Shown here in pieces: positions 1 through 64,000 of a stretch of 64,000 bases of DNA. Made by a program: the position numbers and the translations under genes. The notes below the pieces were generated by a model. That model worked only from the letters and a program-made list of their open reading frames with translations. It did not search any database and was not told the origin of the DNA. Positions within the stretch are counted from its first letter, which is position 1. Each line of letters begins with the position of its first letter. Origin of the DNA: Bacteroidales bacterium UBA4070 (GTDB lineage: Bacteria; Bacteroidota; Bacteroidia; Bacteroidales; VadinHA17); NCBI GenBank assembly GCA_002383485.1, contig DFYY01000013.1:40270-104269 (forward strand). Direction: 5' to 3'.

Positions 1-850
1 TAAAAAAGTCATAGCTGAAGGCTACAGGCAGGCCGAAATCGATCTCCATCAGCCCGAATGTCTCGTTATAGTAAGTGCCCGGGGTTGTACTCTGGCTGTA
101 CTGTCTCCATGGTCTGTACCCGGGAGAGACTGAGGTTTCGGTCACACCTCCGGTTGTCTCAATGGTTACCATGTTGCCAATGAGGATATTCACATAGGGA
201 TCGAAGGAGAAGAATGCCTTATCCCTTGCAAATGAAGGGGTCTCAAAATACCTTGAATGCCTGGTTTGGAGATAAAACTGGCTCCCTCCGGCAAAAAGGC
301 CGCCGACAGACACCTTTGAATAGAGTATCCTCCAGTCAAGACCCAGGGTGGCATCGGCATAGGTGAAGTTGCTGAAGAGCGTGTCCCTGAGCGACGCCGC
401 AACATTGTAATGTGAAAGCCCTGTGCTGATGTCGAACCATGAATTGAAGGCGTGGCTGAAACTGAGCCCGAGACTGTAAAAGGCGGTGAAAGGGGTGAAA
501 TTGCCTACAGTGTAACCGGTGGCGGTGAGATAGAGTTTATCCCTGAAACCGTAGGAAGCGGATGCATAACCGAAACCGTTGTCCTGTGACATGGTGGTAC
601 CCAGGTAGAGCATGTTGTTTCCGTAGCCGGTGCCTGCGTAAAACGAATGTAAGGAGCTTTTCCCTGCGGAGGCACTTGAATCGGCATATGTTGCGGATGC
701 TGTTGCATCAGGAGAAGCGACTGTGGCTACCTGTGCGGTAAGTGAGTCATATGCCTGAGCTGAAGCAGGTTGTGCATTGATGCCGGGCAGTGCTGACTGC
801 AGCATCATAATGCACCCGGCTGCACAGGCACGAATCAAATTTCTTTCCAT
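1..850 (-). CDS. Hypothetical outer-membrane beta-barrel-like protein, 3' end runs off the window (missing from the ORF track)
   Basis: Manual translation from ATG at 850: MERNLIRACAAGCIMMLQSALPGINAQP...SLHSFYAGTGYGNNMLYLG...YSLGLSFSHAFNSWFDISTGLSHY...LGLDWRILYSKVSVGG...FGLMEIDFGLPVAFSYDFF. No stop before base 1. Signal-peptide-like N-terminus and alternating aromatic/Gly beta-strand pattern. Confidence 0.7.
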   Translation of the reverse strand, partial: MERNLIRACAAGCIMMLQSALPGINAQPASAQAYDSLTAQVATVASPDATASATYADSSASAGKSSLHSFYAGTGYGNNMLYLGTTMSQDNGFGYASASYGFRDKLYLTATGYTVGNFTPFTAFYSLGLSFSHAFNSWFDISTGLSHYNVAASLRDTLFSNFTYADATLGLDWRILYSKVSVGGLFAGGSQFYLQTRHSRYFETPSFARDKAFFSFDPYVNILIGNMVTIETTGGVTETSVSPGYRPWRQYSQSTTPGTYYNETFGLMEIDFGLPVAFSYDFF

Positions 851-871
851 AGTTTGTGAATATGCTGTCTG

Positions 872-1348
872 TTATCTTTTACCCGGGCCTCTTGCGCCAC
901 CGGGTTTTCCGGCACCCTTGGGAATCCTTGAGCCTGATGGTCTTTCAACGGAAGCAGGACGGGCTCCCCGTGCCTTGCTCCAGTCAGGTCTTGCACCCTG
1001 TATCTTCTTGACACTTGCAGCGTTTGAACCCTGTGCCTGAGCACCGGCAGTCCGGGTATTGTCAGCCTGAGACTGTTGGCCAGCCTGATTCTGTGCCTGG
1101 GTTCCGGTCTGATTGCCCTGTGCATCCTGGTTCTGAGACTGGTTTCCCTGCCCATCCTGGTTCTGTGTCTGGTTACGGTTCTGCTCCGCTGCCTGGCCTT
1201 CACTCCGGACCTGCTCCTGCTGCTGCTCCTTCTGCTGAAGTTTGACCTTCGTGGTATCAGCTACGACAGGATTCTGCTGTGCAACAGCCAGACCTGATGA
1301 GATAAGCATCGAGAATGCAATCGTGATAATATTCTTTGTAATTTTCAT
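872..1348 (-). CDS. Secreted Gln/Asn-rich low-complexity protein with basic Gly/Arg/Pro tail
   Basis: ORF 872..1381; likely start MKITKNII at 1348. Signal peptide ends AVA-QQN; NQTQNQDGQG/NQSQNQDAQG repeats; upstream TAATTTTG box (1432-1439, minus strand). Confidence 0.7.
   Translation of the reverse strand: MKITKNIITIAFSMLISSGLAVAQQNPVVADTTKVKLQQKEQQQEQVRSEGQAAEQNRNQTQNQDGQGNQSQNQDAQGNQTGTQAQNQAGQQSQADNTRTAGAQAQGSNAASVKKIQGARPDWSKARGARPASVERPSGSRIPKGAGKPGGARGPGKR
1116..1175. repeat. Two tandem 30-nt in-frame coding repeats
   Basis: CCCTGTGCATCCTGGTTCTGAGACTGGTTT / CCCTGCCCATCCTGGTTCTGTGTCTGGTTA. Confidence 0.85.
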
Positions 1349-1493
1349 GATCAATCTTTTATCAAATTCCGTTATGTTCACAACCGAAAGGGCAACTTAC
1401 CTGATTTGCAATTTATTGAACTGATACACAGCAAAATTATGCATTCAAAAATGAAGAAAGGATGAAAGAATAAAATTTTCTTAAAAAAAATAG

Positions 1494-1531
1494 AAGTGTA
1501 TATATTACATTTAAAATATTGTTTAACTTGC
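1494..1531 (+). promoter_or_regulatory. Candidate AraR operator plus -7 promoter box of the ara operon
   Basis: AAGTGTA-TATAT-TACATTT at 1494-1512 (13/14 to the AAGTGTA-N5-TACACTT palindrome); TAACTTGC at 1524-1531 resembles the Bacteroidota TAnnTTTG box. Confidence 0.7.
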
Positions 1532-1669
1532 ATACTTGTAAAGAGGCGAGAAACCCTTTGCTGAGACCGGAAGGAGTAGAATTGCTGAGGAAAGGCGACA
1601 GCGGCGGGCAGGATAAATTCAGAAAAGCATACCTTATTATTTATAACTTAACCTAACAACGAAAGAATC

Positions 1670-3325
1670 ATGTTACTACTTGACTGGATCGTACTGGGGG
1701 CTTTTGTCCTCGCGTTGGTGGCGTTTATCGTGGTTTCAATGCGCACGAAGGACAAAACCTCCACTGATTACTTTCTTGCCGGACGTGACGCCACGTGGAT
1801 TGCCATCGGTGCGTCGATCTTTGCATCCAACATCGGATCGGAGCACCTGGTAGGCCTTGCCGGTGCGGGAGCCTCCTCGGGTATGGCAATGGCCCACTGG
1901 GAGATGCATGGCTGGCTTATACTTCTTCTTGGCTGGCTCTTTGTGCCCTTTTACGCACGCAGCGGTGTGTTCACAATGCCGGAATTCCTCGAGAGAAGGT
2001 ATAATAAGGCGTCGAGATCAGTATTGTCGATCATTTCACTGGTCAGTTACGTCCTTACCAAGGTAGCGGTAACGGTTTATGCCGGAGGTGTTGTATTCAA
2101 GGATGTTTTCGGGATAGAATCAATCTGGGGTATTGACTTCTTCTGGATCAGTGCCATCGGACTTGTTGTAATTACCGGTATTTACACCACCCTGGGAGGG
2201 ATGAAGGCGATTCTCTGGACCTCTGTCTTACAGGCTCCGGTGTTGCTTGCCGGTTCTATTGCGGTTCTTATTGCCGGTCTTATCAAGGTTGGCGGATGGG
2301 ACGAGCTCATGCATATCTGCCGTGCTGTTCCCGTTAACGAATACGGTGACACAATGACTCAGCTCATACGTTCGCCCAAGGATGCCCAGTTCCCGTGGAC
2401 AGGTGTTCTTCTAGGATCTGCAATTATAGGATTCTGGTACTGGTGTACTGACCAGTATATTGTTCAGCGTGTGCTTTCGGGGCGCGATCAGACACAGGCC
2501 CGCCGCGGTGCCATCTTTGGTGGTGCTCTTAAGCTGACCCCTGTTTTCATTTTCCTTATCCCGGGCATGATTGCCTACGCTCTCAATCAGCAGGGTGTAA
2601 TTCACCTGACCAGTTCAGACTCGGCGTTCTCAACCCTGGTCAAGGAGCTTCTCCCCATGGGATTCAAGGGGCTCGTAGTGGGCGGTATTCTGGCTGCCCT
2701 CATGAGTTCTCTTGCATCACTGTTCAATTCATCTGCAACGCTCTTCACAATTGACTTCTATCAGAAGTACAGGCCGAATGCCCCTGAGGCACAGCTTGTG
2801 AAGGTGGGAAGAATAGCTACCGTGGTGGTGGTAGTTCTTGGCATACTCTGGATACCTGTCATGAAGGGTATCGGAAAGGTGCTTTATGCCTACCTGCAGG
2901 ATGTTCAGTCGCTGCTTGCACCCGGTATTGCAGCTGCATTCCTTCTCGGCATTCTCTCGAAGAAGACTACGCCTGCTGCCGGTCTTACAGGTCTGCTTAC
3001 CGGTTTCATAATCGGCATGCTTCGCCTTGGATTTACAATATTCAAGGGCTCGCTTGATCCTGACGGCACCATTTACCAGGTCTTCGTCAGCACCAACTGG
3101 CTGCATTATGAGATCATCAACTTCGCCATTGTGATAGTAACTATGATAGTTGTAAGTTATTTCACTCCGAAGATGGATGAGCGAAAGATAATCGGGCTCA
3201 CTCTCGGTTCGGCCACCCCTGAACAGAAAGCTCTTACACGTGCCAGCTGGAACAAATGGGATGTGATATCGTCTGCAGCGATCATAGCTGTCATAATAGT
3301 CTTCTACGCCTATTTCTGGAATTAA
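1670..3325 (+). CDS. Sodium:solute symporter (SSS family), probable L-arabinose transporter
   Basis: Motifs YFLAGR, SIFASNIGSEHLVGLAG, TMPEFLERRY, DQYIVQRVL, LAALMSSL; many TM segments; first gene of the ara operon. Confidence 0.9.
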   Translation: MLLLDWIVLGAFVLALVAFIVVSMRTKDKTSTDYFLAGRDATWIAIGASIFASNIGSEHLVGLAGAGASSGMAMAHWEMHGWLILLLGWLFVPFYARSGVFTMPEFLERRYNKASRSVLSIISLVSYVLTKVAVTVYAGGVVFKDVFGIESIWGIDFFWISAIGLVVITGIYTTLGGMKAILWTSVLQAPVLLAGSIAVLIAGLIKVGGWDELMHICRAVPVNEYGDTMTQLIRSPKDAQFPWTGVLLGSAIIGFWYWCTDQYIVQRVLSGRDQTQARRGAIFGGALKLTPVFIFLIPGMIAYALNQQGVIHLTSSDSAFSTLVKELLPMGFKGLVVGGILAALMSSLASLFNSSATLFTIDFYQKYRPNAPEAQLVKVGRIATVVVVVLGILWIPVMKGIGKVLYAYLQDVQSLLAPGIAAAFLLGILSKKTTPAAGLTGLLTGFIIGMLRLGFTIFKGSLDPDGTIYQVFVSTNWLHYEIINFAIVIVTMIVVSYFTPKMDERKIIGLTLGSATPEQKALTRASWNKWDVISSAAIIAVIIVFYAYFWN

Positions 3326-3356
3326 CAGGTTTTACTTATTTGATATTAAATACGAA

Positions 3357-4844
3357 ATGAAAAAGGAAAGTATTGAACTTTGGTTCATCACGGGAAGTCA
3401 GCATCTTTACGGAGAGGAAACACTGAAGCAGGTTGCTGCCGATTCAAAGGCTATTGCAGCGGCTCTTGACAAATCGGAGCTTATTCCGGTCAAGGTAGTG
3501 TTCAAGCCGGTATTGACAACTGCCGATGCAATTACAGCAATCTGCAGGGAAGCAAACAATACTCCGGCATGTGCCGGAATGATAGCCTGGATGCACACCT
3601 TCTCGCCTGCAAAAATGTGGATATCGGGTCTTAAGAGGCTTACCAAACCACTGTTGCATTTCCATACTCAGTTTAACCGTGATATCCCATGGAATGAGAT
3701 TGATATGGATTTCATGAATCTGAACCAGTCGGCCCACGGGGACCGTGAGTTCGGATACATTTGTTCGCGTCTCAGGATGGAGCGCAAGGTGGTTGTCGGC
3801 CATTGGCAGGACAAAGAGGTACTCCGTTCAATAGGAGTATGGTCACGCGCTGCCATGGGGGTACAGGAAGGGCTTAACCTCAGGGTTGCACGTTTCGGTG
3901 ACAACATGAGGGATGTTGCAGTGACGGAAGGCAACAAGGTCTCGGCACAGATCAGTCTTGATTATGAGGTTCAGGGTTATGGCATCGGAGACCTGGTTGA
4001 TGCAATCAATAAGGTAACAGACAAGCAGATATCAACGCTCATCAAGGAGTACGGCGATGACTATAAGGCTCCGGCAAAAGTCCTGGCATCTCCCGCGGTA
4101 AAGGAAGCGGCACGTATTGAAATTGGTATGAGGGCATTTCTTGAAGATGGCGGATTCAAGGCATTTACCACCAATTTTCAGGATCTTCACGGGCTGGTTC
4201 AGCTTCCCGGGCTGGCAGTGCAGAGGCTCATGGCTGACGGTTACGGTTTCGGAGCTGAAGGCGACTGGAAGACTGCTGCGCTGGTACGCATCATGAAAGT
4301 GATGGCTGAAGGGCTGAAGGGTGGCACCTCGTTCATGGAAGATTACACATATCATCTTGATCCTAAGAATATGGCCATCCTCGGGGCCCACATGCTTGAA
4401 GTTTGTCCCTCAATTGCTTCGGGCAGGCCTGCACTGGAGGTGCATCCGCTGGGTATTGGTGGCAAGGATGACCCGGCCAGGCTGGTCTTCAGGACAGGAC
4501 TGGGTGAGGCTCTCGCTGCTTCCATGGTTGAGATGGGAGACCGCTTCAGGCTTATCGTAAGTACGATGAAAGTGGTTGAGTGTCCGGCAATGCCGAAGCT
4601 TCCCGTGGCAAGCGTTCTATGGAAGCCTTACCCGGATCTCAAGACCGCAGCAACTGCATGGATATATGCGGGCGGAGCACACCATACAAGTTTCAGCCAG
4701 GCCCTCACGGCCGAACATATGGCTGATTTCGCTGAGATGACGGGGACGGAGTACGTGTTGATTGATGGAAACTGTGAAATCGGACAATTCAGGAAGGAAC
4801 TGAGGTGGAATGACCTGTACTACACACTGAACAAGGGCCTATGA
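3357..4844 (+). CDS. araA: L-arabinose isomerase
   Basis: WFITGSQHLYG, WMHTFSPAKMW, MNLNQSAHGDREFG, GFGAEGDWK, FMEDYTY, GAHMLEV, GGAHHT motifs. Confidence 0.97.
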   Translation: MKKESIELWFITGSQHLYGEETLKQVAADSKAIAAALDKSELIPVKVVFKPVLTTADAITAICREANNTPACAGMIAWMHTFSPAKMWISGLKRLTKPLLHFHTQFNRDIPWNEIDMDFMNLNQSAHGDREFGYICSRLRMERKVVVGHWQDKEVLRSIGVWSRAAMGVQEGLNLRVARFGDNMRDVAVTEGNKVSAQISLDYEVQGYGIGDLVDAINKVTDKQISTLIKEYGDDYKAPAKVLASPAVKEAARIEIGMRAFLEDGGFKAFTTNFQDLHGLVQLPGLAVQRLMADGYGFGAEGDWKTAALVRIMKVMAEGLKGGTSFMEDYTYHLDPKNMAILGAHMLEVCPSIASGRPALEVHPLGIGGKDDPARLVFRTGLGEALAASMVEMGDRFRLIVSTMKVVECPAMPKLPVASVLWKPYPDLKTAATAWIYAGGAHHTSFSQALTAEHMADFAEMTGTEYVLIDGNCEIGQFRKELRWNDLYYTLNKGL

Positions 4845-5545
4845 CACACATTTATTCAAAGTACCCGAAGCATTATCTTGCAGTTGACTGCATCATCTTC
4901 GGTTATGACATTGCCGAGAAGGAACTCAAGCTTCTCCTTATCAAGAGAAGCTTTGAGCCTGCTCTCGGTCAGTGGTCGCTTGCAGGTGGATTTGTCCAGG
5001 AGAACGAAAGCCTTGACGATGCTGCCTGCCGGGTACTCTGCACGCTGACAGGTCTCTCGGACCTTTATATGGAACAGCTCTATACCTACGGTGAAGTAAA
5101 CCGTGATCCTGGTGCAAGGGTTATCTCCACAGCCTATTTCGCCCTCATCGGGATTCATGAACTCGATCCTGAGATCCGCAGGAAGAACGGCGCCCACTGG
5201 CGCTCCATATCAAACCTCCCTGACCTGATCTTTGACCACAGGGTTATGGTTGACAGGGCACTGAAGGAGCTGGTGGAGAAGGTGAAGGTTTACCCGGTGG
5301 GTTTTGAACTCCTTCCCGAGAAGTTCACCCTGGTCCAACTGCAGAATCTGTATGAGGCTATTTACCTCAGGCAGGTTGATAAGCGAAACTTCAGGAAGAA
5401 GATCCTTTCTATGGAGCTTCTTGACAAGCAGGATGAAAAAGAGAGGGAGACCTCAAAGAAGGGGGCCTGGTACTACAGGTTCAACCTTGAGAAATACAAG
5501 GAGCTTGCCAGGAACGGGTTCTTCTTTAACCTGACTGTCAGTTGA
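4841..5545 (+). CDS. araR: NrtR-family (Nudix + winged-helix) transcriptional repressor, AraR-like
   Basis: LAVDCIIFGYD, WSLAGGFV, degenerate Nudix box (RVLCTLTG lacks catalytic Glu), RDPGARVIS, LIFDH, DKRNFRKKIL; ATGA overlap with araA; embedded in ara genes. Confidence 0.88.
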   Translation: MTHIYSKYPKHYLAVDCIIFGYDIAEKELKLLLIKRSFEPALGQWSLAGGFVQENESLDDAACRVLCTLTGLSDLYMEQLYTYGEVNRDPGARVISTAYFALIGIHELDPEIRRKNGAHWRSISNLPDLIFDHRVMVDRALKELVEKVKVYPVGFELLPEKFTLVQLQNLYEAIYLRQVDKRNFRKKILSMELLDKQDEKERETSKKGAWYYRFNLEKYKELARNGFFFNLTVS

Positions 5546-5587
5546 GGTAGCAATCGGCCCGGCAAACAGAATCAAACAATAACTATC

Positions 5588-6280
5588 ATGCTTGAACAGC
5601 TAAAGGAAGACGTTTTCAGAGCCAATCTCGATCTTGTCAGGCATGGCCTGATTATTATGACCTGGGGCAATGTAAGCGGTATAGACCGTGCATCAGGACT
5701 AATGGTCATCAAGCCTTCGGGTGTGGCTTATGATGAGATGACAGCCTCTGATATGGTTGTGACAGACCTTGATGGCCATGTGGTTGAAGGGGCGCTCAAT
5801 CCCTCCACCGATGCTCCCACACACCTGGCTCTGTATAAGGCATTCCCGATGATAGGAGGGGTGGTGCACACCCACTCCACCCATGCCACGGCATGGGCAC
5901 AGGCGTGCAGGGATATCCCCTGCCTGGGTACAACGCATGCGGATTACTTCTATGGACCTGTACCTGTTACCAGGAAGTTGACGAAGGAGGAGACTGAGAA
6001 TGATTATGAGTATAACACGGGTCTTGTCATTGCCGGGGCACTTGAGGGGAGAGATCCCATGACCATGCCGGCAGTTCTGGTGGCCTCGCACGGCCCGTTT
6101 GCATGGGGATACACACCTGCCGGGGCCGTTCACAACGCAGTTATACTGGAAGAGGTGGCAAGGATGGCATTGCTCTCAGCAAGCCTGGCTGAGACGAGGG
6201 AGATAGAGAGGCATCTGCTTGACAGGCATTACCTGCGCAAGCATGGCAGCAATGCCTATTACGGTCAGAAAAAGAAATAA
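5588..6280 (+). CDS. araD: L-ribulose-5-phosphate 4-epimerase
   Basis: [49 protein letters not shown] motifs. Confidence 0.96.
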
Positions 6281-6293
6281 TCAAAAGAGAAAC

Positions 6294-7961
6294 ATGCATA
6301 AGTATACTATTGGAGTTGATTTTGGAACCCTGTCGGGAAGAGCGGTAATTGTTGACACAACTACCGGTGAAGAGGTGGCAGTAGCCGTCCATGAGTACAG
6401 GCACGGGGTGATGGATGAGAAGCTTCCGGACGGGACTCCGCTCGGAGTTGACTGGGCGCTGCAGCATCCTCAGGATTACCTGGATGTGTTCAGAGTGACA
6501 ATACCTCAGGTCATGAAGATGGCGATGGTGACACCTGAACAGGTGGCGGGTGTCGGGATTGACTTTACTGCCTGCACGGTGTTGCCTGTAAGGACTGACG
6601 GCACACCGCTCTGTTTCCTGGATGAATTTAAGAACAGGCCCAACGCATGGATAAAGCTTTGGAAGCACCATGCGGCACAGGATGAGGCTAACAGGCTCAA
6701 TTCAATCGCTGAGGAGCGGGGCGAGAAGTTCCTCAAGCGCTACGGAGGCAAGATCTCTTCCGAGTGGATGATACCCAAGATATGGCAGACGGTCAATGAA
6801 GACCCGGAGGTCTACGATGCCGCTGACCGTTTCATCGAGGCAGCCGACTGGGTGGTCTGGCAACTGACCGGCATTGAGACCCGCAATACATGCACGGCAG
6901 GATACAAGGCCATCTGGCACAAGCATGAAGGCTATCCTTCGAACGAATTCTTCAGGGCACTCCATCCCAAAATGGAAAAGCTTGTCGACGAAAAGTTATC
7001 GCGTACCCTTCTGCCCGTTGGCACCAGGGCGGGAGCCGTTACTGCGGCAGCGGCAAGGCTGACCGGATTGAAGGAAGGAACAGCCGTCGCCGTGGCAAAT
7101 GTTGACGCGCATGTCTCAATTCCTGCTGTGGGAATAACCACTCCCGGCAAGATGCTGGCAATCATTGGTACCTCCACCTGCCATATGCTGCTTGGTGATA
7201 TTGAAAAAGAAGTGCCGGGAATGTGCGGTGTCGTGGAGGATGGAATCATTGAAGGATTTTTCGGATATGAAGCCGGACAGAGCTGCGTGGGTGACCATTT
7301 TCAGTGGTTTGTTGAGAACTGCACTCCGGCGGAGTACAGGGCTGAGGCAGACGCAAGGGGCGTTGATCTTCACGCCCTGCTTACGGAAAAGGCTGCTTTG
7401 CTGAAGCCGGGAGAGAGCGGGCTTATGGCCCTCGACTGGTGGAACGGCAACAGGTCGGTACTTGTTGATGTAGACCTGACAGGAATGATTGCAGGGATGA
7501 CCCTCGTTACAAAACCTGAGGAAATATACCGTGCACTGATTGAGGCTACAGCCTTCGGCACGAGGATGATCATCGAAACTTTCGAGGAAAACGGCGTTCC
7601 CGTCAGGGAGTTCTATGCTGCCGGCGGTATCGCCGAGAAGAATCCCTTCGTGATGCAGATCTACGCTGATGTCATAAACAGGGAGGTAAAGATTTCCGGT
7701 TCACCCCAGGCTCCGGCGCTGGGCTCGGCAATGTTCGGTGCCCTGGCAGCAGGAAAGGCGAACGGCGGCTTTGACTCCATAAAGGAGGCAGCAGCAGTGA
7801 TGGCCAAGGTTAAGGACCAGACCTACAGGCCGGTGGCAGAGAATGCGGCTGTATATGACAGGCTGTTCGCTGAGTACCGGTTACTGCACGACTACTTTGG
7901 CCGCGGTGCCAATGACGTCATGAAGAGGCTCAAGACAATCAGGAAAGAGGTAAAAGGCTGA
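6294..7961 (+). CDS. araB: L-ribulokinase (FGGY family)
   Basis: Likely start [16 protein letters not shown] at 6294; [38 protein letters not shown] motifs. Confidence 0.93.
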
Positions 7962-9961
7962 TGAAGTCCAACAACAGGATAACCCCGGCATCGATGCTGC
8001 CGGCACTGCTTGTCTGCGCCCTGGCATTCATTATATCATCATGCGGCAACGGCACCACCGGACCGGTGAAGGAGCAGACAGGCTGGCTGGAGTCACCCGC
8101 ATTGCAGGCAGTCACAGTGAATGACAGCTTCTGGAAGCCGCTCATTGAAAGGAACAGGACAGTAACTATCCCCTATGTCTTCGGCAAATGTGAGGAGACA
8201 GGACGTATTGATAACTTCGCCGTCGCAGGCGGGTTGAAAAAGGGAAAGCACACCGGTGAGCGGTATAATGACTCTGATGTGTTCAAGATCATCGAAGGGG
8301 CGTGCTGGTCGCTCCTTGAGACGCCGGACCCTGAGCTCCGCCATTACGTTGACAGCCTGGTGATGCTGATAGCCGCAGCCCAGGAGGATGATGGTTACCT
8401 GTATACCACCCGTACAATTGACCCGGTGAACTTGGCGCCGGGGGCAGGAAGGGAACGGTGGATTGATGAGCGCGTCAGCCATGAGCTCTACAATGTTGGG
8501 CATATGTATGAAGCTGCCGTTGCGCACTATCTGGCCACGGGATCAAATATATTCCTGAACGTAGCACTGAAAAACGCGGAGCTTATAGGCTCAGAGTTTG
8601 GATGGGGTCTCCGGGAGATTGCCCCGGGCCATCAGGAGATAGAGATAGGCCTGATAAAGCTCTATGAACTGACAGGCAACAGCCAGTGGATGGAACTGGC
8701 ACGTTTCTTTATCGATGTAAGGGGAAAGCAGGAGGAGTATCTGAGGCACCCTGCCGGTTCCCGCTTTGAGGTTTACAATGATTCTCTCTACCTTCAGATG
8801 CACCTCCCGGTGCTTGAACAGAAGGAAGCGGTGGGGCATGCCGTCAGAGGGGCATACTTGTATACCGCAATGGCCGATCTCTCAAGAGTTACCGGAGACA
8901 ACAGCTATCTTGAGGCTTCAATGACAATCTGGAATGATGTTGCAGGCAGGAAGATCTATATCACAGGAGGCATCGGCTCGAAAGAGCACGGCGAAGCCTT
9001 TGGGGAACCTTACGAGCTGCCCAATATGACCGCCTATACAGAAACCTGCGCCTCTGTAGCCAATGTTTTCTGGAATCACCGGCTCTACCTCGCCACAGGC
9101 GAAGCAAAGTATCTCGACGTGCTCGAACGAACCCTCTACAACGGGCTGATATCTGGCATAGGGCACGACGGCTGCAGTTTCTATTATACCAACCCTCTTG
9201 AGTCCGACGGGCACTACGAGCGCGCAGGATGGTTCGACTGCTCATGCTGCCCCGGAAACGTGGCGCGATTCATGCCGGCATTGAAACAGTATATCTGGTC
9301 AGAGACGGCCGCGGGGATAAACCTGAACCTGTTCATCGGCTCAACGGCAAAGCTAAGGACACCTGCCGGTGAGGCTGACTTCAGCCTTGAGACTGATTAC
9401 CCATGGGATGGCAATGTAAGGGTTACGGTCAACCCTGCCACAGAAGGCAGCAGCTTCGTCTTCGGAATCAGGATCCCGGCATGGACCGGCAGCGCTCCTT
9501 TTGCCGGAAACCTTTACAGGTATGTCACTCCGGCATCCGGCAAGGTTGCAATACGGGTCAATGGCAGGAAGGTTAAGGCTCAGATTGTAAACGGATTGGC
9601 ACTGCTTGACCGGGATTGGAAGAGGGGTGATGTAGTTGATATATCACTGCCGATGGAACCACGGTTCATCAGGGCCCGCGATGAGGTGACGGCTGACAGC
9701 GGAAGGGTGGCGCTCGGTGTGGGACCAGTTGTATATTGCCTGGAGGAGGTTGATAACGGCCCGGTGCGAGAGGTTACAGTGGACCCTTCAGTCAGGCCGC
9801 AGTTCACATTTGAAAAAGGATTGCTTGAAAATGTCGGTACCCTGAAATTCGCAGTTACCGATCCGTCGGGAGTCCTGAAGGATGCAAAGGCAGTCCCTTA
9901 TTACTCCTGGGCCAACAGGGGCAGGGGTGAAATGACAGTCTGGATTAAATCAAAACAATAA
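7961..9961 (+). CDS. GH127 beta-L-arabinofuranosidase-like lipoprotein
   Basis: Lipobox IISSC; DSDVFKIIEGA, HELYNVGH, PGHQEIE, AVGHAVR, YTETCAS and Cys motif WFDCSCCPGN typical of HypBA1-like cysteine glycosidases. Confidence 0.9.
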   Translation: MKSNNRITPASMLPALLVCALAFIISSCGNGTTGPVKEQTGWLESPALQAVTVNDSFWKPLIERNRTVTIPYVFGKCEETGRIDNFAVAGGLKKGKHTGERYNDSDVFKIIEGACWSLLETPDPELRHYVDSLVMLIAAAQEDDGYLYTTRTIDPVNLAPGAGRERWIDERVSHELYNVGHMYEAAVAHYLATGSNIFLNVALKNAELIGSEFGWGLREIAPGHQEIEIGLIKLYELTGNSQWMELARFFIDVRGKQEEYLRHPAGSRFEVYNDSLYLQMHLPVLEQKEAVGHAVRGAYLYTAMADLSRVTGDNSYLEASMTIWNDVAGRKIYITGGIGSKEHGEAFGEPYELPNMTAYTETCASVANVFWNHRLYLATGEAKYLDVLERTLYNGLISGIGHDGCSFYYTNPLESDGHYERAGWFDCSCCPGNVARFMPALKQYIWSETAAGINLNLFIGSTAKLRTPAGEADFSLETDYPWDGNVRVTVNPATEGSSFVFGIRIPAWTGSAPFAGNLYRYVTPASGKVAIRVNGRKVKAQIVNGLALLDRDWKRGDVVDISLPMEPRFIRARDEVTADSGRVALGVGPVVYCLEEVDNGPVREVTVDPSVRPQFTFEKGLLENVGTLKFAVTDPSGVLKDAKAVPYYSWANRGRGEMTVWIKSKQ

Positions 9962-9967
9962 AAGAGC

Positions 9968-12388
9968 ATGAAATTAACGGGAAGAATCACAATTCTGGCG
10001 GCTGCGGCAGTGATAGCCATGGCATCATCGTGCACCGGCAGCAAACAGGACGGCAATTATCCGATCAGGCCGGTGCCCTTTACTTCGGTCAAAATGACCG
10101 ACAATTTCTGGGCCCCACGCATACTCAAGAATCACGAGGTGACAATACCTATCGCCTTCGGATACTGCGAATCCACAGGCCGTATAAAAAACTTCGAGAT
10201 AGCCGGTGGTCTTGATACCGGGAAGTTTCAGACTATTTATCCGTTTGACGACTCAGACGTAACCAAGATCATCGAGGGGGCAAGCTACTCGTTGCAGACA
10301 TATCCTGATCCTGAGCTGGAGGCTTATCTTGATACCTTAATACATAAGATTGGTCTCGCGCAGGAGGATGACGGCTACCTCTATACAAACCGTACAATTG
10401 CAGAAATGGGTTATGGGAAGCTGCACGACTGGGCAGAGGGCAAGAGATGGGAGAAGACTAACATACTCAGCCATGAACTATACAACCTCGGACACATGTA
10501 CGAAGCTGCCGTTGCACACTACCAGGCGACGGGAAAGAGGGACCTCCTAGATATAGCCATAAAATCAGCTGACCTTGTTGACAAGGATTTCGGATGGGAT
10601 GCATTTGTAAGCTATCCCGGGCACCAGGTTATAGAGATGGGCCTTGTAAAGCTCTACAGGGTCACCGGAGAAAAGAGATATCTTGACCTGGCTAAGTTCT
10701 TCCTCGATGCACGCGGTACCCGTGAAGACGGAGAGGAGTACTCGCAGAGCCACAAGAAGGTTGTTGATCAGACAGAGGCTGTGGGCCATTCAGTAAGGGC
10801 AACCTATATGTATTCAGGCATGGCTGATGTTGCTGCCATACTTGGTGACGAAGCGTATGTCAATGCAATTACAAAGATATGGGAGGACCTGGTGCACAGG
10901 AAGATGTACATCACCGGAGGCATAGGGGCATCGGGTGGCAACGAGGGTTTTGCCGAACCCTACAACCTGCCCAACATGTCAGCATACTGCGAGACCTGCG
11001 CCTCTATAGGAAATATATTCTTCAACCACAGACTCTTCTCAATGCACGGGGAAGGAAAATACTTTGATGTGCTTGAGAAAACACTCTACAACGGTGCATT
11101 ATCAGGAGTAAATCTGGCCGGAGACAGATTCTTCTATCCCAACCCGCTGGAGTCGAGTGGTCAGCATGAGCGCTCTGCGTGGTTCGGCTGCGCCTGCTGC
11201 CCGTCGAATGTCTGCAGGTTCATTCCTGCTATACCGGGATATATATATTCTGTTACCGATAAGGATCTGTATGTCAATTTGTTTGCTTCAAATAATGCTG
11301 ATATCACTTTCGGAAATCACAGGGTGAAGGTGACCCAGGAAACAAATTACCCGTGGGAAGGAAAGGTAAATCTGGTCCTGGAACCTGAGAAGGCAGGCAA
11401 ATTCTCGGTTCGCCTCCGTATCCCGGGCTGGGCACGCAATGAGGCCATCCCCGGCGGATTATACAATTTTGCAGGAGAATCGGATCAGAAACATTCAATT
11501 GCCATTAACGGAGAACCTGTTGAAACTGCGATTATTGAGGGTTATGCAGTCATTACCAGAAAATGGCAGGCCGGCGACAGGGTGGAGCTGGATATACCCA
11601 TGCCTGTCAGGACTGTTGTGGCTGACGAAAGGGTAAAGGATGATGAAGGCAAGTTTGCCGTTCAGAGAGGGCCGCTTATGTTCTGTGCCGAATGGCCTGA
11701 CAATTCGGGTGGACATATTCTTGGACTTGTTATTGATGAGAATCCGGAGTTCAGCACTGAATACAGGGCTGATATGCTAAACGGAACCCAGGTCATAAGC
11801 ACCAGGGCCAGGGAGGCTGCAAGGAACCTCGACGGATCGATTTCACTCGGTGAATACGGGGAACTGACGTTGATCCCGTACCATTTATGGAACAACCGCG
11901 GGGCAGGGGAGATGAAGGTGTGGCTGCCTTTCAGGGAGACGAGTGCCAGGCCTGCGCCTGCACCGACTGTTGCATTTACGAGCAAGGTGAGTGCCAGTAC
12001 GCCCAACAGGGCTCTCTCAGCAATCAATGACCAGCTGGAACCATCCAATTCAAATGACCATACATGGCCTTACTATCATTGGTGGCCCAAAAACAACGGA
12101 TGGGAGTGGGTCAGGTTTGATTTTGCCAAACCCGAGAGGGTCTCAAGGGTAAAGGTATACTGGTTTGACGACGGTCCGTTTGGCGGTTGCCGGGTACCTG
12201 ACGAGTGGACGGTTGAATATCTGAGCGGCGGCAGTTGGAGAAAAGCAAACCCGTCTGCTCCTCTGACAGTAACGAAAGATGCCTGGAATTCTGCCGAGAT
12301 TGCACCCGTATTGGCTTCAGGGATCAGGATCAATGTCAGACTCAATAAGGAATTCTCTTCCGGGATACATGAGATAATCATTGGATGA
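9968..12388 (+). CDS. GH127 beta-L-arabinofuranosidase-like lipoprotein with C-terminal beta-sandwich (discoidin-like) domain
   Basis: Lipobox ASSC; DDSDVTKIIEGA, HELYNLGH, AVGHSVR, YCETCAS, WFGCACCPSN; ~140-aa extra C-terminal Trp-rich domain. Confidence 0.9.
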   Translation: MKLTGRITILAAAAVIAMASSCTGSKQDGNYPIRPVPFTSVKMTDNFWAPRILKNHEVTIPIAFGYCESTGRIKNFEIAGGLDTGKFQTIYPFDDSDVTKIIEGASYSLQTYPDPELEAYLDTLIHKIGLAQEDDGYLYTNRTIAEMGYGKLHDWAEGKRWEKTNILSHELYNLGHMYEAAVAHYQATGKRDLLDIAIKSADLVDKDFGWDAFVSYPGHQVIEMGLVKLYRVTGEKRYLDLAKFFLDARGTREDGEEYSQSHKKVVDQTEAVGHSVRATYMYSGMADVAAILGDEAYVNAITKIWEDLVHRKMYITGGIGASGGNEGFAEPYNLPNMSAYCETCASIGNIFFNHRLFSMHGEGKYFDVLEKTLYNGALSGVNLAGDRFFYPNPLESSGQHERSAWFGCACCPSNVCRFIPAIPGYIYSVTDKDLYVNLFASNNADITFGNHRVKVTQETNYPWEGKVNLVLEPEKAGKFSVRLRIPGWARNEAIPGGLYNFAGESDQKHSIAINGEPVETAIIEGYAVITRKWQAGDRVELDIPMPVRTVVADERVKDDEGKFAVQRGPLMFCAEWPDNSGGHILGLVIDENPEFSTEYRADMLNGTQVISTRAREAARNLDGSISLGEYGELTLIPYHLWNNRGAGEMKVWLPFRETSARPAPAPTVAFTSKVSASTPNRALSAINDQLEPSNSNDHTWPYYHWWPKNNGWEWVRFDFAKPERVSRVKVYWFDDGPFGGCRVPDEWTVEYLSGGSWRKANPSAPLTVTKDAWNSAEIAPVLASGIRINVRLNKEFSSGIHEIIIG

Positions 12389-12461
12389 CAAGCATTAAGG
12401 TCATTATTTAAATCGTTCGCAAAAACATTTGCAAATTATTATCCATGTAAAAAAAATGTTT

Positions 12462-12564
12462 TAAATTGCGTAAGGAAGCACAAGTGTAATTTTTACATTA
12501 AATAATTTTAAAAAGTGATTTCAGCACTTGTTTTTGTGATTTTTGAAGTGTAAAATTAACACGT
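12462..12564 (+). promoter_or_regulatory. Promoter with two candidate AraR operators upstream of the SGBP-susC-susD cassette
   Basis: TAAATTGC (-7-like) at 12462-12469; AAGTGTA-ATTTT-TACATTA at 12482-12500 and AAGTGTA-AAATT-AACACGT at 12546-12564 (each 12/14). Confidence 0.68.
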
Positions 12565-12700
12565 AATAACAATAATTTAAATTTGGGCTATTGAATTACC
12601 CTTGTTGACAGATATCAAAAGTCATTTCCAGTGCTTGAGTTTCCCAAGCCGACCAGGGTACAAGAGTAATATTATGCAAATGAACTAAACCTTATGATCT

Positions 12701-14386
12701 ATGAAAACAATTAGACTGATGAAATGCGTTCTGTGCGCAACAGTACTGGCAGCATTTGTCTTGGTTGGGTGCGAGGATTTGTATATTTATTCAATTGACG
12801 CGCCCTCTGATCTGCAGAGAAGGATCGACTCCATTGCAGCTGCGAAGCCAAGTACTGGCGACACTACTTACCTCACTATCATTACATCGATAGTCGGACC
12901 TGAAGATAACAGTGCCGGTTGGTGGGCTTACTTCTCTGATTACTTCACAATTCCTGCAAACAAGTTATTGCATCTGGAGTTTATTAATCACGGTACCGGA
13001 GTCAATAACTGGAACAACTGGAATCTTGCCCTTGCCAATGCACAGCGTGATGCCTCTGGCTATGCGGAATACTTTCTTCTGCGTTCTGATGCTTATGGCT
13101 GGGGTAATGCTGATTATGACGGTGCCATGATCTCCCACAACTATTCCGACATTGACGGAGATGACGATATTTGGAACGACTTCCGAACTACAATGCAGGG
13201 TGCTTTTGTTTCTATCGACGTTGACCACTCTGTTACCGGTAATGTATTTGTAACATCCACTGCCGTTGGAACAAATGGTGTAACACTTGTCCAGACATAT
13301 CAGCAACCTGTTTCTGCCACTGATGATATCGTAGCTTTTCTGGTTTGCGATGGCAGTTCTTTCGTAATGAAAAAGGCATACCTGATTCCTTCGAAAAAAG
13401 CGGTTATAGAAGATGTTGAGCCTGTTTCAATAGCTATTTCAGGAGCTCCTGCATTTGTTGAACTGGGCGACGAAAACTTCTGGGGTGATGCAATAGCTAC
13501 TGTTACATTCGCTGACGGATCTTCCGAGGTAGTTGATTCTGCAGATATATCATTCAATGTTATCCCTGATATGACTACACTCGGAAAGAAGACAGTTGTC
13601 GTGGCTTATAGCAAAACCAAGCAAGGCGCATACACCAAGGCCATAACAACAGTCTACAGCCTGGAGGTGACAAACCCTGTCACAAGTCTGGCCGTTACCA
13701 CAATGCCAAACATAACCACGTACTATTACTTCAGGAGTGACTCCATAATATTCAACCCCACAGGCCTGGTAGTAACAGGTGCGTATTCCGACGGAACAGT
13801 AGCTGTCATTCCAAACACAGCTCTCAAGTTTGGTAAGATTCCGGCTGCCTCAGGTCCTCAGGTCGCAGTCATTTCTTATGTCGGGGCAACAAAAACAGTT
13901 ACTGTTAACTGCCCGTTTACTCTTGTACAGGGAGTGAGTCAGGTAGGCAATACTGACTTTTCTTCCGGATGGTGGACGGCTTTCTCTGAGAATTACACAG
14001 TCGCATCAGGTTCCAGCGTGACGATTAGCATGTACTGTTACTCCAGCCAGGTTAATAACTGGAACAGCCCATGTACTATTCTTCGCAAAGCTGACAATAC
14101 CGAAAATGCCGTAGTTCGCATGGACAGTTTCGGATGGGGCCCCGGCTATGGCACAGCCACCCTCACATCAGACTGGAACTGGGATACATTCAAATCAAAG
14201 ATCAGTGGCTCACGGATAGTCATTACAGTTACAAACAACGGTAACAATACCGCTGATATACTTTATAATGTCACCTATGACAACGGCGAAACACATTTCC
14301 AGAAATATGCCGGTATAACGGTTGACAGTTCTGATCTGACTTGCGCACTCGTAACAGAGGGGTCTTACCTTGTAATTGTACAATAA
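12701..14386 (+). CDS. Surface glycan-binding lipoprotein (SGBP-like) with two bacterial Ig-like domains between two homologous Trp-rich domains
   Basis: Lipobox LVGC then acidic EDL; Big_3-like segments (VSIAISG...ATVTFADG, SLAVTTMPNITTY...GLVVTGAYSDG); internal duplication GWW/VNNWN/GWG; directly upstream of susC. Confidence 0.75.
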   Translation: MKTIRLMKCVLCATVLAAFVLVGCEDLYIYSIDAPSDLQRRIDSIAAAKPSTGDTTYLTIITSIVGPEDNSAGWWAYFSDYFTIPANKLLHLEFINHGTGVNNWNNWNLALANAQRDASGYAEYFLLRSDAYGWGNADYDGAMISHNYSDIDGDDDIWNDFRTTMQGAFVSIDVDHSVTGNVFVTSTAVGTNGVTLVQTYQQPVSATDDIVAFLVCDGSSFVMKKAYLIPSKKAVIEDVEPVSIAISGAPAFVELGDENFWGDAIATVTFADGSSEVVDSADISFNVIPDMTTLGKKTVVVAYSKTKQGAYTKAITTVYSLEVTNPVTSLAVTTMPNITTYYYFRSDSIIFNPTGLVVTGAYSDGTVAVIPNTALKFGKIPAASGPQVAVISYVGATKTVTVNCPFTLVQGVSQVGNTDFSSGWWTAFSENYTVASGSSVTISMYCYSSQVNNWNSPCTILRKADNTENAVVRMDSFGWGPGYGTATLTSDWNWDTFKSKISGSRIVITVTNNGNNTADILYNVTYDNGETHFQKYAGITVDSSDLTCALVTEGSYLVIVQ

Positions 14387-14411
14387 TCACTCTGATAAAA
14401 AATATTTAACC

Positions 14412-17400
14412 ATGAAATATTTATATTTTGTCATATTGGGATTGCTGGTGATCGCACCGGCAACATATGCAGAAGACTACGGTAATGCCGACCAGACGTC
14501 TGCCGTTCAGCCAGCTAACATTACGGTAAAAGGCAGAGTTGTTGATGAAAGCGGAGAACCGCTTCCCGGCGCAACCGTATTGGAAAAAGGTGCTACAAAT
14601 GGTACCAGTACCGGCCTTGACGGGAGTTTCTCTCTTTCTGTTCCTTCAGATGCTACGCTGATAATTTCTTTCGTTGGACATCAAAATATTGAAATAGCTG
14701 TAAGCGGAAGAACTGAGCTGGGGAATATCATATTGGTTTCGGGATTGGAAGAGCTCGAACAGGTTGTAGTAATTGGTTACGGTACTCAGCGCAAGGTTGA
14801 CCTTACAGGCTCTGTTGCGATCGTCAACACTGAAGAGATGAAGAAAGTATCACACTCAAACATCTCAACAATGCTTGAAGGAAAAGTAGCCGGTATCCAG
14901 ATTACAACTGACGGACAACCGGGAGCAGACCCTACAGTACGTATTCGTGGTATCGGTTCGTTCGGCAGCACTGCACCTCTCTACGTTGTTGACGGTGTAC
15001 CCATGGGTACAACAATACGCGACTTCTCGCCAAACGATATCGAATCACTTCAGGTACTAAAGGATGCTTCTGCCGCCGCAATATATGGTTCGCGCGCTGC
15101 CAACGGCGTGGTTATAATCACCACAAAGCAGGGGAAGCATAACGAAGCCATGAAAGTAGACTACAGCGGCTATGTTGGTTTAGACCAGGTGGAGAAGGGG
15201 GTATATGATGTAATGGATGCCTATCAGTATGCTCAGTACGTCACAATGGCATACACTAACAGCGGCATGGATGTTCCTGCCGGATACGATCCTTCAAGCC
15301 CTAATTATCTCGATCCGGATGTAGTTAATACAAATTGGTTCGATGAGGCGTTCAAGACCGGTATTCGTCAGAATCACAACATCAACCTCTCAGGAGGTGG
15401 CGATAACAATACTTACAACATCGCTCTCGACTACTATAGCCAGAAGGGAACAATGGAAGGTGCCGGTCCTAATTTCGACCGTTACACTGCCCGCATCAAC
15501 AATTCGATGGATGTTAAGTTTATCAAATTCAAAACGAATATAGTGTATAGCCACAGTGATCAGGACAATATGGCTCTCAGTAACGCCAGTGAGTATGTAC
15601 AGGGGCTGTGGGGTGCACAATATCCGGTAATGGCTTCGGCTCTGCTTATACCTCCAAGTATAAAGGCTTACGATGAGTCGACCTGGGTTCTCGATGACAA
15701 AATTCCGGCTGCTACGGAATATACCTATGACTCCTTCGGTTATGGTACTTACTATGACGATGTTCACGGAGACTTGCGGGTTACGAATCTGCTCCTCACC
15801 AATAACCTTCTGAAAAGAAATGTCGTTGTTGACCGCATTGTTGCTTCCGGTTCGGCGATTTTTGACCTCATTACATTGGTGGGTCTGAAGAGCAGCAATC
15901 ACAAGTTTGATTACAACCTCAACTTAGCCTACAGCAAGACGATTGCAAAAGACTTTACGTTTGTTCCTGCGTTCATACAGAGTACAACAAACTACCTGTC
16001 AAAGGCAGATGAGACCCTGACGGAGGGCTATCGCAACTACAGCACTGCTCTTATCGAAAACACTTTAACATACGATGGCAAATTCGGACGCAACCACGTC
16101 AATATGGTTGTCGGCCAGACATACGAGCACGAGCTCTTTCATACGGTCAGTGGCAGCGGTGTCAACATGCCTGAACCATACTTTCTGGAATTGCGAAACG
16201 CGGAGGAAACATCATCAACAAGCCCGGAAAACGAGCACAAGCTGGCATCATATATTGGTCGTCTCAACTACGATTTCGACGGGAAATATCTTTTGTCGGT
16301 TACAGCACGTCGTGATGGTTCGAGCCGTCTCTCTTCAGCTGATCGCTGGGATTGGTTTCCGTCTGTATCAGCAGGTTGGCGTATTGATCGCGAAGAATTC
16401 TTTCCCGTTGATGAATCTGTCATCGACCTGCTCAAGATTCGCGCCAGCTATGGGGTACTTGGTAATGAGAACATAGGCGAATACCAGTACATGGATGTCA
16501 TGTCGAGAGGTAATTACACCTATAGCTTCGGAAATAATAAGGTTACAGGCTCTGCAATATCAAATTATGTAAACGAAGCCATCAAGTGGGAAAAGAAGAA
16601 AACGGCTGACGTTGGTCTTGATCTCGGGATGTTCAGCAATCAGCTGGAATTTACATTTGACTGGTATAAGTCAACATCCGAAGACCTTCTTTACAGTGTG
16701 GCAGTGCCGTCCAATGCAGGTGCTACAAACTCAACTGTAACGATGAATGCAGCAACAATGGTAAACTCAGGTCTTGAGTTCCTGGTTGCATACCACAATC
16801 ATCAGCGCGCTTTGAAGTTTGACGTTTCTGCAAACTTATCCACCCTCAGAAACGAGGTGACAAAGCTGGGTGTTTCAAACGAACCTCGTACTGACGGCTA
16901 CTGCCGCACAGAGGTAGGCCGTGAAGTTGGTTCATTCTATGGCTACGTTTACCAGGGTATCTTCCAGTCGCAGACAGAGATAGATAACCGAGTCAACTCA
17001 GAAGGAGAATACATCAATCAGAGCGGTGCGCAACCGGGTGACTGCATATACGCAGACCTTAATCTTGACGGTGAAATTACGAACGAGGACCAAAAATACC
17101 TGGGCAGCGGGATTCCAAAGGTTCATTACGGATTGAATGCACGTGCTGAATGGAACGGGTTTGACCTGAGCATATCGACATTTGGAGCCGCAGGATTCAA
17201 AGCTGTTGATTTTGTTGACGTCACTTTGCACAGCTCATATTTTATACTCAACAAGAATGTTGATCTGTTGGATGCCTGGAGACCGGATAACACTGACACC
17301 GATGTGCCCCGCATAGCATACAAATCTACAGGTTCAATCACCAACGATATGTTCAGCCAGCGTTTCATACAAAATGCATCATATCTGAAGATTGCCAACA

Positions 17401-17609
17401 TCGAACTGGGCTACAACTTCTCTGACAAGTGGTTTGGTGGCTATGTTCAGGGTCTTCGTTTATACGCATCGGCTCAAAACCTGGCCACATTGTCCAAATA
17501 CAGGGGTTACAACGTAGACTTCGCAGGAGGGACTTTCACTCCCGGCTACAATTATGCTTCGTATCCATCACCAAGGACTGTAATGTTCGGAGCACGATTC
17601 TCATTCTAA
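14412..17609 (+). CDS. susC: SusC/RagA TonB-dependent transporter
   Basis: Likely start MKYLYF at 14412; VKGRVVDESGEPLPGATV, VVVIGYGTQRK, PLYVVDGVP, LKDASAAAIYGSRAANGVVIITTK, RRDGSS; C-terminal Phe. Confidence 0.97.
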   Translation: MKYLYFVILGLLVIAPATYAEDYGNADQTSAVQPANITVKGRVVDESGEPLPGATVLEKGATNGTSTGLDGSFSLSVPSDATLIISFVGHQNIEIAVSGRTELGNIILVSGLEELEQVVVIGYGTQRKVDLTGSVAIVNTEEMKKVSHSNISTMLEGKVAGIQITTDGQPGADPTVRIRGIGSFGSTAPLYVVDGVPMGTTIRDFSPNDIESLQVLKDASAAAIYGSRAANGVVIITTKQGKHNEAMKVDYSGYVGLDQVEKGVYDVMDAYQYAQYVTMAYTNSGMDVPAGYDPSSPNYLDPDVVNTNWFDEAFKTGIRQNHNINLSGGGDNNTYNIALDYYSQKGTMEGAGPNFDRYTARINNSMDVKFIKFKTNIVYSHSDQDNMALSNASEYVQGLWGAQYPVMASALLIPPSIKAYDESTWVLDDKIPAATEYTYDSFGYGTYYDDVHGDLRVTNLLLTNNLLKRNVVVDRIVASGSAIFDLITLVGLKSSNHKFDYNLNLAYSKTIAKDFTFVPAFIQSTTNYLSKADETLTEGYRNYSTALIENTLTYDGKFGRNHVNMVVGQTYEHELFHTVSGSGVNMPEPYFLELRNAEETSSTSPENEHKLASYIGRLNYDFDGKYLLSVTARRDGSSRLSSADRWDWFPSVSAGWRIDREEFFPVDESVIDLLKIRASYGVLGNENIGEYQYMDVMSRGNYTYSFGNNKVTGSAISNYVNEAIKWEKKKTADVGLDLGMFSNQLEFTFDWYKSTSEDLLYSVAVPSNAGATNSTVTMNAATMVNSGLEFLVAYHNHQRALKFDVSANLSTLRNEVTKLGVSNEPRTDGYCRTEVGREVGSFYGYVYQGIFQSQTEIDNRVNSEGEYINQSGAQPGDCIYADLNLDGEITNEDQKYLGSGIPKVHYGLNARAEWNGFDLSISTFGAAGFKAVDFVDVTLHSSYFILNKNVDLLDAWRPDNTDTDVPRIAYKSTGSITNDMFSQRFIQNASYLKIANIELGYNFSDKWFGGYVQGLRLYASAQNLATLSKYRGYNVDFAGGTFTPGYNYASYPSPRTVMFGARFSF

Positions 17610-17620
17610 GTGTGTAATCA

Positions 17621-19393
17621 ATGAAACAGGATATCAAAATGAAAAGTATAAAGATATTTATAGCAATATTGGCGCTTGTTGCAGGCATGACAGCCTGCGA
17701 TGATATGCTCGATGTTACGAACCCGAATAATCAGACAACCTATGATTTTGGCGATTCAGAGTCAGAACTTCAGGAGGTTATCATTGCATGTTACAACCGC
17801 ATTCGCCTCGAAGGCACGTTTTCCCGCGTTGGTTACACCATGGATGCAGTGCGTGGCGATGAAGTATGGAACTCATCCCAACAGTGGTATCTGGAGTATG
17901 ACAATCTCAACTCTCCGGGTACAATCGGAATAGGTGACGAATGGATCTGGCGTGATTGCTACCATGTAGTAAACCGCACAAACTTTGTGTTGTCCAAAGT
18001 CGATGCTGTCAATATGTCGGAGGATGCTTATAATCAGATAGCCGGACAGGCTCTCTTCCTCAGATCTGTGGCATACTATGAACTGGCTACGTATTACCAG
18101 ACTGTTCCGTTGATCACAGACTATGCATCCTATTCAGACATAAACACCATGTATGCCTCCAACAATTCTCAGGACGAGGTGTTTGACCAGATAGAGGCAG
18201 ACCTCGCGCTGGCCATGCAAATGTTACCATCGCGTGATAAAGGCGGTGAATGGGCTCTGGGTCGTGCTACAAGCGGCGCTGCTGCCGGATATCTGGCTCG
18301 CGCACTTATGTTCCGTCATAAATTTCCTGAGGCTTATGCTATACTGAAGGACATCATCGCCGGCGTGTACGGGCATTATGAGCTTACAGACGACTATGGT
18401 GACAACTTCAGGGAAGGTGCGGCATACGAGAATAACTCAGAAAGCCTGTTCGAAGTTCAGTTTATGGACTATGGCACGGGTGGTACGGACCAGGAGTGGA
18501 CTCCGGTAAACATAAGCTCGCAGGCAACTCAGGGTCATGCTGTGGAAAGCAACTACGCATCCCAGCAACTGGGTAGCTGGGGCGATCTGGCCGGTTCTCC
18601 CTGGTTGTATAACCTGTTCAAAAAAGAGAGTTGTACAGATGGCCGTCTTGATCCTCGATTGTACTGGACCCTGGTTACATATGAAAGTGAATATAACGCC
18701 TATACCGGTCTGAAAACTGCAGCATATCCTGATGGAGATCCTCGTTCAAATACTGTCTATCAGCAGGACATAACTGCAACTCCTCTGTCGAATACGGCTC
18801 AGGGCGGTATATCAATAGCTAAGTTCACCAATGCAAGAAACAACATCTACAGTTCCATAACCACAGGATTGCATTGCGGAATCAACCTGCGCCTCATGCG
18901 TTACAGCGATGTTTTGCTGCGTGCAGCAGAATGCGAGAATGAAATCAACGGACCAACACAGACGGCTATTGATTACATTAATATTGTGCGCCGGCGCGTT
19001 GCTCTCCCGGATCTTGAACTTTCCGATTTCCCGACTGCAGATCATCTTTTCGAACAGATAGCAAACGTTGAGCGTCCCAAGGAGTTTGGTTGCGAAAACG
19101 GTCGTGGAATTGACCTGCTCCGCTGGGGATTCTTTTACAGTACAGATCGCCTGAATCAACTGGTTGAACATGGTTTCTACAAGCGTGATGGCACAGCCTC
19201 AACAGAGGAACTCACAGCGGAAACCGCTGATGATTCATCTTTCAACTACTACTACAAGGGGCATGAATATTTCCCGATTTTTCAGTCTACTCTTAATGCC
19301 AATCCCAACCTTACCGGGAACTCGGCAAACAAGAATGAAGATAACGGACCTGCCTACTTGCAGAAATGGAGTGTTCGTCCGGTTGTAGATTAG
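17621..19393 (+). CDS. susD: SusD/RagB lipoprotein
   Basis: Lipobox MTAC-DDML; GQALFLRS, VPLIT, LMRYSDVLL..AEC, VRRR, E.GR.IDLLRWG, FPI motifs; follows susC. Confidence 0.95.
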   Translation: MKQDIKMKSIKIFIAILALVAGMTACDDMLDVTNPNNQTTYDFGDSESELQEVIIACYNRIRLEGTFSRVGYTMDAVRGDEVWNSSQQWYLEYDNLNSPGTIGIGDEWIWRDCYHVVNRTNFVLSKVDAVNMSEDAYNQIAGQALFLRSVAYYELATYYQTVPLITDYASYSDINTMYASNNSQDEVFDQIEADLALAMQMLPSRDKGGEWALGRATSGAAAGYLARALMFRHKFPEAYAILKDIIAGVYGHYELTDDYGDNFREGAAYENNSESLFEVQFMDYGTGGTDQEWTPVNISSQATQGHAVESNYASQQLGSWGDLAGSPWLYNLFKKESCTDGRLDPRLYWTLVTYESEYNAYTGLKTAAYPDGDPRSNTVYQQDITATPLSNTAQGGISIAKFTNARNNIYSSITTGLHCGINLRLMRYSDVLLRAAECENEINGPTQTAIDYINIVRRRVALPDLELSDFPTADHLFEQIANVERPKEFGCENGRGIDLLRWGFFYSTDRLNQLVEHGFYKRDGTASTEELTAETADDSSFNYYYKGHEYFPIFQSTLNANPNLTGNSANKNEDNGPAYLQKWSVRPVVD

Positions 19394-19413
19394 GGATCAT
19401 TCTCTGGACTTAG

Positions 19414-19461
19414 AGACTTCCTTATCAGCATATTTTTTGTATGTTGGTGAGGAAGTCTTTT
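19414..19461 (+). terminator. 19-bp RNA hairpin between susD and GH43 (leaky terminator or stabiliser)
   Basis: AGACTTCCTTATCAGCATA-TTTTTTG-TATGTTGGTGAGGAAGTCT pairs fully on + with three G-U wobbles; followed by only TTT. Confidence 0.7.
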
Positions 19462-19480
19462 GAAAGAAAACAATTTTGGC

Positions 19481-21139
19481 ATGAAACTAAAGTATTTTCT
19501 GGTATTGTCACTTACTATTGCTACTCTGTCGCTGGTAGGGTGCAAAAAGGATAATACTGACCCTGATGATGATAATGATACAATTAATACATTCACCATC
19601 CCGACATATGCTGACGACTATTCATCGATATCATCATGGACAAGCCGAAACGAGTGGAACCTGGCCAACGTTCATGACCCCTCGGTTGCCTTTTACAAGG
19701 GATATTACTACATGTACGGTACCGATGCCTCGTATGGTAATGCTGCAGAAGGGCATGGTCATTTTCAGGGCAAGCGTTCAAGCGATCTGGTGAACTGGGA
19801 TTGGGTAGGCGGACCTTTTTATGAAGCACCTTCCTGGGTGGCCGACTCGCTCAATGCCATTCGTTCGCGCATGGGTCTCGCTTCCATTTCCGAGGACAAC
19901 ATAAGATATCTGTACTGGGCGCCAACAGTACGCCGGGTTAATGTCGGAGGACAGGAGACCTTGCGTATGTACTATTGCATAGTCATTGATAACTACATCA
20001 AAACCGGTAATCCCTCTACAGCCAGCTTCGACGGCAGCTGGACCGAACGCGCCTTTATCGGCATGTGCGAATCGACCGATCCCGCCGGAGCTGTATGGAC
20101 CGACAGGGGTTTCGTTACCGGTTCATCGTCAGATCGCGGCCTGGACTACACTCGCACAAGTACAAATGACTGGAGCGCCTATTTCTACTACAACGCTATC
20201 GACCCTACCTACATCGTAACACCCGAGGGGAAGCACTACCTCATACATGGCTCGTGGCACAGCGGCTTCGCACTGTTGCAGCTCAATGCAACAACAGGCA
20301 AGCCTCTCAATACACTCGGCAATCCCTGGGCAAGCAGTGCAGGTGAGTTAACCGCCCGGTATGGCGTGAGAATCGGCACACGTACGGCATCCTCGCGCTG
20401 GCAGGCCAGCGAGGCTCCCGAAATAATATTCAGGGATGGTTACTATTATCTGTTCATGGCCTACGATGCCCTCGACATACCATACAACACACGTGTGGTC
20501 AGAAGTACAACCATTGAAGGTCCGTACCTCGATATCACCGGTCGGAACTTTACCAGCGGAAGCGGTGACTGTTACCCTATCGTTACCCACCCTTACAAAT
20601 TCAATCTTAGCTATGGATGGGTAGGCATATCACACTGCTGCATCTTCCAGAAGGAAAATACCGGCGAGTGGTTCTATATGTCGCAGGGACGATTACCTCC
20701 AAACGTTGGAGGCAATCCCTATTCCAATGCCATTATGATGGGGCATGTACGCCGCATTGTCTGGTGTCCGGCTTCTCCGGGTGAACCAGATAACCTGTGG
20801 CCAATAGCATTGCCCGAACGTTACGCAGCCGTACCTGATTACGGCGCCATAACCAAAGACTCGCTGGCAGGAACATGGGAGCATATAAACCTTAAATATG
20901 ACTACAGGGTACAGGATGGCGCTTCCGCACTGACCCTCAAAGCCGACGGTACCATGTCAGGAGCCCTGACAGGCACCTGGAGTTACAATGCGGCAAAAAA
21001 GCAACTCACACTGGGCAATGTTGTTGTTTGCGTTGAACGCGAAGTAGACTGGGAGGCGAATCCGCGACGCGTGACCTTTGTTTATGCCGGAACGGGGAAA
21101 AATCTGAATGGCACATATTGGGGCAAAAAGAAAAAATAA
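19481..21139 (+). CDS. GH43 endo-alpha-1,5-L-arabinanase-like surface lipoprotein with C-terminal accessory domain
   Basis: Likely start MKLKYF at 19481; lipobox LVGC-KKDNTDPDDD; catalytic motifs NVHDPS, NAIDP, ASEAP; C-terminal domain LAGTWEHI...GTWSY. Confidence 0.88.
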   Translation: MKLKYFLVLSLTIATLSLVGCKKDNTDPDDDNDTINTFTIPTYADDYSSISSWTSRNEWNLANVHDPSVAFYKGYYYMYGTDASYGNAAEGHGHFQGKRSSDLVNWDWVGGPFYEAPSWVADSLNAIRSRMGLASISEDNIRYLYWAPTVRRVNVGGQETLRMYYCIVIDNYIKTGNPSTASFDGSWTERAFIGMCESTDPAGAVWTDRGFVTGSSSDRGLDYTRTSTNDWSAYFYYNAIDPTYIVTPEGKHYLIHGSWHSGFALLQLNATTGKPLNTLGNPWASSAGELTARYGVRIGTRTASSRWQASEAPEIIFRDGYYYLFMAYDALDIPYNTRVVRSTTIEGPYLDITGRNFTSGSGDCYPIVTHPYKFNLSYGWVGISHCCIFQKENTGEWFYMSQGRLPPNVGGNPYSNAIMMGHVRRIVWCPASPGEPDNLWPIALPERYAAVPDYGAITKDSLAGTWEHINLKYDYRVQDGASALTLKADGTMSGALTGTWSYNAAKKQLTLGNVVVCVEREVDWEANPRRVTFVYAGTGKNLNGTYWGKKKK

Positions 21140-21206
21140 TATTGATATATGGAATCCGCCTCTGATTATCCTGAGGTCAGGCTTTGACAGCGGCTCATTG
21201 TAAAAA

Positions 21207-21225
21207 AAGTGTAACTTTTTAACTG
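21207..21225. promoter_or_regulatory. Weak candidate AraR operator upstream of first GH51
   Basis: AAGTGTA-ACTTT-TTAACTG: perfect left half, degenerate right half (11/14). Confidence 0.35.
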
Positions 21226-21264
21226 AATTAGAATAATTATAAAACTAAAAACAGGAAACAGGTT

Positions 21265-22827
21265 ATGAGACATTCCAGCATCATGACGACGGGAATACTG
21301 ATCCTGTCTGCGTTGGCTTTTTCTGCCTCTGCTCAGTCAGGAGGAAAAACCAGCCAGGCTAATATTATCATAAACACAGACATTGGAACACAAACTATCA
21401 GTCGCCATATCTACGGCCATTTCTCGGAGCACCTGGGCCATTGTATCTACGGTGGCTACTGGGTTGGTGAGAATGCTGCCATCCCTAATACAAGGGGTAT
21501 CAGGAATGATGTGGTTGAGGCCCTGAGGAAGACACAGATACCCAACCTGCGCTGGCCCGGCGGCTGCTTCGCCGATGAGTATCACTGGATGGACGGTATA
21601 GGGCCGCGTGAGCAGAGGCCGAAAATGGTCAACACTCACTGGGGCGGCGTGACTGAAGACAACAGCTTCGGAACACATGAGTTCCTCGACCTGTGCGAGC
21701 AGCTCGGCGCCGAACCGGTCATTTGCGGCAATGTTGGCAGCGGATCGGTTGAGGAGATGTCAAAATGGGTGGAATACATAAATTTTGACGGCGTGAGCCC
21801 CATGGCTGACCTGAGACGCACTAACGGCCGCGATAAACCCTGGAATGTTAAATATTGGGGTGTGGGAAATGAGAACTGGGGTTGCGGCGGACATATGACA
21901 GCTGACTTCTATGCCGACCAGTACAGGCGGTATGCAACCTATGCACGGAATTATGGAGCTAACCGTCTTATGAAAATTGCAGGAGGGGCGAACACAACAG
22001 ACTACAACTGGACTGAGACCCTGATGCGCGATGTGCCTCATTTTCTGATGTGGGGAATCTCGCTCCACTACTATACCACCTACTGGGAGAAAAAGGGTTC
22101 GGCCACTAAATTCGGAGAGAAGGAATACTTTGAAACACTTGAAAGGTGCCTGAACATTGAAACAGCCCTGGACCGCCATATCACCATCATGGACAAGTAT
22201 GATCCCGCAAAACGGATCGCTCTAGTTGTTGATGAGTGGGGCACCTGGTGGGATGTGGAACCAGGCACCAACCCCGGATTTCTCTTCCAGCAGAACACTC
22301 TTCGTGATGCTATGGTGGCCGGGCTTTCACTAAACTATTTCAATGAGCGTTGCGACAGGATCAGGATGGCCAACATTGCACAGACGGTCAATGTATTGCA
22401 GTCGCTCATATTTACTGATGGTGAGAAGATGCTGCTCACGCCCACCTACCACGTTTTTGAGATGTATAAGGTGCATCAGGATGCCACCCTGCTACCTCTT
22501 ACTGTCAACTGCGGCACATATGCCATGGATGGCAGGGAGCTGGCTTCAATCAGCGCCTCAGCCTCAAAAGATGCTGATGGTGCAGTTCATATCTCGGTGG
22601 TTAATATAGAACCATCTGAGAATATAAAACTGCTAATTGACCTGCGCGGCGGAGAATATTCAGAAGTATCTGCAAGAATACTGACAGCACCTGAACTCAA
22701 CACCCACAATACATTTGAAAAGCCGGAAGAGATAAAACCCGAAGTGTTCAGGGAGGTGAAGATCAAGAAAAATATTCTGAGCCTTGACATGCCGGCGAAG
22801 TCAATCATCATCCTTGAAGCAAAATAG
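21265..22827 (+). CDS. GH51 alpha-L-arabinofuranosidase
   Basis: [54 protein letters not shown]; signal peptide ends ASA-Q. Confidence 0.95.
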
Positions 22828-22939
22828 TGTCCTGTGCGATGGTGCAAACATCATAATTGCATGCATGACCATTCAATGATCAGGCATGTCTTAAAGCGTA
22901 AAGAACGTCTCGGTGAAAAGCAGATAGATTTGTAAGGGA

Positions 22940-23941
22940 ATGAAAGCAATAAAAATATTTCTGGGAATTCTGATTTTGCTATTGTCAGTGCCCTCCGCCG
23001 GTCAGTCGGGTAACATATCCGTTCATGATCCTGTTATGATTAAAGAGGGAGGTACATTTTACCTCTTCTGCACCGGGATGGGCATTACGGTGTTCTCATC
23101 AACAGACATGAAAAACTGGAAACCTGAAAAGCCGGTGTTTGACAAGGCTCCCGAATGGGCGGTCAAGGCTGTTCCCGGATACAGGGGGCACACCTGGGCA
23201 CCTGACATCTCCTTTCATGGTGGCACCTACTACCTCTATTACTCGGTCTCTGCCTTTGGCAAGAACACCTCCTGCATAGGTGTAGCCACGAACACTACCC
23301 TTAACCTTGCTGACCCGGCATTCATGTGGGTGGACCACGGCATGGTAGTGCAGTCGGTGCCCGGACGTGACATGTGGAATGCAATTGATCCAAATGTGAT
23401 ACAAGACGATGAAGGAACTCCGTGGCTTGTATTCGGCTCTTTCTGGGACGGGATGAAGCTGACGAGGCTTGATAAGAGTCTTACGAAACTCTCTGATCCG
23501 CAGGAGTGGCATACAGTGGCGGCCCGCCCCCGTGATTACTATACTGAAGAGACCAGTGCCGGAGAGGGCGCAATAGAGGCGCCGTTCATCTTCCGTAAGG
23601 GCGGATTCTACTGGCTGTTTGTCTCATTTGATTTCTGCTGCCGTGGCCTCGAAAGCAACTATAAGATCATGGTCGGCCGGTCGGAAAATATCACCGGCCC
23701 CTATCTCGACAGGAACGGTCACCCGATGAAACACGGCGGCGGCACCCCCTTGCTGACCGGAAACAAGGCCTGGCCGGGAGTTGGGCATAACTCCGTATAT
23801 ACCTTTGACGACCAGGACTATATCATATATCATGGCTATGATGCTTCTGACCACGGCAGACCAAAGCTGCTGATCGACAGACTGAGCTGGGATGATGAGG
23901 GATGGCCGGTTGTAATAAACAGCGTCATCGAAGAAAATTGA
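22940..23941 (+). CDS. GH43 arabinanase (single catalytic domain)
   Basis: VHDPVM, WAPDI, YYSVSAFGKNTSCIG, NAIDP, FGSFWDG, IEAPFI, GVGHN motifs. Confidence 0.93.
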   Translation: MKAIKIFLGILILLLSVPSAGQSGNISVHDPVMIKEGGTFYLFCTGMGITVFSSTDMKNWKPEKPVFDKAPEWAVKAVPGYRGHTWAPDISFHGGTYYLYYSVSAFGKNTSCIGVATNTTLNLADPAFMWVDHGMVVQSVPGRDMWNAIDPNVIQDDEGTPWLVFGSFWDGMKLTRLDKSLTKLSDPQEWHTVAARPRDYYTEETSAGEGAIEAPFIFRKGGFYWLFVSFDFCCRGLESNYKIMVGRSENITGPYLDRNGHPMKHGGGTPLLTGNKAWPGVGHNSVYTFDDQDYIIYHGYDASDHGRPKLLIDRLSWDDEGWPVVINSVIEEN

Positions 23942-23981
23942 GAATACGGGAAATTCATAGCAATACTTAAACTGGAATGAT

Positions 23982-25574
23982 ATGAAACGCAATTCTGTAA
24001 AAATCGGATTAATCTTTCTCCTTCTGATCAGTTACCCGCTTATGCTGAGTTCGCAGAATGCAAGGATAAAGATTGACATAGACCGCACAATAGGCGAGGT
24101 TGATAAAAACCTGTACAGCAATTTTGTAGAGCATCTGGGTCGTTGCGTCTACGGAGGTATATGGGAACCTGGATCACCGCTCTCGGATGAAGATGGCTTC
24201 CGCACGGATGTCCTGGAGGCGGTGAAGGGACTCAATGTTTCACTGGTAAGGTACCCGGGGGGCAATTTCGTCTCAAATTACCACTGGTTTGACGGGGTAG
24301 GCCCTGTGAGAAATCCGAGGATGGAACTGGCGTGGGCACGACTGGAGCCAAACACCTTCGGAACGAATGAGTTCATGAAGTTCTGCAGTAAAGCCGGAGT
24401 TGAACCCTACTTTTCAGTCAATATGGGCACGGGAACTATTGAAGAGGCACAGCAGTGGGTAGAATACTGCAATGTAAAGGAGGGACCGTTCTATGCCGAA
24501 CTGAGGAAGAAGCACGGGTTCCCGGAGCCATATAAAATAAAATACTGGAGCCTGGGTAACGAGATGGACGGATTCTGGCAGATGGGGCATCTCAATGCTG
24601 AGGATTACAGCAAAAAGGCCCGCGAGGCAGCCAAGCTGATGCGTCTCACCGATCCGTCAATAAAGCTTGTTGCGGCAGGCTCGTCCAACTACAGGCCTGA
24701 TGCCGATCCTGACGAATGGAATGCGAAGATCCTCCGGGAACTGAGGGATGTGACTGATTATATTGCACTGCATATCTATGTTGGCAATCCTGACAATAAC
24801 TATTATAATTTCCTATCTACACCGCTCGTCTGCGAGCAGCGGACTCAACTGGTCAAGGGGATGATCATGGAGGAGATGTCAAAAGCCCAACGCGGCAACA
24901 GGGATCCCATTTATATTGCCTGGGATGAATACAACGTGTGGTACCGTGCCCGTACTGATGAGCATATGCAGGGTACCAGGGCACTGGAAGAACCTTACAA
25001 CCTGGAGGATGCTCTGGTAATCGCAGGGTTTCTCAACGTTTTCGTCCGCAATGCCGATATCATTAAGATGGCCAATATGGCCCAGCTCGTGAATGTAATA
25101 GCCCCGATATGGGCAGAAGAAAAGGGGATATTCAGGCAGACAATCTATTATCCCTTGTCGCTCTTCGCCAATTATGTAAAGGGGACCTCGCTGGACCTGC
25201 ATGTCGACTGCGACACGTATGATACGGAGGAATTCTTCATAGGCCTCGGGGAGAGCACCACGAAACAGACAGATGTTCCATACCTCGATGTTTCGGCAAC
25301 ATATAACAATGGCGAAGTGGTCCTGTGTGTGGTCAACAGGCACAAGGACAAACATATAACCACTGACATACTGAGCCAGGAGGGCGAATTTTCCGGCAAT
25401 TTCAAGGTATTTGAGGTTAACGGTCCTGATATAAAATCGTTGAATAATTTTGACGGAGAGCAGGTTAAGACTGTAGTTAAGCCTGAAGTCAAGAGCAAGG
25501 GAAGCAAGATCACTTATTCATTTCCTGCTCATTCTTTCACAATGCTTATAGGGAAAATTGAAAATCCCAGATAA
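23982..25574 (+). CDS. GH51 alpha-L-arabinofuranosidase (second, AbfA-like)
   Basis: NFVEHLGRCVYGGI, RYPGGNFVSNYHW, WSLGNEMDG, AWDEYNVW, MANMAQLVNVI motifs. Confidence 0.95.
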   Translation: MKRNSVKIGLIFLLLISYPLMLSSQNARIKIDIDRTIGEVDKNLYSNFVEHLGRCVYGGIWEPGSPLSDEDGFRTDVLEAVKGLNVSLVRYPGGNFVSNYHWFDGVGPVRNPRMELAWARLEPNTFGTNEFMKFCSKAGVEPYFSVNMGTGTIEEAQQWVEYCNVKEGPFYAELRKKHGFPEPYKIKYWSLGNEMDGFWQMGHLNAEDYSKKAREAAKLMRLTDPSIKLVAAGSSNYRPDADPDEWNAKILRELRDVTDYIALHIYVGNPDNNYYNFLSTPLVCEQRTQLVKGMIMEEMSKAQRGNRDPIYIAWDEYNVWYRARTDEHMQGTRALEEPYNLEDALVIAGFLNVFVRNADIIKMANMAQLVNVIAPIWAEEKGIFRQTIYYPLSLFANYVKGTSLDLHVDCDTYDTEEFFIGLGESTTKQTDVPYLDVSATYNNGEVVLCVVNRHKDKHITTDILSQEGEFSGNFKVFEVNGPDIKSLNNFDGEQVKTVVKPEVKSKGSKITYSFPAHSFTMLIGKIENPR

Positions 25575-25602
25575 AATCCACTATTTTCGAAAAAAATCTG
25601 AT

Positions 25603-26733
25603 ATGCGAAAACAAAATCTTTTCATTGGCGCAATGCTGTTGCTCATTATGTTCGGCATTGGCTCATGCGGAAACAACAAGGCAAAAGAGATGGTAACTAC
25701 TGAAAATTTCGGTTCATTTGAAGGAAAGGATGTATCCCTGTACACCCTGAAAAACAAGCAGGGTGATATTATTAAACTTACCAACTATGGGGCAGCCATT
25801 GTGGAGGTCAATGTGCCTGACCGCGACGGCAACAAGGCCAATGTGACATTTGGCTATGACAATCTCGAAGGTTATCTTAAGGGTGATCCCTATTTTGGCA
25901 AAGTTGTAGGCCAGTATGCAAATCGCATTGCCCGCGGCAAGTTCACGCTTGACAGTGTTGAGTATACACTCGCCATCAATAATGCCCCCAATGCTCTTCA
26001 CGGAGGCCCGACAGGCTGGCACAGCAGGGTATGGACCGCTGAGGTTCTCAAAGGCACCGATTTCCCCGCGGTGAAGTTCACATACAACAAGCCTGACATG
26101 GAAGAGGGCTTCCCGGGCAATGTTGTTGCCGAGGTTGTCTATACCTGGACCGATTCCAACGAGATAATAATGGATTACAAGGTCACCACTGACCGCAGGA
26201 CTGTAATAAACATCACCAACCACGCATACTTCAACCTGCATGGAGCAGGTGTGGGTGACATCCTTGACCATGAGGCTGTTATCAGGGCATCAGCATTCAC
26301 CCCTGTTGATTCGACGCTCATCCCCACCGGGGAACTCAGGCCGGTTGAAGGTACTCCTTTTGATTTCCGTACCCCGCACCTGATTGGTGAGAGGATTGGC
26401 GAAACATATGATCAGCTTATTCTTGGCGGTGGTTATGACCACAACTACGTGCTCGATAACCTCGAGGAGGTTGATGCCGAGGTGTATGATCCTTCTACAG
26501 GACGGGTTATCCAGGTTATCACAGACCAGCCGGGCGTACAGCTCTATACCGGAAACTTCCTTGACGGTACACAGACCGGCCGCGGAGGCAAGGTCTACCA
26601 GTACCGTTCGGGCTTCTGCCTCGAGACGCAACACTATCCTGACAGTCCCAACCAGGCATCCTTCCCGACAGTTGTGCTGACCCCGGAGGAACCGTTCCTC
26701 TCCAGCACTACTTTCAGGTTCAGTGTAAGGTAG
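25603..26733 (+). CDS. galM: Aldose 1-epimerase (mutarotase) with lipoprotein signal
   Basis: Likely start MRKQNLF at 25603; lipobox IGSC; VGQYANRI, LHGG, NITNHAYFNL, GYDHNY, GFCLETQHYPD motifs. Confidence 0.9.
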   Translation: MRKQNLFIGAMLLLIMFGIGSCGNNKAKEMVTTENFGSFEGKDVSLYTLKNKQGDIIKLTNYGAAIVEVNVPDRDGNKANVTFGYDNLEGYLKGDPYFGKVVGQYANRIARGKFTLDSVEYTLAINNAPNALHGGPTGWHSRVWTAEVLKGTDFPAVKFTYNKPDMEEGFPGNVVAEVVYTWTDSNEIIMDYKVTTDRRTVINITNHAYFNLHGAGVGDILDHEAVIRASAFTPVDSTLIPTGELRPVEGTPFDFRTPHLIGERIGETYDQLILGGGYDHNYVLDNLEEVDAEVYDPSTGRVIQVITDQPGVQLYTGNFLDGTQTGRGGKVYQYRSGFCLETQHYPDSPNQASFPTVVLTPEEPFLSSTTFRFSVR

Positions 26734-26750
26734 TTACTTCCGGCACACTG

Positions 26751-27077
26751 CTACAATTCCTGATGCTCTCCGAGCATCGTAACGTAGTGTATTCCTTGTT
26801 CTACAATTCTTCACGCTCTACGAGCTTTGAATTCGCATAGGGGATGGAGAATTGTAGAACAAAGGAATTAATGATTATATCCCTCGTAGAGGGCAAGGAA
26901 TTGCAGGACAGCGGAATAGGATGGATCCTGGCCCTCGTAGAGGGCAAAGAACAGTGGAGCAGAGTGAATAAAGACCCTCGTAGAACCTGTCCCGATTGCC
27001 GTTAGGCTGTCGGGAGGGTCAGGAATTGTATAGTCATGCAGCCCCGGAACCCGAGGGGGTGGGTGGGGTGCAATTCT
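26751..27077. repeat. Intergenic cluster of hairpins and degenerate repeats between convergent genes
   Basis: IR 26792-26810/26848-26867; CCCTCGTAGA at 26881, 26932, 26975; GAATTG(T/C)A six times in both orientations. Confidence 0.7.
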
Positions 27078-27131
27078 TATGGCCCTACAGGCAATATCCA
27101 ACAGATGCAGATCTATGCCCTACTTACACCA

Positions 27132-28478
27132 CTATGTCCTGATCTTGATACTGCGGAACCAGACCTCATTGCCGTGATCCTGCAGGAGGATGTGGCCCTG
27201 TTCAGCCTCACCAAAGCCGGCGAAATCCTTATACTTGCTCTCCTTGACAAGCTGCCGGTAGGCCTCACTGCCACGCTCATATTCAAGCACCTTGAACCCG
27301 TTGAGCCAGTGCTCAACATGTCCGTTGACTGAAACAATATGTGCTGTATTCCACTGTCCCACACCGTTAAACCTCTTGTTGGCGGCAGGAATGAGATCAT
27401 AGAGAGAGGCAACAGTCCTGTTGCCGTCACGGCCCATCTTTGCATCAGGATGGCGCTGGTCATCGAGGATCTGATACTCGAGGCCTATTGCAGAGCCCGT
27501 GGTAGCATAGTTTTCAGTGACGAAATATTTGACCCCGCTGTTGGCTCCTTCAGTAATCATGAACTCGAAAAACAGGTCGAAGTTCCCGTATTGGTCAACG
27601 GTGACAATATCTCCGCCACCCCTGGACTCAGCACCTCCCGAAGCAAGCACCTTAAGGCACCCGTTTTCAATTACCCAACCTGCCTCAGGGAAAGCATCTT
27701 TGTGAGCGCCTCGCCATCCGGTTGAGGTGGTTCCGTCGAACAGCAGCTTCCAGCCGTCGCTCACCTCTCTGTCAGTCAGGGTGTTCGGGATAAAGTTTGC
27801 CTGGTAGATTACGGCAGTGTCTGCATTCCTGTATTTATCGAGATTCTCTGTAACTATCCTGATATTCTTCCACATCACCCGTGTACCCGCCAGCTCATCG
27901 CTTACGGCATGTACCTGAAAACCGATAAAGCCTGAAGCATCGGCATCGTCAACCAGATCGGCAACAGGGATTCCGTTGATCCAGGTCCGTATCCGGTTCC
28001 CGATTGCCTCTACATGATAACTGTTCCAGCCTTGTCTGTTGAATGACTTCACGGCAGCCTGGTTATTTGGGGTAACAGGGTAGAGCCATCCTCTCCTTGC
28101 CTCGTCATAAATACCGCCGCTCCAGCCTCTGTCGGTCGGGTCTATCTCGATCTGGTACCCGTAGACAAGCACCCTGCCGTCATTTTCAGTGCTGTGGCTC
28201 CTGATCTGGACCCCTGAGTTCAGCAGGGTATCAACCTTCACATCAAACTCAAGTATAAAGTCAGAATACTCTTCAGTGGTGCACATGAAACTGTTTGGAG
28301 TGCCGGGGGTTGATATACCCACCATCACACCATCCTCGACAAGATATTTTGCCTGTCCGCCAAGCTGAATGAACCCGGTGAAGTCTTTGCCGTTGAAAAG
28401 CTCCTGCCAGTCGGTTTTCGTGCATCCGGTAAATGTCAGCAAGACTGAGAGTAACAGAAGAGTTGATTTCGATTTCAT
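27132..28478 (-). CDS. Tandem DUF1080 (3-keto-glycoside hydrolase/lyase) lipoprotein
   Basis: Lipobox FTGC; two domains each with W..LF(N/D)G, NSGV, YQI and G.I..Q.H motifs. Confidence 0.88.
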   Translation of the reverse strand: MKSKSTLLLLSVLLTFTGCTKTDWQELFNGKDFTGFIQLGGQAKYLVEDGVMVGISTPGTPNSFMCTTEEYSDFILEFDVKVDTLLNSGVQIRSHSTENDGRVLVYGYQIEIDPTDRGWSGGIYDEARRGWLYPVTPNNQAAVKSFNRQGWNSYHVEAIGNRIRTWINGIPVADLVDDADASGFIGFQVHAVSDELAGTRVMWKNIRIVTENLDKYRNADTAVIYQANFIPNTLTDREVSDGWKLLFDGTTSTGWRGAHKDAFPEAGWVIENGCLKVLASGGAESRGGGDIVTVDQYGNFDLFFEFMITEGANSGVKYFVTENYATTGSAIGLEYQILDDQRHPDAKMGRDGNRTVASLYDLIPAANKRFNGVGQWNTAHIVSVNGHVEHWLNGFKVLEYERGSEAYRQLVKESKYKDFAGFGEAEQGHILLQDHGNEVWFRSIKIRT

Positions 28479-28495
28479 AGTTATATGCTGTTAGA

Positions 28496-29842
28496 TTAAT
28501 ATTCAGGGAATTTCCAGGGTGCATTGTAATAAGGCCTGATAAGAGCATTGGCTTCCTCCTCGAGGAATTTGCCGGCGGCGTTATCCCAGGCGAGAGGTTT
28601 GCCCAACCTGCACGAGACGTTTGCCAGGTGGGTCATCTTGGCCACCTGTGCCCCGATTGCCACATCGGCATTCGGCAGCTTGCGGGTAGTCATGCAGTCG
28701 AGGAAGTTAGCCACATGGGCAGCTAATCCTCCTCCGGCAACAGCCTGTCCCTCAACCTGCTCAGATTTCATTTGCAGCGGTACTGCTTCCATCCGGGGTG
28801 CAGAATCAACCTCAGGAATCACTTCCCAGCCGTTGCGGTCGAGCACCAGGGTGCCGTTCTCACCCAGGAATGCAAGTCCGTGTTCCCTTCCGTAGGGTCC
28901 GTCCTTGATGCCGCATGCATGATCCCAGCTGATTGTGAAATCATCATAGACATACGAAGCAAGGAGGGTATCAGGGGTCTCCATTGCATCGGTGGGGTAG
29001 GCAAATTTGCCTCCGGCGGTGTAGACGGCATTCGGAAGGTCAGCTTTCATGCCCAGCAGGGCATAGTCAAGCAGGTGTACACCCCAGTCAGACATCAATC
29101 CTCCGGCATAATCCCAGAAGTACCTGAAGTTATAGTGGAACCGGTTCGGGTTGAAAGTCCGGTGCCTTGCCGGGCCGAGCCACATCTCGTAGTCGACTCC
29201 GGGCGGTACGGGGCCGTCAGGCTGAACGGGAAGTGTTTTCTTCCAGATCATATAAGCCCAAACCTTTACGGTCCTGATGCGTCCAAGTTTGCCGGAATGG
29301 ATGAATGCCACTGCATCCTGCCAGTGTGGGTCACTGCGCTGCCACTGACCGGTCTGCACAATGCGCTTATGTTTGCGAGCTGCCCTGACCATGGCGTCAC
29401 ACTCGGCAATTGAGTTGGCGAGCGGTTTCTCGCAATAGACATCCTTGCCAGCCTCCATGGCAGCGATTGCCTGCAGACAGTGCCAGTGGTCGGGTGTTGC
29501 CACTATGACGGCATCAACATCCCTGTTGTCCATTACTTTCCGCCAGTCCTTAACAAGCTGGGGGGGCTTTTTCCCGGCTATCTTCTCAACATCGGATGCT
29601 CTTTTGTTCAGCCACTCATCATCGATGTCACAGATTGAAACGCACTGCACCTGAGGAAACTTCAGGAATGTCTCAAGGTTTGACCAGCCCATATTACGGC
29701 CTCCGATCAGTGCCACACGTATTCTGTCTGAAGGACCTGTCTTTCTGCCCGGCATGGCGTAGGCAGATGTCACTGCACCCAGGCCTGCCAGTCCGGCTGA
29801 AGCCAGAATGGTGTTTTTTACGAAATTTCTTCTGTTACTCAT
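28496..29842 (-). CDS. Tat-exported Gfo/Idh/MocA family oxidoreductase
   Basis: MSNRRNFVK Tat motif; IRVALIGGRNMG, ATPDHWH, DVYCEKP, VQTGQWQRS, DWGVHLLD; own TACATTTG box at 29887-29894 (minus strand). Confidence 0.92.
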   Translation of the reverse strand: MSNRRNFVKNTILASAGLAGLGAVTSAYAMPGRKTGPSDRIRVALIGGRNMGWSNLETFLKFPQVQCVSICDIDDEWLNKRASDVEKIAGKKPPQLVKDWRKVMDNRDVDAVIVATPDHWHCLQAIAAMEAGKDVYCEKPLANSIAECDAMVRAARKHKRIVQTGQWQRSDPHWQDAVAFIHSGKLGRIRTVKVWAYMIWKKTLPVQPDGPVPPGVDYEMWLGPARHRTFNPNRFHYNFRYFWDYAGGLMSDWGVHLLDYALLGMKADLPNAVYTAGGKFAYPTDAMETPDTLLASYVYDDFTISWDHACGIKDGPYGREHGLAFLGENGTLVLDRNGWEVIPEVDSAPRMEAVPLQMKSEQVEGQAVAGGGLAAHVANFLDCMTTRKLPNADVAIGAQVAKMTHLANVSCRLGKPLAWDNAAGKFLEEEANALIRPYYNAPWKFPEY

Positions 29843-29916
29843 GATCTGTTTTCTCTGTTACTACTGAAATTTTTGCCACTCTTTTTCAAATGTAGTAAAT
29901 CAATTCCTCATGTGAT

Positions 29917-29953
29917 AAAAAAAGTATCCTCCGCGTGTTCAGGAGGATACTTT
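29917..29953 (-). terminator. Intrinsic terminator of the DUF5695-like gene
   Basis: Perfect 12-bp stem AAAGTATCCTCC/GGAGGATACTTT, 9-nt loop, T7 tail on the minus strand. Confidence 0.85.
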
Positions 29954-29962
29954 GTACTTAGG

Positions 29963-30057
29963 CTCCCTGCCCGGTCCGGCAGGCTGTTCTGCTGAGTGGT
30001 GACTGCCCTGCCCGGCATGTGGTTGCCTGATTGGCGACTGCCCTGACCGGCAGGCAG
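29963..30057. repeat. Three degenerate CCCTG(C/A)CCGG repeat units at about 35-37 nt spacing
   Basis: CTCCCTGCCCGGTCCGGCAGGC, GACTGCCCTGCCCGGCA (30001), GACTGCCCTGACCGGCAGGCAG (30036). Confidence 0.6.
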
Positions 30058-30062
30058 CTATG

Positions 30063-32813
30063 CTAATCAGTCACCTTCAGGTTGATAACCGCAGGTTTGC
30101 TGCTTACATGTATGACGTAAGCACCTCTGCCGTTCTGTTTCAGGCGGGGGGTGCCATACCTGACAGCATTGCCCTCCCTGGAGGGGGAGCTGAAGCGGAG
30201 GAATGCCTCGGGTGACCAGTTTTCACCCTTTGCAAGGACCAGCTTCACGGCGCCAGTGGCAGTATTGTATGACACACTGTTCAGTTTGCCTGCATCCAGT
30301 GTGATCCAGAGTCCTGCAGGTGCCAGGTAAAATCTTGATCTTGCTGCGGTTGTCAGGTCGACTGTAACCCATTTACCCTTTATACTGGTATTCCCACCGA
30401 ACGATAGCCATCCGAACTCGTCGCTTTTGACAAGGTAAGTTGAGCTGTTTATCGCATAGCCCAGGAAGCCGCTGCCGTAGTCACCGGAGATGCCGTCGTT
30501 CTTAAGCGTTTGCGGGAAGGAGTGGAATGCCGCAGGTGCGAATCCGTCCTGTGTTATATTCGAGATTGCACCCATCACACCACCGTATCCCACGCGCAGG
30601 AGGTACAGATCCGACGGGTTTTCGCGGTACTGGTTCAGCACCGGGATGGAGTTGAGGGCCGAACCGTAGTGGTGGATCATCCGCTCGAAACGGGAGAGTT
30701 TACCGGCGAAGAGGAAATCCCAGAATCGCCTTGCGTTGCCGTTATACGCCCAATGAGGCACGGTTGGCATGTAGGCGAGGATTGCATTGAGTGTGACAGT
30801 AGCCTTCTCGTCCAGCCCGAAATATTTGGCCCACATGTAAACCTCTTCCTGACCGGTGGAGTCCCACGGCATCTCACTGCCGAAGGGGTACTTCAGTTTC
30901 ATCCATACATCCACGCGGGCTTTCATTGCCGTCTCAAGGTCTGCAGCCATCTTAGTCATTCCCTCCGCCTTCAGGTCGTTGAGGATGAGAATAAAGACCG
31001 TACCCTCCATCTGTCCGAACTGTGCATAGTGCGGAGCCAGTTTTATCATCGCCATCGAGGTGTGGAAGGCGTTCTCAAGGTACCACTGCCACTCCTGCTG
31101 CGTCACCAAACCCTGGTAGTTTCTTGCCAGGCGGTACATTACCCAGTGTGCCGCCGCCACGTGGGGGTAATTGTATGATCTGCCGGCCGAGTTGGTCTCC
31201 TTCGTGTTCCATGACGGGAAGTTGCCATTGGGAGCCCAGCGGATATCCTTGTCATAGGTGCCTTCCGGCATCGACTCGGGCTCATAGTAAAAGAGGCTTT
31301 TCCTGACGCCGTACTTCAGATGGCCCTCATTGTACTGGATGCCGCCCCAGAGTGTTTGATTGACAAAGTCTTCCATCTTTTTGACTTCCTCCGGGTCAGG
31401 CATTATGAGCTGCTTCATGATGGCACCCAGCCAGCTGCCTGCACCGGCCTCATCGCTCAGTCCGGCAACCCATACGCGCCTGTCCTGCTTTACCTGTGCC
31501 TTTTTCTCATAGTCGTATGTGATCACAGAGGGTGCCCTGCCGAAGGGGTCATTCCCGTCATCGAACCATTGTTCAGTTGTAAGGAAGTTGCCGTAGGAGG
31601 CAACAACCCGGCTCTCAGGCTCTATGATTTTATAGTTGACAGTCTGCTCCAGGCCGTCCTCGTACGTGATTGTCAGCCTGGCTCTTCCCCACGATTTTCC
31701 GCTGATCTCATATTGATGCCATCCTTTGGCGTTGGCACCGGCATCCCTGATGTCAAGAGCACCTTCAGGCTCCACCTTCATCGCCTTTACTGCCTTTCCG
31801 TAGCGAATGAAAAGCTTTGCATTCACATCTTCAGGAACAACATAGCCCGGGATGCCCACTGCAACAGGCCTGCCGGCCGATACCAGGGCATTTTCGATTT
31901 CACGTACCGATCCGGCAAGGATGAATTTCACGCCGTATGAGACTGTCTCTCCCGGAGCGAGAATCTCAGAAGTGGGGTTGTTCCACTGCTCAGCATCCTT
32001 CCAGTCAGTCTCTGCATAAGACTTCGTGTGAACCATCCATTCATGGAGACCTTCGTAGGTGTAGCCTGCGGGCAGGGGGTCATCCGTCAACGGGCGCCAC
32101 GCCTCGAAGGGGGTCTTCCCGAAAGGTACAGCAACCAGTGCTTTCCCTTCGCCGTGCAGCCTCACCACCTGAAGGTATCCTGCATCGGCGCCAATATACG
32201 GATCAAAGAATACACTTTCAGAATGAGCCTGGTCAAGTGACTTTCCGTTGGAGTTGTTGTTGAACACCATTGGTATACCAAGTGCTCCGATTTCAACGGG
32301 TAACTGTGAGGTATTAGTAAGAGCGAACCTGAGAACCAGGCTGGCGCCATCCTTCTCCCAGTGTCTTACCACCCGCAGCGGGATTGAGTCAGGCAGGGTG
32401 GCAGCCAGATCAGCGGCCAGGAGTGTTTGCGGAGCGGCGGACGCGATAACCTCCACGTCCTTTCGGTTACGGGCGGTGGAATAATATTCCCATTCACTGT
32501 TGCCGCTGCGAAGTCCTATATTAATGTCGCCGAGGTGATAGAAGCGGTTTGACGCCCTCTCCTCAAGCCTGTCGCCCGGTGTGAAGTCAAATGCCTCCGC
32601 ATCATTTGTCTTAAGAAACGCGACTGTCTGGGTGGCATTCAGCACCCCGAGCCTGAAGTCAGCCGTTTCAAATTCCTTTGTCCCTTTGTCAAGTCCGATC
32701 ACCGGCGGACGGGGTGAACGCCTCTCCCCGGATCTCTGGGCTTCAGTTTTCAGCGGAAAAGCCATCGCCGCTGCCATCAGTATGACCGTTACCGGTCCTG
32801 CAATAGTTCTCAT
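30063..32813 (-). CDS. Secreted DUF5695-like protein, putative glycoside hydrolase
   Basis: Signal peptide ends TEA-Q; recognised motifs YHLGDI, DPYIGADAGYLQV, WVAGLSDEAGAGSWL, GRSYNYPHV, PFGSEMPWDSTGQEEVY, HHYGSALN, SGDYG that I associate with DUF5695. Confidence 0.75.
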   Translation of the reverse strand: MRTIAGPVTVILMAAAMAFPLKTEAQRSGERRSPRPPVIGLDKGTKEFETADFRLGVLNATQTVAFLKTNDAEAFDFTPGDRLEERASNRFYHLGDINIGLRSGNSEWEYYSTARNRKDVEVIASAAPQTLLAADLAATLPDSIPLRVVRHWEKDGASLVLRFALTNTSQLPVEIGALGIPMVFNNNSNGKSLDQAHSESVFFDPYIGADAGYLQVVRLHGEGKALVAVPFGKTPFEAWRPLTDDPLPAGYTYEGLHEWMVHTKSYAETDWKDAEQWNNPTSEILAPGETVSYGVKFILAGSVREIENALVSAGRPVAVGIPGYVVPEDVNAKLFIRYGKAVKAMKVEPEGALDIRDAGANAKGWHQYEISGKSWGRARLTITYEDGLEQTVNYKIIEPESRVVASYGNFLTTEQWFDDGNDPFGRAPSVITYDYEKKAQVKQDRRVWVAGLSDEAGAGSWLGAIMKQLIMPDPEEVKKMEDFVNQTLWGGIQYNEGHLKYGVRKSLFYYEPESMPEGTYDKDIRWAPNGNFPSWNTKETNSAGRSYNYPHVAAAHWVMYRLARNYQGLVTQQEWQWYLENAFHTSMAMIKLAPHYAQFGQMEGTVFILILNDLKAEGMTKMAADLETAMKARVDVWMKLKYPFGSEMPWDSTGQEEVYMWAKYFGLDEKATVTLNAILAYMPTVPHWAYNGNARRFWDFLFAGKLSRFERMIHHYGSALNSIPVLNQYRENPSDLYLLRVGYGGVMGAISNITQDGFAPAAFHSFPQTLKNDGISGDYGSGFLGYAINSSTYLVKSDEFGWLSFGGNTSIKGKWVTVDLTTAARSRFYLAPAGLWITLDAGKLNSVSYNTATGAVKLVLAKGENWSPEAFLRFSSPSREGNAVRYGTPRLKQNGRGAYVIHVSSKPAVINLKVTD

Positions 32814-32876
32814 ATTCTTTGATTTTGAGTTTATCCCTGTCTGTTTCTGTTCACACTGTCCCGTAGAGGACTCGTA

Positions 32877-32895
32877 AAGTGTCTAATATACACTA
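32877..32895. promoter_or_regulatory. Candidate AraR operator in the divergent DUF5695/GH3 intergenic region
   Basis: AAGTGTC-TAATA-TACACTA (12/14), 63 nt upstream of the DUF5695-like start. Confidence 0.6.
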
Positions 32896-33135
32896 ATTTT
32901 ATTAAACACACGCATGTTCCAGACAAATTAACAATACGGAGGGAGGAAGGTTCTGAAGCCGGGAAGAAGGCTTGGATGACTGAGCCCGGGAGCGCTTATG
33001 GGGAAGAGGCTCTGAGGACGGCAGGAAGGTTACGGTCTTCATCAGGCAGATGTAAACTTCATGTATGATTGTGTGCGTGCAGTGTGATCAAATCCAATTA
33101 GTGATATCTTAGCCGTAAATTCTTTCCTGCAGAAT

Positions 33136-35763
33136 ATGAAAAGAGTGTCAGTCTTCCTGTTTGCGGCGCTGGCCGCCATTACGTCAAATGCACAGCAATA
33201 TCCTTTTCTTGATACAGGTCTCTCTTTTGAGAAGAGGGTTGATGATCTGGTTTCAAGGATGACCGTTGAAGAGAAGGCTGCGCAGTTGCTTTATACTGCT
33301 CCTGCAATCCCGCGTCTCGGGATCCCTGAGTACAACTGGTGGAACGAGGCTTTGCACGGGGTGGCACGCGCCGGACATGCAACAGTTTTCCCGCAGTCGA
33401 TCACAATTGCCAACAGCTGGGATGAGGACCTTATGCTGGATGTAGCCAATGCAATATCGGATGAGGCCAGGGCCAAGTATCACGAGTTTGTAAGGCGAGG
33501 TGACCGCGGCATCTACCACGGACTGACCTTCTGGTCGCCCAACATAAACATCTTCCGTGATCCCCGATGGGGAAGGGGGCAGGAGACCTACGGCGAGGAT
33601 CCTTACCTGACCGGTCGGCTGGGGCTGAGGTTTGTGCAGGGGATGCAGGGTTCAGACCCGAATTATTTCAAGACCATCGCTACGGCGAAGCATTATGCTG
33701 TTCACTCTGGGCCTGAGCCTGTAAGGCATAAATTCAACGCCGTAATAAGTGAGAGGGACCTGCGCGAGACCTACCTGCCGGCCTTCCGCACCCTGGTAAA
33801 GGAAGGCGGTGTTTACTCGGTGATGGGTGCCTACAATCAGTTCCGCGGACATCCGGCCTGTGCAAACGATGAGTTGTACGGGATACTCAGGAATGAGTGG
33901 GGATTTGACGGTTATATAGTATCAGACTGCTGGGCGGTGTCCGACTTCTATAATTTTCAGGGGTATGCTGCCGGTCCTGCAGAGGCTGCCGCGATGGCGC
34001 TGAAGGCAGGGACCGACCTGGAGTGTGGTGTTGATTATCGTCACCTTATGGATGCCCTTAAGAGAGACCTGGTGACGGAGGCGGATATAGACCGTGCGGC
34101 ACGGAGGGTGATGATGGCTCGCTTCAGGCTGGGTATGTTTGATCCGGACAGCATAGTGGATTATGCGCGTATCCCATACCAGGCAAACTGCTCTGACTAT
34201 AACAGGTCACTGGCCAGGAAAGCGGCGCAGGAGTCTGTCGTACTGTTGAAGAACAGCAATTCCACGCTGCCGTTGAGCAGGGATATAAAATCGATTGCGG
34301 TTATAGGGCCGAATGCAGCCAGCCACGAGGTGCTTGTTGGCAATTACAACGGTATACCGAAGGATCCTGTGAGCCTGCTGGAGGGAATAGAGGCAAAATT
34401 ACGGCCGGAAGCCGATGTGCTATATGCCGAGGGCAGCGATTTGGCTCCCGGGATTCACAATCTCGTGCCTGTTCCCTCGAGGTATTTCAGGACGCCGGAC
34501 GGGAAACAGGGAGTGCAGGGCTTCTATTATGCTTCGCAGGATATGAAGGGTGAGCCGCTGTTCACCCGTACGGATGACATGATAGATTTCTACTGGGACA
34601 ATGATTCACCTCATCCGCAGATGCCCGTGAATGATTTCGGGATACACTGGGTGGCAGACCTGGTACCCCCTGTTAGCGGCATCTATTACCTCGGTACATG
34701 GGGCTCTTCAGGCTATGAGATCATTCTTGAAGGTGATACTCTTCTTTCGTTTTACAATGACCACCATGCAGCTGTGAGGGGAGTCCCGATGGAGTTTACG
34801 GCCGGGAAGAAATACCGGGTTGAGGTTCTCTACCGTAACCATGGCGGTGATGCTGATATGGAATTGCTCTGGTGTATGCCTCGAGGAGATATGATTGCGC
34901 AGGCTGTAAGGGCTGCCTCGTCCGCGGATGCAGTGGTTGTGGCGCTCGGACTCTCGCCAAGGCTTGAAGGCGAAGAGATGAGTGTGAAGCTTGAAGGATT
35001 TGAGGGAGGAGACCGTACCAGTCTCAGCCTCCCGGCAATCCAGGAAGAGCTGCTGGCAAGTCTGCTTGCTACCGGAAAGCCTGTTATTGTGGTGCTTATG
35101 AACGGCAGTCCTGTTGCCTCCCGGCAGGCGTTTGAGAAAGCCTCAGCGGTGCTGCTGGCCGGATACCCCGGTACTGAAGGAGGCAGTGCCATTGCTGATG
35201 TGCTCTTCGGCGATTACAATCCGGCAGGGCGTCTTCCCATGACTTACTACAGCTCGGTGGACCAGTTGCCTCCCTTTGAGGAGTATGATATGACAAACCG
35301 CACATACAGGTATTTCAGCGGTACACCACTATGGCCATTTGGTTACGGGCTGAGCTACACATCGTTTGATTACTCTGATCTTACTGTTCCGGAGAAGGTT
35401 ACGGCAGGCAGCGAAGTGACCGTTTCGGTTACGGTTACAAACACCGGGGTTATGGCAGGCGATGAGGTTGTACAGCTTTACCTGACCGATGAAAAAGCCT
35501 CCACACCACGGCCGATCAGGCAGCTTGAGGGATTCAGGCGTGTAACACTCAGGCCGGGAGAGAGCCGGAGGGTGGAGTTTATCCTGAAGCCGGAACAGTT
35601 CTCGATGATCAACGACAAGGACATGAGAGTCATTGAGCCGGGGTGGTTCACAGTCTCTGTGGGAGGCGGTCAGCCCGGCACCCCTGCTGAGCAGGAGGGC
35701 TGCACCCGGGTACTCGGGACCCGGATCAGGCTGACCGGAAAGGAAATGTCTGTCATAAATTAA
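33136..35763 (+). CDS. GH3 beta-xylosidase/beta-glucosidase/arabinofuranosidase with PA14 insert and Fn3-like domain
   Basis: WWNEALHG, RDPRWGRGQETYGEDP, AKHYAVH, nucleophile VSDCW, LEGEEM, PA14-like region (RTDDMIDFYW), PFGYGLSYT. Confidence 0.93.
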   Translation: MKRVSVFLFAALAAITSNAQQYPFLDTGLSFEKRVDDLVSRMTVEEKAAQLLYTAPAIPRLGIPEYNWWNEALHGVARAGHATVFPQSITIANSWDEDLMLDVANAISDEARAKYHEFVRRGDRGIYHGLTFWSPNINIFRDPRWGRGQETYGEDPYLTGRLGLRFVQGMQGSDPNYFKTIATAKHYAVHSGPEPVRHKFNAVISERDLRETYLPAFRTLVKEGGVYSVMGAYNQFRGHPACANDELYGILRNEWGFDGYIVSDCWAVSDFYNFQGYAAGPAEAAAMALKAGTDLECGVDYRHLMDALKRDLVTEADIDRAARRVMMARFRLGMFDPDSIVDYARIPYQANCSDYNRSLARKAAQESVVLLKNSNSTLPLSRDIKSIAVIGPNAASHEVLVGNYNGIPKDPVSLLEGIEAKLRPEADVLYAEGSDLAPGIHNLVPVPSRYFRTPDGKQGVQGFYYASQDMKGEPLFTRTDDMIDFYWDNDSPHPQMPVNDFGIHWVADLVPPVSGIYYLGTWGSSGYEIILEGDTLLSFYNDHHAAVRGVPMEFTAGKKYRVEVLYRNHGGDADMELLWCMPRGDMIAQAVRAASSADAVVVALGLSPRLEGEEMSVKLEGFEGGDRTSLSLPAIQEELLASLLATGKPVIVVLMNGSPVASRQAFEKASAVLLAGYPGTEGGSAIADVLFGDYNPAGRLPMTYYSSVDQLPPFEEYDMTNRTYRYFSGTPLWPFGYGLSYTSFDYSDLTVPEKVTAGSEVTVSVTVTNTGVMAGDEVVQLYLTDEKASTPRPIRQLEGFRRVTLRPGESRRVEFILKPEQFSMINDKDMRVIEPGWFTVSVGGGQPGTPAEQEGCTRVLGTRIRLTGKEMSVIN

Positions 35764-35793
35764 ACAATAGCGAACACTTTCCGTTTATCTGTT

Positions 35794-36411
35794 GTGACAG
35801 CTATAGAAGAAAACAAGAGGAAGACCGGTTGGGTGGTAATCCTGACCGCAGTGACAATGGTTGTCGAGATCATTGCCGGCTGGCTTACAGGTTCCATGGC
35901 CCTGCTGGCTGACGGTATTCATATGGGCTCGCATGTGCTTGCCATCGGTCTCAGCTGGGCGGCATATGTGCTCGTAGAGAGATTGTCAGCAAACCCGTCC
36001 TTTACCGGAGACAGGGAGAAAGTGCTGACACTTTCGGGATATACCAGCGGCCTCATATTGCTTATATTCGCCGGGATGATCATTGCCGGCGCTATCGGAA
36101 GGTTCATAAATCCCCGGGTCATCGAATACAGGGAAGCCATCCTGATTGCCTTCGTCGGCCTGGGAGTGAATATACTCAGCGCTTTCCTGCTCCATCATGA
36201 CCATGACGAGGGAGATACAAACATCCGGGCAGCCTACCTTCATGTGCTTGCCGATGCTGTTACAAGCGTCGCTGCAATTGCAGGTCTAGCAGTTGCCATG
36301 GTATGGGGTCTTCCGTATATCGATGCAATTGCCGCACTGGTAAGCTCGGCGGTTATCATCCGCTGGTCAATTGGCCTCCTCCGGGATGCCGGCCGGGAAC
36401 TCATCTTGTGA
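35794..36411 (+). CDS. CDF-family cation efflux transporter (DmeF-like), transmembrane domain only
   Basis: VEIIAGWLTGSMALLADGIHMGSH, HHDHDE loop, NIRAAYLHVLAD; ends just after TM6. Confidence 0.85.
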   Translation: MTAIEENKRKTGWVVILTAVTMVVEIIAGWLTGSMALLADGIHMGSHVLAIGLSWAAYVLVERLSANPSFTGDREKVLTLSGYTSGLILLIFAGMIIAGAIGRFINPRVIEYREAILIAFVGLGVNILSAFLLHHDHDEGDTNIRAAYLHVLADAVTSVAAIAGLAVAMVWGLPYIDAIAALVSSAVIIRWSIGLLRDAGRELIL

Positions 36412-36477
36412 ATCTCCTAAAAAATGTTAAATTGCATAATCATGAGATATGTCATCATAAGCTCATCCTGTCAGCCT

Positions 36478-36619
36478 TAGCTTTGCAGATACCTAATTAG
36501 TGTATCTCATACACTTCAGTCTTTTAGGGATTTGTTTTTAACAAATACCATACTATAAGACAGTTTAGGTTTTAGGGGTTATTTTTATACCGTCCCGGAA
36601 CACCGGGACGGTTTCTTTT
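36478..36619 (+). ncRNA. Candidate ~125-nt small RNA (promoter, operator-like palindrome, terminator, no ORF)
   Basis: TAGCTTTG -7 box at 36478-36485; TAGTGTA-TCTCA-TACACTT at 36498-36516; terminator at 36589-36619; downstream gene has its own TATCTTTG box (36643-36650). Confidence 0.4.
36589..36619 (+). terminator. Intrinsic terminator
   Basis: ACCGTCCCGG-AACA-CCGGGACGGT followed by TTCTTTT. Confidence 0.9.
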
Positions 36620-36660
36620 ATATGCTGTTTGGTTCCAATAATTATCTTTGACGGCAGATA

Positions 36661-38103
36661 ATGGTAATAAGGCTTCCACCGGATTTTATTGAACGTATTC
36701 ACAGCCAGTCATATATTGATCATGTCACTTTGGCTGCGGCGTTTGAAGGCCCTGTTGTGACATCAGTCAGGGTCAACAGTCTCAAATGGCTTCGTGCTGT
36801 TGAAAGATACCCGCGGGTGGAGTGGGAGCCTGACGGTTATTATCTGCCTGGCAGGCCGCTTTTCACGGCTGATCCGCTTTTTCATGCGGGGGTTTACTAT
36901 CCGCAGGAATCGTCAAGCATGTTTGCAGGGGAGGTGTTCCGGCAGCTTACGGCGGGCATGACCGGAGTCAGGGTGCTTGATCTCTGCGGCGCTCCCGGGG
37001 GTAAAAGCACGCACCTGGCCCGTCTGATAGGTGATGATGGAATTCTGGTGGCGAATGAGGTCATCCGGACAAGGGCATCCGTTCTGGCCGAGAACATTAC
37101 CAAGTGGGGTATTGGTAATACTATGGTGACGAATGCCGATCCCTCGAGGTTTTCAATGTTACCAGGTTTCTTTGACGTCATTGTTGCTGACGCTCCCTGT
37201 TCCGGAGAGGGTATGTTCCGCTCCCCTGTAGCTGTAAGGGAGTGGTCGATGCAGAACGCCAGGATGTGCAGTGAGAGGCAGCGAAGGATTGTTATGGAAT
37301 CGTGGCCCGCATTGCGTCCCGGCGGCCTGCTTATATATTCAACCTGCACTTTTAATCCTGCTGAGAATGAGGAGAATGTTTCGTGGTTTATGGAACAGAC
37401 CGGTGCGGAATCGGTTCCCGTTGAGCTGCCTGATGGAAGCCCTGTTGTCGCGGTGCGATCGGGGAACGCGGAGGGTTACGGGTTTCATCCCGGCCGGGTG
37501 AATGGAGACGGGTTCTTCATTGCCGCCATTCGCAAACCAACGGAAGCAAGTCAGATACGGGGAATGAATGATAGTGGCGGAAGGATGAAAGCAGGGCGAG
37601 GCTTGTTGTACGGTCAGGGACCGGTGCTGCGGAAAGTCAAAAAAGAACAAACCAGATCCGCTTCCCGGGCATTTGAAAGGAGTGAGCCTGTTGCCCTGTT
37701 TGACCGCAGCAGGATAGTCATGCATGGTGACAGGATTATTGCCCTGGCAGCTGACAATGAGCTCTTCGGGTATATAGCCGGAAGGCTTCCGGTGGTAAAA
37801 CCGGGAACGACGATAGGTGAGCTGAAGAACAATATTCTTATCCCGGCGCATGACCTTGCCATGTCTGTGAAGCTCAGGGAGGAGGCCTGGCCTCATCATC
37901 CTCTCAGCGGAGAGGAGGCTCTTGCCTATCTTCGCCTGGAGGCGCCGGCTGCCGCCGGCATGCCCCCGGGAAGGGTCATTCTGACCTATCGGGGAGTAGC
38001 CTTCGGGTTTGCAAATAACCTTGGCACCAGGGTAAACAACGGCTACCCCCAGCCATGGAGGATAAGGATGGAGCGGGGTGGCGCTGTTACGGAAATTTTG
38101 TAA
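36661..38103 (+). CDS. RsmB/RsmF-family rRNA m5C methyltransferase
   Basis: YYPQESSSM, VLDLCGAPGGKST, LVANEV, DAPCSGEGMFR, IYSTCTFN..ENE motifs; C-terminal PUA-like region. Confidence 0.92.
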   Translation: MVIRLPPDFIERIHSQSYIDHVTLAAAFEGPVVTSVRVNSLKWLRAVERYPRVEWEPDGYYLPGRPLFTADPLFHAGVYYPQESSSMFAGEVFRQLTAGMTGVRVLDLCGAPGGKSTHLARLIGDDGILVANEVIRTRASVLAENITKWGIGNTMVTNADPSRFSMLPGFFDVIVADAPCSGEGMFRSPVAVREWSMQNARMCSERQRRIVMESWPALRPGGLLIYSTCTFNPAENEENVSWFMEQTGAESVPVELPDGSPVVAVRSGNAEGYGFHPGRVNGDGFFIAAIRKPTEASQIRGMNDSGGRMKAGRGLLYGQGPVLRKVKKEQTRSASRAFERSEPVALFDRSRIVMHGDRIIALAADNELFGYIAGRLPVVKPGTTIGELKNNILIPAHDLAMSVKLREEAWPHHPLSGEEALAYLRLEAPAAAGMPPGRVILTYRGVAFGFANNLGTRVNNGYPQPWRIRMERGGAVTEIL

Positions 38104-38195
38104 ATTACTTTTTGTTGAACTAAACTTTCACAACAAAAAATTGTTCCTTTTGGAAAAGAAATAACCTTAAATTTATCAAAATAACATTATCCCTT

Positions 38196-39862
38196 ATGAA
38201 GACAGACATTGAGATCGCCCAGAGTGCCGTTATCAAGCCGGTCACTGAGGTTGCCCGCAGGCTTGGACTCAAGGAGGATGACCTGGAACTGTACGGTAAG
38301 TACAAGGCAAAGCTTCCTCTTTCGCTGATTGATGAAAAGAAGGCTGCAAAGGCAAAGCTTATTCTTGTGACGGCCATCACTCCTACGCCTGCAGGTGAAG
38401 GTAAGACAACCACCTCCATCGGGCTTGCGCAGGGTCTGAACCTCCTTGGCAAGAAAGCCACCGTGGTGCTCAGGGAGCCCTCGCTCGGACCTGTCTTCGG
38501 CATCAAGGGTGGTGCCGCCGGCGGCGGTTACTCACAGGTCATCCCGATGGAAGACATCAATCTCCATTTTACCGGTGACCTTTCGGCTGTGGAGAAAGCG
38601 CATAACCTGCTCTCCGCGATGATTGACAACAACATACAGGCTACCGACAGTAATCTGGGCATTGATCCCAGGACCATTGCCTGGAAGCGTGTGATGGACA
38701 TGAATGACCGTGCGCTGAGGGACATTGTGATAGGTCTTGGCGGCACTGCCCAGGGAGTTCCCAGGGAGACGGGATTTGACATTACCGCCGCATCTGAGGT
38801 CATGGCTATCCTCTGTCTTTCGACGAGCATCAGCGATCTCAAGCAGCGTCTCGGCAACATTTTCATAGGATATACCTATGCTGGCAAGCCGGTTTTTGCG
38901 CGTGACCTCAGGGCGCAGGGAGCCATGGCAGCGTTGCTTAAGGATGCGCTCAAGCCTAACCTTGTGCAGACCCTGGAAGGCACTCCGGCCATTATTCACG
39001 GCGGACCCTTTGCAAATATCGCACAGGGAACCAACTCAATACTTGCAACACGCATGGGTCTGTCGCTGAGTGACTACGTTGTCACCGAGGCCGGTTTTGC
39101 CAGCGAGCTGGGTGCTGAAAAATTCTTCAACATCAAGTCGCAGGTAGGGAAGCTGAAGACCAACGCGGTTGTCATTGTTGCAACCATCAGGGCACTCAAG
39201 TATCACGGCGGGGTCAAACTCTCTGAGCTGGCAAATGAAAACCTCGAAGCGCTCAGTAAAGGCTTCGAGAACCTTGACAAGCATATTGAGAACATGCATT
39301 ACTACGGCTTCAGGCCGGTGGTGGCGGTGAACCGTTTCAGTTCTGATACCGACGCGGAGATCGAATTGCTGAGGAAATACTGTGATGAGCATAACGTAAG
39401 AGTGGCTGTCAATACGGCATGGGCTGACGGTGGCAAGGGAGCCACGGAGCTGGCCAATGCAGTTATCGAGGCCACTGAAGCATGCACTGACTGTTTCACT
39501 CCTTTGTATGATCTGGCATGGCCGCTGGAGAAGAAGATCGAGACAATTACCACGCTTATGTACGGTGCAAAGAACGTGGAATATACTCTGGAGGCAAAAG
39601 ATCAGCTTAAAAAGATTTCAGAGCTGGGGCTTGACAACCTTGCGGTGTGCATCGCCAAGACCCAGAAGTCGCTCTCTGATGACCAGGCGCGGCGCAACCG
39701 GCCCCGGGACTTTACAATCCGCATCCGTAAGGTGGAACTCTCTTCCGGAGCAGGTTTCATTGTGCCGATAGCCGGGTCCATCATGCGCATGCCCGGACTG
39801 CCCACGGTTCCTTCGGCTGAAAAGATTGACATCGACGATAACGGACAGATAAGCGGCTTATT

Positions 39863-39866
<4 letters not shown>
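38196..39866 (+). CDS. fhs: Formate--tetrahydrofolate ligase
   Basis: TAITPTPAGEGKTTT, KGGAAGGGYSQV, HFTGD, HGGPFANIAQG, EAGF, CIAKTQ, MPGLP motifs. Confidence 0.97.
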
Positions 39867-43694
<3,828 letters not shown>

Positions 43695-43699
43695 CTGTA

Positions 43700-43724
43700 C
43701 GCCGGCCGGCATACCCGGCCGGCG
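43700..43724. terminator. All-GC hairpin between convergent genes
   Basis: CGCCGGCCGG-CATAC-CCGGCCGGCG, no U tract. Confidence 0.55.
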
Positions 43725-43791
43725 CGAGAATCTTGCATGTCTGAGCGGGTTAAGCCCTCAAAATGGCCGGATCCGCTTTTTATTCAGACCG

Positions 43792-44871
43792 TTATTTTTT
43801 TGCCGGTGAAATCTCCACCTTCAGCACACTGTTGCTGCCGGTGATGATGTTGTCAACGCTGTATGGCATCGGTTCGTCAAGAAACTTTCTGTCAGCGGTA
43901 ACCACTGCCATTCCCCTGGCCGGAACGTTGACTGCTGCCGGTGCCCCATGGGGTCCGCCTGACAGTTTCATCGGTATGTCAGATGTATTGACAAGTTCGA
44001 ACTTAATTATTTTGCCGTCATCCTTAAAAGGTGCTCCTGCTTTTACAACAGATCTGAATAGCGGTGCAGCGATCTCCTCCATTGCAGCCAGGTTATCTCC
44101 GTACCAGACGGCTGTTCTGCAGTCAAACATCGCCTCTTTCAGGGATTCATGGGTGCGTTCCTTTGCAAACACAAGGGTCATGGGCCTGTGCGAGTATTCC
44201 GGAGCAGCAAACTCTTCACTGATGACCCCGTGAACGTCGCTGTTGCCCATCACTGCCAGATTATTGTCGCGGCACATGTCCATCACCAGCGGATAGTATT
44301 CCACATCGTTGTAGTACTCTATACCGTGCAGCCATCCTTTGGCTATAAGCTCGCGGTGAACATCATACATTCTTGGTATGCCGTCAGGCTGCTGACTCTT
44401 CCATCCAGGGTGGTTCCACTGTATGAAGGCGCCCTGTGCAATGGCTGCTTCGATGACCTTCATGAAATCTTCCTTAACCAGTGAATCCGGCTCGGTGATG
44501 AATAGGGCATTGAGGTGGCCGGGAGGCATCTTGCGTGTTATTTCGGATCCCTTTACAAGGATGATGTTGTAGTCGGCCGCGGTGTTACGTGCAATTTTCC
44601 AGGCGGCGCTGTAGTCTATTGGCACATACTGTTTATGCGGCTGGTATTCAATGTGATCAGTAATGGAGATGGCATCAAGGCCATCGCGCCATGCCTCGCC
44701 GATCCTTTGTGTTGGCCACACGTTGCCGTCTGAGAAGACGGTGTGTGTATGGAAGTCACATTTAAGGGTCACGTAACCGGGCAGTTCGGGCACATTCAGC
44801 ATGTGCCGCTGTGCCGAGATTGCCATTGTGCCCAGGAGGAGGGCGGTGATGAGGAGAAGTCTTGTTTTCAT
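43792..44871 (-). CDS. Secreted PHP-domain phosphoesterase-like protein
   Basis: Likely start MKTRLL at 44871; CDFHTHTVFSDG, ITDH, NHP, NSDVH metal-binding motifs. Confidence 0.85.
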   Translation of the reverse strand: MKTRLLLITALLLGTMAISAQRHMLNVPELPGYVTLKCDFHTHTVFSDGNVWPTQRIGEAWRDGLDAISITDHIEYQPHKQYVPIDYSAAWKIARNTAADYNIILVKGSEITRKMPPGHLNALFITEPDSLVKEDFMKVIEAAIAQGAFIQWNHPGWKSQQPDGIPRMYDVHRELIAKGWLHGIEYYNDVEYYPLVMDMCRDNNLAVMGNSDVHGVISEEFAAPEYSHRPMTLVFAKERTHESLKEAMFDCRTAVWYGDNLAAMEEIAAPLFRSVVKAGAPFKDDGKIIKFELVNTSDIPMKLSGGPHGAPAAVNVPARGMAVVTADRKFLDEPMPYSVDNIITGSNSVLKVEISPAKK

Positions 44872-44879
44872 ATCAGAGA

Positions 44880-44937
44880 ATTTACGATTTACGATTTTCG
44901 ATTGTAGATTTATTCGCAATTCAAACATCGCAAATCC
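44880..44937. repeat. Self-complementary pair of heptamer arrays filling the MFS-PHP intergenic gap
   Basis: ATTTACG ATTTACG ATTTTCG ATTGTAG then TATTCGC AATTCAA ACATCGC AAATCC. Confidence 0.75.
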
Positions 44938-46386
44938 CTATTGCCTATTGCCTGTATTATTTCCTGCCGCATCCCTGCCCCTCAGGATTAATCTGTCGTA
45001 CAGATACAGCAGTATGCTGGCTGCAACGGCTATTGCCGTGAAGAGCACCCACACCTTTGAAGGGTTGTATGTATCCCAGAGATAGCGGGTCAGTTCCTGT
45101 GCATTCATCCCGAAGAGCTCCTGCGCCATGTTGAAATAGTCGGTCTGTGTAAAACTGTCCGAAATAGCTGGTATGTCAAATCCTTTTTCTGCGACTGCCT
45201 GTTTCAGCAGGTAGAGCTTGTCAGCCATCTTTTCGTACGGTCTGCCTGAGATCCATCCGGCCCCAATGTGTCCGAGCGCTATGGGCAGGAATGCGGTTCC
45301 CATGTACAATGCCTTGCGGTCAGCGGGAGCAATGCCTCCCAGATATTCCTGCACCTTGGGTGATGAAGCCATCTCGCCGATGCCAAAGATCAGCACGCCA
45401 AGCACAATTATCCACGGATTGAGATTGGCGAACATCATTCCCAGCCCGAAGGCAAGGATAAAAATCCCGGTCATGATGCTGTTAAGCGGCTTGACCCTGG
45501 CGGTTATGGATGAGATAATAAGCTGAAACAGAATAATGAAGAACGAGGCCAGGCTCGATATGGTGACTGTGGTTATAGTTCCCGGGTCAAGTCCCAGTGA
45601 TGCTGACATCCCGTCGAGGTTCACCCATGACTCGAGGAAGACGGGGAAAGAGTAATATAGCTGGTTATATGCTGTCCAGAATACGCCAATGATGAGCAGG
45701 AACAGCAGGAACCTCCAGTCGGTGAGTGTCACCCCGATATTTCTGAAAGCGATCCCGATATTCTTCAGAAAGCCCTGTCCGTTGTCGGTCACAGCCGGTT
45801 CCTTGTAGAAGAAGAGGGTTATGATGAGGTTAAGGGCCATGGCGGCGATAGACATATAAAAGACAATATCCCAGCTCTCCTTGTAGAGCAGGCTGGCTAC
45901 AAACGGGCCGATGAAGCCGCCGATATTGACCACCATGTAAAAGATGCCGAATCCGAGGGATGCTGTCTCTCTGTTTGTCACCCGGGCAACGGTGCCTGAG
46001 ATAAGGGGCTTGAAGAGCGCTCCGGCCACTGCCAGTAATATGAATGCTGCGAAGATCGAGCCGAAGGTCTCGAACCTGCCAAGCATGAAGAATGACAGTA
46101 TATAGGTCAGGAATGAAACAATAAGGACCTTTTTGTAGCCCACCCTGTCAGCTATGGCTCCGGTTATTACGGGGAGGAAATAGAGTATCATTGACGCCGT
46201 GCCCATTATGGTTCCCTTCTCCACGTTTGTAAAGCCAAGGGCTCCATCCTCCTTTGGAGAGGTGAGGTAGAGGGCTATGAAACCATTGTAAAAGGCATAC
46301 CATCCCCAGCGTTCGAACAGTTCAATCAGGTTGGAGATCCAGAATAGCCTGGGAAATTTCTTGAGTGTCTGGGCAAAGCTGCTCAT
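44938..46386 (-). CDS. MFS transporter, POT/PTR peptide-transporter-like
   Basis: IELFERWGWY (ExxERxxxY-like), GAIADRVG, GALFKP, FYMVVNIGG motifs; many TM segments. Confidence 0.88.
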   Translation of the reverse strand: MSSFAQTLKKFPRLFWISNLIELFERWGWYAFYNGFIALYLTSPKEDGALGFTNVEKGTIMGTASMILYFLPVITGAIADRVGYKKVLIVSFLTYILSFFMLGRFETFGSIFAAFILLAVAGALFKPLISGTVARVTNRETASLGFGIFYMVVNIGGFIGPFVASLLYKESWDIVFYMSIAAMALNLIITLFFYKEPAVTDNGQGFLKNIGIAFRNIGVTLTDWRFLLFLLIIGVFWTAYNQLYYSFPVFLESWVNLDGMSASLGLDPGTITTVTISSLASFFIILFQLIISSITARVKPLNSIMTGIFILAFGLGMMFANLNPWIIVLGVLIFGIGEMASSPKVQEYLGGIAPADRKALYMGTAFLPIALGHIGAGWISGRPYEKMADKLYLLKQAVAEKGFDIPAISDSFTQTDYFNMAQELFGMNAQELTRYLWDTYNPSKVWVLFTAIAVAASILLYLYDRLILRGRDAAGNNTGNRQ

Positions 46387-46452
46387 CTGATGATTTTTTG
46401 CGGGCTTAAAATAGCAAAATATATGATAGGATACGCCGGGTCATGTATCACT

Positions 46453-47085
46453 TCACGTCTGTTTTGAAGCATAGAAATAGGCTTCATTTTTGTCGGCGTC
46501 ATCCCACGTGTATACCCTGCGGCCGGCGAAGCTGTTCATGAACCCCATCAATGCCGTATCTCCGGCACACATGGTTGAATGAACAAAGAGAGTGATTGAG
46601 AGAATCCATTTCCACCAGTCCGGAGAGAAGAGGATAAGCGCCGTAAAGGCAGCCGTTATAATAATCAGGGGCGTGAGCGCAACAATTGAAAATAGCCTCG
46701 TCCCGGCAACGAACCTGTGTGCAGTAACGTAAATGATTCCCTGCCTGAGGTCTGCCCCGAACCTTATGTCTTTTGCCCCTGCGAGCCTGAAGGGGATAAG
46801 ATGCAATCCCTCATGCACCGGTATGAGGAGCAGCGGAAGCAGTATTATCCCGGTGGCCAGCCCGGCAGCTATTCCCGGTCCGGCAGAGGGATAATTCAAT
46901 CCCGGCCAGAACCAGACTGTCAGAAACAACGAAGCACCCGCAATTATCCACACGGAAATCATTGGCAGTGTGGGCCTTGTAAGATGACCTATGACGAATG
47001 GAGCTATTTCTCCGTAGGGCAGTGTCAGTACCTTTTCATAGGCTGAGGAGTCATCCAGCTCTTCGATGCGCGGCGCAGGTTTCAT
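46453..47085 (-). CDS. DUF3267-like putative membrane zinc peptidase
   Basis: HEGLH zincin motif after a TM segment; VALTP; HSTMCAGD; upstream TATCTTTG box (minus strand). Confidence 0.7.
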   Translation of the reverse strand: MKPAPRIEELDDSSAYEKVLTLPYGEIAPFVIGHLTRPTLPMISVWIIAGASLFLTVWFWPGLNYPSAGPGIAAGLATGIILLPLLLIPVHEGLHLIPFRLAGAKDIRFGADLRQGIIYVTAHRFVAGTRLFSIVALTPLIIITAAFTALILFSPDWWKWILSITLFVHSTMCAGDTALMGFMNSFAGRRVYTWDDADKNEAYFYASKQT

Positions 47086-47190
47086 AATAATTCAAAGATA
47101 GCGGATGTCAGTTTAATCCGCGATACCTCTTTTACTTTTAGGGGAGAGTGAACCCTTTGGCACGACAATTGGTTAAATTTGCAGGTGATT

Positions 47191-47802
47191 ATGAAAAGAG
47201 TGGTTGTCATACTGCTGTTGGTTCAGCTTTTCCCGGCGGTTTACGGGCAGGAGCAGGACACGGTCCGCTCTGACACCGTTCCATCTGTCTTTCATGTACT
47301 GAAGACAGCCACCTTTGACGGTCAGACCTACCCGCTTGTTGAACTGAAGGAGATATATGTCTACGGAAAGATGCCGAGGGGTGTCCGTTTCGACTACAGG
47401 AGGCATGCCCGTCTTGTTTACAATGTACGCCGGGTTTATCCCTATGCCCTGATGGTCAGGGATGAGTTCGGCCGCGTAAACAGGCTGCTTGAGACGATGC
47501 CTGACGAGAAGGCTCAGCGCAATTTCATGCAGCAGTATGAGAAGGAGTTGCTCGACAGGTATGAGGGTGACATGCGAAAGCTGACCTTCACCCAGGGGAA
47601 GATACTTATCAAGCTGATTGACAGGGAGACGCAGATTACGTCATATGATCTGATCAGGCAGTATCGCGGGAAACTCTCTGCCGGATTCTGGCAGGGTATT
47701 GCGCGCATCTTCGGCGCGAACCTCAAGTTAAATTATGACGCCAATGGTGACGATTACCTGATAGAGCAGGTAATTCTTGAGATAGAGGCCGGGCGGCTAT
47801 GA
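47191..47802 (+). CDS. DUF4294-like Bacteroidota protein
   Basis: Likely start MKRVVV at 47191 after TAAATTTG (47174-47181); LVYNVRRVYPYA, TQGKILIKLIDRET, FWQGIARIFGANLK motifs. Confidence 0.8.
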   Translation: MKRVVVILLLVQLFPAVYGQEQDTVRSDTVPSVFHVLKTATFDGQTYPLVELKEIYVYGKMPRGVRFDYRRHARLVYNVRRVYPYALMVRDEFGRVNRLLETMPDEKAQRNFMQQYEKELLDRYEGDMRKLTFTQGKILIKLIDRETQITSYDLIRQYRGKLSAGFWQGIARIFGANLKLNYDANGDDYLIEQVILEIEAGRL

Positions 47803-48456
47803 TGCCTGTTTGCCGGCAAGTTCCATAACAGCCTTAATGACGGCGTCGGTATCGCGGGCGATTTCAGAGAGCGTGGCATCAAGCATGTAGCAGGGGGCAG
47901 TGACAATGCGGTTTTTCCTGTCCACTGTCACCTCTCCGTGCTTTCTTTCCTCATGTTTGCCACCCAGTCTGGTTATATCCGTGGCTGTTTTTCTGTCGTT
48001 GCCGATTGTAACGGTCACTTCTCCCAGCACCCTCACAATCAATACCGGTGAGATGCAGAGGGCGCCGATGGGTTTGCTTGCGCGGTGTGTGGATCGGATA
48101 GCCTCTTCAACCACCCTGTCAACATGGCAGTCGGGGCCGTCAAAGGCGTAAGTGCAGAGGTTTTTAGCCACGCCGAATCCGCCGGGAAATATCAGGGCAT
48201 CGAACTCATCAGCCCTGTATTCTGTCAGCGGACTGATATTTCCCCTGGCAATGCGGGCAGCTTCGGTGAGCACATTTCTTGACTCCTTCATCTCCTCTCC
48301 GGTGATATGGTTAATAACGTGGTGCTGTACCACATTCGGGGCAAAGATGCGGTATGTGCCGCCGTTTTTGTCGATGGCGTACATTGTCATCACGGCTTCA
48401 TGAATTTCGGCGCCGTCCCTGACGCCGCACCCGGCAAGTACTATAGCAGCTTTCAT
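47797..48456 (-). CDS. elbB: Glyoxalase ElbB (DJ-1/PfpI superfamily)
   Basis: LAGCGVRDGAEIHEAV, EAARIARG, PGGFGVAKNLC, GALCISP, TAPCYM motifs. Confidence 0.93.
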   Translation of the reverse strand: MKAAIVLAGCGVRDGAEIHEAVMTMYAIDKNGGTYRIFAPNVVQHHVINHITGEEMKESRNVLTEAARIARGNISPLTEYRADEFDALIFPGGFGVAKNLCTYAFDGPDCHVDRVVEEAIRSTHRASKPIGALCISPVLIVRVLGEVTVTIGNDRKTATDITRLGGKHEERKHGEVTVDRKNRIVTAPCYMLDATLSEIARDTDAVIKAVMELAGKQAS

Positions 48457-48558
48457 ATGGAGTTGTTTGAGAGTTCAGGTATTAAAGATAGTAAAAACAG
48501 CGATCATCAGCTGCGCGTTTCGGCCGGGCTATTCTCCTGAAATATGGTGCCTGTTGAT

Positions 48559-49980
48559 CTACAGTCCCTTGCCCTTAATAATTGTGCCGAGAGTATAGAA
48601 AATAATCTTCAGATCGAGAAAGAGGGAGACGTTTTCAAGGTATAGCAGGTCATATGACAGTCTCTCAAGCATTGTATCCAGGTCAGAAGCATATCCCAGC
48701 TTCACCTGTCCCCAGCAGGTGATGCCGGGTTTTACCGAGAGCACCCTGTTGAACCACGGTGCCCGCTCGCGTATCTGTTCAATGTAGTGCTGGCGTTCTG
48801 GCCGGGGGCCTACAAGTGACATCTCACCCCGGAGGACGTTGAAGAAGTTGGGAATCTCATCAAAGCGGTGTTTACGCATGAATCTGCCCAGGGGTGTGAT
48901 CCTCGCGTCACCCTTCACCGCCAGCTGAGGCCCGTCCGATTCGGCATCGTCCTCCATCGACCTGAACTTATAGATCATGAAAGGCTTACCGTGCCGGCCG
49001 ATGCGTTCCTGCCGGAAGATGACCGGTCCTCTTCCGGATATTCTGATCAGTATTGCAAGTACTGCCATCAGGGGTGACAGCAGAAGCAGGGCTAGTGCAG
49101 CAACGGTGTAGTCAAGCAGCATCTTCACCATATATTGCCACCGGGGCATCTCCCGGTAGGATACTCTCAAAAGAGGCGTTGCATAGATGGGTCCTGCCTC
49201 AACGTGCCCGGAGATGATTCCCCTCATTGACGGCACCGCCTTTACAACCACTTCGCGGTAGCAGATGGTATCGACAATATTCTCCACCAAACCGTATTCA
49301 TCCTCTTCCATTGCCAGTATCACCTCATCGATCTCGTTCTCCTCAATCACCCTGATGATATCATTCACATTCCCGAGCCAGGCAACATCGCCACTGAGTG
49401 GGTGCCTGCCGTTCTCCCTGATACTCAGGTATCCGGTCAGGAGATTCCCTGCCGGTATCTTTTCACCCCTGATTTCGCTTACCAGTCGCTCAGCCTTCTG
49501 CCTGCTGCCGACTATCAGTGTTCTGAACCCTGCTATATGACGATGGATCCTTCCCGAGACTATCGAAGTAATTATCAGGCGCGGAATATATGTCAGTATG
49601 AATTCCAGCAGCAAGAGCGCGAAAAAGGAGTTGTAATAGGTTGAATAGCTGCCCACTGCATCATCCAGTATGAGCACAAAGAAGAGCACAACCACTGCCG
49701 CCAGTGTTATTACAACTGATTTTCCGAATTCCAAAAGGCGCGAACGACGAAGAGGATCTGAGTAAAATCCGGCCATCGCGAAGGCGAATAGAAAGAAGAG
49801 CGGGATAAGCGAGATGCCGAGCCAGAACTTGTATCCGAGCTCCATCCGGAAGTATTCACCGTATAACCTGGTCTCGATGAAGTATTTGCGGAAAAGGTAG
49901 AAAAGGCCCCACGCGACTGATGAGCCGGCGAAATCGGCTAAAATGTAGGTAAGTGTTATGCGGCGCGCAAATTTTTTCAT
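48559..49980 (-). CDS. Polyprenyl-phosphate glycosylphosphotransferase (WcaJ/WbaP-like sugar transferase)
   Basis: N-terminal TM block; C-terminal Bac_transf motifs FRQERIG, YKFRSM, DEIPNFFNVLRGEMSLVGPRPER, KPGITCWGQV, YDLLY. Confidence 0.92.
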   Translation of the reverse strand: MKKFARRITLTYILADFAGSSVAWGLFYLFRKYFIETRLYGEYFRMELGYKFWLGISLIPLFFLFAFAMAGFYSDPLRRSRLLEFGKSVVITLAAVVVLFFVLILDDAVGSYSTYYNSFFALLLLEFILTYIPRLIITSIVSGRIHRHIAGFRTLIVGSRQKAERLVSEIRGEKIPAGNLLTGYLSIRENGRHPLSGDVAWLGNVNDIIRVIEENEIDEVILAMEEDEYGLVENIVDTICYREVVVKAVPSMRGIISGHVEAGPIYATPLLRVSYREMPRWQYMVKMLLDYTVAALALLLLSPLMAVLAILIRISGRGPVIFRQERIGRHGKPFMIYKFRSMEDDAESDGPQLAVKGDARITPLGRFMRKHRFDEIPNFFNVLRGEMSLVGPRPERQHYIEQIRERAPWFNRVLSVKPGITCWGQVKLGYASDLDTMLERLSYDLLYLENVSLFLDLKIIFYTLGTIIKGKGL

Positions 49981-50039
49981 TCCGTTTCGCAGGAGATATG
50001 CAAAGATATCCGTTATTTTTAGACCAAATTCATGATGTG

Positions 50040-50702
50040 ATGATTGAAGAGTCCTTTGAGGCGAAAGGCAAGAGAAAAAGATTGATTGAGGAACTGCGCA
50101 GCAAGGGGATCAGTGATGAAAGGGTCCTGGAGGCGATGGGCAGGGTGCAGCGCCATCTTTTCATGGATGATGCGTTCCTCCGGCATGCATACCAGGACAA
50201 GGCTTTCCCGATAGCGGCAGGTCAGACCATTTCCCAGCCATACACTGTTGCCGTCCAGACCATTCTGCTTAATGTCAGCAAAAGGGATAAGGTGCTGGAG
50301 ATTGGCACCGGCTCCGGGTATCAGGCTGCGGTACTGGCCGAGATGGGGGTGAAGGTCTACACTATCGAAAGGCAGCGGGAGCTCTACCGCAAGGCACAGA
50401 TTATCCTTAATGAGATGGGCTACAGGATCCATTTTTTCCTGGGTGACGGTTATGAAGGTCAGCCGCATTACGGGCCTTATGACGGCATTATCATTACTGC
50501 AGCCACGGCCGAGGTGCCGGAAAAACTCCTGAAGCAGCTGCGTATCGGCGGCAGGCTGGTTGTGCCCCGGGGGGAGCGTGACCTGCAGGTGATGACGCTA
50601 TTTGTACGGCGTGGCGAGGATGACTATGAGATATCCAACCACGGTAACTTTGTATTTGTACCGATGCTTAAAGGCATAGCAAACAATAACGAAAGAGATT
50701 GA
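50040..50702 (+). CDS. pcm: Protein-L-isoaspartate O-methyltransferase
   Basis: AYQDKAFPIAAGQTISQPY, VLEIGTGSGYQAA, PYDGIIITAA, FVFVPML; start uncertain (50040 most plausible). Confidence 0.93.
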   Translation: MIEESFEAKGKRKRLIEELRSKGISDERVLEAMGRVQRHLFMDDAFLRHAYQDKAFPIAAGQTISQPYTVAVQTILLNVSKRDKVLEIGTGSGYQAAVLAEMGVKVYTIERQRELYRKAQIILNEMGYRIHFFLGDGYEGQPHYGPYDGIIITAATAEVPEKLLKQLRIGGRLVVPRGERDLQVMTLFVRRGEDDYEISNHGNFVFVPMLKGIANNNERD

Positions 50703-50706
50703 CTGC

Positions 50707-51342
50707 ATGAAGATATTCAGGGGAGTATTCTCTCCCATACAGGTTAACACCTACATTATTACCGGCAATGACCGGGAGTGCATAGTAATAGACTGCGGCT
50801 GCTACGGTGAAGAAGAGGAGAAGAGGCTGGAGGAGATGCTCTCCTCGCGCGGTCTGACACCTGTGATGCTACTCGGCACTCACTGTCACCTTGACCATGT
50901 TTTTGGCAACAGGTTCATGCTGGAGAGGTACGGTCTGAGATCATGGTTCCATGAGGGCGACAGGCCCAACTACCTGAACGCACCCAAACACTCTCTGATG
51001 TTCGGCCTCCCGATGGAAGCACCACCGGATCCGGAGGGATTTATTACAGACGGGCAGGAGATATCGGCGGCCGGAGTGACTCTGAAGGTTATTGCCGTTC
51101 CGGGGCATTCCCCTGGAGGCATTGCATTCTGGTCCGGAGCTGACGGCGTGGTATTTACCGGCGATGCCCTGTTTGCGGGAAGTGTCGGAAGGTCAGACCT
51201 GCCCGGGGGCGACCATGAACAGCTCATGGAAAACATCCGTGAGCGGCTCTTCACACTTCCGCCTGAAACGGTGGTCTATCCCGGTCACGGTCCTGACACA
51301 ACCATACGTCAGGAGATCGATACCAATCCCTTTTTCTCCTGA
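50707..51342 (+). CDS. Metallo-beta-lactamase-fold hydrolase (glyoxalase II-like)
   Basis: THCHLDH, PGHSPG, FTGDALF, GRSDLPGG, PGHG motifs. Confidence 0.92.
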   Translation: MKIFRGVFSPIQVNTYIITGNDRECIVIDCGCYGEEEEKRLEEMLSSRGLTPVMLLGTHCHLDHVFGNRFMLERYGLRSWFHEGDRPNYLNAPKHSLMFGLPMEAPPDPEGFITDGQEISAAGVTLKVIAVPGHSPGGIAFWSGADGVVFTGDALFAGSVGRSDLPGGDHEQLMENIRERLFTLPPETVVYPGHGPDTTIRQEIDTNPFFS

Positions 51343-51427
51343 AACATGATGAATATGCTTTTTTTTGTTCTTCGCTTTGTGCTAATTTCGCCCTGACCTC
51401 TGAAGAGAAAATTTAACCAATCACAAT

Positions 51428-54325
51428 ATGACATCAGATCGTTTTGTTAACCGTCACATCGGTCCCCGCGACAGCGATGCAGCGGAGATGTGCAAGGCCA
51501 TTGGCGTTGATACTCCCGAACAGCTTATTGACCAGACAGTACCTGCATCAATCAGGCTCAGTAAGCCGCTGAACCTGCCTCCCGCGATGAGCGAGTATGA
51601 ATACCTGGCTCATATCAGGGAGCTTGGCAAGTGCAACAAGCTGTTCCGTTCGTTCATCGGACAGGGATACTACGGCGTGGCAACGCTGCCCGTAATAATA
51701 CGCAACGTATTGGAGAACCCTGCATGGTATACCTCATATACTCCCTACCAGGCGGAAATCTCGCAGGGCAGGCTTGAGGCGCTGCTGAATTTCCAGACGA
51801 TGGTCTCCAGCCTGACGGCGATGGATATTGCCAATGCTTCGCTGCTGGATGAGTCGACGGCTGCCGCCGAGGCTATGATCATGATGTACAACGCACGCTC
51901 GCGGGATAAGGTAAAGGCTGGTGCGAACCTTTTCCTGGTTGACAATTCGGTATTCAAACAGACGCGGGATGTGCTTATTACCCGCGCGGCTCCTCTGGAT
52001 ATTGATATTCAGTTTATTGATTATACTCAGTTTGAACCGGATTCACGGTTATTCGGTGTACTTGTGCAGTATCCCTCGGCAAACGGTGAGATACGTGATT
52101 ACCGTGAGTTGGTTGAGAAGGTTCACGGTGCGGGAGCGTTTGTGGCCGTGGGGGCTGACCTGATGAGCCTGACCCTGCTCACTCCTCCGGGAGAATGGGG
52201 TGCTGACATCGTCTTCGGTTCCAACCAGAGGTTCGGCCTGCCGATGAGCTATGGCGGTCCGCATGCGGGCTTCTTCGCCACCAGGGACGAGATGAAACGC
52301 AATATGCCGGGACGTCTTATCGGCGTCTCGGTTGACGCGCACGGCAACCAGGCGCTGCGCATGGCGCTGCAGACCCGCGAGCAGCATATCAAGCGTGAAC
52401 GGGCCACCTCGAATATCTGTACTGCGCAGGCTCTTCTTGCCACCATGTCAGGGATGTACGCACAGTATCACGGTCCTGAGGGACTGAAAAGCATTGCCCG
52501 TCACATCTTCTCATCCGCATGCACCCTGGCCGGAGCGCTGAAGAAGCTGGGATACACAATCAGGCATGAGCAGTTCTTTGATACGATAAGGGTACAGGCG
52601 GTCACCGGGGTTACTGCGGACATGATTGAGAAGATCGCGCTCAGCAGGGGGATCAACCTCTGGTACCCGTGCGCCAACTGCGCGGTGATAAGCACTGATG
52701 AGGTGACTACCCTTAAGGAGATAAATGATATTATCAGGATCTTCGCCGAGGCTGCAGGGAAGAATGCTGAAGAGGTCACTTCGCTCTGCGACTGCTTCTG
52801 CGTTGACGAGAAGTTTCACCGCAAGTCGGCATTCCTGCAGGAACGCACTTTTAACAGCTATCACAGCGAGACTGACATGATGCGTTACATCAAGATGCTT
52901 GAGCGCAAGGACTTCTCGCTGGCCAACGGCATGATTCCGCTGGGATCGTGCACCATGAAGCTCAACCCGGCCGCTTCGATGTTTGCCATGAGCTGGCCGG
53001 AGTTTGGTGGTATACATCCGTTTGTGCCGGCTGACCAGGCTGCAGGATACCAAAAGGTGATGGAGGAACTTGGCGAGGCGCTGAAGGAGATCACCGGCTT
53101 TGATGCCGTCTCGTTCCAGCCCAACTCGGGCGCAGCTGGCGAATATGCAGGCCTGATGGTTATCAGGCAGTACCATATCAGCAGGAATGAAGGGCACCGC
53201 GATGTGGCACTTATACCTTCATCAGCTCACGGCACCAACCCAGCCAGCGCCGCCATGGCGGGCATGAAAGTGGTGGTTGTGGAGTGCGACGAGAACGGCA
53301 ACATCAGCGTTGAGGACCTTAAGAAGAAAGCGGTTGAGCACCGTGACAATCTCAGCTCTGCAATGATAACCTATCCTTCCACACATGGCGTATTTGAGGA
53401 GGCTATTGTGGAGATGATAAAGATAGTGCATGAGAACGGCGGTCTGGTTTATATGGATGGCGCCAACATGAATGCCCAGGTGGGGCTGACAAGCCCGGGA
53501 CACATCGGGGCAGACGTGTGTCACCTCAATCTGCACAAGACATTTGCCATACCTCACGGTGGCGGAGGACCGGGCATGGGGCCCATCCTATGCAACACGA
53601 AGCTGGCAGAGTTCCTGCCGTCGCATCCGGTGGTGAAAACCGGTGGCAGTCACGGCATCACCGCGGTTGCCGGTGCACCGTTCGGAAGTGCTCATGTTCT
53701 GACAATCAGTCACGCCTATGTGATGATGCTGGGCGCTGAGGGCCTGACTAAGTCGACCGTCTTTGCCATTCTCAATGCCAACTATATCTCCGCGAAGCTC
53801 AGCGGTATGTACCAGGTGCTCTATACCGGAGCCAACGGCCGGTGTGCACATGAGATGATACTCGACTGCAGGGGCTTCAAGGACTCGGGAGTAGATGAGT
53901 CCGACATCGCCAAGAGGCTGATGGATTACGGTTTCCATGCTCCCACGTTGTCGTTCCCGGTTCACGGAACACTTATGGTGGAGCCGACAGAGTCAGAGCC
54001 GAAGGCTGAGCTCGACAGGCTCATCGATGCAATGAAGAACATCTGGAGGGAGATAGATGAGGTCCGCAAGGGTGAGGCCGATAAGGTTGATAATGTGCTT
54101 AAGAATGCGCCTCATACTGCTGCCGCAGTAATCTCGGACGGATGGAAGCATGCCTATCCGCGTGAGAAGGCTGCGTTCCCGCTGCCGTGGGTAGTTGAGA
54201 ACAAGTTCTGGCCGACTGTGGGCAGGGTGGATAACGGTTATGGTGACCGTAACCTTGTCTGCACATGTGCTCCGATTGACTCGTACAGGTTTGATATGCT
54301 GGAGTCAGGCAGTAAGCAACTGTGA
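51428..54325 (+). CDS. gcvP: Glycine dehydrogenase (glycine cleavage P protein)
   Basis: SYTPYQAEISQGRLE, NASLLDE, REQHIKRERATSNICTAQ, PLGSCTMK, FQPNSGAAGE, HLNLHKTF, EPTESE. Confidence 0.98.
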   Translation: MTSDRFVNRHIGPRDSDAAEMCKAIGVDTPEQLIDQTVPASIRLSKPLNLPPAMSEYEYLAHIRELGKCNKLFRSFIGQGYYGVATLPVIIRNVLENPAWYTSYTPYQAEISQGRLEALLNFQTMVSSLTAMDIANASLLDESTAAAEAMIMMYNARSRDKVKAGANLFLVDNSVFKQTRDVLITRAAPLDIDIQFIDYTQFEPDSRLFGVLVQYPSANGEIRDYRELVEKVHGAGAFVAVGADLMSLTLLTPPGEWGADIVFGSNQRFGLPMSYGGPHAGFFATRDEMKRNMPGRLIGVSVDAHGNQALRMALQTREQHIKRERATSNICTAQALLATMSGMYAQYHGPEGLKSIARHIFSSACTLAGALKKLGYTIRHEQFFDTIRVQAVTGVTADMIEKIALSRGINLWYPCANCAVISTDEVTTLKEINDIIRIFAEAAGKNAEEVTSLCDCFCVDEKFHRKSAFLQERTFNSYHSETDMMRYIKMLERKDFSLANGMIPLGSCTMKLNPAASMFAMSWPEFGGIHPFVPADQAAGYQKVMEELGEALKEITGFDAVSFQPNSGAAGEYAGLMVIRQYHISRNEGHRDVALIPSSAHGTNPASAAMAGMKVVVVECDENGNISVEDLKKKAVEHRDNLSSAMITYPSTHGVFEEAIVEMIKIVHENGGLVYMDGANMNAQVGLTSPGHIGADVCHLNLHKTFAIPHGGGGPGMGPILCNTKLAEFLPSHPVVKTGGSHGITAVAGAPFGSAHVLTISHAYVMMLGAEGLTKSTVFAILNANYISAKLSGMYQVLYTGANGRCAHEMILDCRGFKDSGVDESDIAKRLMDYGFHAPTLSFPVHGTLMVEPTESEPKAELDRLIDAMKNIWREIDEVRKGEADKVDNVLKNAPHTAAAVISDGWKHAYPREKAAFPLPWVVENKFWPTVGRVDNGYGDRNLVCTCAPIDSYRFDMLESGSKQL

Positions 54326-54332
54326 GGTCGGC

Positions 54333-54357
54333 AGTCAGAATTGTAAATAACTGACTA
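54333..54357. terminator. Short hairpin between convergent gcvP and ddl
   Basis: AGTCAG-AATTGTAAATAA-CTGACT. Confidence 0.35.
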
Positions 54358-55326
54358 TCAGAACAGATCTTCAATAACCATTGAATAAAGATCTGTCTGG
54401 CTGATGCCGAATACGGCAGCCTGACGGGGGATGATGCTCTCGGGTGTCATCCCGGGGATTGTATTTATCTCAAGGAATTGAGGGCCCTCTTCAGTGACGA
54501 TAAAATCGACCCGCACGATACCACGGCATCCAAGTATATCATAAATCTCCGATGAGAGCTCCTGTATCCGTGAAGTGATCTCCTCCGGGACCCTGGCAGG
54601 AGTGATCTCGTCTGACAGCCCTTCGGTGTATTTAGCTTCATAATCAAAGAATTCCTTTTTGGGAACCACCTCTGTCACCGGCATTATAATCTTTTTCTGC
54701 CGTGTCTTTACTACACCACAAGCCACCTCGGTACCTTTCATGAACGATTCAACCAGCACCTCGTGGCCTTCGGCGAATGCCTTTTCCACCGCGATATCGA
54801 AATCAGCCAGTTCCTTGACCTTGGTTACGCCAAAGCTTGATCCGCTGGCGTTTGGCTTCACGAAACAGGGAAGGCCTATCTGATTGACGATTGCGGGTGC
54901 GTCATACTGTTGTCCCTTTCTGATGAGAAGGCCTCCGGTCATCGGTATGCCGTACTCGTTCAGGTAGAGCTTGCAGGCCTGTTTGTTGAATGTCAGGGCT
55001 GAGACGAAAGCATCGCAACTGGTATAAGGTATGCCGGTCATGTCAAAGTAGCCCTGCAGAAGGCCGTTCTCGCCGGGATTCCCGTGAATGGCGATGAAGG
55101 CAGCGTCGAACCGTATCCGCTGATCATCCAGAACCAGGGTGAAGTCGTTTTTGTCAATCCTGAAAACCCTCCCCTTTGGGTCTTCCCAGTACCAGTCGGT
55201 ACCCCTGACGGTGATGATGTAGGTTTCGTACTTTCCGTTAAGGGCTGTCTCAACGCCCCTGGCGCTGAGGACGGAGACGGGGTATTCAGATGAGTTTCCT
55301 CCCGCGACGATGGCAATGGTTCTCAT
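54358..55326 (-). CDS. ddl: D-alanine--D-alanine ligase
   Basis: VAGGNSSEYPVS, IHGNPGENG, FVKPNASGSSFGV, FFDYEAKY, RVDF, LEINTIPG. Confidence 0.96.
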   Translation of the reverse strand: MRTIAIVAGGNSSEYPVSVLSARGVETALNGKYETYIITVRGTDWYWEDPKGRVFRIDKNDFTLVLDDQRIRFDAAFIAIHGNPGENGLLQGYFDMTGIPYTSCDAFVSALTFNKQACKLYLNEYGIPMTGGLLIRKGQQYDAPAIVNQIGLPCFVKPNASGSSFGVTKVKELADFDIAVEKAFAEGHEVLVESFMKGTEVACGVVKTRQKKIIMPVTEVVPKKEFFDYEAKYTEGLSDEITPARVPEEITSRIQELSSEIYDILGCRGIVRVDFIVTEEGPQFLEINTIPGMTPESIIPRQAAVFGISQTDLYSMVIEDLF

Positions 55327-55480
55327 GATTGGTGAAATTTTGCACGAAATTACTACATTTCATTATGTGTTGAGTCACAAGTCAGAAAAACAAATTGATC
55401 TTGCATCAAAGCGGTTGCATAATGCGTCTTTACGAATAGAATTTTATTTATTTTTGAACTCAAATCAAACAGAGAGTAAA

Positions 55481-56080
55481 ATGAAAAAAGGTATTAGCGG
55501 ACTTGTTGTGCTTATTATCATTGTTGTTGTCATTCTCCTCATTGTATCGTGGGGTGTAGGCATTTACAACAAGATTGTTCCCATGAATGAAAAGGTAGCC
55601 ACTGAATGGAGCAATGTGGAGACCCAGTACCAGCGTCGTGCTGACCTGATTCCCAACTTTGTGAACACGGTAAAGGGTGCTGCCGAGTTTGAGCAGGAGA
55701 CTCTTACCAGGGTTATTGAGGCAAGGGCCAGGGCCACCTCGGTCACCGTTGATCCTTCAAATATAACTCCTGAGCAGCTTCAGCAGTTCCAGGCTGCGCA
55801 GGGCGAAGTAAGCTCGGCTCTCCAGCGCCTGATGGTGGTTGTGGAGAGGTATCCCGAACTGAAGGCCACGCAGAATTTCCGTGACCTGCAGGTGGAGCTT
55901 GAGGGTACCGAGAACAGGATCGCCGTTGCGAGAAACAACTTTAATGATGCAGCGCGTCTTTACAATACATTCATTAAGCAGTTCCCGAACAACCTGATTG
56001 CTTCATTCACGAAGTTCAACGAGAGGCCTTACTTTGAGGCGCAGGAGGGTACCGATGTAGCTCCGAAGGTGGAGTTCTGA
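55481..56080 (+). CDS. lemA: LemA family protein
   Basis: Likely start MKKGISG at 55481; WSNVETQYQRRADLIPN, ERYPELKA, ELEGTENRIAVAR, FPNNLIA. Confidence 0.95.
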   Translation: MKKGISGLVVLIIIVVVILLIVSWGVGIYNKIVPMNEKVATEWSNVETQYQRRADLIPNFVNTVKGAAEFEQETLTRVIEARARATSVTVDPSNITPEQLQQFQAAQGEVSSALQRLMVVVERYPELKATQNFRDLQVELEGTENRIAVARNNFNDAARLYNTFIKQFPNNLIASFTKFNERPYFEAQEGTDVAPKVEF

Positions 56081-56090
56081 CGCTTATCTG

Positions 56091-56543
56091 ATGAAAGCTT
56101 CAACTTTTTTTACTCCTGAACAGCAGGAGACAATAATCAGGGCCATTGCAGAGGCCGAGCATGCAACCTCGGGCGAGATCCGCGTGCACATAGAGACATC
56201 GTGCAAGGTGAATGTGCTTGATGAAGCGGCCTGGCTGTTCAGAAAGGTAGGAATGCACAAGACTGCTGACCGGAATGGTGTGCTTATATACCTGGCACTT
56301 AAGGAGCGTAATTTCGCCATAATAGGCGATTCAGGGATTAATGCGGTTGTCCCCCCGGGTTTCTGGGACGCCATTCGTGATCACATGCAACAAAAGTTCA
56401 GTGAAGGGCTGTATGCCGATGGGCTCGCTGATGGAGTCAGAATGGCCGGGGAGAAGCTCAGGGAGCACTTCCCCAGATCGAAAGATGATGTCAATGAGCT
56501 CACCGATGCCATCTCGTTTGACAATAACGAAACTGGATCATGA
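56091..56543 (+). CDS. TPM-domain protein (short)
   Basis: AEHATSGEIRVHIE, RNGVLIY, AIIGDSGI, DDVNELTD motifs; lemA-TPM-TPM cluster. Confidence 0.9.
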   Translation: MKASTFFTPEQQETIIRAIAEAEHATSGEIRVHIETSCKVNVLDEAAWLFRKVGMHKTADRNGVLIYLALKERNFAIIGDSGINAVVPPGFWDAIRDHMQQKFSEGLYADGLADGVRMAGEKLREHFPRSKDDVNELTDAISFDNNETGS

Positions 56544-57361
56544 GAAAGAAAGCGAACAGATTCGTTCTGTCAACTGTCATCTGGTTACTTGCAGCCTTTG
56601 TTATACAGGCTCAGCCCCTGCTGCCAAGGCCAGAGCCGCCACGGCTGGTCAATGACCTGGCTGGGGTGCTGTCTGCGGGAGAAGTGCAGGCTCTTGAAAA
56701 TAAGCTCGTTGCTTTCAATGATTCCACATCCAATCAGATTGCCGTCGTTATAGTAAGCGACCTTCAGGGTTATGACCGCTCTGATTTTGCATACAGGGTA
56801 GCGCGCGACTGGGGAGTTGGGCAGGGTGATTTCAACAACGGATTGCTGGTACTTGTCAGGCCAAAAACAACCGATACAAACGGACAGGTGTTCATTGCCA
56901 CAGGCTACGGCCTTGAGGGTGCTATTCCTGATATTGCATGTGCTGAAATCATTGACAGGGAGATCATTCCGAGATTCAGGGAGAATGATTACTACGGAGG
57001 TATTGATGCCGGTACCAATGTGCTGATGGCTCTGGCAGCCGGTGAATACAGCTATGACAACTACGCGGGAGGGAGTTCATCGGGTGCAATACCGGGAGTG
57101 GTCATCTTCCTGATAATACTCTTCTTTATCTTCATCATCTCTGCCGGCAGCTCCAACAACAAGCATCTGAGGCGTACCGGATCATCCAACCTGCCACTGT
57201 GGCTCCTTATGGGCATGCTGGGCGGTGGCCGGTCGCACACTGGCAGCTGGGGAGGATTCTCCGGCGGCAGCGGTGGCGGCGGTTTCAGTGGCGGCGGAGG
57301 TGGCTTCGGTGGTTTCGGAGGCGGCGGCTTTGGCGGCGGCGGAGCAGGGGGAAGCTGGTAG
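56540..57361 (+). CDS. TPM-domain membrane protein (YgcG-like) with Gly-rich tail
   Basis: VNDLAGVLS, WGVG..DFNNGLLVLV, IATGYGLEG, GGGFGGGGAGGSW. Confidence 0.92.
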   Translation: MRKKANRFVLSTVIWLLAAFVIQAQPLLPRPEPPRLVNDLAGVLSAGEVQALENKLVAFNDSTSNQIAVVIVSDLQGYDRSDFAYRVARDWGVGQGDFNNGLLVLVRPKTTDTNGQVFIATGYGLEGAIPDIACAEIIDREIIPRFRENDYYGGIDAGTNVLMALAAGEYSYDNYAGGSSSGAIPGVVIFLIILFFIFIISAGSSNNKHLRRTGSSNLPLWLLMGMLGGGRSHTGSWGGFSGGSGGGGFSGGGGGFGGFGGGGFGGGGAGGSW

Positions 57362-57396
57362 ATTTGCGATTGGCGAATTGCGATTTTCGATTTAGG
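57362..57396 (+). repeat. Left heptamer array
   Basis: ATTTGCG ATTGGCG AATTGCG ATTTTCG ATTTAGG starting right after the TPM stop codon. Confidence 0.8.
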
Positions 57397-57457
57397 TTTT
57401 TTTGAATTTCAGATTGTTTTGGATTAACTTTCAGTTTCCTAATCAGGTGGAATAATT

Positions 57458-57829
57458 ATGGGACTGAAGGAAAAAATGCAGCTTCGTACCAGGAATCATG
57501 CTCTGGAAGTAATATCGTTATGTAATCAGTTATCTCGCAACACACAAAATCAGATTATCAGTAAGCAACTCCTTAGAGCCTCCTGCTCCGTTGGGGCGAA
57601 TTACAGGGCAGTTGCAAGGGCTAAATCGACCGCTGACTTTATCAACAAACTGTATGTTGTTGAAGAAGAAGCTGACGAGGCACTCTTCTGGCTTGAATTA
57701 TTGCTGGAGCTTGAGCCCGTATTCAAGGATAAGATTCTTGCCTGCAGCTCAGAAATGAACGAAATATTATCAATAGTCGTTACCTCAAGGAAGACGGCCA
57801 GGAAGAATCTGAATAACTTCTCTAATTAA
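57458..57829 (+). CDS. Four-helix-bundle protein (TIGR02436 / 23S rRNA-IVS / Avd-like family)
   Basis: KQLLRASCSVGANYRA, RAKSTADFINKL, EEEADEALFWLELL motif pattern; 123 aa. Confidence 0.9.
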   Translation: MGLKEKMQLRTRNHALEVISLCNQLSRNTQNQIISKQLLRASCSVGANYRAVARAKSTADFINKLYVVEEEADEALFWLELLLELEPVFKDKILACSSEMNEILSIVVTSRKTARKNLNNFSN

Positions 57830-57854
57830 GCCTGCCCACCACTCCTCATTTCTT

Positions 57855-57889
57855 AATTCGCAACTCGCAACTCGCAACTCGCAACTCCC
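57855..57889 (-). repeat. Right heptamer array, inverted relative to the left array
   Basis: AATTCGC AACTCGC AACTCGC AACTCGC AACTCCC, abutting the rluD stop codon. Confidence 0.9.
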
Positions 57890-59089
57890 TCAGTCTCTGC
57901 CTGAGACATAATTCCTCCACTTCTCAATGACCGCAACCATGTCCGGGGGGATTGGCGCCTCAAAGTAGAGTCGCTTGCCGGTTACGGGGTGGTCGAATGA
58001 GAGGGTGCGGGCATGAAGAGCCTGACGGGGGAGCATCTCGAAGCAGTTGCGCACAAACTGCTGATATTTGGTAAATGTGGTGCCTTTAAGTATACGGTGG
58101 CCTCCGTACTCCTCATCATTGAAGAGAGGGTGGCCCTTCCAGGCCATATGTACCCTGATCTGGTGCGTGCGGCCTGTCTCCAGGCGGCACTCAATAAGGG
58201 AGACGTAGCCCAGAGGTTCAATAATCCTGTAGTGAGTTACAGCGTGTTTCCCCTGGCTGCCGTCATGGAATACCTGCATGATCTTCCTGTCACGGATGTT
58301 ACGGCCCACATTGCCGGTGATGGTTCCTTCGGCCGGTTCCGGGGTACCCCACACCAGGGCTGTATAGAGACGGCCTGTAGTGCGTTTGAAGAACTGACGG
58401 GCAAGCCTGTTATGGGCATACTCGTTCTTTGCCACAACCAGCAGTCCCGAGGTGTTCTTGTCAATCCTGTGAACGAGGCCCGGTCTCAGCTCTCCGGTGT
58501 TGAAAAGGGGCAGGTCACGGAAGTGAAACATAAGGGCATTCATCAGGGTTCCGGAATAGTTACCGTATGCAGGATGAACCACCATTCCGGCTGCCTTGTC
58601 AACAACTATCAGATCATCATCTTCGTACACCACGCTGACAGGCAGATCCTGGGGGATGAGTTCTATCTCGCGCGGCGGATTGGGGAGAAGTATCTGGATA
58701 ATATCCAGTGGTTTGACACGGTAATTGGGTTTAACGGCCGATTCATTTACAAGTATGTTTCCGGCCTGGGCTGCTGCCTGTATCCTCGTGCGCGAAGCGT
58801 TCTCTATCCGGGCTGAGAGGTATTTGTCGATACGAAGCATTGACTGTCCCGGATCAACCACGTAGCGGTAGTGCTCGTATAACTCAGTCTCGGTCTCGGG
58901 CTCAAGCTCAGTCCCGGTCTCCGGCTCTGGCTCAGTCTCAAGCCCCGGCGCCGTATCCGGTTCCTGCTCAGGTACCCTATCCCAGAACTGATCCGGTTTA
59001 GGCTCCTGATCCTTTAGCTGACTCTGAAGCTGATCCTGTTCGTGTGCCTGTTTCTGAGCCCTGATCCGGGTGAGTTTCTTTTTGCCCAT
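57890..59089 (-). CDS. rluD: RluA/RluD-family pseudouridine synthase with acidic N-terminal extension
   Basis: S4-like RIDKYL; VVHPAYGNYSGTLMNAL, GLVHRIDKNTSG, ETGRTHQIRVH, RQALHA. Confidence 0.93.
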   Translation of the reverse strand: MGKKKLTRIRAQKQAHEQDQLQSQLKDQEPKPDQFWDRVPEQEPDTAPGLETEPEPETGTELEPETETELYEHYRYVVDPGQSMLRIDKYLSARIENASRTRIQAAAQAGNILVNESAVKPNYRVKPLDIIQILLPNPPREIELIPQDLPVSVVYEDDDLIVVDKAAGMVVHPAYGNYSGTLMNALMFHFRDLPLFNTGELRPGLVHRIDKNTSGLLVVAKNEYAHNRLARQFFKRTTGRLYTALVWGTPEPAEGTITGNVGRNIRDRKIMQVFHDGSQGKHAVTHYRIIEPLGYVSLIECRLETGRTHQIRVHMAWKGHPLFNDEEYGGHRILKGTTFTKYQQFVRNCFEMLPRQALHARTLSFDHPVTGKRLYFEAPIPPDMVAVIEKWRNYVSGRD

Positions 59090-59098
59090 CCCTGATCT

Positions 59099-60955
59099 TC
59101 AGTTAACTTTTATGACACGCAATAGCGACAGCGGATAACCGTCAGTGGTCTTCACCAGCAGCATGTAACTACCGGCAGCCAGACGACTGAGGTCCGGATT
59201 CTCTGACCTGCCAATGGTCATCACAAGGGCTCCGGTGACAGATATCACGTCAATCAGGTAGTCATCAGGAGCATCCTCAGAAGGAACGATGGTTACATAA
59301 CCGTCAGCAGGGTTCGGATAGATTGAGAATAAATCATTGATCAGTGTGCCGTTCTCTGCCGAGGTCTGTGTCCCGCTGCCCTTCATAACCGGGCGCATCA
59401 TCACAGTGCCCGGCACCTGGCTTTCCTGCCAGCTGCCGCTCAGTGAAAAATACTGTCTTCCGTCACTGGGAGTGTTGAGATCGAGTCCTGCATTAAGGAA
59501 TGCTTCGGTCTCCTGCCTCCAGCCGATCCAGAATGCATCTGTAACCTTGACGGGTTCAGCAAAGGAGTATGTTACAAACCCGTTTATCCCTGTTCCGGGG
59601 GTGGCAACCGGGCTGTCGCTGCTGCCCAGCAGTATCCCGGGTCGGCCGTTGTCATCGGCCCAAACCATGATTTCAAATCCCCGCTGGTTGGCGTTATCAT
59701 AGGCATCATTGAAGCAGATGCTGATACCGGTGACAGAGTCGGGAATGAATGACCTGAACCTGAGCGCTGCCATCGCATTGCGTGAACCCTGGCCATTGAT
59801 ACCGTAACCAGCCTCAGCCGAACCGTCGTCAATGGCAAAATAATCAGAGAAGCGCTGAATATACTTCAGCGTGTCATTCTTTTTGGGATCGAAATCGTCA
59901 GTGATCAGAGACAGGGTCACCATAAACTGCGCAGTGTCAGGAGAGGAGGCAGTATTGTATGTATAGAGCAAAGGTGCTTCATAGAGGACGTCTGTCAGCG
60001 GGACGGCATTTGACGCTCCCGCGTCGAAGTCACGCACGACGGCGCCGTTTGACATATCCCTGATTGTGACGTGTCTTGTGACGTTACGTACTATTGTGTC
60101 ATTGTTACGGTAGTTGATGGCTGCCGTCGGGCTCATGGCAGAGAGATAGGCCTGCCGGAAGTGGCGCCAGGGGATGGCCTCGTACTCTTTCACAAGGGAT
60201 CGCAGAGGCAGGGTCATTGCCACATCGTGTATCACCGTATCATGAACTGACCGTCCTTTGTCCAGCAGAATATGGTCAAGGTTCCACAGGTCAGCGTTGC
60301 CTGCCTGTGAGGGTTCGGAGAGCACTGCTGCCAGGGAGGCATATCCTGTAAACATAAAGCGGAAGCCGGTCACCAGAAATCTGGGGTCGGTGATGGGCAG
60401 GATCACCCTGCAAAATCCGTCTGTGGCTTCTCCGGTTGCCTGCCAGATGCTGTACCACTTCTCCTCGACAGGTGCCCAGAAGCTGAGCGTCAGGCTGTCA
60501 CCCTCTTCGGGCAGGTCGGATATGCCGCCCGCCTCATAGAGGAAACTAAGGAATATGCTGTCCGAGGGCTGATAAGAGAGGTCAATGGTACGCGATGTGA
60601 GACGGTCAGCTGCAAATACTGCTTGTGAGGCGTCATCATAAAGATGACCGTTCTGGTCAAGACAGTCCAGGGTGGCAATCCCCGCCGACGGCTGCCTGAC
60701 AGAAAAGGTGTTATTGATATATACCTGTAAATCAGACCATCGTGCTGTTGAGGGATAAAGGGCGACGTCAGAGAAATCGTCACTGAAGGGTAGCGCTACC
60801 GGCTCTTCTGCCGTGCCTGCCTTGAGCACGGAGCGCGAGGGTGCCGAACCGCCGAGTTGCCTGTTGGACAGCAGTCCTGTAACGACTTCCTGTGCTGAGG
60901 CATCGAGTGCAATCAGCGCGGCAAGAACCAGGTATGTAGCCTTTGGAATATTCAT
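59099..60955 (-). CDS. T9SS type A sorting-domain protein
   Basis: Signal peptide ends ASA-Q; LPFSDDFS motif; C-terminal FSIYPNPADGYVTI...DLSRLAAGSYML CTD. Confidence 0.88.
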   Translation of the reverse strand: MNIPKATYLVLAALIALDASAQEVVTGLLSNRQLGGSAPSRSVLKAGTAEEPVALPFSDDFSDVALYPSTARWSDLQVYINNTFSVRQPSAGIATLDCLDQNGHLYDDASQAVFAADRLTSRTIDLSYQPSDSIFLSFLYEAGGISDLPEEGDSLTLSFWAPVEEKWYSIWQATGEATDGFCRVILPITDPRFLVTGFRFMFTGYASLAAVLSEPSQAGNADLWNLDHILLDKGRSVHDTVIHDVAMTLPLRSLVKEYEAIPWRHFRQAYLSAMSPTAAINYRNNDTIVRNVTRHVTIRDMSNGAVVRDFDAGASNAVPLTDVLYEAPLLYTYNTASSPDTAQFMVTLSLITDDFDPKKNDTLKYIQRFSDYFAIDDGSAEAGYGINGQGSRNAMAALRFRSFIPDSVTGISICFNDAYDNANQRGFEIMVWADDNGRPGILLGSSDSPVATPGTGINGFVTYSFAEPVKVTDAFWIGWRQETEAFLNAGLDLNTPSDGRQYFSLSGSWQESQVPGTVMMRPVMKGSGTQTSAENGTLINDLFSIYPNPADGYVTIVPSEDAPDDYLIDVISVTGALVMTIGRSENPDLSRLAAGSYMLLVKTTDGYPLSLLRVIKVN

Positions 60956-60957
60956 TT

Positions 60958-61815
60958 TCAAAGAGATGGTTCATTTTCCGGCGGTCCGGATTCATCTTCC
61001 GTCATGAGGGTGTCAGCGACTGAGGTTTCGTCAGGGATCTTGAGGGTGTCAGTTGTGAGCCAGATATATACTGCCGAGCCGAGCTGCACTGTTGCATCGC
61101 GGCGGTATTCGGGATTCTGCTTATAGACGAATGCCCGGAGGGAGTCATCCGTTGTTCTCACCGTGCTATCGAAGACGTAGGCGCCAAGGTTCAGTGATGC
61201 TCCAAGGATCTCGTTCCTTGCCTGATCGAGAGTGGCGCCTGTCAGCCTTGGGATACCGGTTCGCTGGCTGCTCAGGCCACGCCCAAGTACCAGGTCAACA
61301 ACCATGCCTTTCTGCACTGAGTCACCGGGTGACACCTCCCGGCCATGAATGGTCTGCCTGAGGACAAAGTCAACCGTCAGGTCAGGGATATAGTTGAGCT
61401 GTCCAACCTTCAGTCCGGAGGTTTCCAGGATTGAGAGCGCCTGGCGACGGGGTAGCCCTACCAGGTCAGGGACTGAAACCATCTCCGGATTAAAGGCGTT
61501 TATGGTGGCTTTTATTGTGCGTCCTTTCTTGACATGATGGCCCGGAAGAGGTATCTGTTCTGCTATGCATCCACGCGGTACGAGAGTGGTATAGACAGAG
61601 TCGATGACCTGCAGCTTCATCCTGTTTTTGCCGGCGACATGTTCAGCCTCAGAGATGGAGAGACCCCGGATCTCAGGAGTAGGTCTTGACTGGCCGTGAC
61701 GGGTATAGATGTTCAGCCAGATAATGAGGATAAGTATGATGGCAACGCCGATGACCATTGCCAGTCCAACCTGTTTCCAGAATAGCCGGCTTTTCAAAAA
61801 TTCCTTGACGCTCAT
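60958..61815 (-). CDS. PASTA-domain membrane protein
   Basis: N-terminal TM, YTRHGQS, three PASTA-like repeats (TPEIRGLS, VPDLVGLP, IPRLTGAT); upstream TATCTTTG box (61850-61857, minus strand). Confidence 0.9.
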   Translation of the reverse strand: MSVKEFLKSRLFWKQVGLAMVIGVAIILILIIWLNIYTRHGQSRPTPEIRGLSISEAEHVAGKNRMKLQVIDSVYTTLVPRGCIAEQIPLPGHHVKKGRTIKATINAFNPEMVSVPDLVGLPRRQALSILETSGLKVGQLNYIPDLTVDFVLRQTIHGREVSPGDSVQKGMVVDLVLGRGLSSQRTGIPRLTGATLDQARNEILGASLNLGAYVFDSTVRTTDDSLRAFVYKQNPEYRRDATVQLGSAVYIWLTTDTLKIPDETSVADTLMTEDESGPPENEPSL

Positions 61816-61884
61816 CGTATGATGAAGTATTAGATTGTTAACGCAGCCTCAAAGATAAAATTTTATTGCGTGCAGAAGGGATTT

Positions 61885-62994
61885 CTACCATTCCTTCACA
61901 GGACGGTAGTTGGTATCCCGCTCCACGGGTCTGAAGCCTGCTGAGCGGATCATTGCTACCAGCTCCGTGGTTGAGAGGGAGGGATTGCTCTCATCCGAGC
62001 CTGCCATGGAGTATATCCTTGTTGTGTCGTCAATAGTTCCGTCGAGGTCATCTGCTCCGAAGGCAAGGCTCATGAGAGCTGCATTCTTGCCGATGGCGGG
62101 CCAGTATGCCTTCAGATGGTTGAAATTGTCGAGGAATATCCTGGAAAGGGCGTAATTGCGCATGTCCTCTGTAACCGGCACCTCTCCGAGCTCTGACATG
62201 CGGTTGTTTTCGCTCCTGAATTTCAAGGGGATAAAAGCATTGAAACCTCCGGTGCGGTCCTGCAGATCCCTGAGCCTGAGCATGTGGTCAATGCGATGCA
62301 TGGGACTCTCGGCATGTCCGTAGAGCATTGTAGCGTTGGAGGTGAGTCCCAGGTTATGTGCAGCCTCATGGATGGCCAGGTATGTTTCGGCGTCAGCCTT
62401 CTCCGGGCAGATCCGGCGTCTGAGTACAGGATCAAAAATCTCCGCGCCGCCTCCGGGGATGGAGTCAAGCCCGTATTCCTGCAACAACCTGATCCCGTCT
62501 GTCCAGGTCATGCCTTCCCTTCTTATCATGTATGCCAGCTCCACGGCTGAGAAGGCCTTGATGCTGATATCCGGCCTTGCCTTCCTGATGGCTGCCAGCA
62601 TCCGCCCGTAATAGTGGATGTCACGCGAGGGATGCACTCCGCCGGTAATATGCACCTCTGTAACCGGGACGCCATCAAAGCGTTTTACAATATCAAGTAT
62701 TTCGTTTTCAGTAAGTTCCCAGCTTTCGGGATCACCTTCCGGCTTGTGGTATGAACAGAAACGGCAGTTATAGAGGCAGATGTTGGTAGGCTCAATATGG
62801 AAGTTACGGTTGAAGAATACGGCATCGCCGCTCTTCATTCTCTTTACAGAAGAAGCCAGCAGAGCCATGAGTGACAGGTCGGCACTGCTGTAGAGGGTGA
62901 GTGCCTCTTCGGGGCTGAGACGCCGTCCGTCAAGGACAGCCAGTGCTATCTCCTTCACTTCGGCCGGAGCAGTTCTGAGTATAAGGTCTCTCAT
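61885..62994 (-). CDS. mqnE: Radical SAM aminofutalosine synthase-like protein
   Basis: HIEPTNICLYNCRFCSY (CxxxCxxC), IKAFSAVEL, IPGGGAEIF, NATMLYGH, HLKAYWP, DDLDGT; AFSAVE/KAYW features favour MqnE over MqnC/CofH. Confidence 0.8.
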   Translation of the reverse strand: MRDLILRTAPAEVKEIALAVLDGRRLSPEEALTLYSSADLSLMALLASSVKRMKSGDAVFFNRNFHIEPTNICLYNCRFCSYHKPEGDPESWELTENEILDIVKRFDGVPVTEVHITGGVHPSRDIHYYGRMLAAIRKARPDISIKAFSAVELAYMIRREGMTWTDGIRLLQEYGLDSIPGGGAEIFDPVLRRRICPEKADAETYLAIHEAAHNLGLTSNATMLYGHAESPMHRIDHMLRLRDLQDRTGGFNAFIPLKFRSENNRMSELGEVPVTEDMRNYALSRIFLDNFNHLKAYWPAIGKNAALMSLAFGADDLDGTIDDTTRIYSMAGSDESNPSLSTTELVAMIRSAGFRPVERDTNYRPVKEW

Positions 62995-63040
62995 AGCAGG
63001 AAATATCTGTAAAATTAAGTGACAGTGTTTTAACAGAAAT

Positions 63041-63071
63041 AAAAAACCGCCTTAATTGTTCATTAAGACGG
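63041..63071 (-). terminator. Intrinsic terminator downstream of rpmH
   Basis: Minus strand CCGTCTTAAT-GAACA-ATTAAGGCGG-TTTTTT, with one G-U pair valid only on the minus strand. Confidence 0.85.
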
Positions 63072-63095
63072 CAGTTTTTATGGTCTGTCAGCCTA

Positions 63096-63254
63096 TCAGT
63101 CCTTATGACCAAGCTCGTCAGAAACGGTCAGTTTCTTTCTTCCTTTGGCCCTGCGGGCGGCCAGAACGCGCCTGCCGTTGGGAGTTGACATTCTCTTCCT
63201 GAAGCCGTGAGTGTTCGTCCTTCTCTTTCTCGATGGCTGAAATGTCCTTTTCAT
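63096..63254 (-). CDS. rpmH: 50S ribosomal protein L34
   Basis: MKRTFQPS...[27 protein letters not shown]; upstream TACCTTTG box (63297-63304, minus strand). Confidence 0.98.
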
Positions 63255-63412
63255 CTGTTCCTGTATTTCGTTGTTTACTACCCTTTTTTGAGACTGCAAA
63301 GGTAGCTATTTTTTCAAAAAAAGAATTATTCGGCTCTTTTTTTTTAATCAGGCAGATATGCCATCCACATTGATAGCCTTCAGGCGGGCCCTCTTCCGGA
63401 GAGATTATCCCG

Positions 63413-64000
63413 TCAGAGAGGCAGCCAGATAATCTTTTTTGTTTCGAAGTAGGGTTCTTCAAACAGGGTGCTGATTGCTGTCACCTCCGCCGAGGCCCTG
63501 AAGGGAGCAAGCTCCTGCGCAAGATCGCCGCCCTTGAGCAGGATCCATCCGTTCTTCTTTACATTGAATGATTTTGCCGAGACCAGGTGCCTGGTCAGTT
63601 TTACGAACTGAGCGGTCTCCGTCACAGCCCTCCCGATGATGAAATCATAGCTTCCCCGGAGGTTTTCGGAGCGGGCTGTGATTGACCGTACATTGGTCAG
63701 CCCGGTTTCGGAGACAATTGCATCTACCACCTTTATCTTCTTAGCAATTGAGTCGACCAGTGTGAAGCCAACCTCAGGGAAGAGGATCGCCAGGGGAATA
63801 CCGGGAAGGCCGCCACCGGTGCCCACGTCAATCACCTTAGTCCCGGGAAGAAAACTGATAAACCGTGCAATGGCCAGCGAGTGAAGCAGGTGATTTACTT
63901 CAAAGTTTTCGATATCCTTCCGGGAAACAACATTGATGCGGTCATTCCACTCCCGGTAGAGTGCAGGCAGCTGTTCAAACCGAAGCCGCTGCTCAGGGGA
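63413..64000 (-). CDS. rsmG: 16S rRNA m7G527 methyltransferase, 5' end outside the window
   Basis: Frame is open to the edge: ...EWNDRINVVSRKD...HLLHSLA...DVGTGGGLPGIPLAI, LVDSIAKK, GRAVT, LKGG. Confidence 0.95.
   Translation of the reverse strand, partial: SPEQRLRFEQLPALYREWNDRINVVSRKDIENFEVNHLLHSLAIARFISFLPGTKVIDVGTGGGLPGIPLAILFPEVGFTLVDSIAKKIKVVDAIVSETGLTNVRSITARSENLRGSYDFIIGRAVTETAQFVKLTRHLVSAKSFNVKKNGWILLKGGDLAQELAPFRASAEVTAISTLFEEPYFETKKIIWLPL

Follow-up and report, generated by a model that had tools for sequence, protein, structure and literature searches.

The window, a stretch of 64,000 nucleotides from a contig of Bacteroidales bacterium UBA4070, contains a DUF5695 gene at 30063..32813 on the minus strand, which appears in the open reading frame list, starts with an ATG at 32813 and encodes 916 aa. 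The initial annotation had described a 916-aa secreted protein 63 nt downstream of a palindrome, and the reading frame, the start codon and the palindrome (AAGTGTC-TAATA-TACACTA, 32877..32895) were all confirmed. The Pfam search that it had proposed returned PF18951 (DUF5695) as the sole match, with residues 58-906 aligned to model positions 3-852 of 857 (E = 0) and a score of 1287.6 bits compared with a gathering cut-off of 25.2, and the protein is a full-length member of this family. Judged by its sequence, the N-terminus (MRTIAGPVTVILMAAAMAFPLKTEA/Q) looks like a signal of the signal-peptidase-I type that has no lipobox Cys, and residues 1-33 show low pLDDT in the AlphaFold2 model. At least 3535 homologues were found, every one of them unnamed or labelled DUF5695, and the cultured carriers include Draconibacterium orientale DSM 25947, Flagellimonas spp. 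and Olivibacter domesticus DSM 18733. A single-protein phmmer search against the PDB gave noise only, the NCBIfam search gave no match, and literature searches on DUF5695 and PF18951 turned up neither a functional paper nor a published activity, in agreement with the earlier remark that this family has no established activity. Within the genus the gene is patchy and frequently broken, by frameshifts in G001 and G020 and into fragments in G007, and is therefore dispensable there. Sequencing-run searches matched DNA metagenomes (hydrocarbon, soil and sludge) and three RNA runs, the latter with a negligible word share of only 5-6%.

The AlphaFold2 model of the protein (pLDDT 89.4, pTM 0.90) has an (alpha/alpha)6 barrel at ~400-790, preceded by N-terminal beta-sandwiches (~45-400) and followed by a C-terminal beta-sandwich. 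The Foldseek top match was 5NO8, a PL27 structure (E 7.1e-33, TM 0.84 by target and 0.62 by query, 768 columns), with 16% identity in the structural alignment. Among the Foldseek matches listed, the PL27 L-rhamnose-alpha-1,4-glucuronate lyase is the only close structural relative of the model. The initial annotation had expected a GH-like barrel with paired carboxylates; the (alpha/alpha)6 barrel with conserved carboxylates was found, but its relative is PL27 and not a known GH family. As in PL27 (BACCELL_00875, PDB 5NO8/5NOK; BT0263), an N-terminal beta-sandwich is combined with the (alpha/alpha)6 barrel, whereas the DUF5695 protein is ~250 residues longer and has additional beta-sandwich domains. 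At the sequence level only a profile search links the protein to 5NO8 (E 6.4e-11, 44 bits), mainly across the beta-sandwich, without significant similarity across the catalytic module. PF18951 was also the only Pfam match of a 156-aa PL27 fragment, and no PL27 homologues were found when they were sought in 200 genomes of the order for a PL27 profile. Judged from the model, DUF5695 and PL27 are distant sister families that have their architecture in common.

The conserved carboxylate and polar residues of the barrel are D422, R426, D434, D454, R545, N548, H551, E617, E647 and D651, and the HMM alignment showed that D422, R426 and D434 (D-x-x-x-R...YD) and the R545-x-Y-N-Y motif are common to DUF5695 and PL27. 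The acidic motifs previously pointed out as potentially catalytic overlap in part with conserved positions, namely D454/E455 (LSDEAG), S646/E647/D651/T653/E656 (GSEMPWDSTGQEE) and D778 (SGDYG), but the E of MEGT is not one of them. The kinship with PL27 is the basis for proposing that DUF5695 is a beta-eliminating lyase, which would take a neutral L-sugar cap (e.g. L-Araf-alpha-1,4 replacing L-Rha-alpha-1,4) off the glucuronic acid of AGP side chains, the freed arabinose then feeding the AraR circuit. AGPs are likewise hydroxyproline-rich glycoproteins, and a tyrosine has reportedly been proposed as the PL27 base. Both the low identity and the additional carboxylates of DUF5695 (D454, E617, E647 and D651) argue against this proposal, as do the genomic partners described below, and we consider it unlikely.

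Upstream of the gene, a 21-mer AraR-type operator, AAAGTGTCTAATATACACTAA (32876..32896, no strand assigned), is located 63-83 nt 5' of the ATG. We scored it with an AraR matrix derived from 37 published 21-bp sites of Bacteroides and Prevotella (training minimum 14.8 bits, median 21.9), and it reached 22.75 bits, the top score in the window and in the whole 3.43-Mb genome (56 contigs). Nine sites of at least 19 bits were present in the genome, compared with 0-2 in locally shuffled genomes, and the pattern AGTGT-N7-ACACT with at most one mismatch occurred 6 times in the window where 1.39 would be expected. The operator is also found in 6 other genomes of the genus; across the 7 species its 18-bp core was the only invariant block in upstream regions that have otherwise diverged, and all 11 loci from close relatives have a site, at -77..-112. 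The score, the upstream position, the conservation of the footprint in orthologues of the genus/family clade and the presence of a cognate AraR in the genome indicate that the palindrome looks like a genuine AraR-type operator, as the initial annotation had suggested.

The cognate regulator is encoded by araR (4841..5545, plus strand), an NrtR-family L-arabinose-responsive repressor with the Pfam domains NrtR_WHD, AraR_C and NUDIX. It matched BtAraR (PDB 5BS6) over the full length with 259 bits, and five of the six DNA-contact residues (K179, R180, N181, K184 and K204) are identical, R205 being replaced by K. By sequence it is clearly orthologous to BtAraR, the crystallised regulator, and it is presumed to bind the DUF5695 operator. 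The matching palindromes reported at 1494, 12482 and 12546 are indeed present: one AraR-type operator (1493..1513, 20.5 bits) precedes araP-araA-araR-araD-araB-GH127-GH127, and two others (12481..12501 and 12545..12565, 21.0 and 20.2 bits) precede SGBP-susC-susD-GH43-GH51-GH43-GH51-epimerase, none of the three having an assigned strand. Outside the window, an AraR-type site of 20.7 bits precedes a LamG-GH127-like gene (C44:4744), all five full-length orthologues of which carry one, and a site of 16.4 bits lies at -39 of an S9 peptidase gene (C8:30457) and was found in 6 of 9 orthologues. In G007 a single operator is shared by the LamG-GH127-like gene and the remnant of DUF5695, which lie next to each other in divergent orientation. 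Three further genomic sites (C5:51647, C55:19119 and C41:259) fall within or next to genes that are unrelated or lack a clear assignment, and they are probably false positives, at least in part.

In the regulon of B. thetaiotaomicron AraR (BT0354), operators precede the ara operon and arabinan PULs (Chang et al. 2015, PMC4666351), with published AraR sites at -4 to -364 relative to the target gene. UBA4070 has an orthologous regulator, the common 21-bp motif AAAGTGTA-N5-TACACTTT and a similar distance to the start codon. In contrast, DUF5695, S9 peptidase and LamG-GH127-like genes are absent from the targets of the published regulons, and the predicted UBA4070 regulon appears to be extended to a glycoprotein toolkit.

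The expectation that orthologues keep both the palindrome and the ara linkage held in the genus/family clade, whereas more distant orthologues keep the linkage and not the adjacent site. No AraR-matrix site was found directly upstream of DUF5695 in Prolixibacteraceae, Flavobacteriaceae and other groups outside the family-level clade, and direct control by AraR may thus have arisen locally; in these orthologues the arabinose link runs through operon or PUL membership and araR adjacency. A conserved matrix match 5-7 kb upstream in Flagellimonas/Allomuricauda falls within the codons for the signal peptide of an S9 peptidase, the first gene of the operon, and was left uncounted because coding constraint confounds its conservation.

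Read in the orientation of the gene, the spacer of the operator is TATATTAG, which is near the Bacteroidota -7 box TAnnTTTG, and the operator probably overlaps such a box. This resemblance, together with the invariance of the spacer across the genus, an unusual trait in a pure operator, would fit a palindrome kept as a promoter element only; another candidate binder is a second, XylR-like NrtR paralogue (C22:141293), next to whose gene a similar site lies. Still, both half-sites fit the GTGT/ACAC contacts of the BtAraR-DNA crystal structure, they persist in the wider clade where the spacer varies (L029 and L030), and the highest score of the genome came from a matrix trained on AraR sites alone. 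We regard it as very improbable that the palindrome serves in vivo as something other than an AraR site. AraR would bind the DUF5695 operator, and L-arabinose would induce the gene.

Downstream of the DUF5695 stop, a predicted intrinsic terminator (29917..29950, minus strand) consists of the stem GUAUCCUCC/GGAGGAUAC followed by U7, and the RNA fold of 29843-30075 on the minus strand gave z = -3.2. A hairpin with a T-run is also present 3' of DUF5695 in L025 and L026. A sigma-70 promoter/terminator scan was uninformative, the genome being from Bacteroidota, and the 9-nt loop of the terminator kept it from being detected. Ahead of the GFO/DUF1080 gene pair there is a -7-type Bacteroidota box, TACATTTG (29887..29894, minus strand), within the block TGATTTAtTACnTTTG that is conserved in an alignment of 7 intergenic regions, and its sequence suggests a promoter role. 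Judging from these elements, the DUF5695 gene is monocistronic, and the GFO/DUF1080 pair therefore forms a separate unit. A single DUF5695-GFO-DUF1080 operon for an oxidative 3-keto-glycoside route was considered and rejected, since the terminator and the conserved -7 box split it; the pair adjoins DUF5695 in close relatives only and lies elsewhere in L035. On the other side, a divergent Xyl3A-like GH3 gene (33136..35763, plus strand; Pfam and NCBIfam) had been suggested to be controlled by the same operator. This suggestion is unsupported, as the site travels with DUF5695 (in one genome with the LamG-GH127-like gene) and still adjoins it in L033 and L035, where the GH3 gene is 2.8-5.8 kb distant, so GH3 is probably outside the DUF5695 unit.

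We analysed the neighbours of 80 orthologous DUF5695 loci across Bacteroidota (L101 and L044 are examples). GH127 recurred at 51 loci, S9 DPP-IV prolyl peptidase at 46, GH43-F5/8-LamG at 23, GH51 at 22, araR at 19, GH27 at 11, Pro_racemase (a hydroxyproline epimerase-family gene) at 10 and DAO (an oxidoreductase) at 6, and the other annotated recurrent clusters were DUF6055, SusC/D and DUF885. The recurrence of GH127, S9 prolyl peptidase, GH27, Pro_racemase and DAO suggests that the conserved partners form an extensin-type glycoprotein toolkit, not an arabinan toolkit. The annotation covered all but several of the 25 largest clusters; among the annotated ones there was no GH88/GH105 unsaturated-uronyl hydrolase, beta-glucuronidase or galactanase, and the genomic partners that would mark a PL27 locus (GH105 or AGP-degrading enzymes) were likewise lacking from them. 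DUF5695 and PL27 both occur in plant hydroxyproline-rich glycoprotein contexts, that of DUF5695 being predicted; unlike PL27, DUF5695 has arabinofuranosidases and peptidases as its genomic partners, and none of its recurrent neighbours with an annotation processes uronates. The beta-L-arabinofuranosidases, the GH27 alpha-galactosidase and the prolyl peptidases fit extensin, which argues against the lyase proposal.

In the window itself, the neighbours of DUF5695 are arabinan-type enzymes and not peptidases. DUF5695 might accordingly act on pectic arabinan or arabinoxylan-type arabino-oligosaccharides, at an arabinan linkage outside GH43/GH51/GH127, with glycoproteins not involved here: the gene lies beside GH3 and 3.3 kb from the SGBP-susCD-GH43-GH51-GH43-GH51 PUL, whose AraR control is predicted, and no hydroxyproline-catabolic genes were found in the UBA4070 genome. 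We hold this to be improbable, given that the partners in the 80 loci are S9 peptidase, GH27, Pro_racemase and DUF885 and not endo-arabinanases, and that the toolkit, scattered as it is in the UBA4070 genome, keeps its S9 and LamG-GH127-like orthologues under AraR-type sites. The initial annotation had placed the target linkage outside GH127/GH43/GH51, which our preferred reading retains, but the partners indicate extensin-type beta-L-arabinosides rather than arabinan.

As to substrate and chemistry (hydrolase or lyase), we infer that DUF5695 is probably an AraR-controlled carbohydrate-active enzyme for arabinosylated hydroxyproline-rich glycoproteins, that is, for extensin-type Hyp-O-beta-L-arabino-oligosaccharides. 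The arabinose-linked glycosidase proposed earlier survives in part: the protein is a barrel-type candidate CAZyme with an L-arabinose link across Bacteroidota, but hydrolase chemistry is not established because its nearest characterised relative is the PL27 lyase. The extensin reading is also weakened because that relative requires a +1 uronic acid, and extensin has none. Under the extensin reading, the protein would be a periplasmic or secreted enzyme. Without L-arabinose, AraR would occupy the high-affinity operator, probably covering the -7 box, and prevent transcription; L-arabinose freed from plant glycans would release AraR, as shown for BtAraR. DUF5695 would then be produced together with the ara catabolic genes, the two GH127 beta-L-arabinofuranosidases and the arabinan-type PUL, and with the LamG-fused GH127-like enzyme and the S9 prolyl peptidase. 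Its own step would be one outside GH127/GH43/GH51, e.g. the release of arabino-oligosaccharides from the peptide, like Bifidobacterium GH121.

In Bifidobacterium longum, the hypBA cluster encodes GH121 HypBA2, GH127 HypBA1 and GH43 HypAA for extensin beta-L-arabino-oligosaccharides (PMC7263609). The DUF5695 loci likewise combine GH127 and GH43 partners with one additional large enzyme, and the proposed substrate class is identical, whereas transport is of the ABC type in the hypBA cluster and SusCD/TonB in the DUF5695 loci. No sequence relation between DUF5695 and GH121 could be detected, and the best 50 Foldseek matches contained no GH121 structure, HypBA2 included; the likeness to GH121 would be one of function by analogy. 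More tentatively, DUF5695 could be a new carbohydrate-active enzyme family, a Bacteroidota counterpart of GH121 that cleaves Hyp-linked beta-L-arabino-oligosaccharides or the sugar-peptide bond with a PL27-derived barrel, AraR having been recruited in the UBA4070 lineage to co-ordinate glycan stripping (DUF5695 and the GH127s) with backbone proteolysis (S9). If this is true, a sugar sensor would act as the master switch for a regulon that degrades glycoproteins.

Plant cell walls are rich in extensins and related hydroxyproline-rich glycoproteins, and Bacteroidota are the main glycan degraders in guts, soils and digesters. To our knowledge, the microbial breakdown of extensin-type glycoproteins is understood in Bifidobacterium and Xanthomonas only (GH121, GH127 and GH43). 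Bacteroidota seem to use a different enzyme family, DUF5695, with thousands of members, at the GH121-like position. The textbook AraR operator predicts that L-arabinose switches the DUF5695 gene on, and it provides a regulatory handle, as the prolyl peptidase and the LamG-GH127-like enzyme would be tied to the same arabinose signal. If the activity is confirmed, DUF5695 would become the founder of a new CAZy family or an extension of PL27. Fusions also occur in the family: in one metagenomic protein a GH51-like arabinofuranosidase is attached to DUF5695, and in others the fusion partner is LamG.

Domain annotation of the ORFs showed that the window holds an L-arabinose region, in which araP (SSF), araA, araR (NrtR family), araD, araB and two GH127 genes (1670..12388) precede SGBP, susC, susD, GH43, GH51, GH43, GH51 and aldose epimerase genes (12701..26733). 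Three minus-strand genes run from the right toward this arabinose block, encoding the 916-aa DUF5695 protein (30063..32813, assigned by Pfam), a GFO/IDH/MocA oxidoreductase (28496..29842) and a double 3-keto-disaccharide-hydrolase/DUF1080 protein (27132..28478), and a plus-strand GH3 gene (33136..35763) is divergent from the DUF5695 gene. The palindrome AAAGTGTCTAATATACACTAA is located at 32876..32896, and the 63-nt distance to the DUF5695 ATG reported in the initial annotation was confirmed. From the published AraR sites with the consensus AAAGTGTA-N5-TACACTTT (Chang et al. 2015, PMC4666351, Table S1), we built a symmetrised scoring matrix using 37 sites of 21 bp, whose own scores had a median of 21.9 bits and a minimum of 14.8. 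The results showed that the 32876..32896 site scored 22.75 bits, the top match in the window and in the entire 3.43-Mb assembly. Nine sites of at least 19 bits were found in the assembly, compared to 0-2 in three locally shuffled genomes, and five of the nine fall inside the window (1493, 12481, 12545, 32876 and 36497). The window AraR (4841..5545, plus strand) matched the crystallised AraR of B. thetaiotaomicron, BtAraR (5BS6), over its full length with 259 bits, and five of the six DNA-contact residues in the crystal are identical (K179, R180, N181, K184 and K204; R205 is replaced by K), so the Bacteroides motif is usable in this genome. The fifth strong site of the window, TTAGTGTATCTCATACACTTC at 36497..36517 (19.4 bits), follows a cation-efflux gene that ends at 36411 and precedes an RsmF-like methyltransferase gene that starts at 36661, and its counterpart in seven relatives (L025, L026, L028, L029, L030, L033 and L034) keeps the half-sites with a varying spacer.

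Within the genus, DUF5695 orthologues are found in some of the species but not in all. In an alignment of seven upstream regions from the genus, the mean column identity was 50%, and the sole conserved block was an invariant 18-bp core, AAGTGTCTAATATACACT. In all 11 close-relative loci of the species collection (protein identity 73-94%), a site scoring 19.5 bits or more stands between -77 and -112, and in L029 and L030 the half-sites are kept although the spacer has changed. The gene across the operator varies by genome, being GH3 in UBA4070 and a LamG-GH127-like gene in G007, so it is DUF5695 that the operator goes with. Control of GH3 by the shared site, as suggested earlier, was not upheld, since GH3 is 2.8-5.8 kb distant in L033 and L035 and the neighbour in G007 is the LamG-GH127-like gene. 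The reading of this locus has weak points. The site is absent directly upstream outside the family clade: distant orthologues (56-67% identity) from Prolixibacteraceae, Marinilabiliaceae, Flavobacteriaceae and Sphingobacteriaceae had none there, except L078 (site at -186) and L082 (weak site). The gene is also often decayed in the genus; the orthologue is frameshifted or fragmentary in L003/L013 (G020), L005/L011/L018 (G001) and L007/L012/L022 (G007), where the operator is intact, which could reflect gene decay or MAG assembly error. A rival explanation is that the operator is used by a second NrtR-family regulator of UBA4070, possibly XylR-like (G000:C22:141118-143942). This paralogue has 130 bits to BtAraR, adjoins an SSF transporter, is divergent from SusC and has its own AraR-like palindrome, AGAGTGTACATTATACACATA.

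Downstream of the DUF5695 gene, a strong hairpin, GUAUCCUCC(N9)GGAGGAUAC, followed by U7 is located at 29917..29950, about 110 nt past the stop codon, and RNA folding of this region gave z = -3.2. A conserved TACATTTG/TACCTTTG box lies after the hairpin, ahead of the GFO start; TACATTTG looks like a putative promoter box of the GFO/DUF1080 pair itself. The pair is adjacent to DUF5695 in close relatives only and is located elsewhere in L035. Because of the hairpin with U7, the box before GFO and the lack of linkage outside close relatives, we take the DUF5695 gene to be monocistronic, with the pair forming a unit of its own. The oxidoreductase is of Tat/Sec type with a weak likeness to the glycoside 3-dehydrogenase BT_2158 (162 bits, where the cut-off is 750), its downstream partner joins two DUF1080 domains in one protein, and the pair (27132..29842, minus strand) looks like a candidate periplasmic oxidative glycoside-cleavage pair. 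The stretch from the DUF5695 stop to the terminator (29951..30062) contains GC-rich repeated hairpins with CTGCCCTGCCCGGCA-like units, absent or different in relatives.

The Pfam DUF5695 (PF18951) match spans the 916-aa protein end to end (E = 0), and by inspection its N-terminal sequence looks like a type-I signal peptide. Searches with the protein against NCBIfam and PDB sequences gave no match, and a literature search found no paper on the family. DUF5695 is already listed in Pfam, with no function assigned. Using an alignment of 34 homologues, AlphaFold2 produced a model (mean pLDDT 89.4, pTM 0.90) in which beta-sandwich domains (~45-400) are followed by an (alpha/alpha)6 barrel (~400-790) and, at the C-terminus, a further beta-sandwich. 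Foldseek against the PDB gave a single outstanding match, the PL27 lyase BACCELL_00875 (5NO8/5NOK; E 7e-33; TM 0.84 on target and 16% identity for 5NO8), while all remaining matches (GH94, GH116, GH95 and similar) had a full-length TM below 0.3. The family profile also matched 5NO8 (E 6.4e-11), and PF18951 was the sole Pfam match of a 156-aa piece of 5NO8 (21.6 bits). PF18951 also matched at genome level in the B. thetaiotaomicron control, which is consistent with BT0263 being the matching protein. HMM alignment showed motifs common to DUF5695 and 5NO8, D422-x-x-x-R426...Y-D434 and R545-x-Y547-N548-Y549, and the polar residues kept in 44 diverse members are D422, R426, D434, S453, D454, W535, R545, N548, H551, Y560, Y578, E617, R633, E647 and D651. 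The acidic motifs flagged earlier as possibly catalytic, including LSDEAG, MEGT and SGDYG, are represented in part among these residues.

We surveyed the neighbours of 80 orthologous loci, 8 kb on each side, by clustering all ORFs and annotating representatives. The results showed GH127 at 51 of the 80 loci, an S9 DPP-IV-type prolyl peptidase at 46, GH43 with F5/8 and LamG domains at 23, GH51 at 22, araR at 19, DUF6055 and SusD at 18 each, SusC at 16, DUF885 at 14, GH27 alpha-galactosidase at 11, a Pro_racemase-family (hydroxyproline epimerase-like) protein at 10 and an FAD-dependent DAO oxidoreductase at 6. In Flagellimonas (L101) the order is S9 peptidase, LamG/Big_4-GH127-like, DUF885, DUF5695, GH43, araR, GH51 and GH127; in Prolixibacteraceae (L044) it is FecR, SusC, SusD, DUF5695, GH127 and a LamG-GH127-like gene; and in Draconibacterium (L085 and L087) araR-araA-araP-araD-araB lies directly downstream of DUF5695. 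DUF5695 is fused to a GH51-like arabinofuranosidase in one metagenomic protein and to LamG in several. Extensin carries Hyp-O-beta-L-Araf(1-3) capped by alpha-1,3-Araf and Ser-O-alpha-Gal on a Pro/Hyp-rich backbone, and between them the recurrent neighbours cover all of these parts. One rival reading is an arabinan-specific enzyme; the initial annotation had proposed an arabinose-induced glycosidase for a linkage outside GH43, GH51 and GH127. Another rival, in line with the fold, is a PL27-style lyase acting on AGP uronate caps; however, the annotated recurrent clusters of the 80 loci held no uronate-processing partner. The best-supported reading is a predicted AraR-controlled PL27-like enzyme for hydroxyproline-rich glycoproteins, working by either hydrolase or lyase chemistry. 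The monocistronic gene would be repressed by AraR and induced by L-arabinose, and its product, probably a periplasmic PL27-like barrel enzyme, would act with GH127, GH43, GH51 and the prolyl peptidase on arabinosylated substrates of this class. What is new at the UBA4070 locus is a direct AraR operator on DUF5695, the best of the genome and kept as a footprint.

In UBA4070, the orthologues of the S9 peptidase (C8:28256-30457, minus strand; 47.5% identical to its syntenic counterpart in other phyla members) and of the LamG/Big_4-fused GH127-like protein (1018 aa; C44:4744-7800, plus strand) are on contigs other than that of the window, each preceded by an AraR-type site, TGCGTGTATTTTGAACACTTT at -39 (16.4 bits) and TAAGTGTATAATTCACATTTT at -131 (20.7 bits), respectively; with the sites included, the two stretches are C8:28256-30517 and C44:4593-7800. 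Such sites were found upstream of six of nine S9 and five of five full-length LamG-GH127-like orthologues in the genus, and none accompanies the shorter GH127-like paralogues that lack LamG. In G007, the LamG-GH127-like gene and the decayed DUF5695 gene diverge from one shared operator, and the S9 gene is 700 bp beyond; the three genes tend to co-occur in one subset of genus genomes. For a sugar repressor, control of a protease would be unexpected. AraR-type sites in this lineage link scattered parts of the toolkit, peptidase included, which would extend the published AraR regulon. Several genus relatives (L014, L016, L017, L019, L020 and L008) have one or two extra DUF5695-like paralogues with no AraR-type site, which are ~925-968 aa long and 25% identical to the 916-aa protein, and the UBA4070 genome has none of these paralogues. 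In addition, the matrix matched TAAGTGTATTTTTTATACTTA (21.2 bits) at L101:751-771 and at the same place in about 14 Flagellimonas/Allomuricauda loci, within the signal-peptide codons of the S9 peptidase gene, the first gene of the DUF5695-containing operon; the match reflects either an operator of the roadblock type or coincidence within coding sequence.

Follow-up and report, generated by a model that had tools for sequence, protein, structure and literature searches.

Heptameric intergenic repeats have been described in Xanthomonas (GGGAATC) and Nostoc (GGGGAYT), in which they occupy approximately 180 loci per genome, typically with about four units, and form 70-75 close convergent (inverted) array pairs (Rehm et al, 2015; PMC4692102). 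These arrays lie within 50 bp past a stop codon (sense strand) or up to 50 bp ahead of an ORF (antisense strand), are depleted from coding DNA and from the gaps between divergent ORFs, and, in Xanthomonas, are mostly transcribed (PMC4692102). Heptanucleotide tandem repeats have also been presented as the most abundant class of long simple sequence repeats (SSRs) in many genomes, being mostly intergenic and with slippage proposed (Mrazek et al, 2007, as summarized in PMC4679880 and PMC4692102), and 79 occurrences of the word ATTGCGAATTG have been recorded for Nostoc PCC 7120, within the hyp operon (PMC2408588). TAACTGA direct repeats, which are found in Beggiatoaceae, cyanobacteria, and a few Bacteroidetes, are located mainly just 5′ of start codons, carry stops in all frames, and occur as inverted pairs in one of 170 sets (MacGregor, 2015; PMC4679880). 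For the origin and role of heptanucleotide repeats, the locus analyzed here represents a clean and small test case in Bacteroidales.

The locus lies on the minus strand of a window (the whole stretch of 64,000 nucleotides from Bacteroidales bacterium UBA4070), where the presence of a short hairpin between a transporter gene (MFS) and a hydrolase gene (PHP) was confirmed. The PHP gene is downstream of the MFS gene, and this synteny is kept in 20 relatives of the genus. The features of the locus are as follows.

44938..46386, minus strand: MFS transporter gene, 482 aa (ORF list; NCBIfam MFS matches, all under the curated cut-offs)
44937..44953, minus strand: array of a second heptamer family, (GGCAATA)x2 (Tandem Repeats Finder, period 7, 100% matches)
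44915..44935, minus strand: 5′ (G-strand) arm, ATTTGCG ATGTTTG AATTGCG (sequence and relaxed genome scan, arm C53:85184-85204)
44901..44914, minus strand: asymmetric 14-nt loop, AATAAATCTACAAT in mRNA sense
44880..44900, plus strand: 3′ arm, ATTTACG ATTTACG ATTTTCG on the plus strand (strict array scan; Tandem Repeats Finder 44880-44912)
44869..44879, minus strand: 8-nt leader TCTCTGAT and the PHP ATG (sequence; start codon aligned across 19 relatives)
43792..44871, minus strand: PHP/CehA-type metallohydrolase gene, 359 aa from the assigned ATG (NCBIfam matches, below the curated cut-offs)

The minus-strand order is TAG GG ATTTGCG ATGTTTG AATTGCG AATAAATCTACAAT CGAAAAT CGTAAAT CGTAAAT TCTCTGAT ATG; that is, the MFS stop codon TAG (44938-44940) is followed after 2 nt by three units of the A(G/A/T)TTGCG type, the 14-nt loop, and three inverted units, which read CGAAAAU CGUAAAU CGUAAAU in the mRNA and end 8 nt short of the PHP start codon. 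The palindrome occupies the whole 66-nt spacer. In the 5′ arm, the second of the three units (ATGTTTG) is degenerate, indicating that the MFS–PHP hairpin is a decayed copy. With co-transcription of the two genes assumed, the stem-loop is presumably transcribed between the MFS and PHP cistrons. RNA folding resulted in a free energy of −15.7 kcal/mol (z = −1.62; 12 of 200 shuffles folded equally well), with about 21 pairs in total, among which 10 consecutive pairs make up the closing stem of the imperfect hairpin, in good agreement with the 9 bp given in a preliminary description of the window.

The same repeat family is present elsewhere in the window, where two arms bracket the only TIGR02436 four-helix-bundle gene of the genome.

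57362..57389, plus strand: comparison G-strand arm, the left arm of the cassette, starting 0 nt past the stop of a TPM-domain gene
57458..57829, plus strand: TIGR02436 four-helix-bundle gene, flanked on either side by a comparison arm
57859..57886, minus strand: comparison (AGTTGCG)x4 arm, the right arm of the cassette, starting 3 nt past the stop of an RluD-type gene

The preliminary description had regarded the MFS–PHP hairpin as a gene-less copy of this element (57362-57886), and the comparison bore this out as to the repeat family and the inward-facing two-arm layout: the 24-mer ATTTGCGATGTTTGAATTGCGAAT is identical to 57362-57385 at 19 of 24 positions, and the 12-mer CGATTTTCGATT (44892-44903) recurs unchanged at 57381-57392, both as claimed there. 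Of the arrays in the window, three follow stop codons; they had been placed 0-3 nt after these and start 0, 2, and 3 nt past TAG, TAG, and TGA, respectively. By Tandem Repeats Finder, the period-7 arrays in the window are those at 44880-44912, 44937-44953, 57361-57393, and 57858-57887 only. The second of these had been missed: the last MFS codons and the TAG stop sit within this GGCAATA array, which encodes ...GNRQ* and provides the stop codon. Conservation among the MFS orthologues ends at residue 457, the tails beyond it being different, and the GGCAATA word also terminates the MFS gene in several relatives. Arrays of the GGCAATA type number 19 genome-wide, and AGGCAATAG forms the end of 11 genes. 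For annotation, this means that the repeats supply the C-terminal tails and stop codons of array-adjoining genes and that such gene ends are unstable; array-bearing spacers are also hot spots for rearrangements and assembly gaps.

The MFS–PHP hairpin is a member of a dispersed, stop-anchored heptamer family. A strict scan found 78 arrays in the genome, compared with 0 in a third-order Markov shuffle, and a relaxed scan found 101 arms at 78 loci, compared with 8 arms in a shuffled genome. Period 7 is the commonest tandem period genome-wide, with 37 arrays at a score of 40 or more, compared with 10 arrays for the next commonest period. An arm was counted as stop-adjacent when an ORF of 100 or more codons reads into it and the outer end of the arm falls between −8 and +12 nt relative to the stop of this ORF; by this definition, 55 of the 101 arms (54%) adjoin a stop, compared with 4.9% of random intergenic positions, so that the post-stop enrichment on which the preliminary description had made its reading depend is present, whereas opposite-sense stop adjacency was found for 9 arms only. 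The share of TAG among stop codons is 47% at arms and 20% genome-wide. Where a locus has two oppositely oriented arms, these face inward in all cases (16 inward-facing loci, including the MFS–PHP hairpin, and 0 outward-facing ones). Furthermore, loci were found in 29 of 324 convergent, 33 of 1476 tandem, and 5 of 362 divergent gaps, corresponding to 0.56, 0.18, and 0.056 loci per kb of gap, respectively; convergent gaps are thus approximately 10-fold denser in loci than divergent ones. Five of the 78 loci lie inside predicted genes. Within 20 nt upstream of a start codon, C-strand arms were found in 11 cases and G-strand arms in 1 case (each of 101 arms). These genome-wide statistics rest on gene calls from a crude set of longest ORFs (100 aa or more), which misses small genes, and the divergent and not adjacent classes are therefore inflated.

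These results bear on an account by chance resemblance, in which a weak hairpin and a handful of 7-mers that look alike would have turned up by accident in an AT-rich spacer. It would be consistent with the hairpin energy lying within the shuffle range and with the degenerate middle unit, but we consider it scarcely credible: both arms pass genome scans that gave 0-8 matches in shuffled genomes, their position and polarity obey the family rule, and the same arrays are present in longer form in the orthologous spacers of three close relatives (G022, G006, and G005).

The preliminary description had also named invariance of the junction as evidence against its reading, and the junction was found to vary. 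Among the 20 relatives, the orthologous spacer ranges from 32 to 209 nt, with words including TTGCG, GGCAGTA, GAATTAA, and AGACCTTC, and most orthologous spacers have no hairpin; for example, a single arm is present in G003 and in G004, and G007, G010, and G024 lack arms altogether. At this orthologous site, units are gained and lost rapidly, and arrays give way to other repeat words. When the UBA4070 (G000) hairpin was inverted and aligned to the spacers of G022, G006, and G005, the scores were 62, 72, and 54, respectively, compared with 34, 38, and 36 in the sense orientation. The 20-nt word GATTTTCGATTGTAGATTTA is on the antisense strand in UBA4070, G022 and G006 have it in the sense strand, and it matches exactly only after inversion; G005 shares the 13-nt word GATTTTCGATTGT with the inverted hairpin. 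The orientation of the loop thus shows the entire UBA4070 hairpin to be flipped relative to these three close relatives.

Against this background, the hairpin could be a selected RNA element of the MFS–PHP operon, serving as a decay barrier or RNase III site, through which the stabilities of the two cistrons would be uncoupled, and/or as a translational coupler, in which a ribosome terminating 2 nt upstream would melt the 5′ arm and free the A/C-rich 3′ arm as an unstructured PHP leader. The exact fit of the hairpin in the spacer, 2 nt past the stop and 8 nt ahead of the ATG, is in favor of such a role, and so are the modest enrichment of C-strand arms and the depletion of G-strand arms just ahead of start codons and the fact that the Xanthomonas heptamer repeats are mostly transcribed. 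No promoter of the TAnnTTTG (Bacteroidetes) type was found in or before the spacer. As to an intrinsic terminator, a scan of 44872-44937 gave no terminator-like site, the stem being AT-rich and followed by AAAUUCUCUGAU, without a GC-rich stem and U-tract; this lack of both a promoter and a canonical terminator would also suit an intra-operon element. An Rfam scan of 44000-46000 gave nothing overlapping 44872-44940 even at E ≤ 10. The sense RNA of the UBA4070 hairpin folds at −15.4 to −15.7 kcal/mol, compared with −11.5 kcal/mol for the antisense RNA, and selection on the sense-strand RNA through G-U pairs was considered on account of this advantage of 4 kcal/mol. It was rejected, because the antisense strand is the better folder in G022, G006, and G005, and the sense-strand advantage is hence not evidence of selection. 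The fold itself is within the shuffle range, the hairpin is missing from most orthologous spacers, and most family members are in convergent gaps, which offer no downstream cistron to be served. Arm co-evolution was not supported either, as cognate arms paired no better (−0.668 kcal/mol per nt) than chimeric arms from different loci (−0.799 kcal/mol per nt). On balance, a selected RNA element is unlikely, though it is the alternative to which we give the most weight, and we infer that selection has not shaped the MFS–PHP stem-loop into a precisely paired structure.

The preliminary description had proposed an intra-operon RNA processing or stability element of this sort as one of two readings, the other being a non-autonomous partner of the four-helix-bundle cassette. 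In the latter account, the TIGR02436 protein would maintain, spread, or exchange its cognate arrays in trans, as RAYT does for REP/REPIN, and the MFS–PHP hairpin would either depend on it as an empty element or mark the place of a lost cassette. Apart from the repeat word and inward-facing arms shared with the cassette, several findings favor it. In most of 20 TIGR02436 loci sampled in the order, the gene lies between inverted short-word arrays, mostly of 7 nt; in G039, a member of another family, the only TTGCG arrays flank a four-helix-bundle gene; and TTGCGAG arrays adjoin four-helix-bundle genes in Pseudoalteromonas and Verrucomicrobia too. The four-helix-bundle gene is also flipped between its arms in G003 relative to UBA4070, G022, and G017. 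The 20-locus sample and G039 indicate that some link between the arrays and four-helix-bundle genes exists. In other phyla, such genes were found at 6 of 80 loci, which is a lower bound, because the local HMM was built from Bacteroidales sequences only and is probably insensitive.

The dependence of the hairpin on the gene nevertheless failed by a rule that the preliminary description had set for it, the co-occurrence of such hairpins with TIGR02436 copy number. The genome has 78 array loci and one TIGR02436 gene, and across 25 genomes of the genus, the two numbers were not correlated (rho −0.15, p 0.48); the number of arrays is independent of that of four-helix-bundle genes. G009, which is 98% complete, has 24 array matches with no TIGR02436 or PF05635 match, whereas G033 and G029 have 12 and 10 four-helix-bundle genes, respectively, and no TTGCG arrays. 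Neither a four-helix-bundle gene nor a fragment of one was found at the MFS–PHP junction in 20 relatives, UBA4070 has no such ORF there, and no TIGR02436 pseudogene remnants were found elsewhere in the UBA4070 genome. Transfer of the arms along with the gene was considered for G039 and UBA4070; the identity of the G039 protein to the other sampled ones does not exceed 37%, the G039 and UBA4070 proteins being unrelated beyond the family level, and joint movement of arms and gene was therefore rejected. For these reasons, we regard the empty-element account as improbable, and nothing here shows the MFS–PHP hairpin to be a leftover or dependant of a four-helix-bundle gene. Gene-less hairpins need no resident four-helix-bundle gene, which narrows one popular idea. 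Marginally less probable still is a broader version, in which array hairpins and PF05635/TIGR02436 genes would form one cross-phylum system, the protein reading the 7-nt word and driving the creation, spread, or inversion of arrays, with gene-less hairpins persisting after gene loss; the lack of a copy-number correlation and the presence of arrays in a genome without the gene argue against any simple dependence. The four-helix-bundle cassette is best read as a hairpin of the same kind with a gene lodged in its loop and not as the parent of the MFS–PHP copy. In the literature, we looked for a reported connection of TIGR02436/PF05635 with heptamers and did not find one.

As a many-copy, intergenic, imperfect palindrome at gene 3′ ends, the hairpin could also be taken for a REP/REPIN-type element mobilized by a Y1 (RAYT-like) transposase, and one PF01797 Y1 transposase is encoded in the genome. 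Its gene (C20:14835-15326) is, however, followed by a TTACAATTC-type head and a short GC hairpin and not by heptamer arrays, and such heads number 185 genome-wide, compared with 53 for a reversed-motif control. Heptamer arms also vary in unit number, whereas REPs are of fixed length. The single Y1 transposase being tied to a different repeat family, we reject this origin as very improbable.

Taken together, the MFS–PHP hairpin is most probably (at a rough probability of 0.6) one locus of a dispersed intergenic family of A(G/A/T)TTGCG heptanucleotide arrays, of the unstable kind known from other bacteria. The basic module is the stop-anchored arm, the G/T-rich strand of which starts 0-5 nt past a stop and points away from the gene, and an imperfect palindrome results when two of these arms come together or when the inverse of an arm follows it ahead of the next start codon. 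Replication slippage would change the arrays, and recombination or template switching between inverted arms could flip the hairpin. The spread to about 80 loci would require some process of copying between loci or a shared sequence-specific constraint. At the MFS–PHP site, the RNA stem-loop may have at most a modest effect, as a 3′-decay barrier or a site for a double-strand RNase. Within the order, the family is restricted almost wholly to this genus of uncultured Bacteroidales, in which the TTGCG-type pattern has 0-153 matches per genome; the TTGCG word recurs across many phyla. The genus is labeled Rikenellaceae or Bacteroidales UBA4772 at NCBI. Some observations weigh against this array-family explanation as it stands. 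Plain slippage cannot account for one 7-mer at about 80 loci with such variation among congeners, nor can it account for the same word in many phyla, which implies a dispersal mechanism or a sequence-specific reader. The stop adjacency of 0-5 nt and the excess of TAG are also outside the model, for which we can only offer a deletion bias beside a self-renewing array or stop-containing leader units.

Comparison with known systems places the MFS–PHP hairpin closest to the heptamers of Xanthomonas and Nostoc. Similar to the ORF-bearing intervening sequences of 23S rRNA and to four-helix-bundle cassettes, it has a long inverted-repeat stem, and the cassette in the window uses the same heptamer word, but the MFS–PHP copy has a 14-nt loop with no ORF and is situated in the spacer of an mRNA rather than in rRNA. 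With REP/REPIN and RAYT, it shares the nature of a multi-copy extragenic palindrome at gene 3′ ends; unlike these, its arms are tandem arrays of variable length. The UBA4070 arrays are intergenic heptanucleotide tandem repeats, as are the cyanobacterial STRR and the long SSRs of Mrazek et al (2007), for which the summarized descriptions report direct arrays and not the paired, stop-anchored, inward-facing layout or the turnover between relatives. Dispersed intergenic heptamers, strict gene polarity, a patchy phylogeny, and units that can overlap stop codons are common to the TAACTGA repeats and the TTGCGA arrays, the latter differing in that they follow stops and have none of the six frames closed. 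No G-run is contained in the units ATTTGCG, AATTGCG, and AGTTGCG, and a G-quadruplex heptamer (GGGNATC, with runs of at least three G) was therefore rejected, the G-quadruplex reading of the Xanthomonas and Nostoc repeats being inapplicable to the UBA4070 family. The value of the locus as a test case lies in this point, because a word without G-quadruplex ability removes the Xanthomonas explanation, as well as in its very tight stop anchoring and in one conserved gene junction at which close relatives document the gain and loss of units and the flip of a whole hairpin. The UBA4070 family has all four features of the Xanthomonas and Nostoc heptamers, namely, 7-nt tandem units, an intergenic bias, polarity, and convergent pairs; it differs from them in its host, a Bacteroidales genus, and in the much tighter stop anchoring of 0-5 nt, and it adds to what has been described for them a flip of the hairpin between relatives and a four-helix-bundle gene carried in one of the loops.

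The MFS–PHP hairpin is real. It carries no gene, is rather decayed, and belongs to a family of stop-anchored heptamer arrays, which are made of A(G/A/T)TTGCG-type units (G-strand arm) or their complement (C-strand arm). The preliminary description had placed a heptamer element between the MFS transporter gene and the PHP-type hydrolase gene, and rereading of the sequence confirmed it, with the following parts on the minus strand in mRNA sense.

MFS gene 3' end: ...ACA GGC AAT AGG CAA TAG
5' arm, after GG: ATTTGCG ATGTTTG AATTGCG
Loop, 14 nt: AATAAATCTACAAT
3' arm: CGAAAAT CGTAAAT CGTAAAT
Junction with the PHP-type hydrolase gene: TCTCTGAT, then its ATG

The described 19/24 identity of the post-MFS array to 57362-57385 was borne out, as was the 12-mer common to the hairpin and the cassette arm (CGATTTTCGATT). 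Analysis of the whole window by TRF detected period-7 arrays at 44880-44912, 44937-44953, 57361-57393 and 57858-57887 and nowhere else. RNA folding gave a closing stem of 10 consecutive pairs and −15.7 kcal/mol, and the fold alone was within chance (z −1.62). The reality of the element rests on family membership, not on the fold. At the other site, the TPM-domain gene was observed to have a glycine-rich low-complexity tail (57262-57322; GGGFGG repeats with tandem periods of 9 and 15) just ahead of its stop and heptamer arm.

To define the family, we scanned the source genome assembly (G000; 3.43 Mb, 56 contigs, the window being C53:40270-104269), in which the commonest tandem period was 7. The strict scan (≥3 phased units, each with ≤1 mismatch from A[G/A/T]TTGCG) found 78 arrays versus 0 in a 3rd-order Markov shuffle, and the relaxed scan found 101 arms at 78 loci versus 8 arms in the shuffle; two-arm loci with opposite orientations in the latter scan were inward-facing in 16 cases and outward-facing in 0. 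Heptamer loci occupied 29/324 convergent, 33/1476 tandem and 5/362 divergent gaps, and their density was about 10-fold higher in convergent than in divergent spacers. The expected enrichment after stop codons was evident: 55 of the 101 arms had an outer end positioned −8 to +12 nt relative to the stop codon of an ORF (≥100 codons) that runs into the arm, compared with 4.9% at random intergenic positions, and opposite-sense stops were adjacent to just 9 arms. TAG accounted for 47% of the stops at arm junctions versus 20% across the genome. Within 20 nt ahead of start codons, the C/A-rich reading was found 11 times and the G-rich reading once. Canonical terminators with a GC stem and T-tract were present between or beside the arms at C9:5417-5556, C34:107488, C6:29832 and C7:10050, which suggests that intrinsic termination is not taken over by the arms themselves.

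A second heptamer word, GGCA(A/G)TA, formed 19 arrays in the source genome, most of them bounded terminally by TAGTG. These arrays hold TAG in all three frames and provide the stop of 11 genes, including the MFS gene, whose last codons (...RQ*) and stop come from the copy at 44937-44953; 11 genes of the source genome end in AGGCAATAG. In the relative G019 (locus L008), the MFS reading frame is lengthened at its tail by a long array of GGCAG(C/T)A units, within which lies an N run (an assembly gap or masked stretch). Arrays of this type break assemblies and extend C-terminal tails.

Orthologues of the PHP gene were found in 23 of 41 related genomes, nearly all of the same genus, with the MFS gene upstream in 20. 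The MFS protein is conserved up to residue 457, and its tail and stop differ among relatives, often being encoded by GGCAGTAG or GGCAATAG units. As anticipated, the junction was variable: the spacer ranged from 32 to 209 nt, with TTGCG-type hairpins in the nearest relatives only (G022, G006 and G005). In G003, G004 and G016 the spacer had single C-strand arms, and in the remainder it had other words (GAATTAA, AGACCTTC, GGCAGTA, AGCGTAG, GACCGCAA) or no repeats. The spacer is thus always receptive to repeats, with rapid content turnover. The PHP orthologue was in pieces in G012 (L023/L024/L026, C24; internal stops) and G001 (L020/L025, C3; split in two frames), suggesting that this gene is dispensable in parts of the genus.

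The whole hairpin of the source genome is inverted relative to those of G022, G006 and G005: the alignment scores against their sense-strand spacers were 62, 72 and 54, respectively, for its reverse complement and 34, 38 and 36 in sense orientation. The 20-nt word GATTTTCGATTGTAGATTTA, including the asymmetric loop, was common to G000, G022 and G006 in inverted orientation only, and the inverted word shared with G005 was 13 nt. Furthermore, the four-helix-bundle gene (TIGR02436/PF05635) of the TPM–RluD cassette is flipped in G003 compared with G000, G022 and G017. Taken together, the two cases show that inversion between inverted arms recurs.

The hairpin had been proposed to be an empty, dependent partner of the four-helix-bundle cassette, and this was not supported. 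The source genome has one such gene, and its copy number in the 25 genomes of the genus (0-6) was not correlated with the number of TTGCG pattern hits (0-153; rho −0.15, p 0.48). G009 (98% complete), searched with the TIGR02436 and PF05635 models, had 24 hits and no such gene, and none was present at the MFS–PHP junction in any of the 20 relatives. Most of 20 TIGR02436 genes sampled from the order were flanked by inverted short-word arrays, mostly of 7 nt; each junction had its own repeat word, and the protein tree grouped by junction, not by word. In G039, a genome of another family, TTGCG arrays were found only beside its four-helix-bundle gene, whose product, with GGTTGCG arrays on either side, was ≤37% identical to every other sampled protein; at this locus (L027, G039:C118:5850-6950), the gene has nested (G/A)GTTGCG and AAACCCG arrays on its flanks. 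The flanking arrays, the tree and G039 are evidence for some link. In our reading, the gene is a lodger in heptamer hairpins, which are far commoner and can exist without it.

Scanning of the MFS–PHP spacer revealed no Bacteroidetes-type promoter and no terminator, so co-transcription is likely. For the other proposal, an intra-operon RNA processing or stability element, testing gave no sign of a selected structure in the RNA: the fold was weak, the hairpin was absent from most orthologous spacers, the sense strand had no consistent advantage, and cognate arms were not superior to chimeric arms in pairing. An origin as a REP/RAYT element was rejected because the sole Y1 transposase gene (PF01797, RAYT-like; C20:14835-15326) goes with another repeat family. 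Downstream of it to ~15600 are copies of a TTACAATTC / GAATTGTAA head beside a short GC hairpin, and the gene and this head family are probably a REP/RAYT system. The heads numbered 185 in the source genome versus 53 for the reversed-motif control; one is in the window at ~27021 (+), and 21 of the 78 heptamer loci have one within 200 nt, often between both arms.

A pattern scan across bacteria (one genome per species, ≥4 TTGCGAN units) found arrays in Nostocales, Acidobacteriota, Planctomycetota, Verrucomicrobiota, Chloroflexota, candidate-phyla bacteria and some Gammaproteobacteria. In the cross-species sample, a long-ORF stop adjoined 20/117 arrays, and a four-helix-bundle gene was adjacent at 6/80 loci at least (local model, lower bound). 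Long TTGCGA-type arrays of ~4-18 units lie directly against or overlap such genes in two Pseudoalteromonas loci (L107 and L113; AGTTGCG), Verrucomicrobia (L088; ATTTGCG) and Udaeobacter (L069; ATTTGCG). We found no paper linking TIGR02436 to heptamers.

A review covers both heptamers as the leading long-SSR class and the TAACTGA family (PMC4679880), and ATTGCGAATTG was counted 79 times in Nostoc PCC 7120 (PMC2408588). The MFS–PHP hairpin belongs to a kind of repeat known from Xanthomonas and Nostoc. New here are its tight anchoring to stops, the documented hairpin flip and the independence from four-helix-bundle gene number. The nearest published likeness to the family is the GGGAATC heptamers of Xanthomonas, which form convergent pairs, are transcribed, lie on the sense strand ≤50 bp after stops and are scarce between divergent ORFs (Rehm et al, 2015; PMC4692102).

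Follow-up and report, generated by a model that had tools for sequence, protein, structure and literature searches.

A four-helix-bundle gene of the S23p/PF05635 family enclosed by inverted heptamer arrays between convergent TPM-domain and rluD-type genes of an uncultured Bacteroidales bacterium

To our knowledge, three things have gone unexplained for decades: the S23p/PF05635 protein family, the ORF-bearing intervening sequences (IVS) of 23S rRNA, and the excess of heptamers after bacterial stop codons. S23p/PF05635 proteins are very widespread and have solved structures, and we know of no function for them outside the DGR protein Avd, which is basic and pentameric and touches RNA within the retroelement complex. 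In Coxiella the S23p-bearing intervening sequence is excised by RNase III and contains tandem heptamers (PMC4990558), and the motif GxxRxxxSxxxNxxE is characteristic of the PF05635 family (PMC3936711). Stop-proximal heptamer repeats have been described as GGGNATC (in Xanthomonas and Nostoc) and as the cyanobacterial STRR, with no link made to PF05635 (PMC4692102). A full-text literature search returned no paper that connects inverted heptamer arrays with PF05635 genes lying outside rRNA, and none joining S23p intervening sequences, stop-proximal heptamers, and 23S_rRNA_IVP genes.

The locus described here comes from an uncultured Bacteroidales MAG of a hydrocarbon metagenome (3.43 Mb, 56 contigs); the whole stretch of DNA that was analysed, 64,000 nucleotides in length, is called the window, and coordinates refer to it. 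The neighbourhood contains a Ddl-like gene, LemA, two TPM genes, rluD, and a gene for a T9SS-tailed protein. We propose, with a probability of roughly 55%, that a four-helix-bundle (4HB) gene at this locus belongs to a resident, IVS-like cassette that lies in a hairpin loop and is flipped or deleted by its arms, and that its protein acts on heptamer arrays, a function that we infer. The features of the TPM–rluD junction are the following:

56540..57361, + strand: TPM-domain gene, 273 aa (PF04536, E 5e-38), with the stop TAG at 57359-57361
57362..57396, + strand: left arm, five heptamers (ATTTGCG ATTGGCG AATTGCG ATTTTCG ATTTAGG), directly 3' of the TPM stop
57397..57457, + strand: leader, 61 nt, which inverts along with the 4HB gene (alignment across 13 species, both orientations)
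57458..57829, + strand: 4HB gene, 123 aa, PF05635/TIGR02436 (profile matches)
57830..57854, + strand: spacer, 25 nt, from the 4HB stop to the right arm (read from the sequence)
57855..57889, - strand: right arm, five heptamers (AATTCGC, AACTCGC x3, AACTCCC on the + strand)
57890..59089, - strand: rluD-type pseudouridine synthase gene (S4 and PseudoU_synth_2 domains), convergent with TPM

Read on the - strand, the right arm is GGGAGTT GCGAGTT GCGAGTT GCGAGTT GCGAATT; it begins at the rluD stop (TCA on the + strand, 57890-57892), is sense for rluD, and is inverted in orientation relative to the left arm. The left arm is sense for TPM and is one of a family of (A/G)NTTGCG arrays that is spread across the genome. 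Both arms appear at period 7 (4.7 and 4.3 copies) in the output of Tandem Repeats Finder, and this output and direct reading bear out every detail of the array and ORF layout given in an initial annotation of the window. That annotation had also described the ORF as more AT-rich than its neighbours and the arms as complementary, in agreement with the G+C content (42.5% for the 4HB ORF versus 54-55% for TPM and rluD) and with an arm complementarity of 81% over 26 nt and 72% over 50 nt.

The 4HB protein matches PF05635 (E 3e-12, 47 bits against a cut-off of 33.8), TIGR02436 (E 9e-20, 70.9 bits, cut-off 24), and the sequence of PDB entry 2RLD (BT_0352, E 7e-17). Its AlphaFold model (pLDDT 96.3) consists of helices at residues 3-23, 29-53, 58-85, and 87-122, and the fold compares at a TM of about 0.8-0.9 to the pentameric 2RLD and 2GSC (0.79-0.89 to 2RLD and 0.76-0.84 to 2GSC, i.e. 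Xcc0516, each matched with five chains, A-E), and at 0.72-0.83 to Avd, alone in 4DWL and in the DGR ribonucleoprotein in 8UB7. On this model the protein is predicted to fold like the pentameric S23p/Avd proteins. Residues R40, S44, and N48 of the family motif are present and the position of the final Glu is Ala51 (GANYRA) across a subfamily alignment of 32 relatives, the corresponding stretch of 2RLD being GANIRE. PF05635 is the sole Pfam match, and no catalytic domain was found in the protein, whether nuclease, recombinase, or HUH. In the A and B subfamilies dN/dS is 0.04-0.15 where dS is unsaturated, which argues that the protein is made and needed; for the 4HB gene of this locus the values are 0.05-0.14.

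In minimum-energy and centroid RNA folds (540 nt) the arms pair as three short helices of about 16 pairs. The energy of the 540-nt fold is no different from that of shuffles (z 0.11), and the notable part is the terminal stem alone. Terminal inverted repeats able to form an ORF-enclosing stem are present, and this stem is weaker than the 28-bp stem of Coxiella. In several orthologues one or two bases in each unit distinguish one arm from the other, so the arms have not been kept able to pair perfectly. Bacteroidota promoters follow the consensus TTTG/TAnnTTTG, and the leader contains a pair that resembles them, TTTG (57401-57404) followed after 20 nt by TAACTTTC (57425-57432), which we regard as the cassette's own putative promoter; a start there would leave the left arm outside the transcript. 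An 11-nt block, GTGGAATAATT (57447-57457), lies directly before the ATG; it is shared by 12 of 13 species as a conserved block and inverts with the gene. A sigma-70 scan, which does not model Bacteroidota promoters, gave no match on the + strand of the leader; a sigma-70-like match inside the ORF (57726-57697, - strand) was set aside as weak, with one match against a shuffle mean of 0.7. No terminator-like site was returned by an intrinsic-terminator scan, and no rRNA or other RNA family came near threshold in an Rfam scan of the locus. The only RNA trace is one 151-nt ORF contig from a wastewater metatranscriptome, which leaves the flanks uncovered and therefore cannot speak to processing.

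The arms belong to a large family. The source genome was scanned for period-7 arrays of three or more units, each unit differing from TTGCGA in at most one position, with the reversed genome as control. It contains 82 such arrays (77 of them intergenic) versus 4 in the control, which exceeds what chance would give. The arms are not private to the gene: they are two of these 82 arrays, in a genome with exactly one TIGR02436 gene. Placement relative to genes was assessed for the 68 arrays in called spacers, oriented to read TTGCGA, by randomising position and strand inside those spacers in 2000 trials. Thirty-nine of the 68 start no more than 15 nt after a co-oriented stop versus 14.7 expected, the maximum in the 2000 randomisations being 26, and in spacers of at least 150 nt there are 12 stop-proximal sense arrays out of 34 (1.7 expected) and 0 antisense. 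The placement just after stop codons that had been noted for the cassette therefore holds for arrays with or without a gene. In the common junction the stop codon is followed by GGA or GA and then by the first unit, e.g. TGA-GGGA-GTTGCGA (rluD) and TAG-A-TTTGCGA (TPM).

In convergent gene pairs, two stop-proximal arrays face each other and make a hairpin. There are 12 hairpin-type array pairs in the source genome, eleven gene-less with loops of 9-88 nt and the twelfth the 4HB locus with a loop of 466 nt, besides approximately 58 solo arrays of the TTGCGA family. No other single gene in the source genome is enclosed by inverted arrays; the 4HB gene alone is. One of these gene-less hairpins lies in the window:

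44875..44960, - strand: gene-less hairpin of the same heptamer family, between the stop of an MFS-type gene and the start of the next gene

It comprises TTTGCGA-type units that follow the stop, a short loop, and then ATTTACG/ATTTTCG units, and its outer CTATTGC array overlaps the stop of the MFS-type gene (CTA, 44938-44940).

The TTGCGA array family is genus-specific, being present in 20 of 24 same-genus genomes versus 0 of 16 from other families of the order, and the number of arrays differs 20-50 fold between the near relatives G005 and G012. Many TTGCGA arrays occur in G005 (108) and G015 (45), both of which are without an A-type 4HB gene, and many AAGAATT arrays occur in G016, G017, and G019, all without a B-type 4HB gene; in the AAGAATT search, reversing the pattern only rotates the repeat, and the control column is therefore unusable.

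The association of gene and arms was measured as complementarity of at least 17/20 between the two 130-nt flanks, with 600 random genes of the source genome as control. By this measure, inverted arms flank 18 of the 23 members that the family has in the genus versus 1 of the 600 controls, and 26 of 44 relatives elsewhere, nearly all with period-7 or period-8 arrays on both sides; the 44 come from named genomes of Bacteroidota, KSB1, Nitrospirota, Acidobacteriota, Verrucomicrobiota, Omnitrophota, Clostridia, and others. The genus also contains several 4HB subfamilies that are only distantly related to the 4HB protein of the window, at an identity of 27-36%. These have arms of their own (AAGAATT, AAGGTTA, AAGA(C/T)AA, GATTTAG, and others), in most cases two inverted arrays that fill the intergenic spacer. 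The PF05635 gene with inverted heptamer arms is thus a recurrent unit and the association is specific; the enrichment of heptamer arrays around TIGR02436 genes, which the initial annotation had named as a check, is found. Arm sequence follows protein relatedness among close orthologues only. In 23 representatives of less than 60% identity, arm heptamer distance and protein identity did not covary (rho -0.08, permutation p 0.23), and the idea of arm–protein co-evolution was dropped. The idea of one array family per 4HB subfamily was ruled out by the TTGCGA and AAGAATT arrays in genomes without the matching gene, and a co-distribution at the level of clades remains. The lack of covariation, together with these arrays in genomes without a matching 4HB gene, argues against the protein recognising the arrays in a strictly sequence-specific way.

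The cassette was found at the TPM–rluD junction in 14 species, and all 14 orthologues found sit there, 7 co-oriented with TPM and 7 with rluD; the flank tree requires at least 4 changes of orientation and the 4HB tree at least 3. Another 23 species of the genus have TPM next to rluD with no 4HB gene in between, so that the comparison of filled and empty junctions suggested earlier has both kinds to draw on. The empty allele of G045 has one base between the stops, and those of G011, G010, G024, and G018 have a single TTGCG-like unit; where the whole cassette was deleted, either no heptamer unit or a single one was left behind. Gene-less inverted arrays of another heptamer (TCAGTCN / NGACTGC) are present at the junction in G005, G019, G041, G007, and G012, and arrays of still other kinds occur at further empty junctions. 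In the TPM tree the filled alleles fall into three clades, one of which encloses the empty alleles of G011 and G045, which fits an old cassette lost several times. Occupation of one junction in 14 species, combined with saturated synonymous sites, likewise points to an old resident with losses and not to a recent insertion. A read joint skipping from 57394 to 57853 in several runs was considered as an empty allele and rejected: it has only 25 nt on one side and matches a gene-less hairpin of the same genome (C8:27207-27264), and so is not an empty site.

The anatomy of the inversions was read from pairs of sister loci. L055 and L058 share the TPM-side arm (TAG GATTTGC GATTTGC (GATTTGC) GATTGTC GATTTA), after which comes the leader in one species and the 3' end of the gene in the other, and L059 and L064 show the same pattern against L057. 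The TPM-side and rluD-side arms each keep their own unit variants. Because the arms stay with the flanks and the interior alone inverts, recombination between inverted arms is indicated, not excision and re-insertion of an arm-bearing element, and at the DNA level the arms thus act as recombination sites. Both orientations were also found for the B-type cassette (AAGAATT arms), which lies 3' of an aminotransferase gene, at its end. No strand-changing joint was present in the contigs of 8 metagenome runs, and contigs cannot exclude a minor form. The interior is a mosaic: the leader and first 15 codons of G022 are 89-96% identical to G000/G006, while over the remainder its identity is 76-89% with G003 and just 53-76% with G000. 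Between G000 and G022 dS is 4.6 in 4HB versus 0.70 in the adjacent TPM, and in trees the flanks of L055 group with those of L058, its cassette with that of G000. The mosaic interior and the conflict between flank and cassette trees show that interiors have been exchanged between lineages. Unit number varies between species and strains (two runs show a 7-nt deletion, i.e., one unit, at 57394), and the arm unit is TTGCG-like in all species over the divergence of the cassette.

In the reading of a long-resident, IVS-like cassette outside rRNA, the 4HB gene and its own leader sit in the loop of an inverted heptamer-array hairpin that fills the convergent TPM–rluD spacer. Read-through RNA from TPM or rluD would pair the arms into an imperfect, periodic stem, and RNase III, by analogy with 23S rRNA intervening sequences, may cut this stem and thereby insulate the neighbouring messages. 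The 4HB gene would also be transcribed from its own promoter, and a ring-shaped pentamer of its product could bind tandem heptamers on RNA or single-stranded DNA, both in its own arms and in the dispersed arrays, the five subunits of the pentamer perhaps corresponding to the usual 3-6 heptamer units.

Other explanations have to be weighed against this cassette model. The 4HB gene might be a passive passenger that landed in a pre-existing hairpin and has no functional tie to it; the arrays would then be ordinary stop-proximal simple-sequence repeats, comparable to the cyanobacterial STRR and the GGGNATC repeats of Xanthomonas, with their own role or origin, and a hairpin between convergent genes would be a safe spot. 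Much of the above is compatible with a passenger: the 11 gene-less hairpins and approximately 58 solo arrays of the same family, the arms that stay with the flanks upon inversion of the gene, the gene-less hairpins of other heptamers at the TPM–rluD junction of other species, the lack of protein–arm covariation, and the abundance of arrays in genomes without a matching 4HB gene. Stop-proximal heptamer repeats without such a gene have also been described (PMC4692102). A passenger is nevertheless unlikely in our judgement, since it leaves to be explained why inverted arrays so favour the family (18/23 and 26/44 members versus 1/600 controls) and why 4HB is the sole single gene so enclosed in the source genome; moreover, the same family occurs in stem-bounded, heptamer-bearing 23S rRNA intervening sequences (PMC4990558), and a dN/dS of 0.04-0.15 over saturated dS is unexpected for a neutral passenger.

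The initial annotation favoured an element that inserts after stop codons, either IVS-like or in the manner of REP/RAYT. An autonomous mobile element of the latter kind, in which the arms are terminal inverted repeats, 4HB is the mobility factor, the dispersed arrays are its non-autonomous derivatives, and transposition takes the unit to positions right behind stops, would account for the patchy presence at the junction across three clades, the recurrence of the design in many phyla, the gene-less arrays of the same heptamer dispersed in the genome, and array numbers that are 20-50 fold apart between G005 and G012; mobility has also been proposed for ORF-bearing intervening sequences, as cited in PMC4990558. 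Yet the protein has only 123 aa in four helices and no nuclease, recombinase, or HUH domain, no transposase, target-site duplication, or new insertion site was seen, the gene is single-copy in the genome with 14 orthologues at one junction despite saturated dS, and the apparent empty-site read joint is the C8 hairpin at another locus. Nor do the arms travel with the gene on inversion, each side keeping its own unit variants; inverted sister cassettes leave them with TPM and rluD, which speaks against the earlier idea of a cassette inserted together with its arms. We find such an element less plausible again than a passenger, and the REP/RAYT-like reading is not supported, with no catalytic domain, target duplication, or second insertion site found; of the proposed insertion after stops, the stop-proximal placement stands and a recent insertion does not. 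Invertons are common in Bacteroidales, and the arms could be the inverted repeats of a programmed, phase-variable segment flipped by a recombinase. The even orientations (7 and 7), sister species that differ, at least 3-4 flips, and a second subfamily that is also found in both orientations would suit such a switch, but there is no recombinase gene within approximately 3 kb on either side, the leader and putative promoter invert with the gene so that orientation should not switch it on or off, and the contigs of eight metagenome runs show the orientation of the window only, a minor form being possible. A programmed switch is on balance very improbable.

The resident cassette brings the S23p/PF05635 family, an IVS-like layout, and stop-proximal heptamers together in one place. 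It provides comparative evidence of repeat action on DNA, namely inversion, exchange, and deletion of the enclosed gene, and at the same time shows a protein under selection. What is added here are the filled and empty alleles in the genus, the inversion anatomy, the mosaic interior, the statistics of placement after stops, and the negative covariation test. A vague association of gene and repeat becomes a set of direct questions: whether the pentamer binds heptamers, whether RNase III cuts the stem, and whether loss of the gene affects the 3' ends or stability of array-bearing messages. We also entertain, as a tentative idea with the odds against it, that PF05635 pentamers are dedicated partners of tandem-heptamer arrays, the ring reading about five 7-nt units in RNA or single-stranded DNA. 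If so, a single gene would serve approximately 80 stop-abutting arrays, either as a post-transcriptional system of 3' ends or as a factor that maintains or spreads selfish repeats; 23S rRNA intervening sequences, the cyanobacterial STRR, and the Bacteroidales arrays would be facets of one widely distributed protein-repeat system; and the gene copy would live in, and be inverted by, its own repeats.

Among known systems, REP/RAYT likewise has a single gene with a repeat in inverted copies on its two sides, and further copies of this repeat are scattered without a gene through intergenic DNA behind genes. However, the RAYT is an HUH (Y1) tyrosine transposase and the 4HB protein is without a catalytic domain, and REPs are imperfect palindromes, whereas the repeats here are tandem heptamers whose arms do not move with the gene. 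Avd of the DGRs has the same four-helix-bundle fold at approximately 11% sequence identity to 4HB; unlike in a DGR, no reverse transcriptase and no template/variable repeat pair was found near the 4HB gene. The 23S_rRNA_IVP genes between cas genes are family members likewise inserted exactly between unrelated neighbours, but no flanking heptamer arrays were described for them and they were read as CRISPR-associated (PMC3936711).

The stop-proximal repeats of PMC4692102 resemble the arrays here in that they are intergenic tandem heptamers, mostly of approximately 4 units and variable in number, with a preference for the coding strand and for the first 50 bp behind the stop. They differ from the (A/G)NTTGCG arrays, which are found in one Bacteroidales genus, often form inverted pairs, and are tied to a PF05635 gene; in addition, the (A/G)NTTGCG unit is not G-rich and so would not form a quadruplex. 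The 23S rRNA IVS with an S23p ORF (Leptospira, Coxiella burnetii, Xanthomonas, Brucella) also place a PF05635 gene in an inverted-repeat stem loop, with tandem heptamers of strain-variable number (PMC4990558), and both are patchy among relatives. The IVS-like part of the initial annotation stands in layout and recurrence. The cassette lies between two protein genes with arms that abut the stops and not in an rRNA helix, its arms are 5-heptamer arrays from a family of approximately 80 copies where the IVS has a unique 28-bp stem, and excision by RNase III, shown for the IVS, would apply to it by analogy. Finally, the ORF of the Coxiella IVS is decaying and apparently untranslated, whereas the 4HB gene is under purifying selection.

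In the wastewater metatranscriptome run X25, a 151-nt contig was identical to the ORF of the four-helix-bundle (4HB) gene over window positions 57581-57731, while the flanking TPM and rluD genes were touched only by short and poorly matching pieces, none of them nearly as long or as similar as that contig. This gives a weak hint that the 4HB gene is transcribed on its own.

Two short sequences, one in front of the 4HB gene and one inside rluD, resemble each other:

57447-57460, + strand: pre-start block GTGGAATAATTATG, immediately upstream of the 4HB start
57907-57920, - strand: 3' coding end of rluD, GTGGAGGAATTATG, similar to the pre-start block

The pre-start block is kept in 12 of 13 orthologous cassettes, at a protein identity of only about 60%. 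It agrees with the rluD coding end at 12/14 positions. The likeness could equally be accidental, mark a regulatory site or stem from an old duplication.

Other heptamer arrays were found in the source genome, both in the window and on other contigs:

44875-44960: gene-less hairpin of the TTGCG heptamer family, lying between the stop of an MFS-type gene and the start of the next gene
44938-44953, C28:140905, C52:64800 and C35:179460: examples of a second heptamer family, (A/C)AGGCA(A/G)T / ATTGCCT

An outer array of CTATTGC units runs across the MFS-type gene's stop codon, which makes the arms of the hairpin nested. The second family often lies between a stop codon and a TTGCG array; since TAG occurs in some of its frames, this repeat may supply the stop codon of some genes. 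Outside the window, at the end of contig C31 (48047-48175), a 43-nt unit, ATCAAGAG (TTGCGAG)x4 AAGATGGCC, is present in three tandem copies, which form a higher-order repeat of heptamer array plus GATGGCCATC palindrome.

In seven species the B-type cassette, which carries AAGAATT arms and a gene of a second 4HB subfamily, occupies the 3' end of one and the same aminotransferase gene; both orientations were found there, and the far-side neighbour differs in two of the seven (loci L010/L014/L015 against L019 and L013/L017). Some cassette copies (L061, and L011 and L022 of genome G043) contain in-frame stop codons, which indicates that cassette decay also occurs.

In a related strain (runs X8 and X10), exactly one heptamer unit is missing from the left arm at window position 57394, a between-strain polymorphism in unit number. 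Two genomes of the genus, G005 and G012, encode nearly identical TPM proteins and have array counts 20-50 fold apart (TTGCGA arrays, 108 versus 2; AAGAATT arrays, 55 versus 3), a gap due either to arrays being gained or lost in bursts or to an assembly effect.
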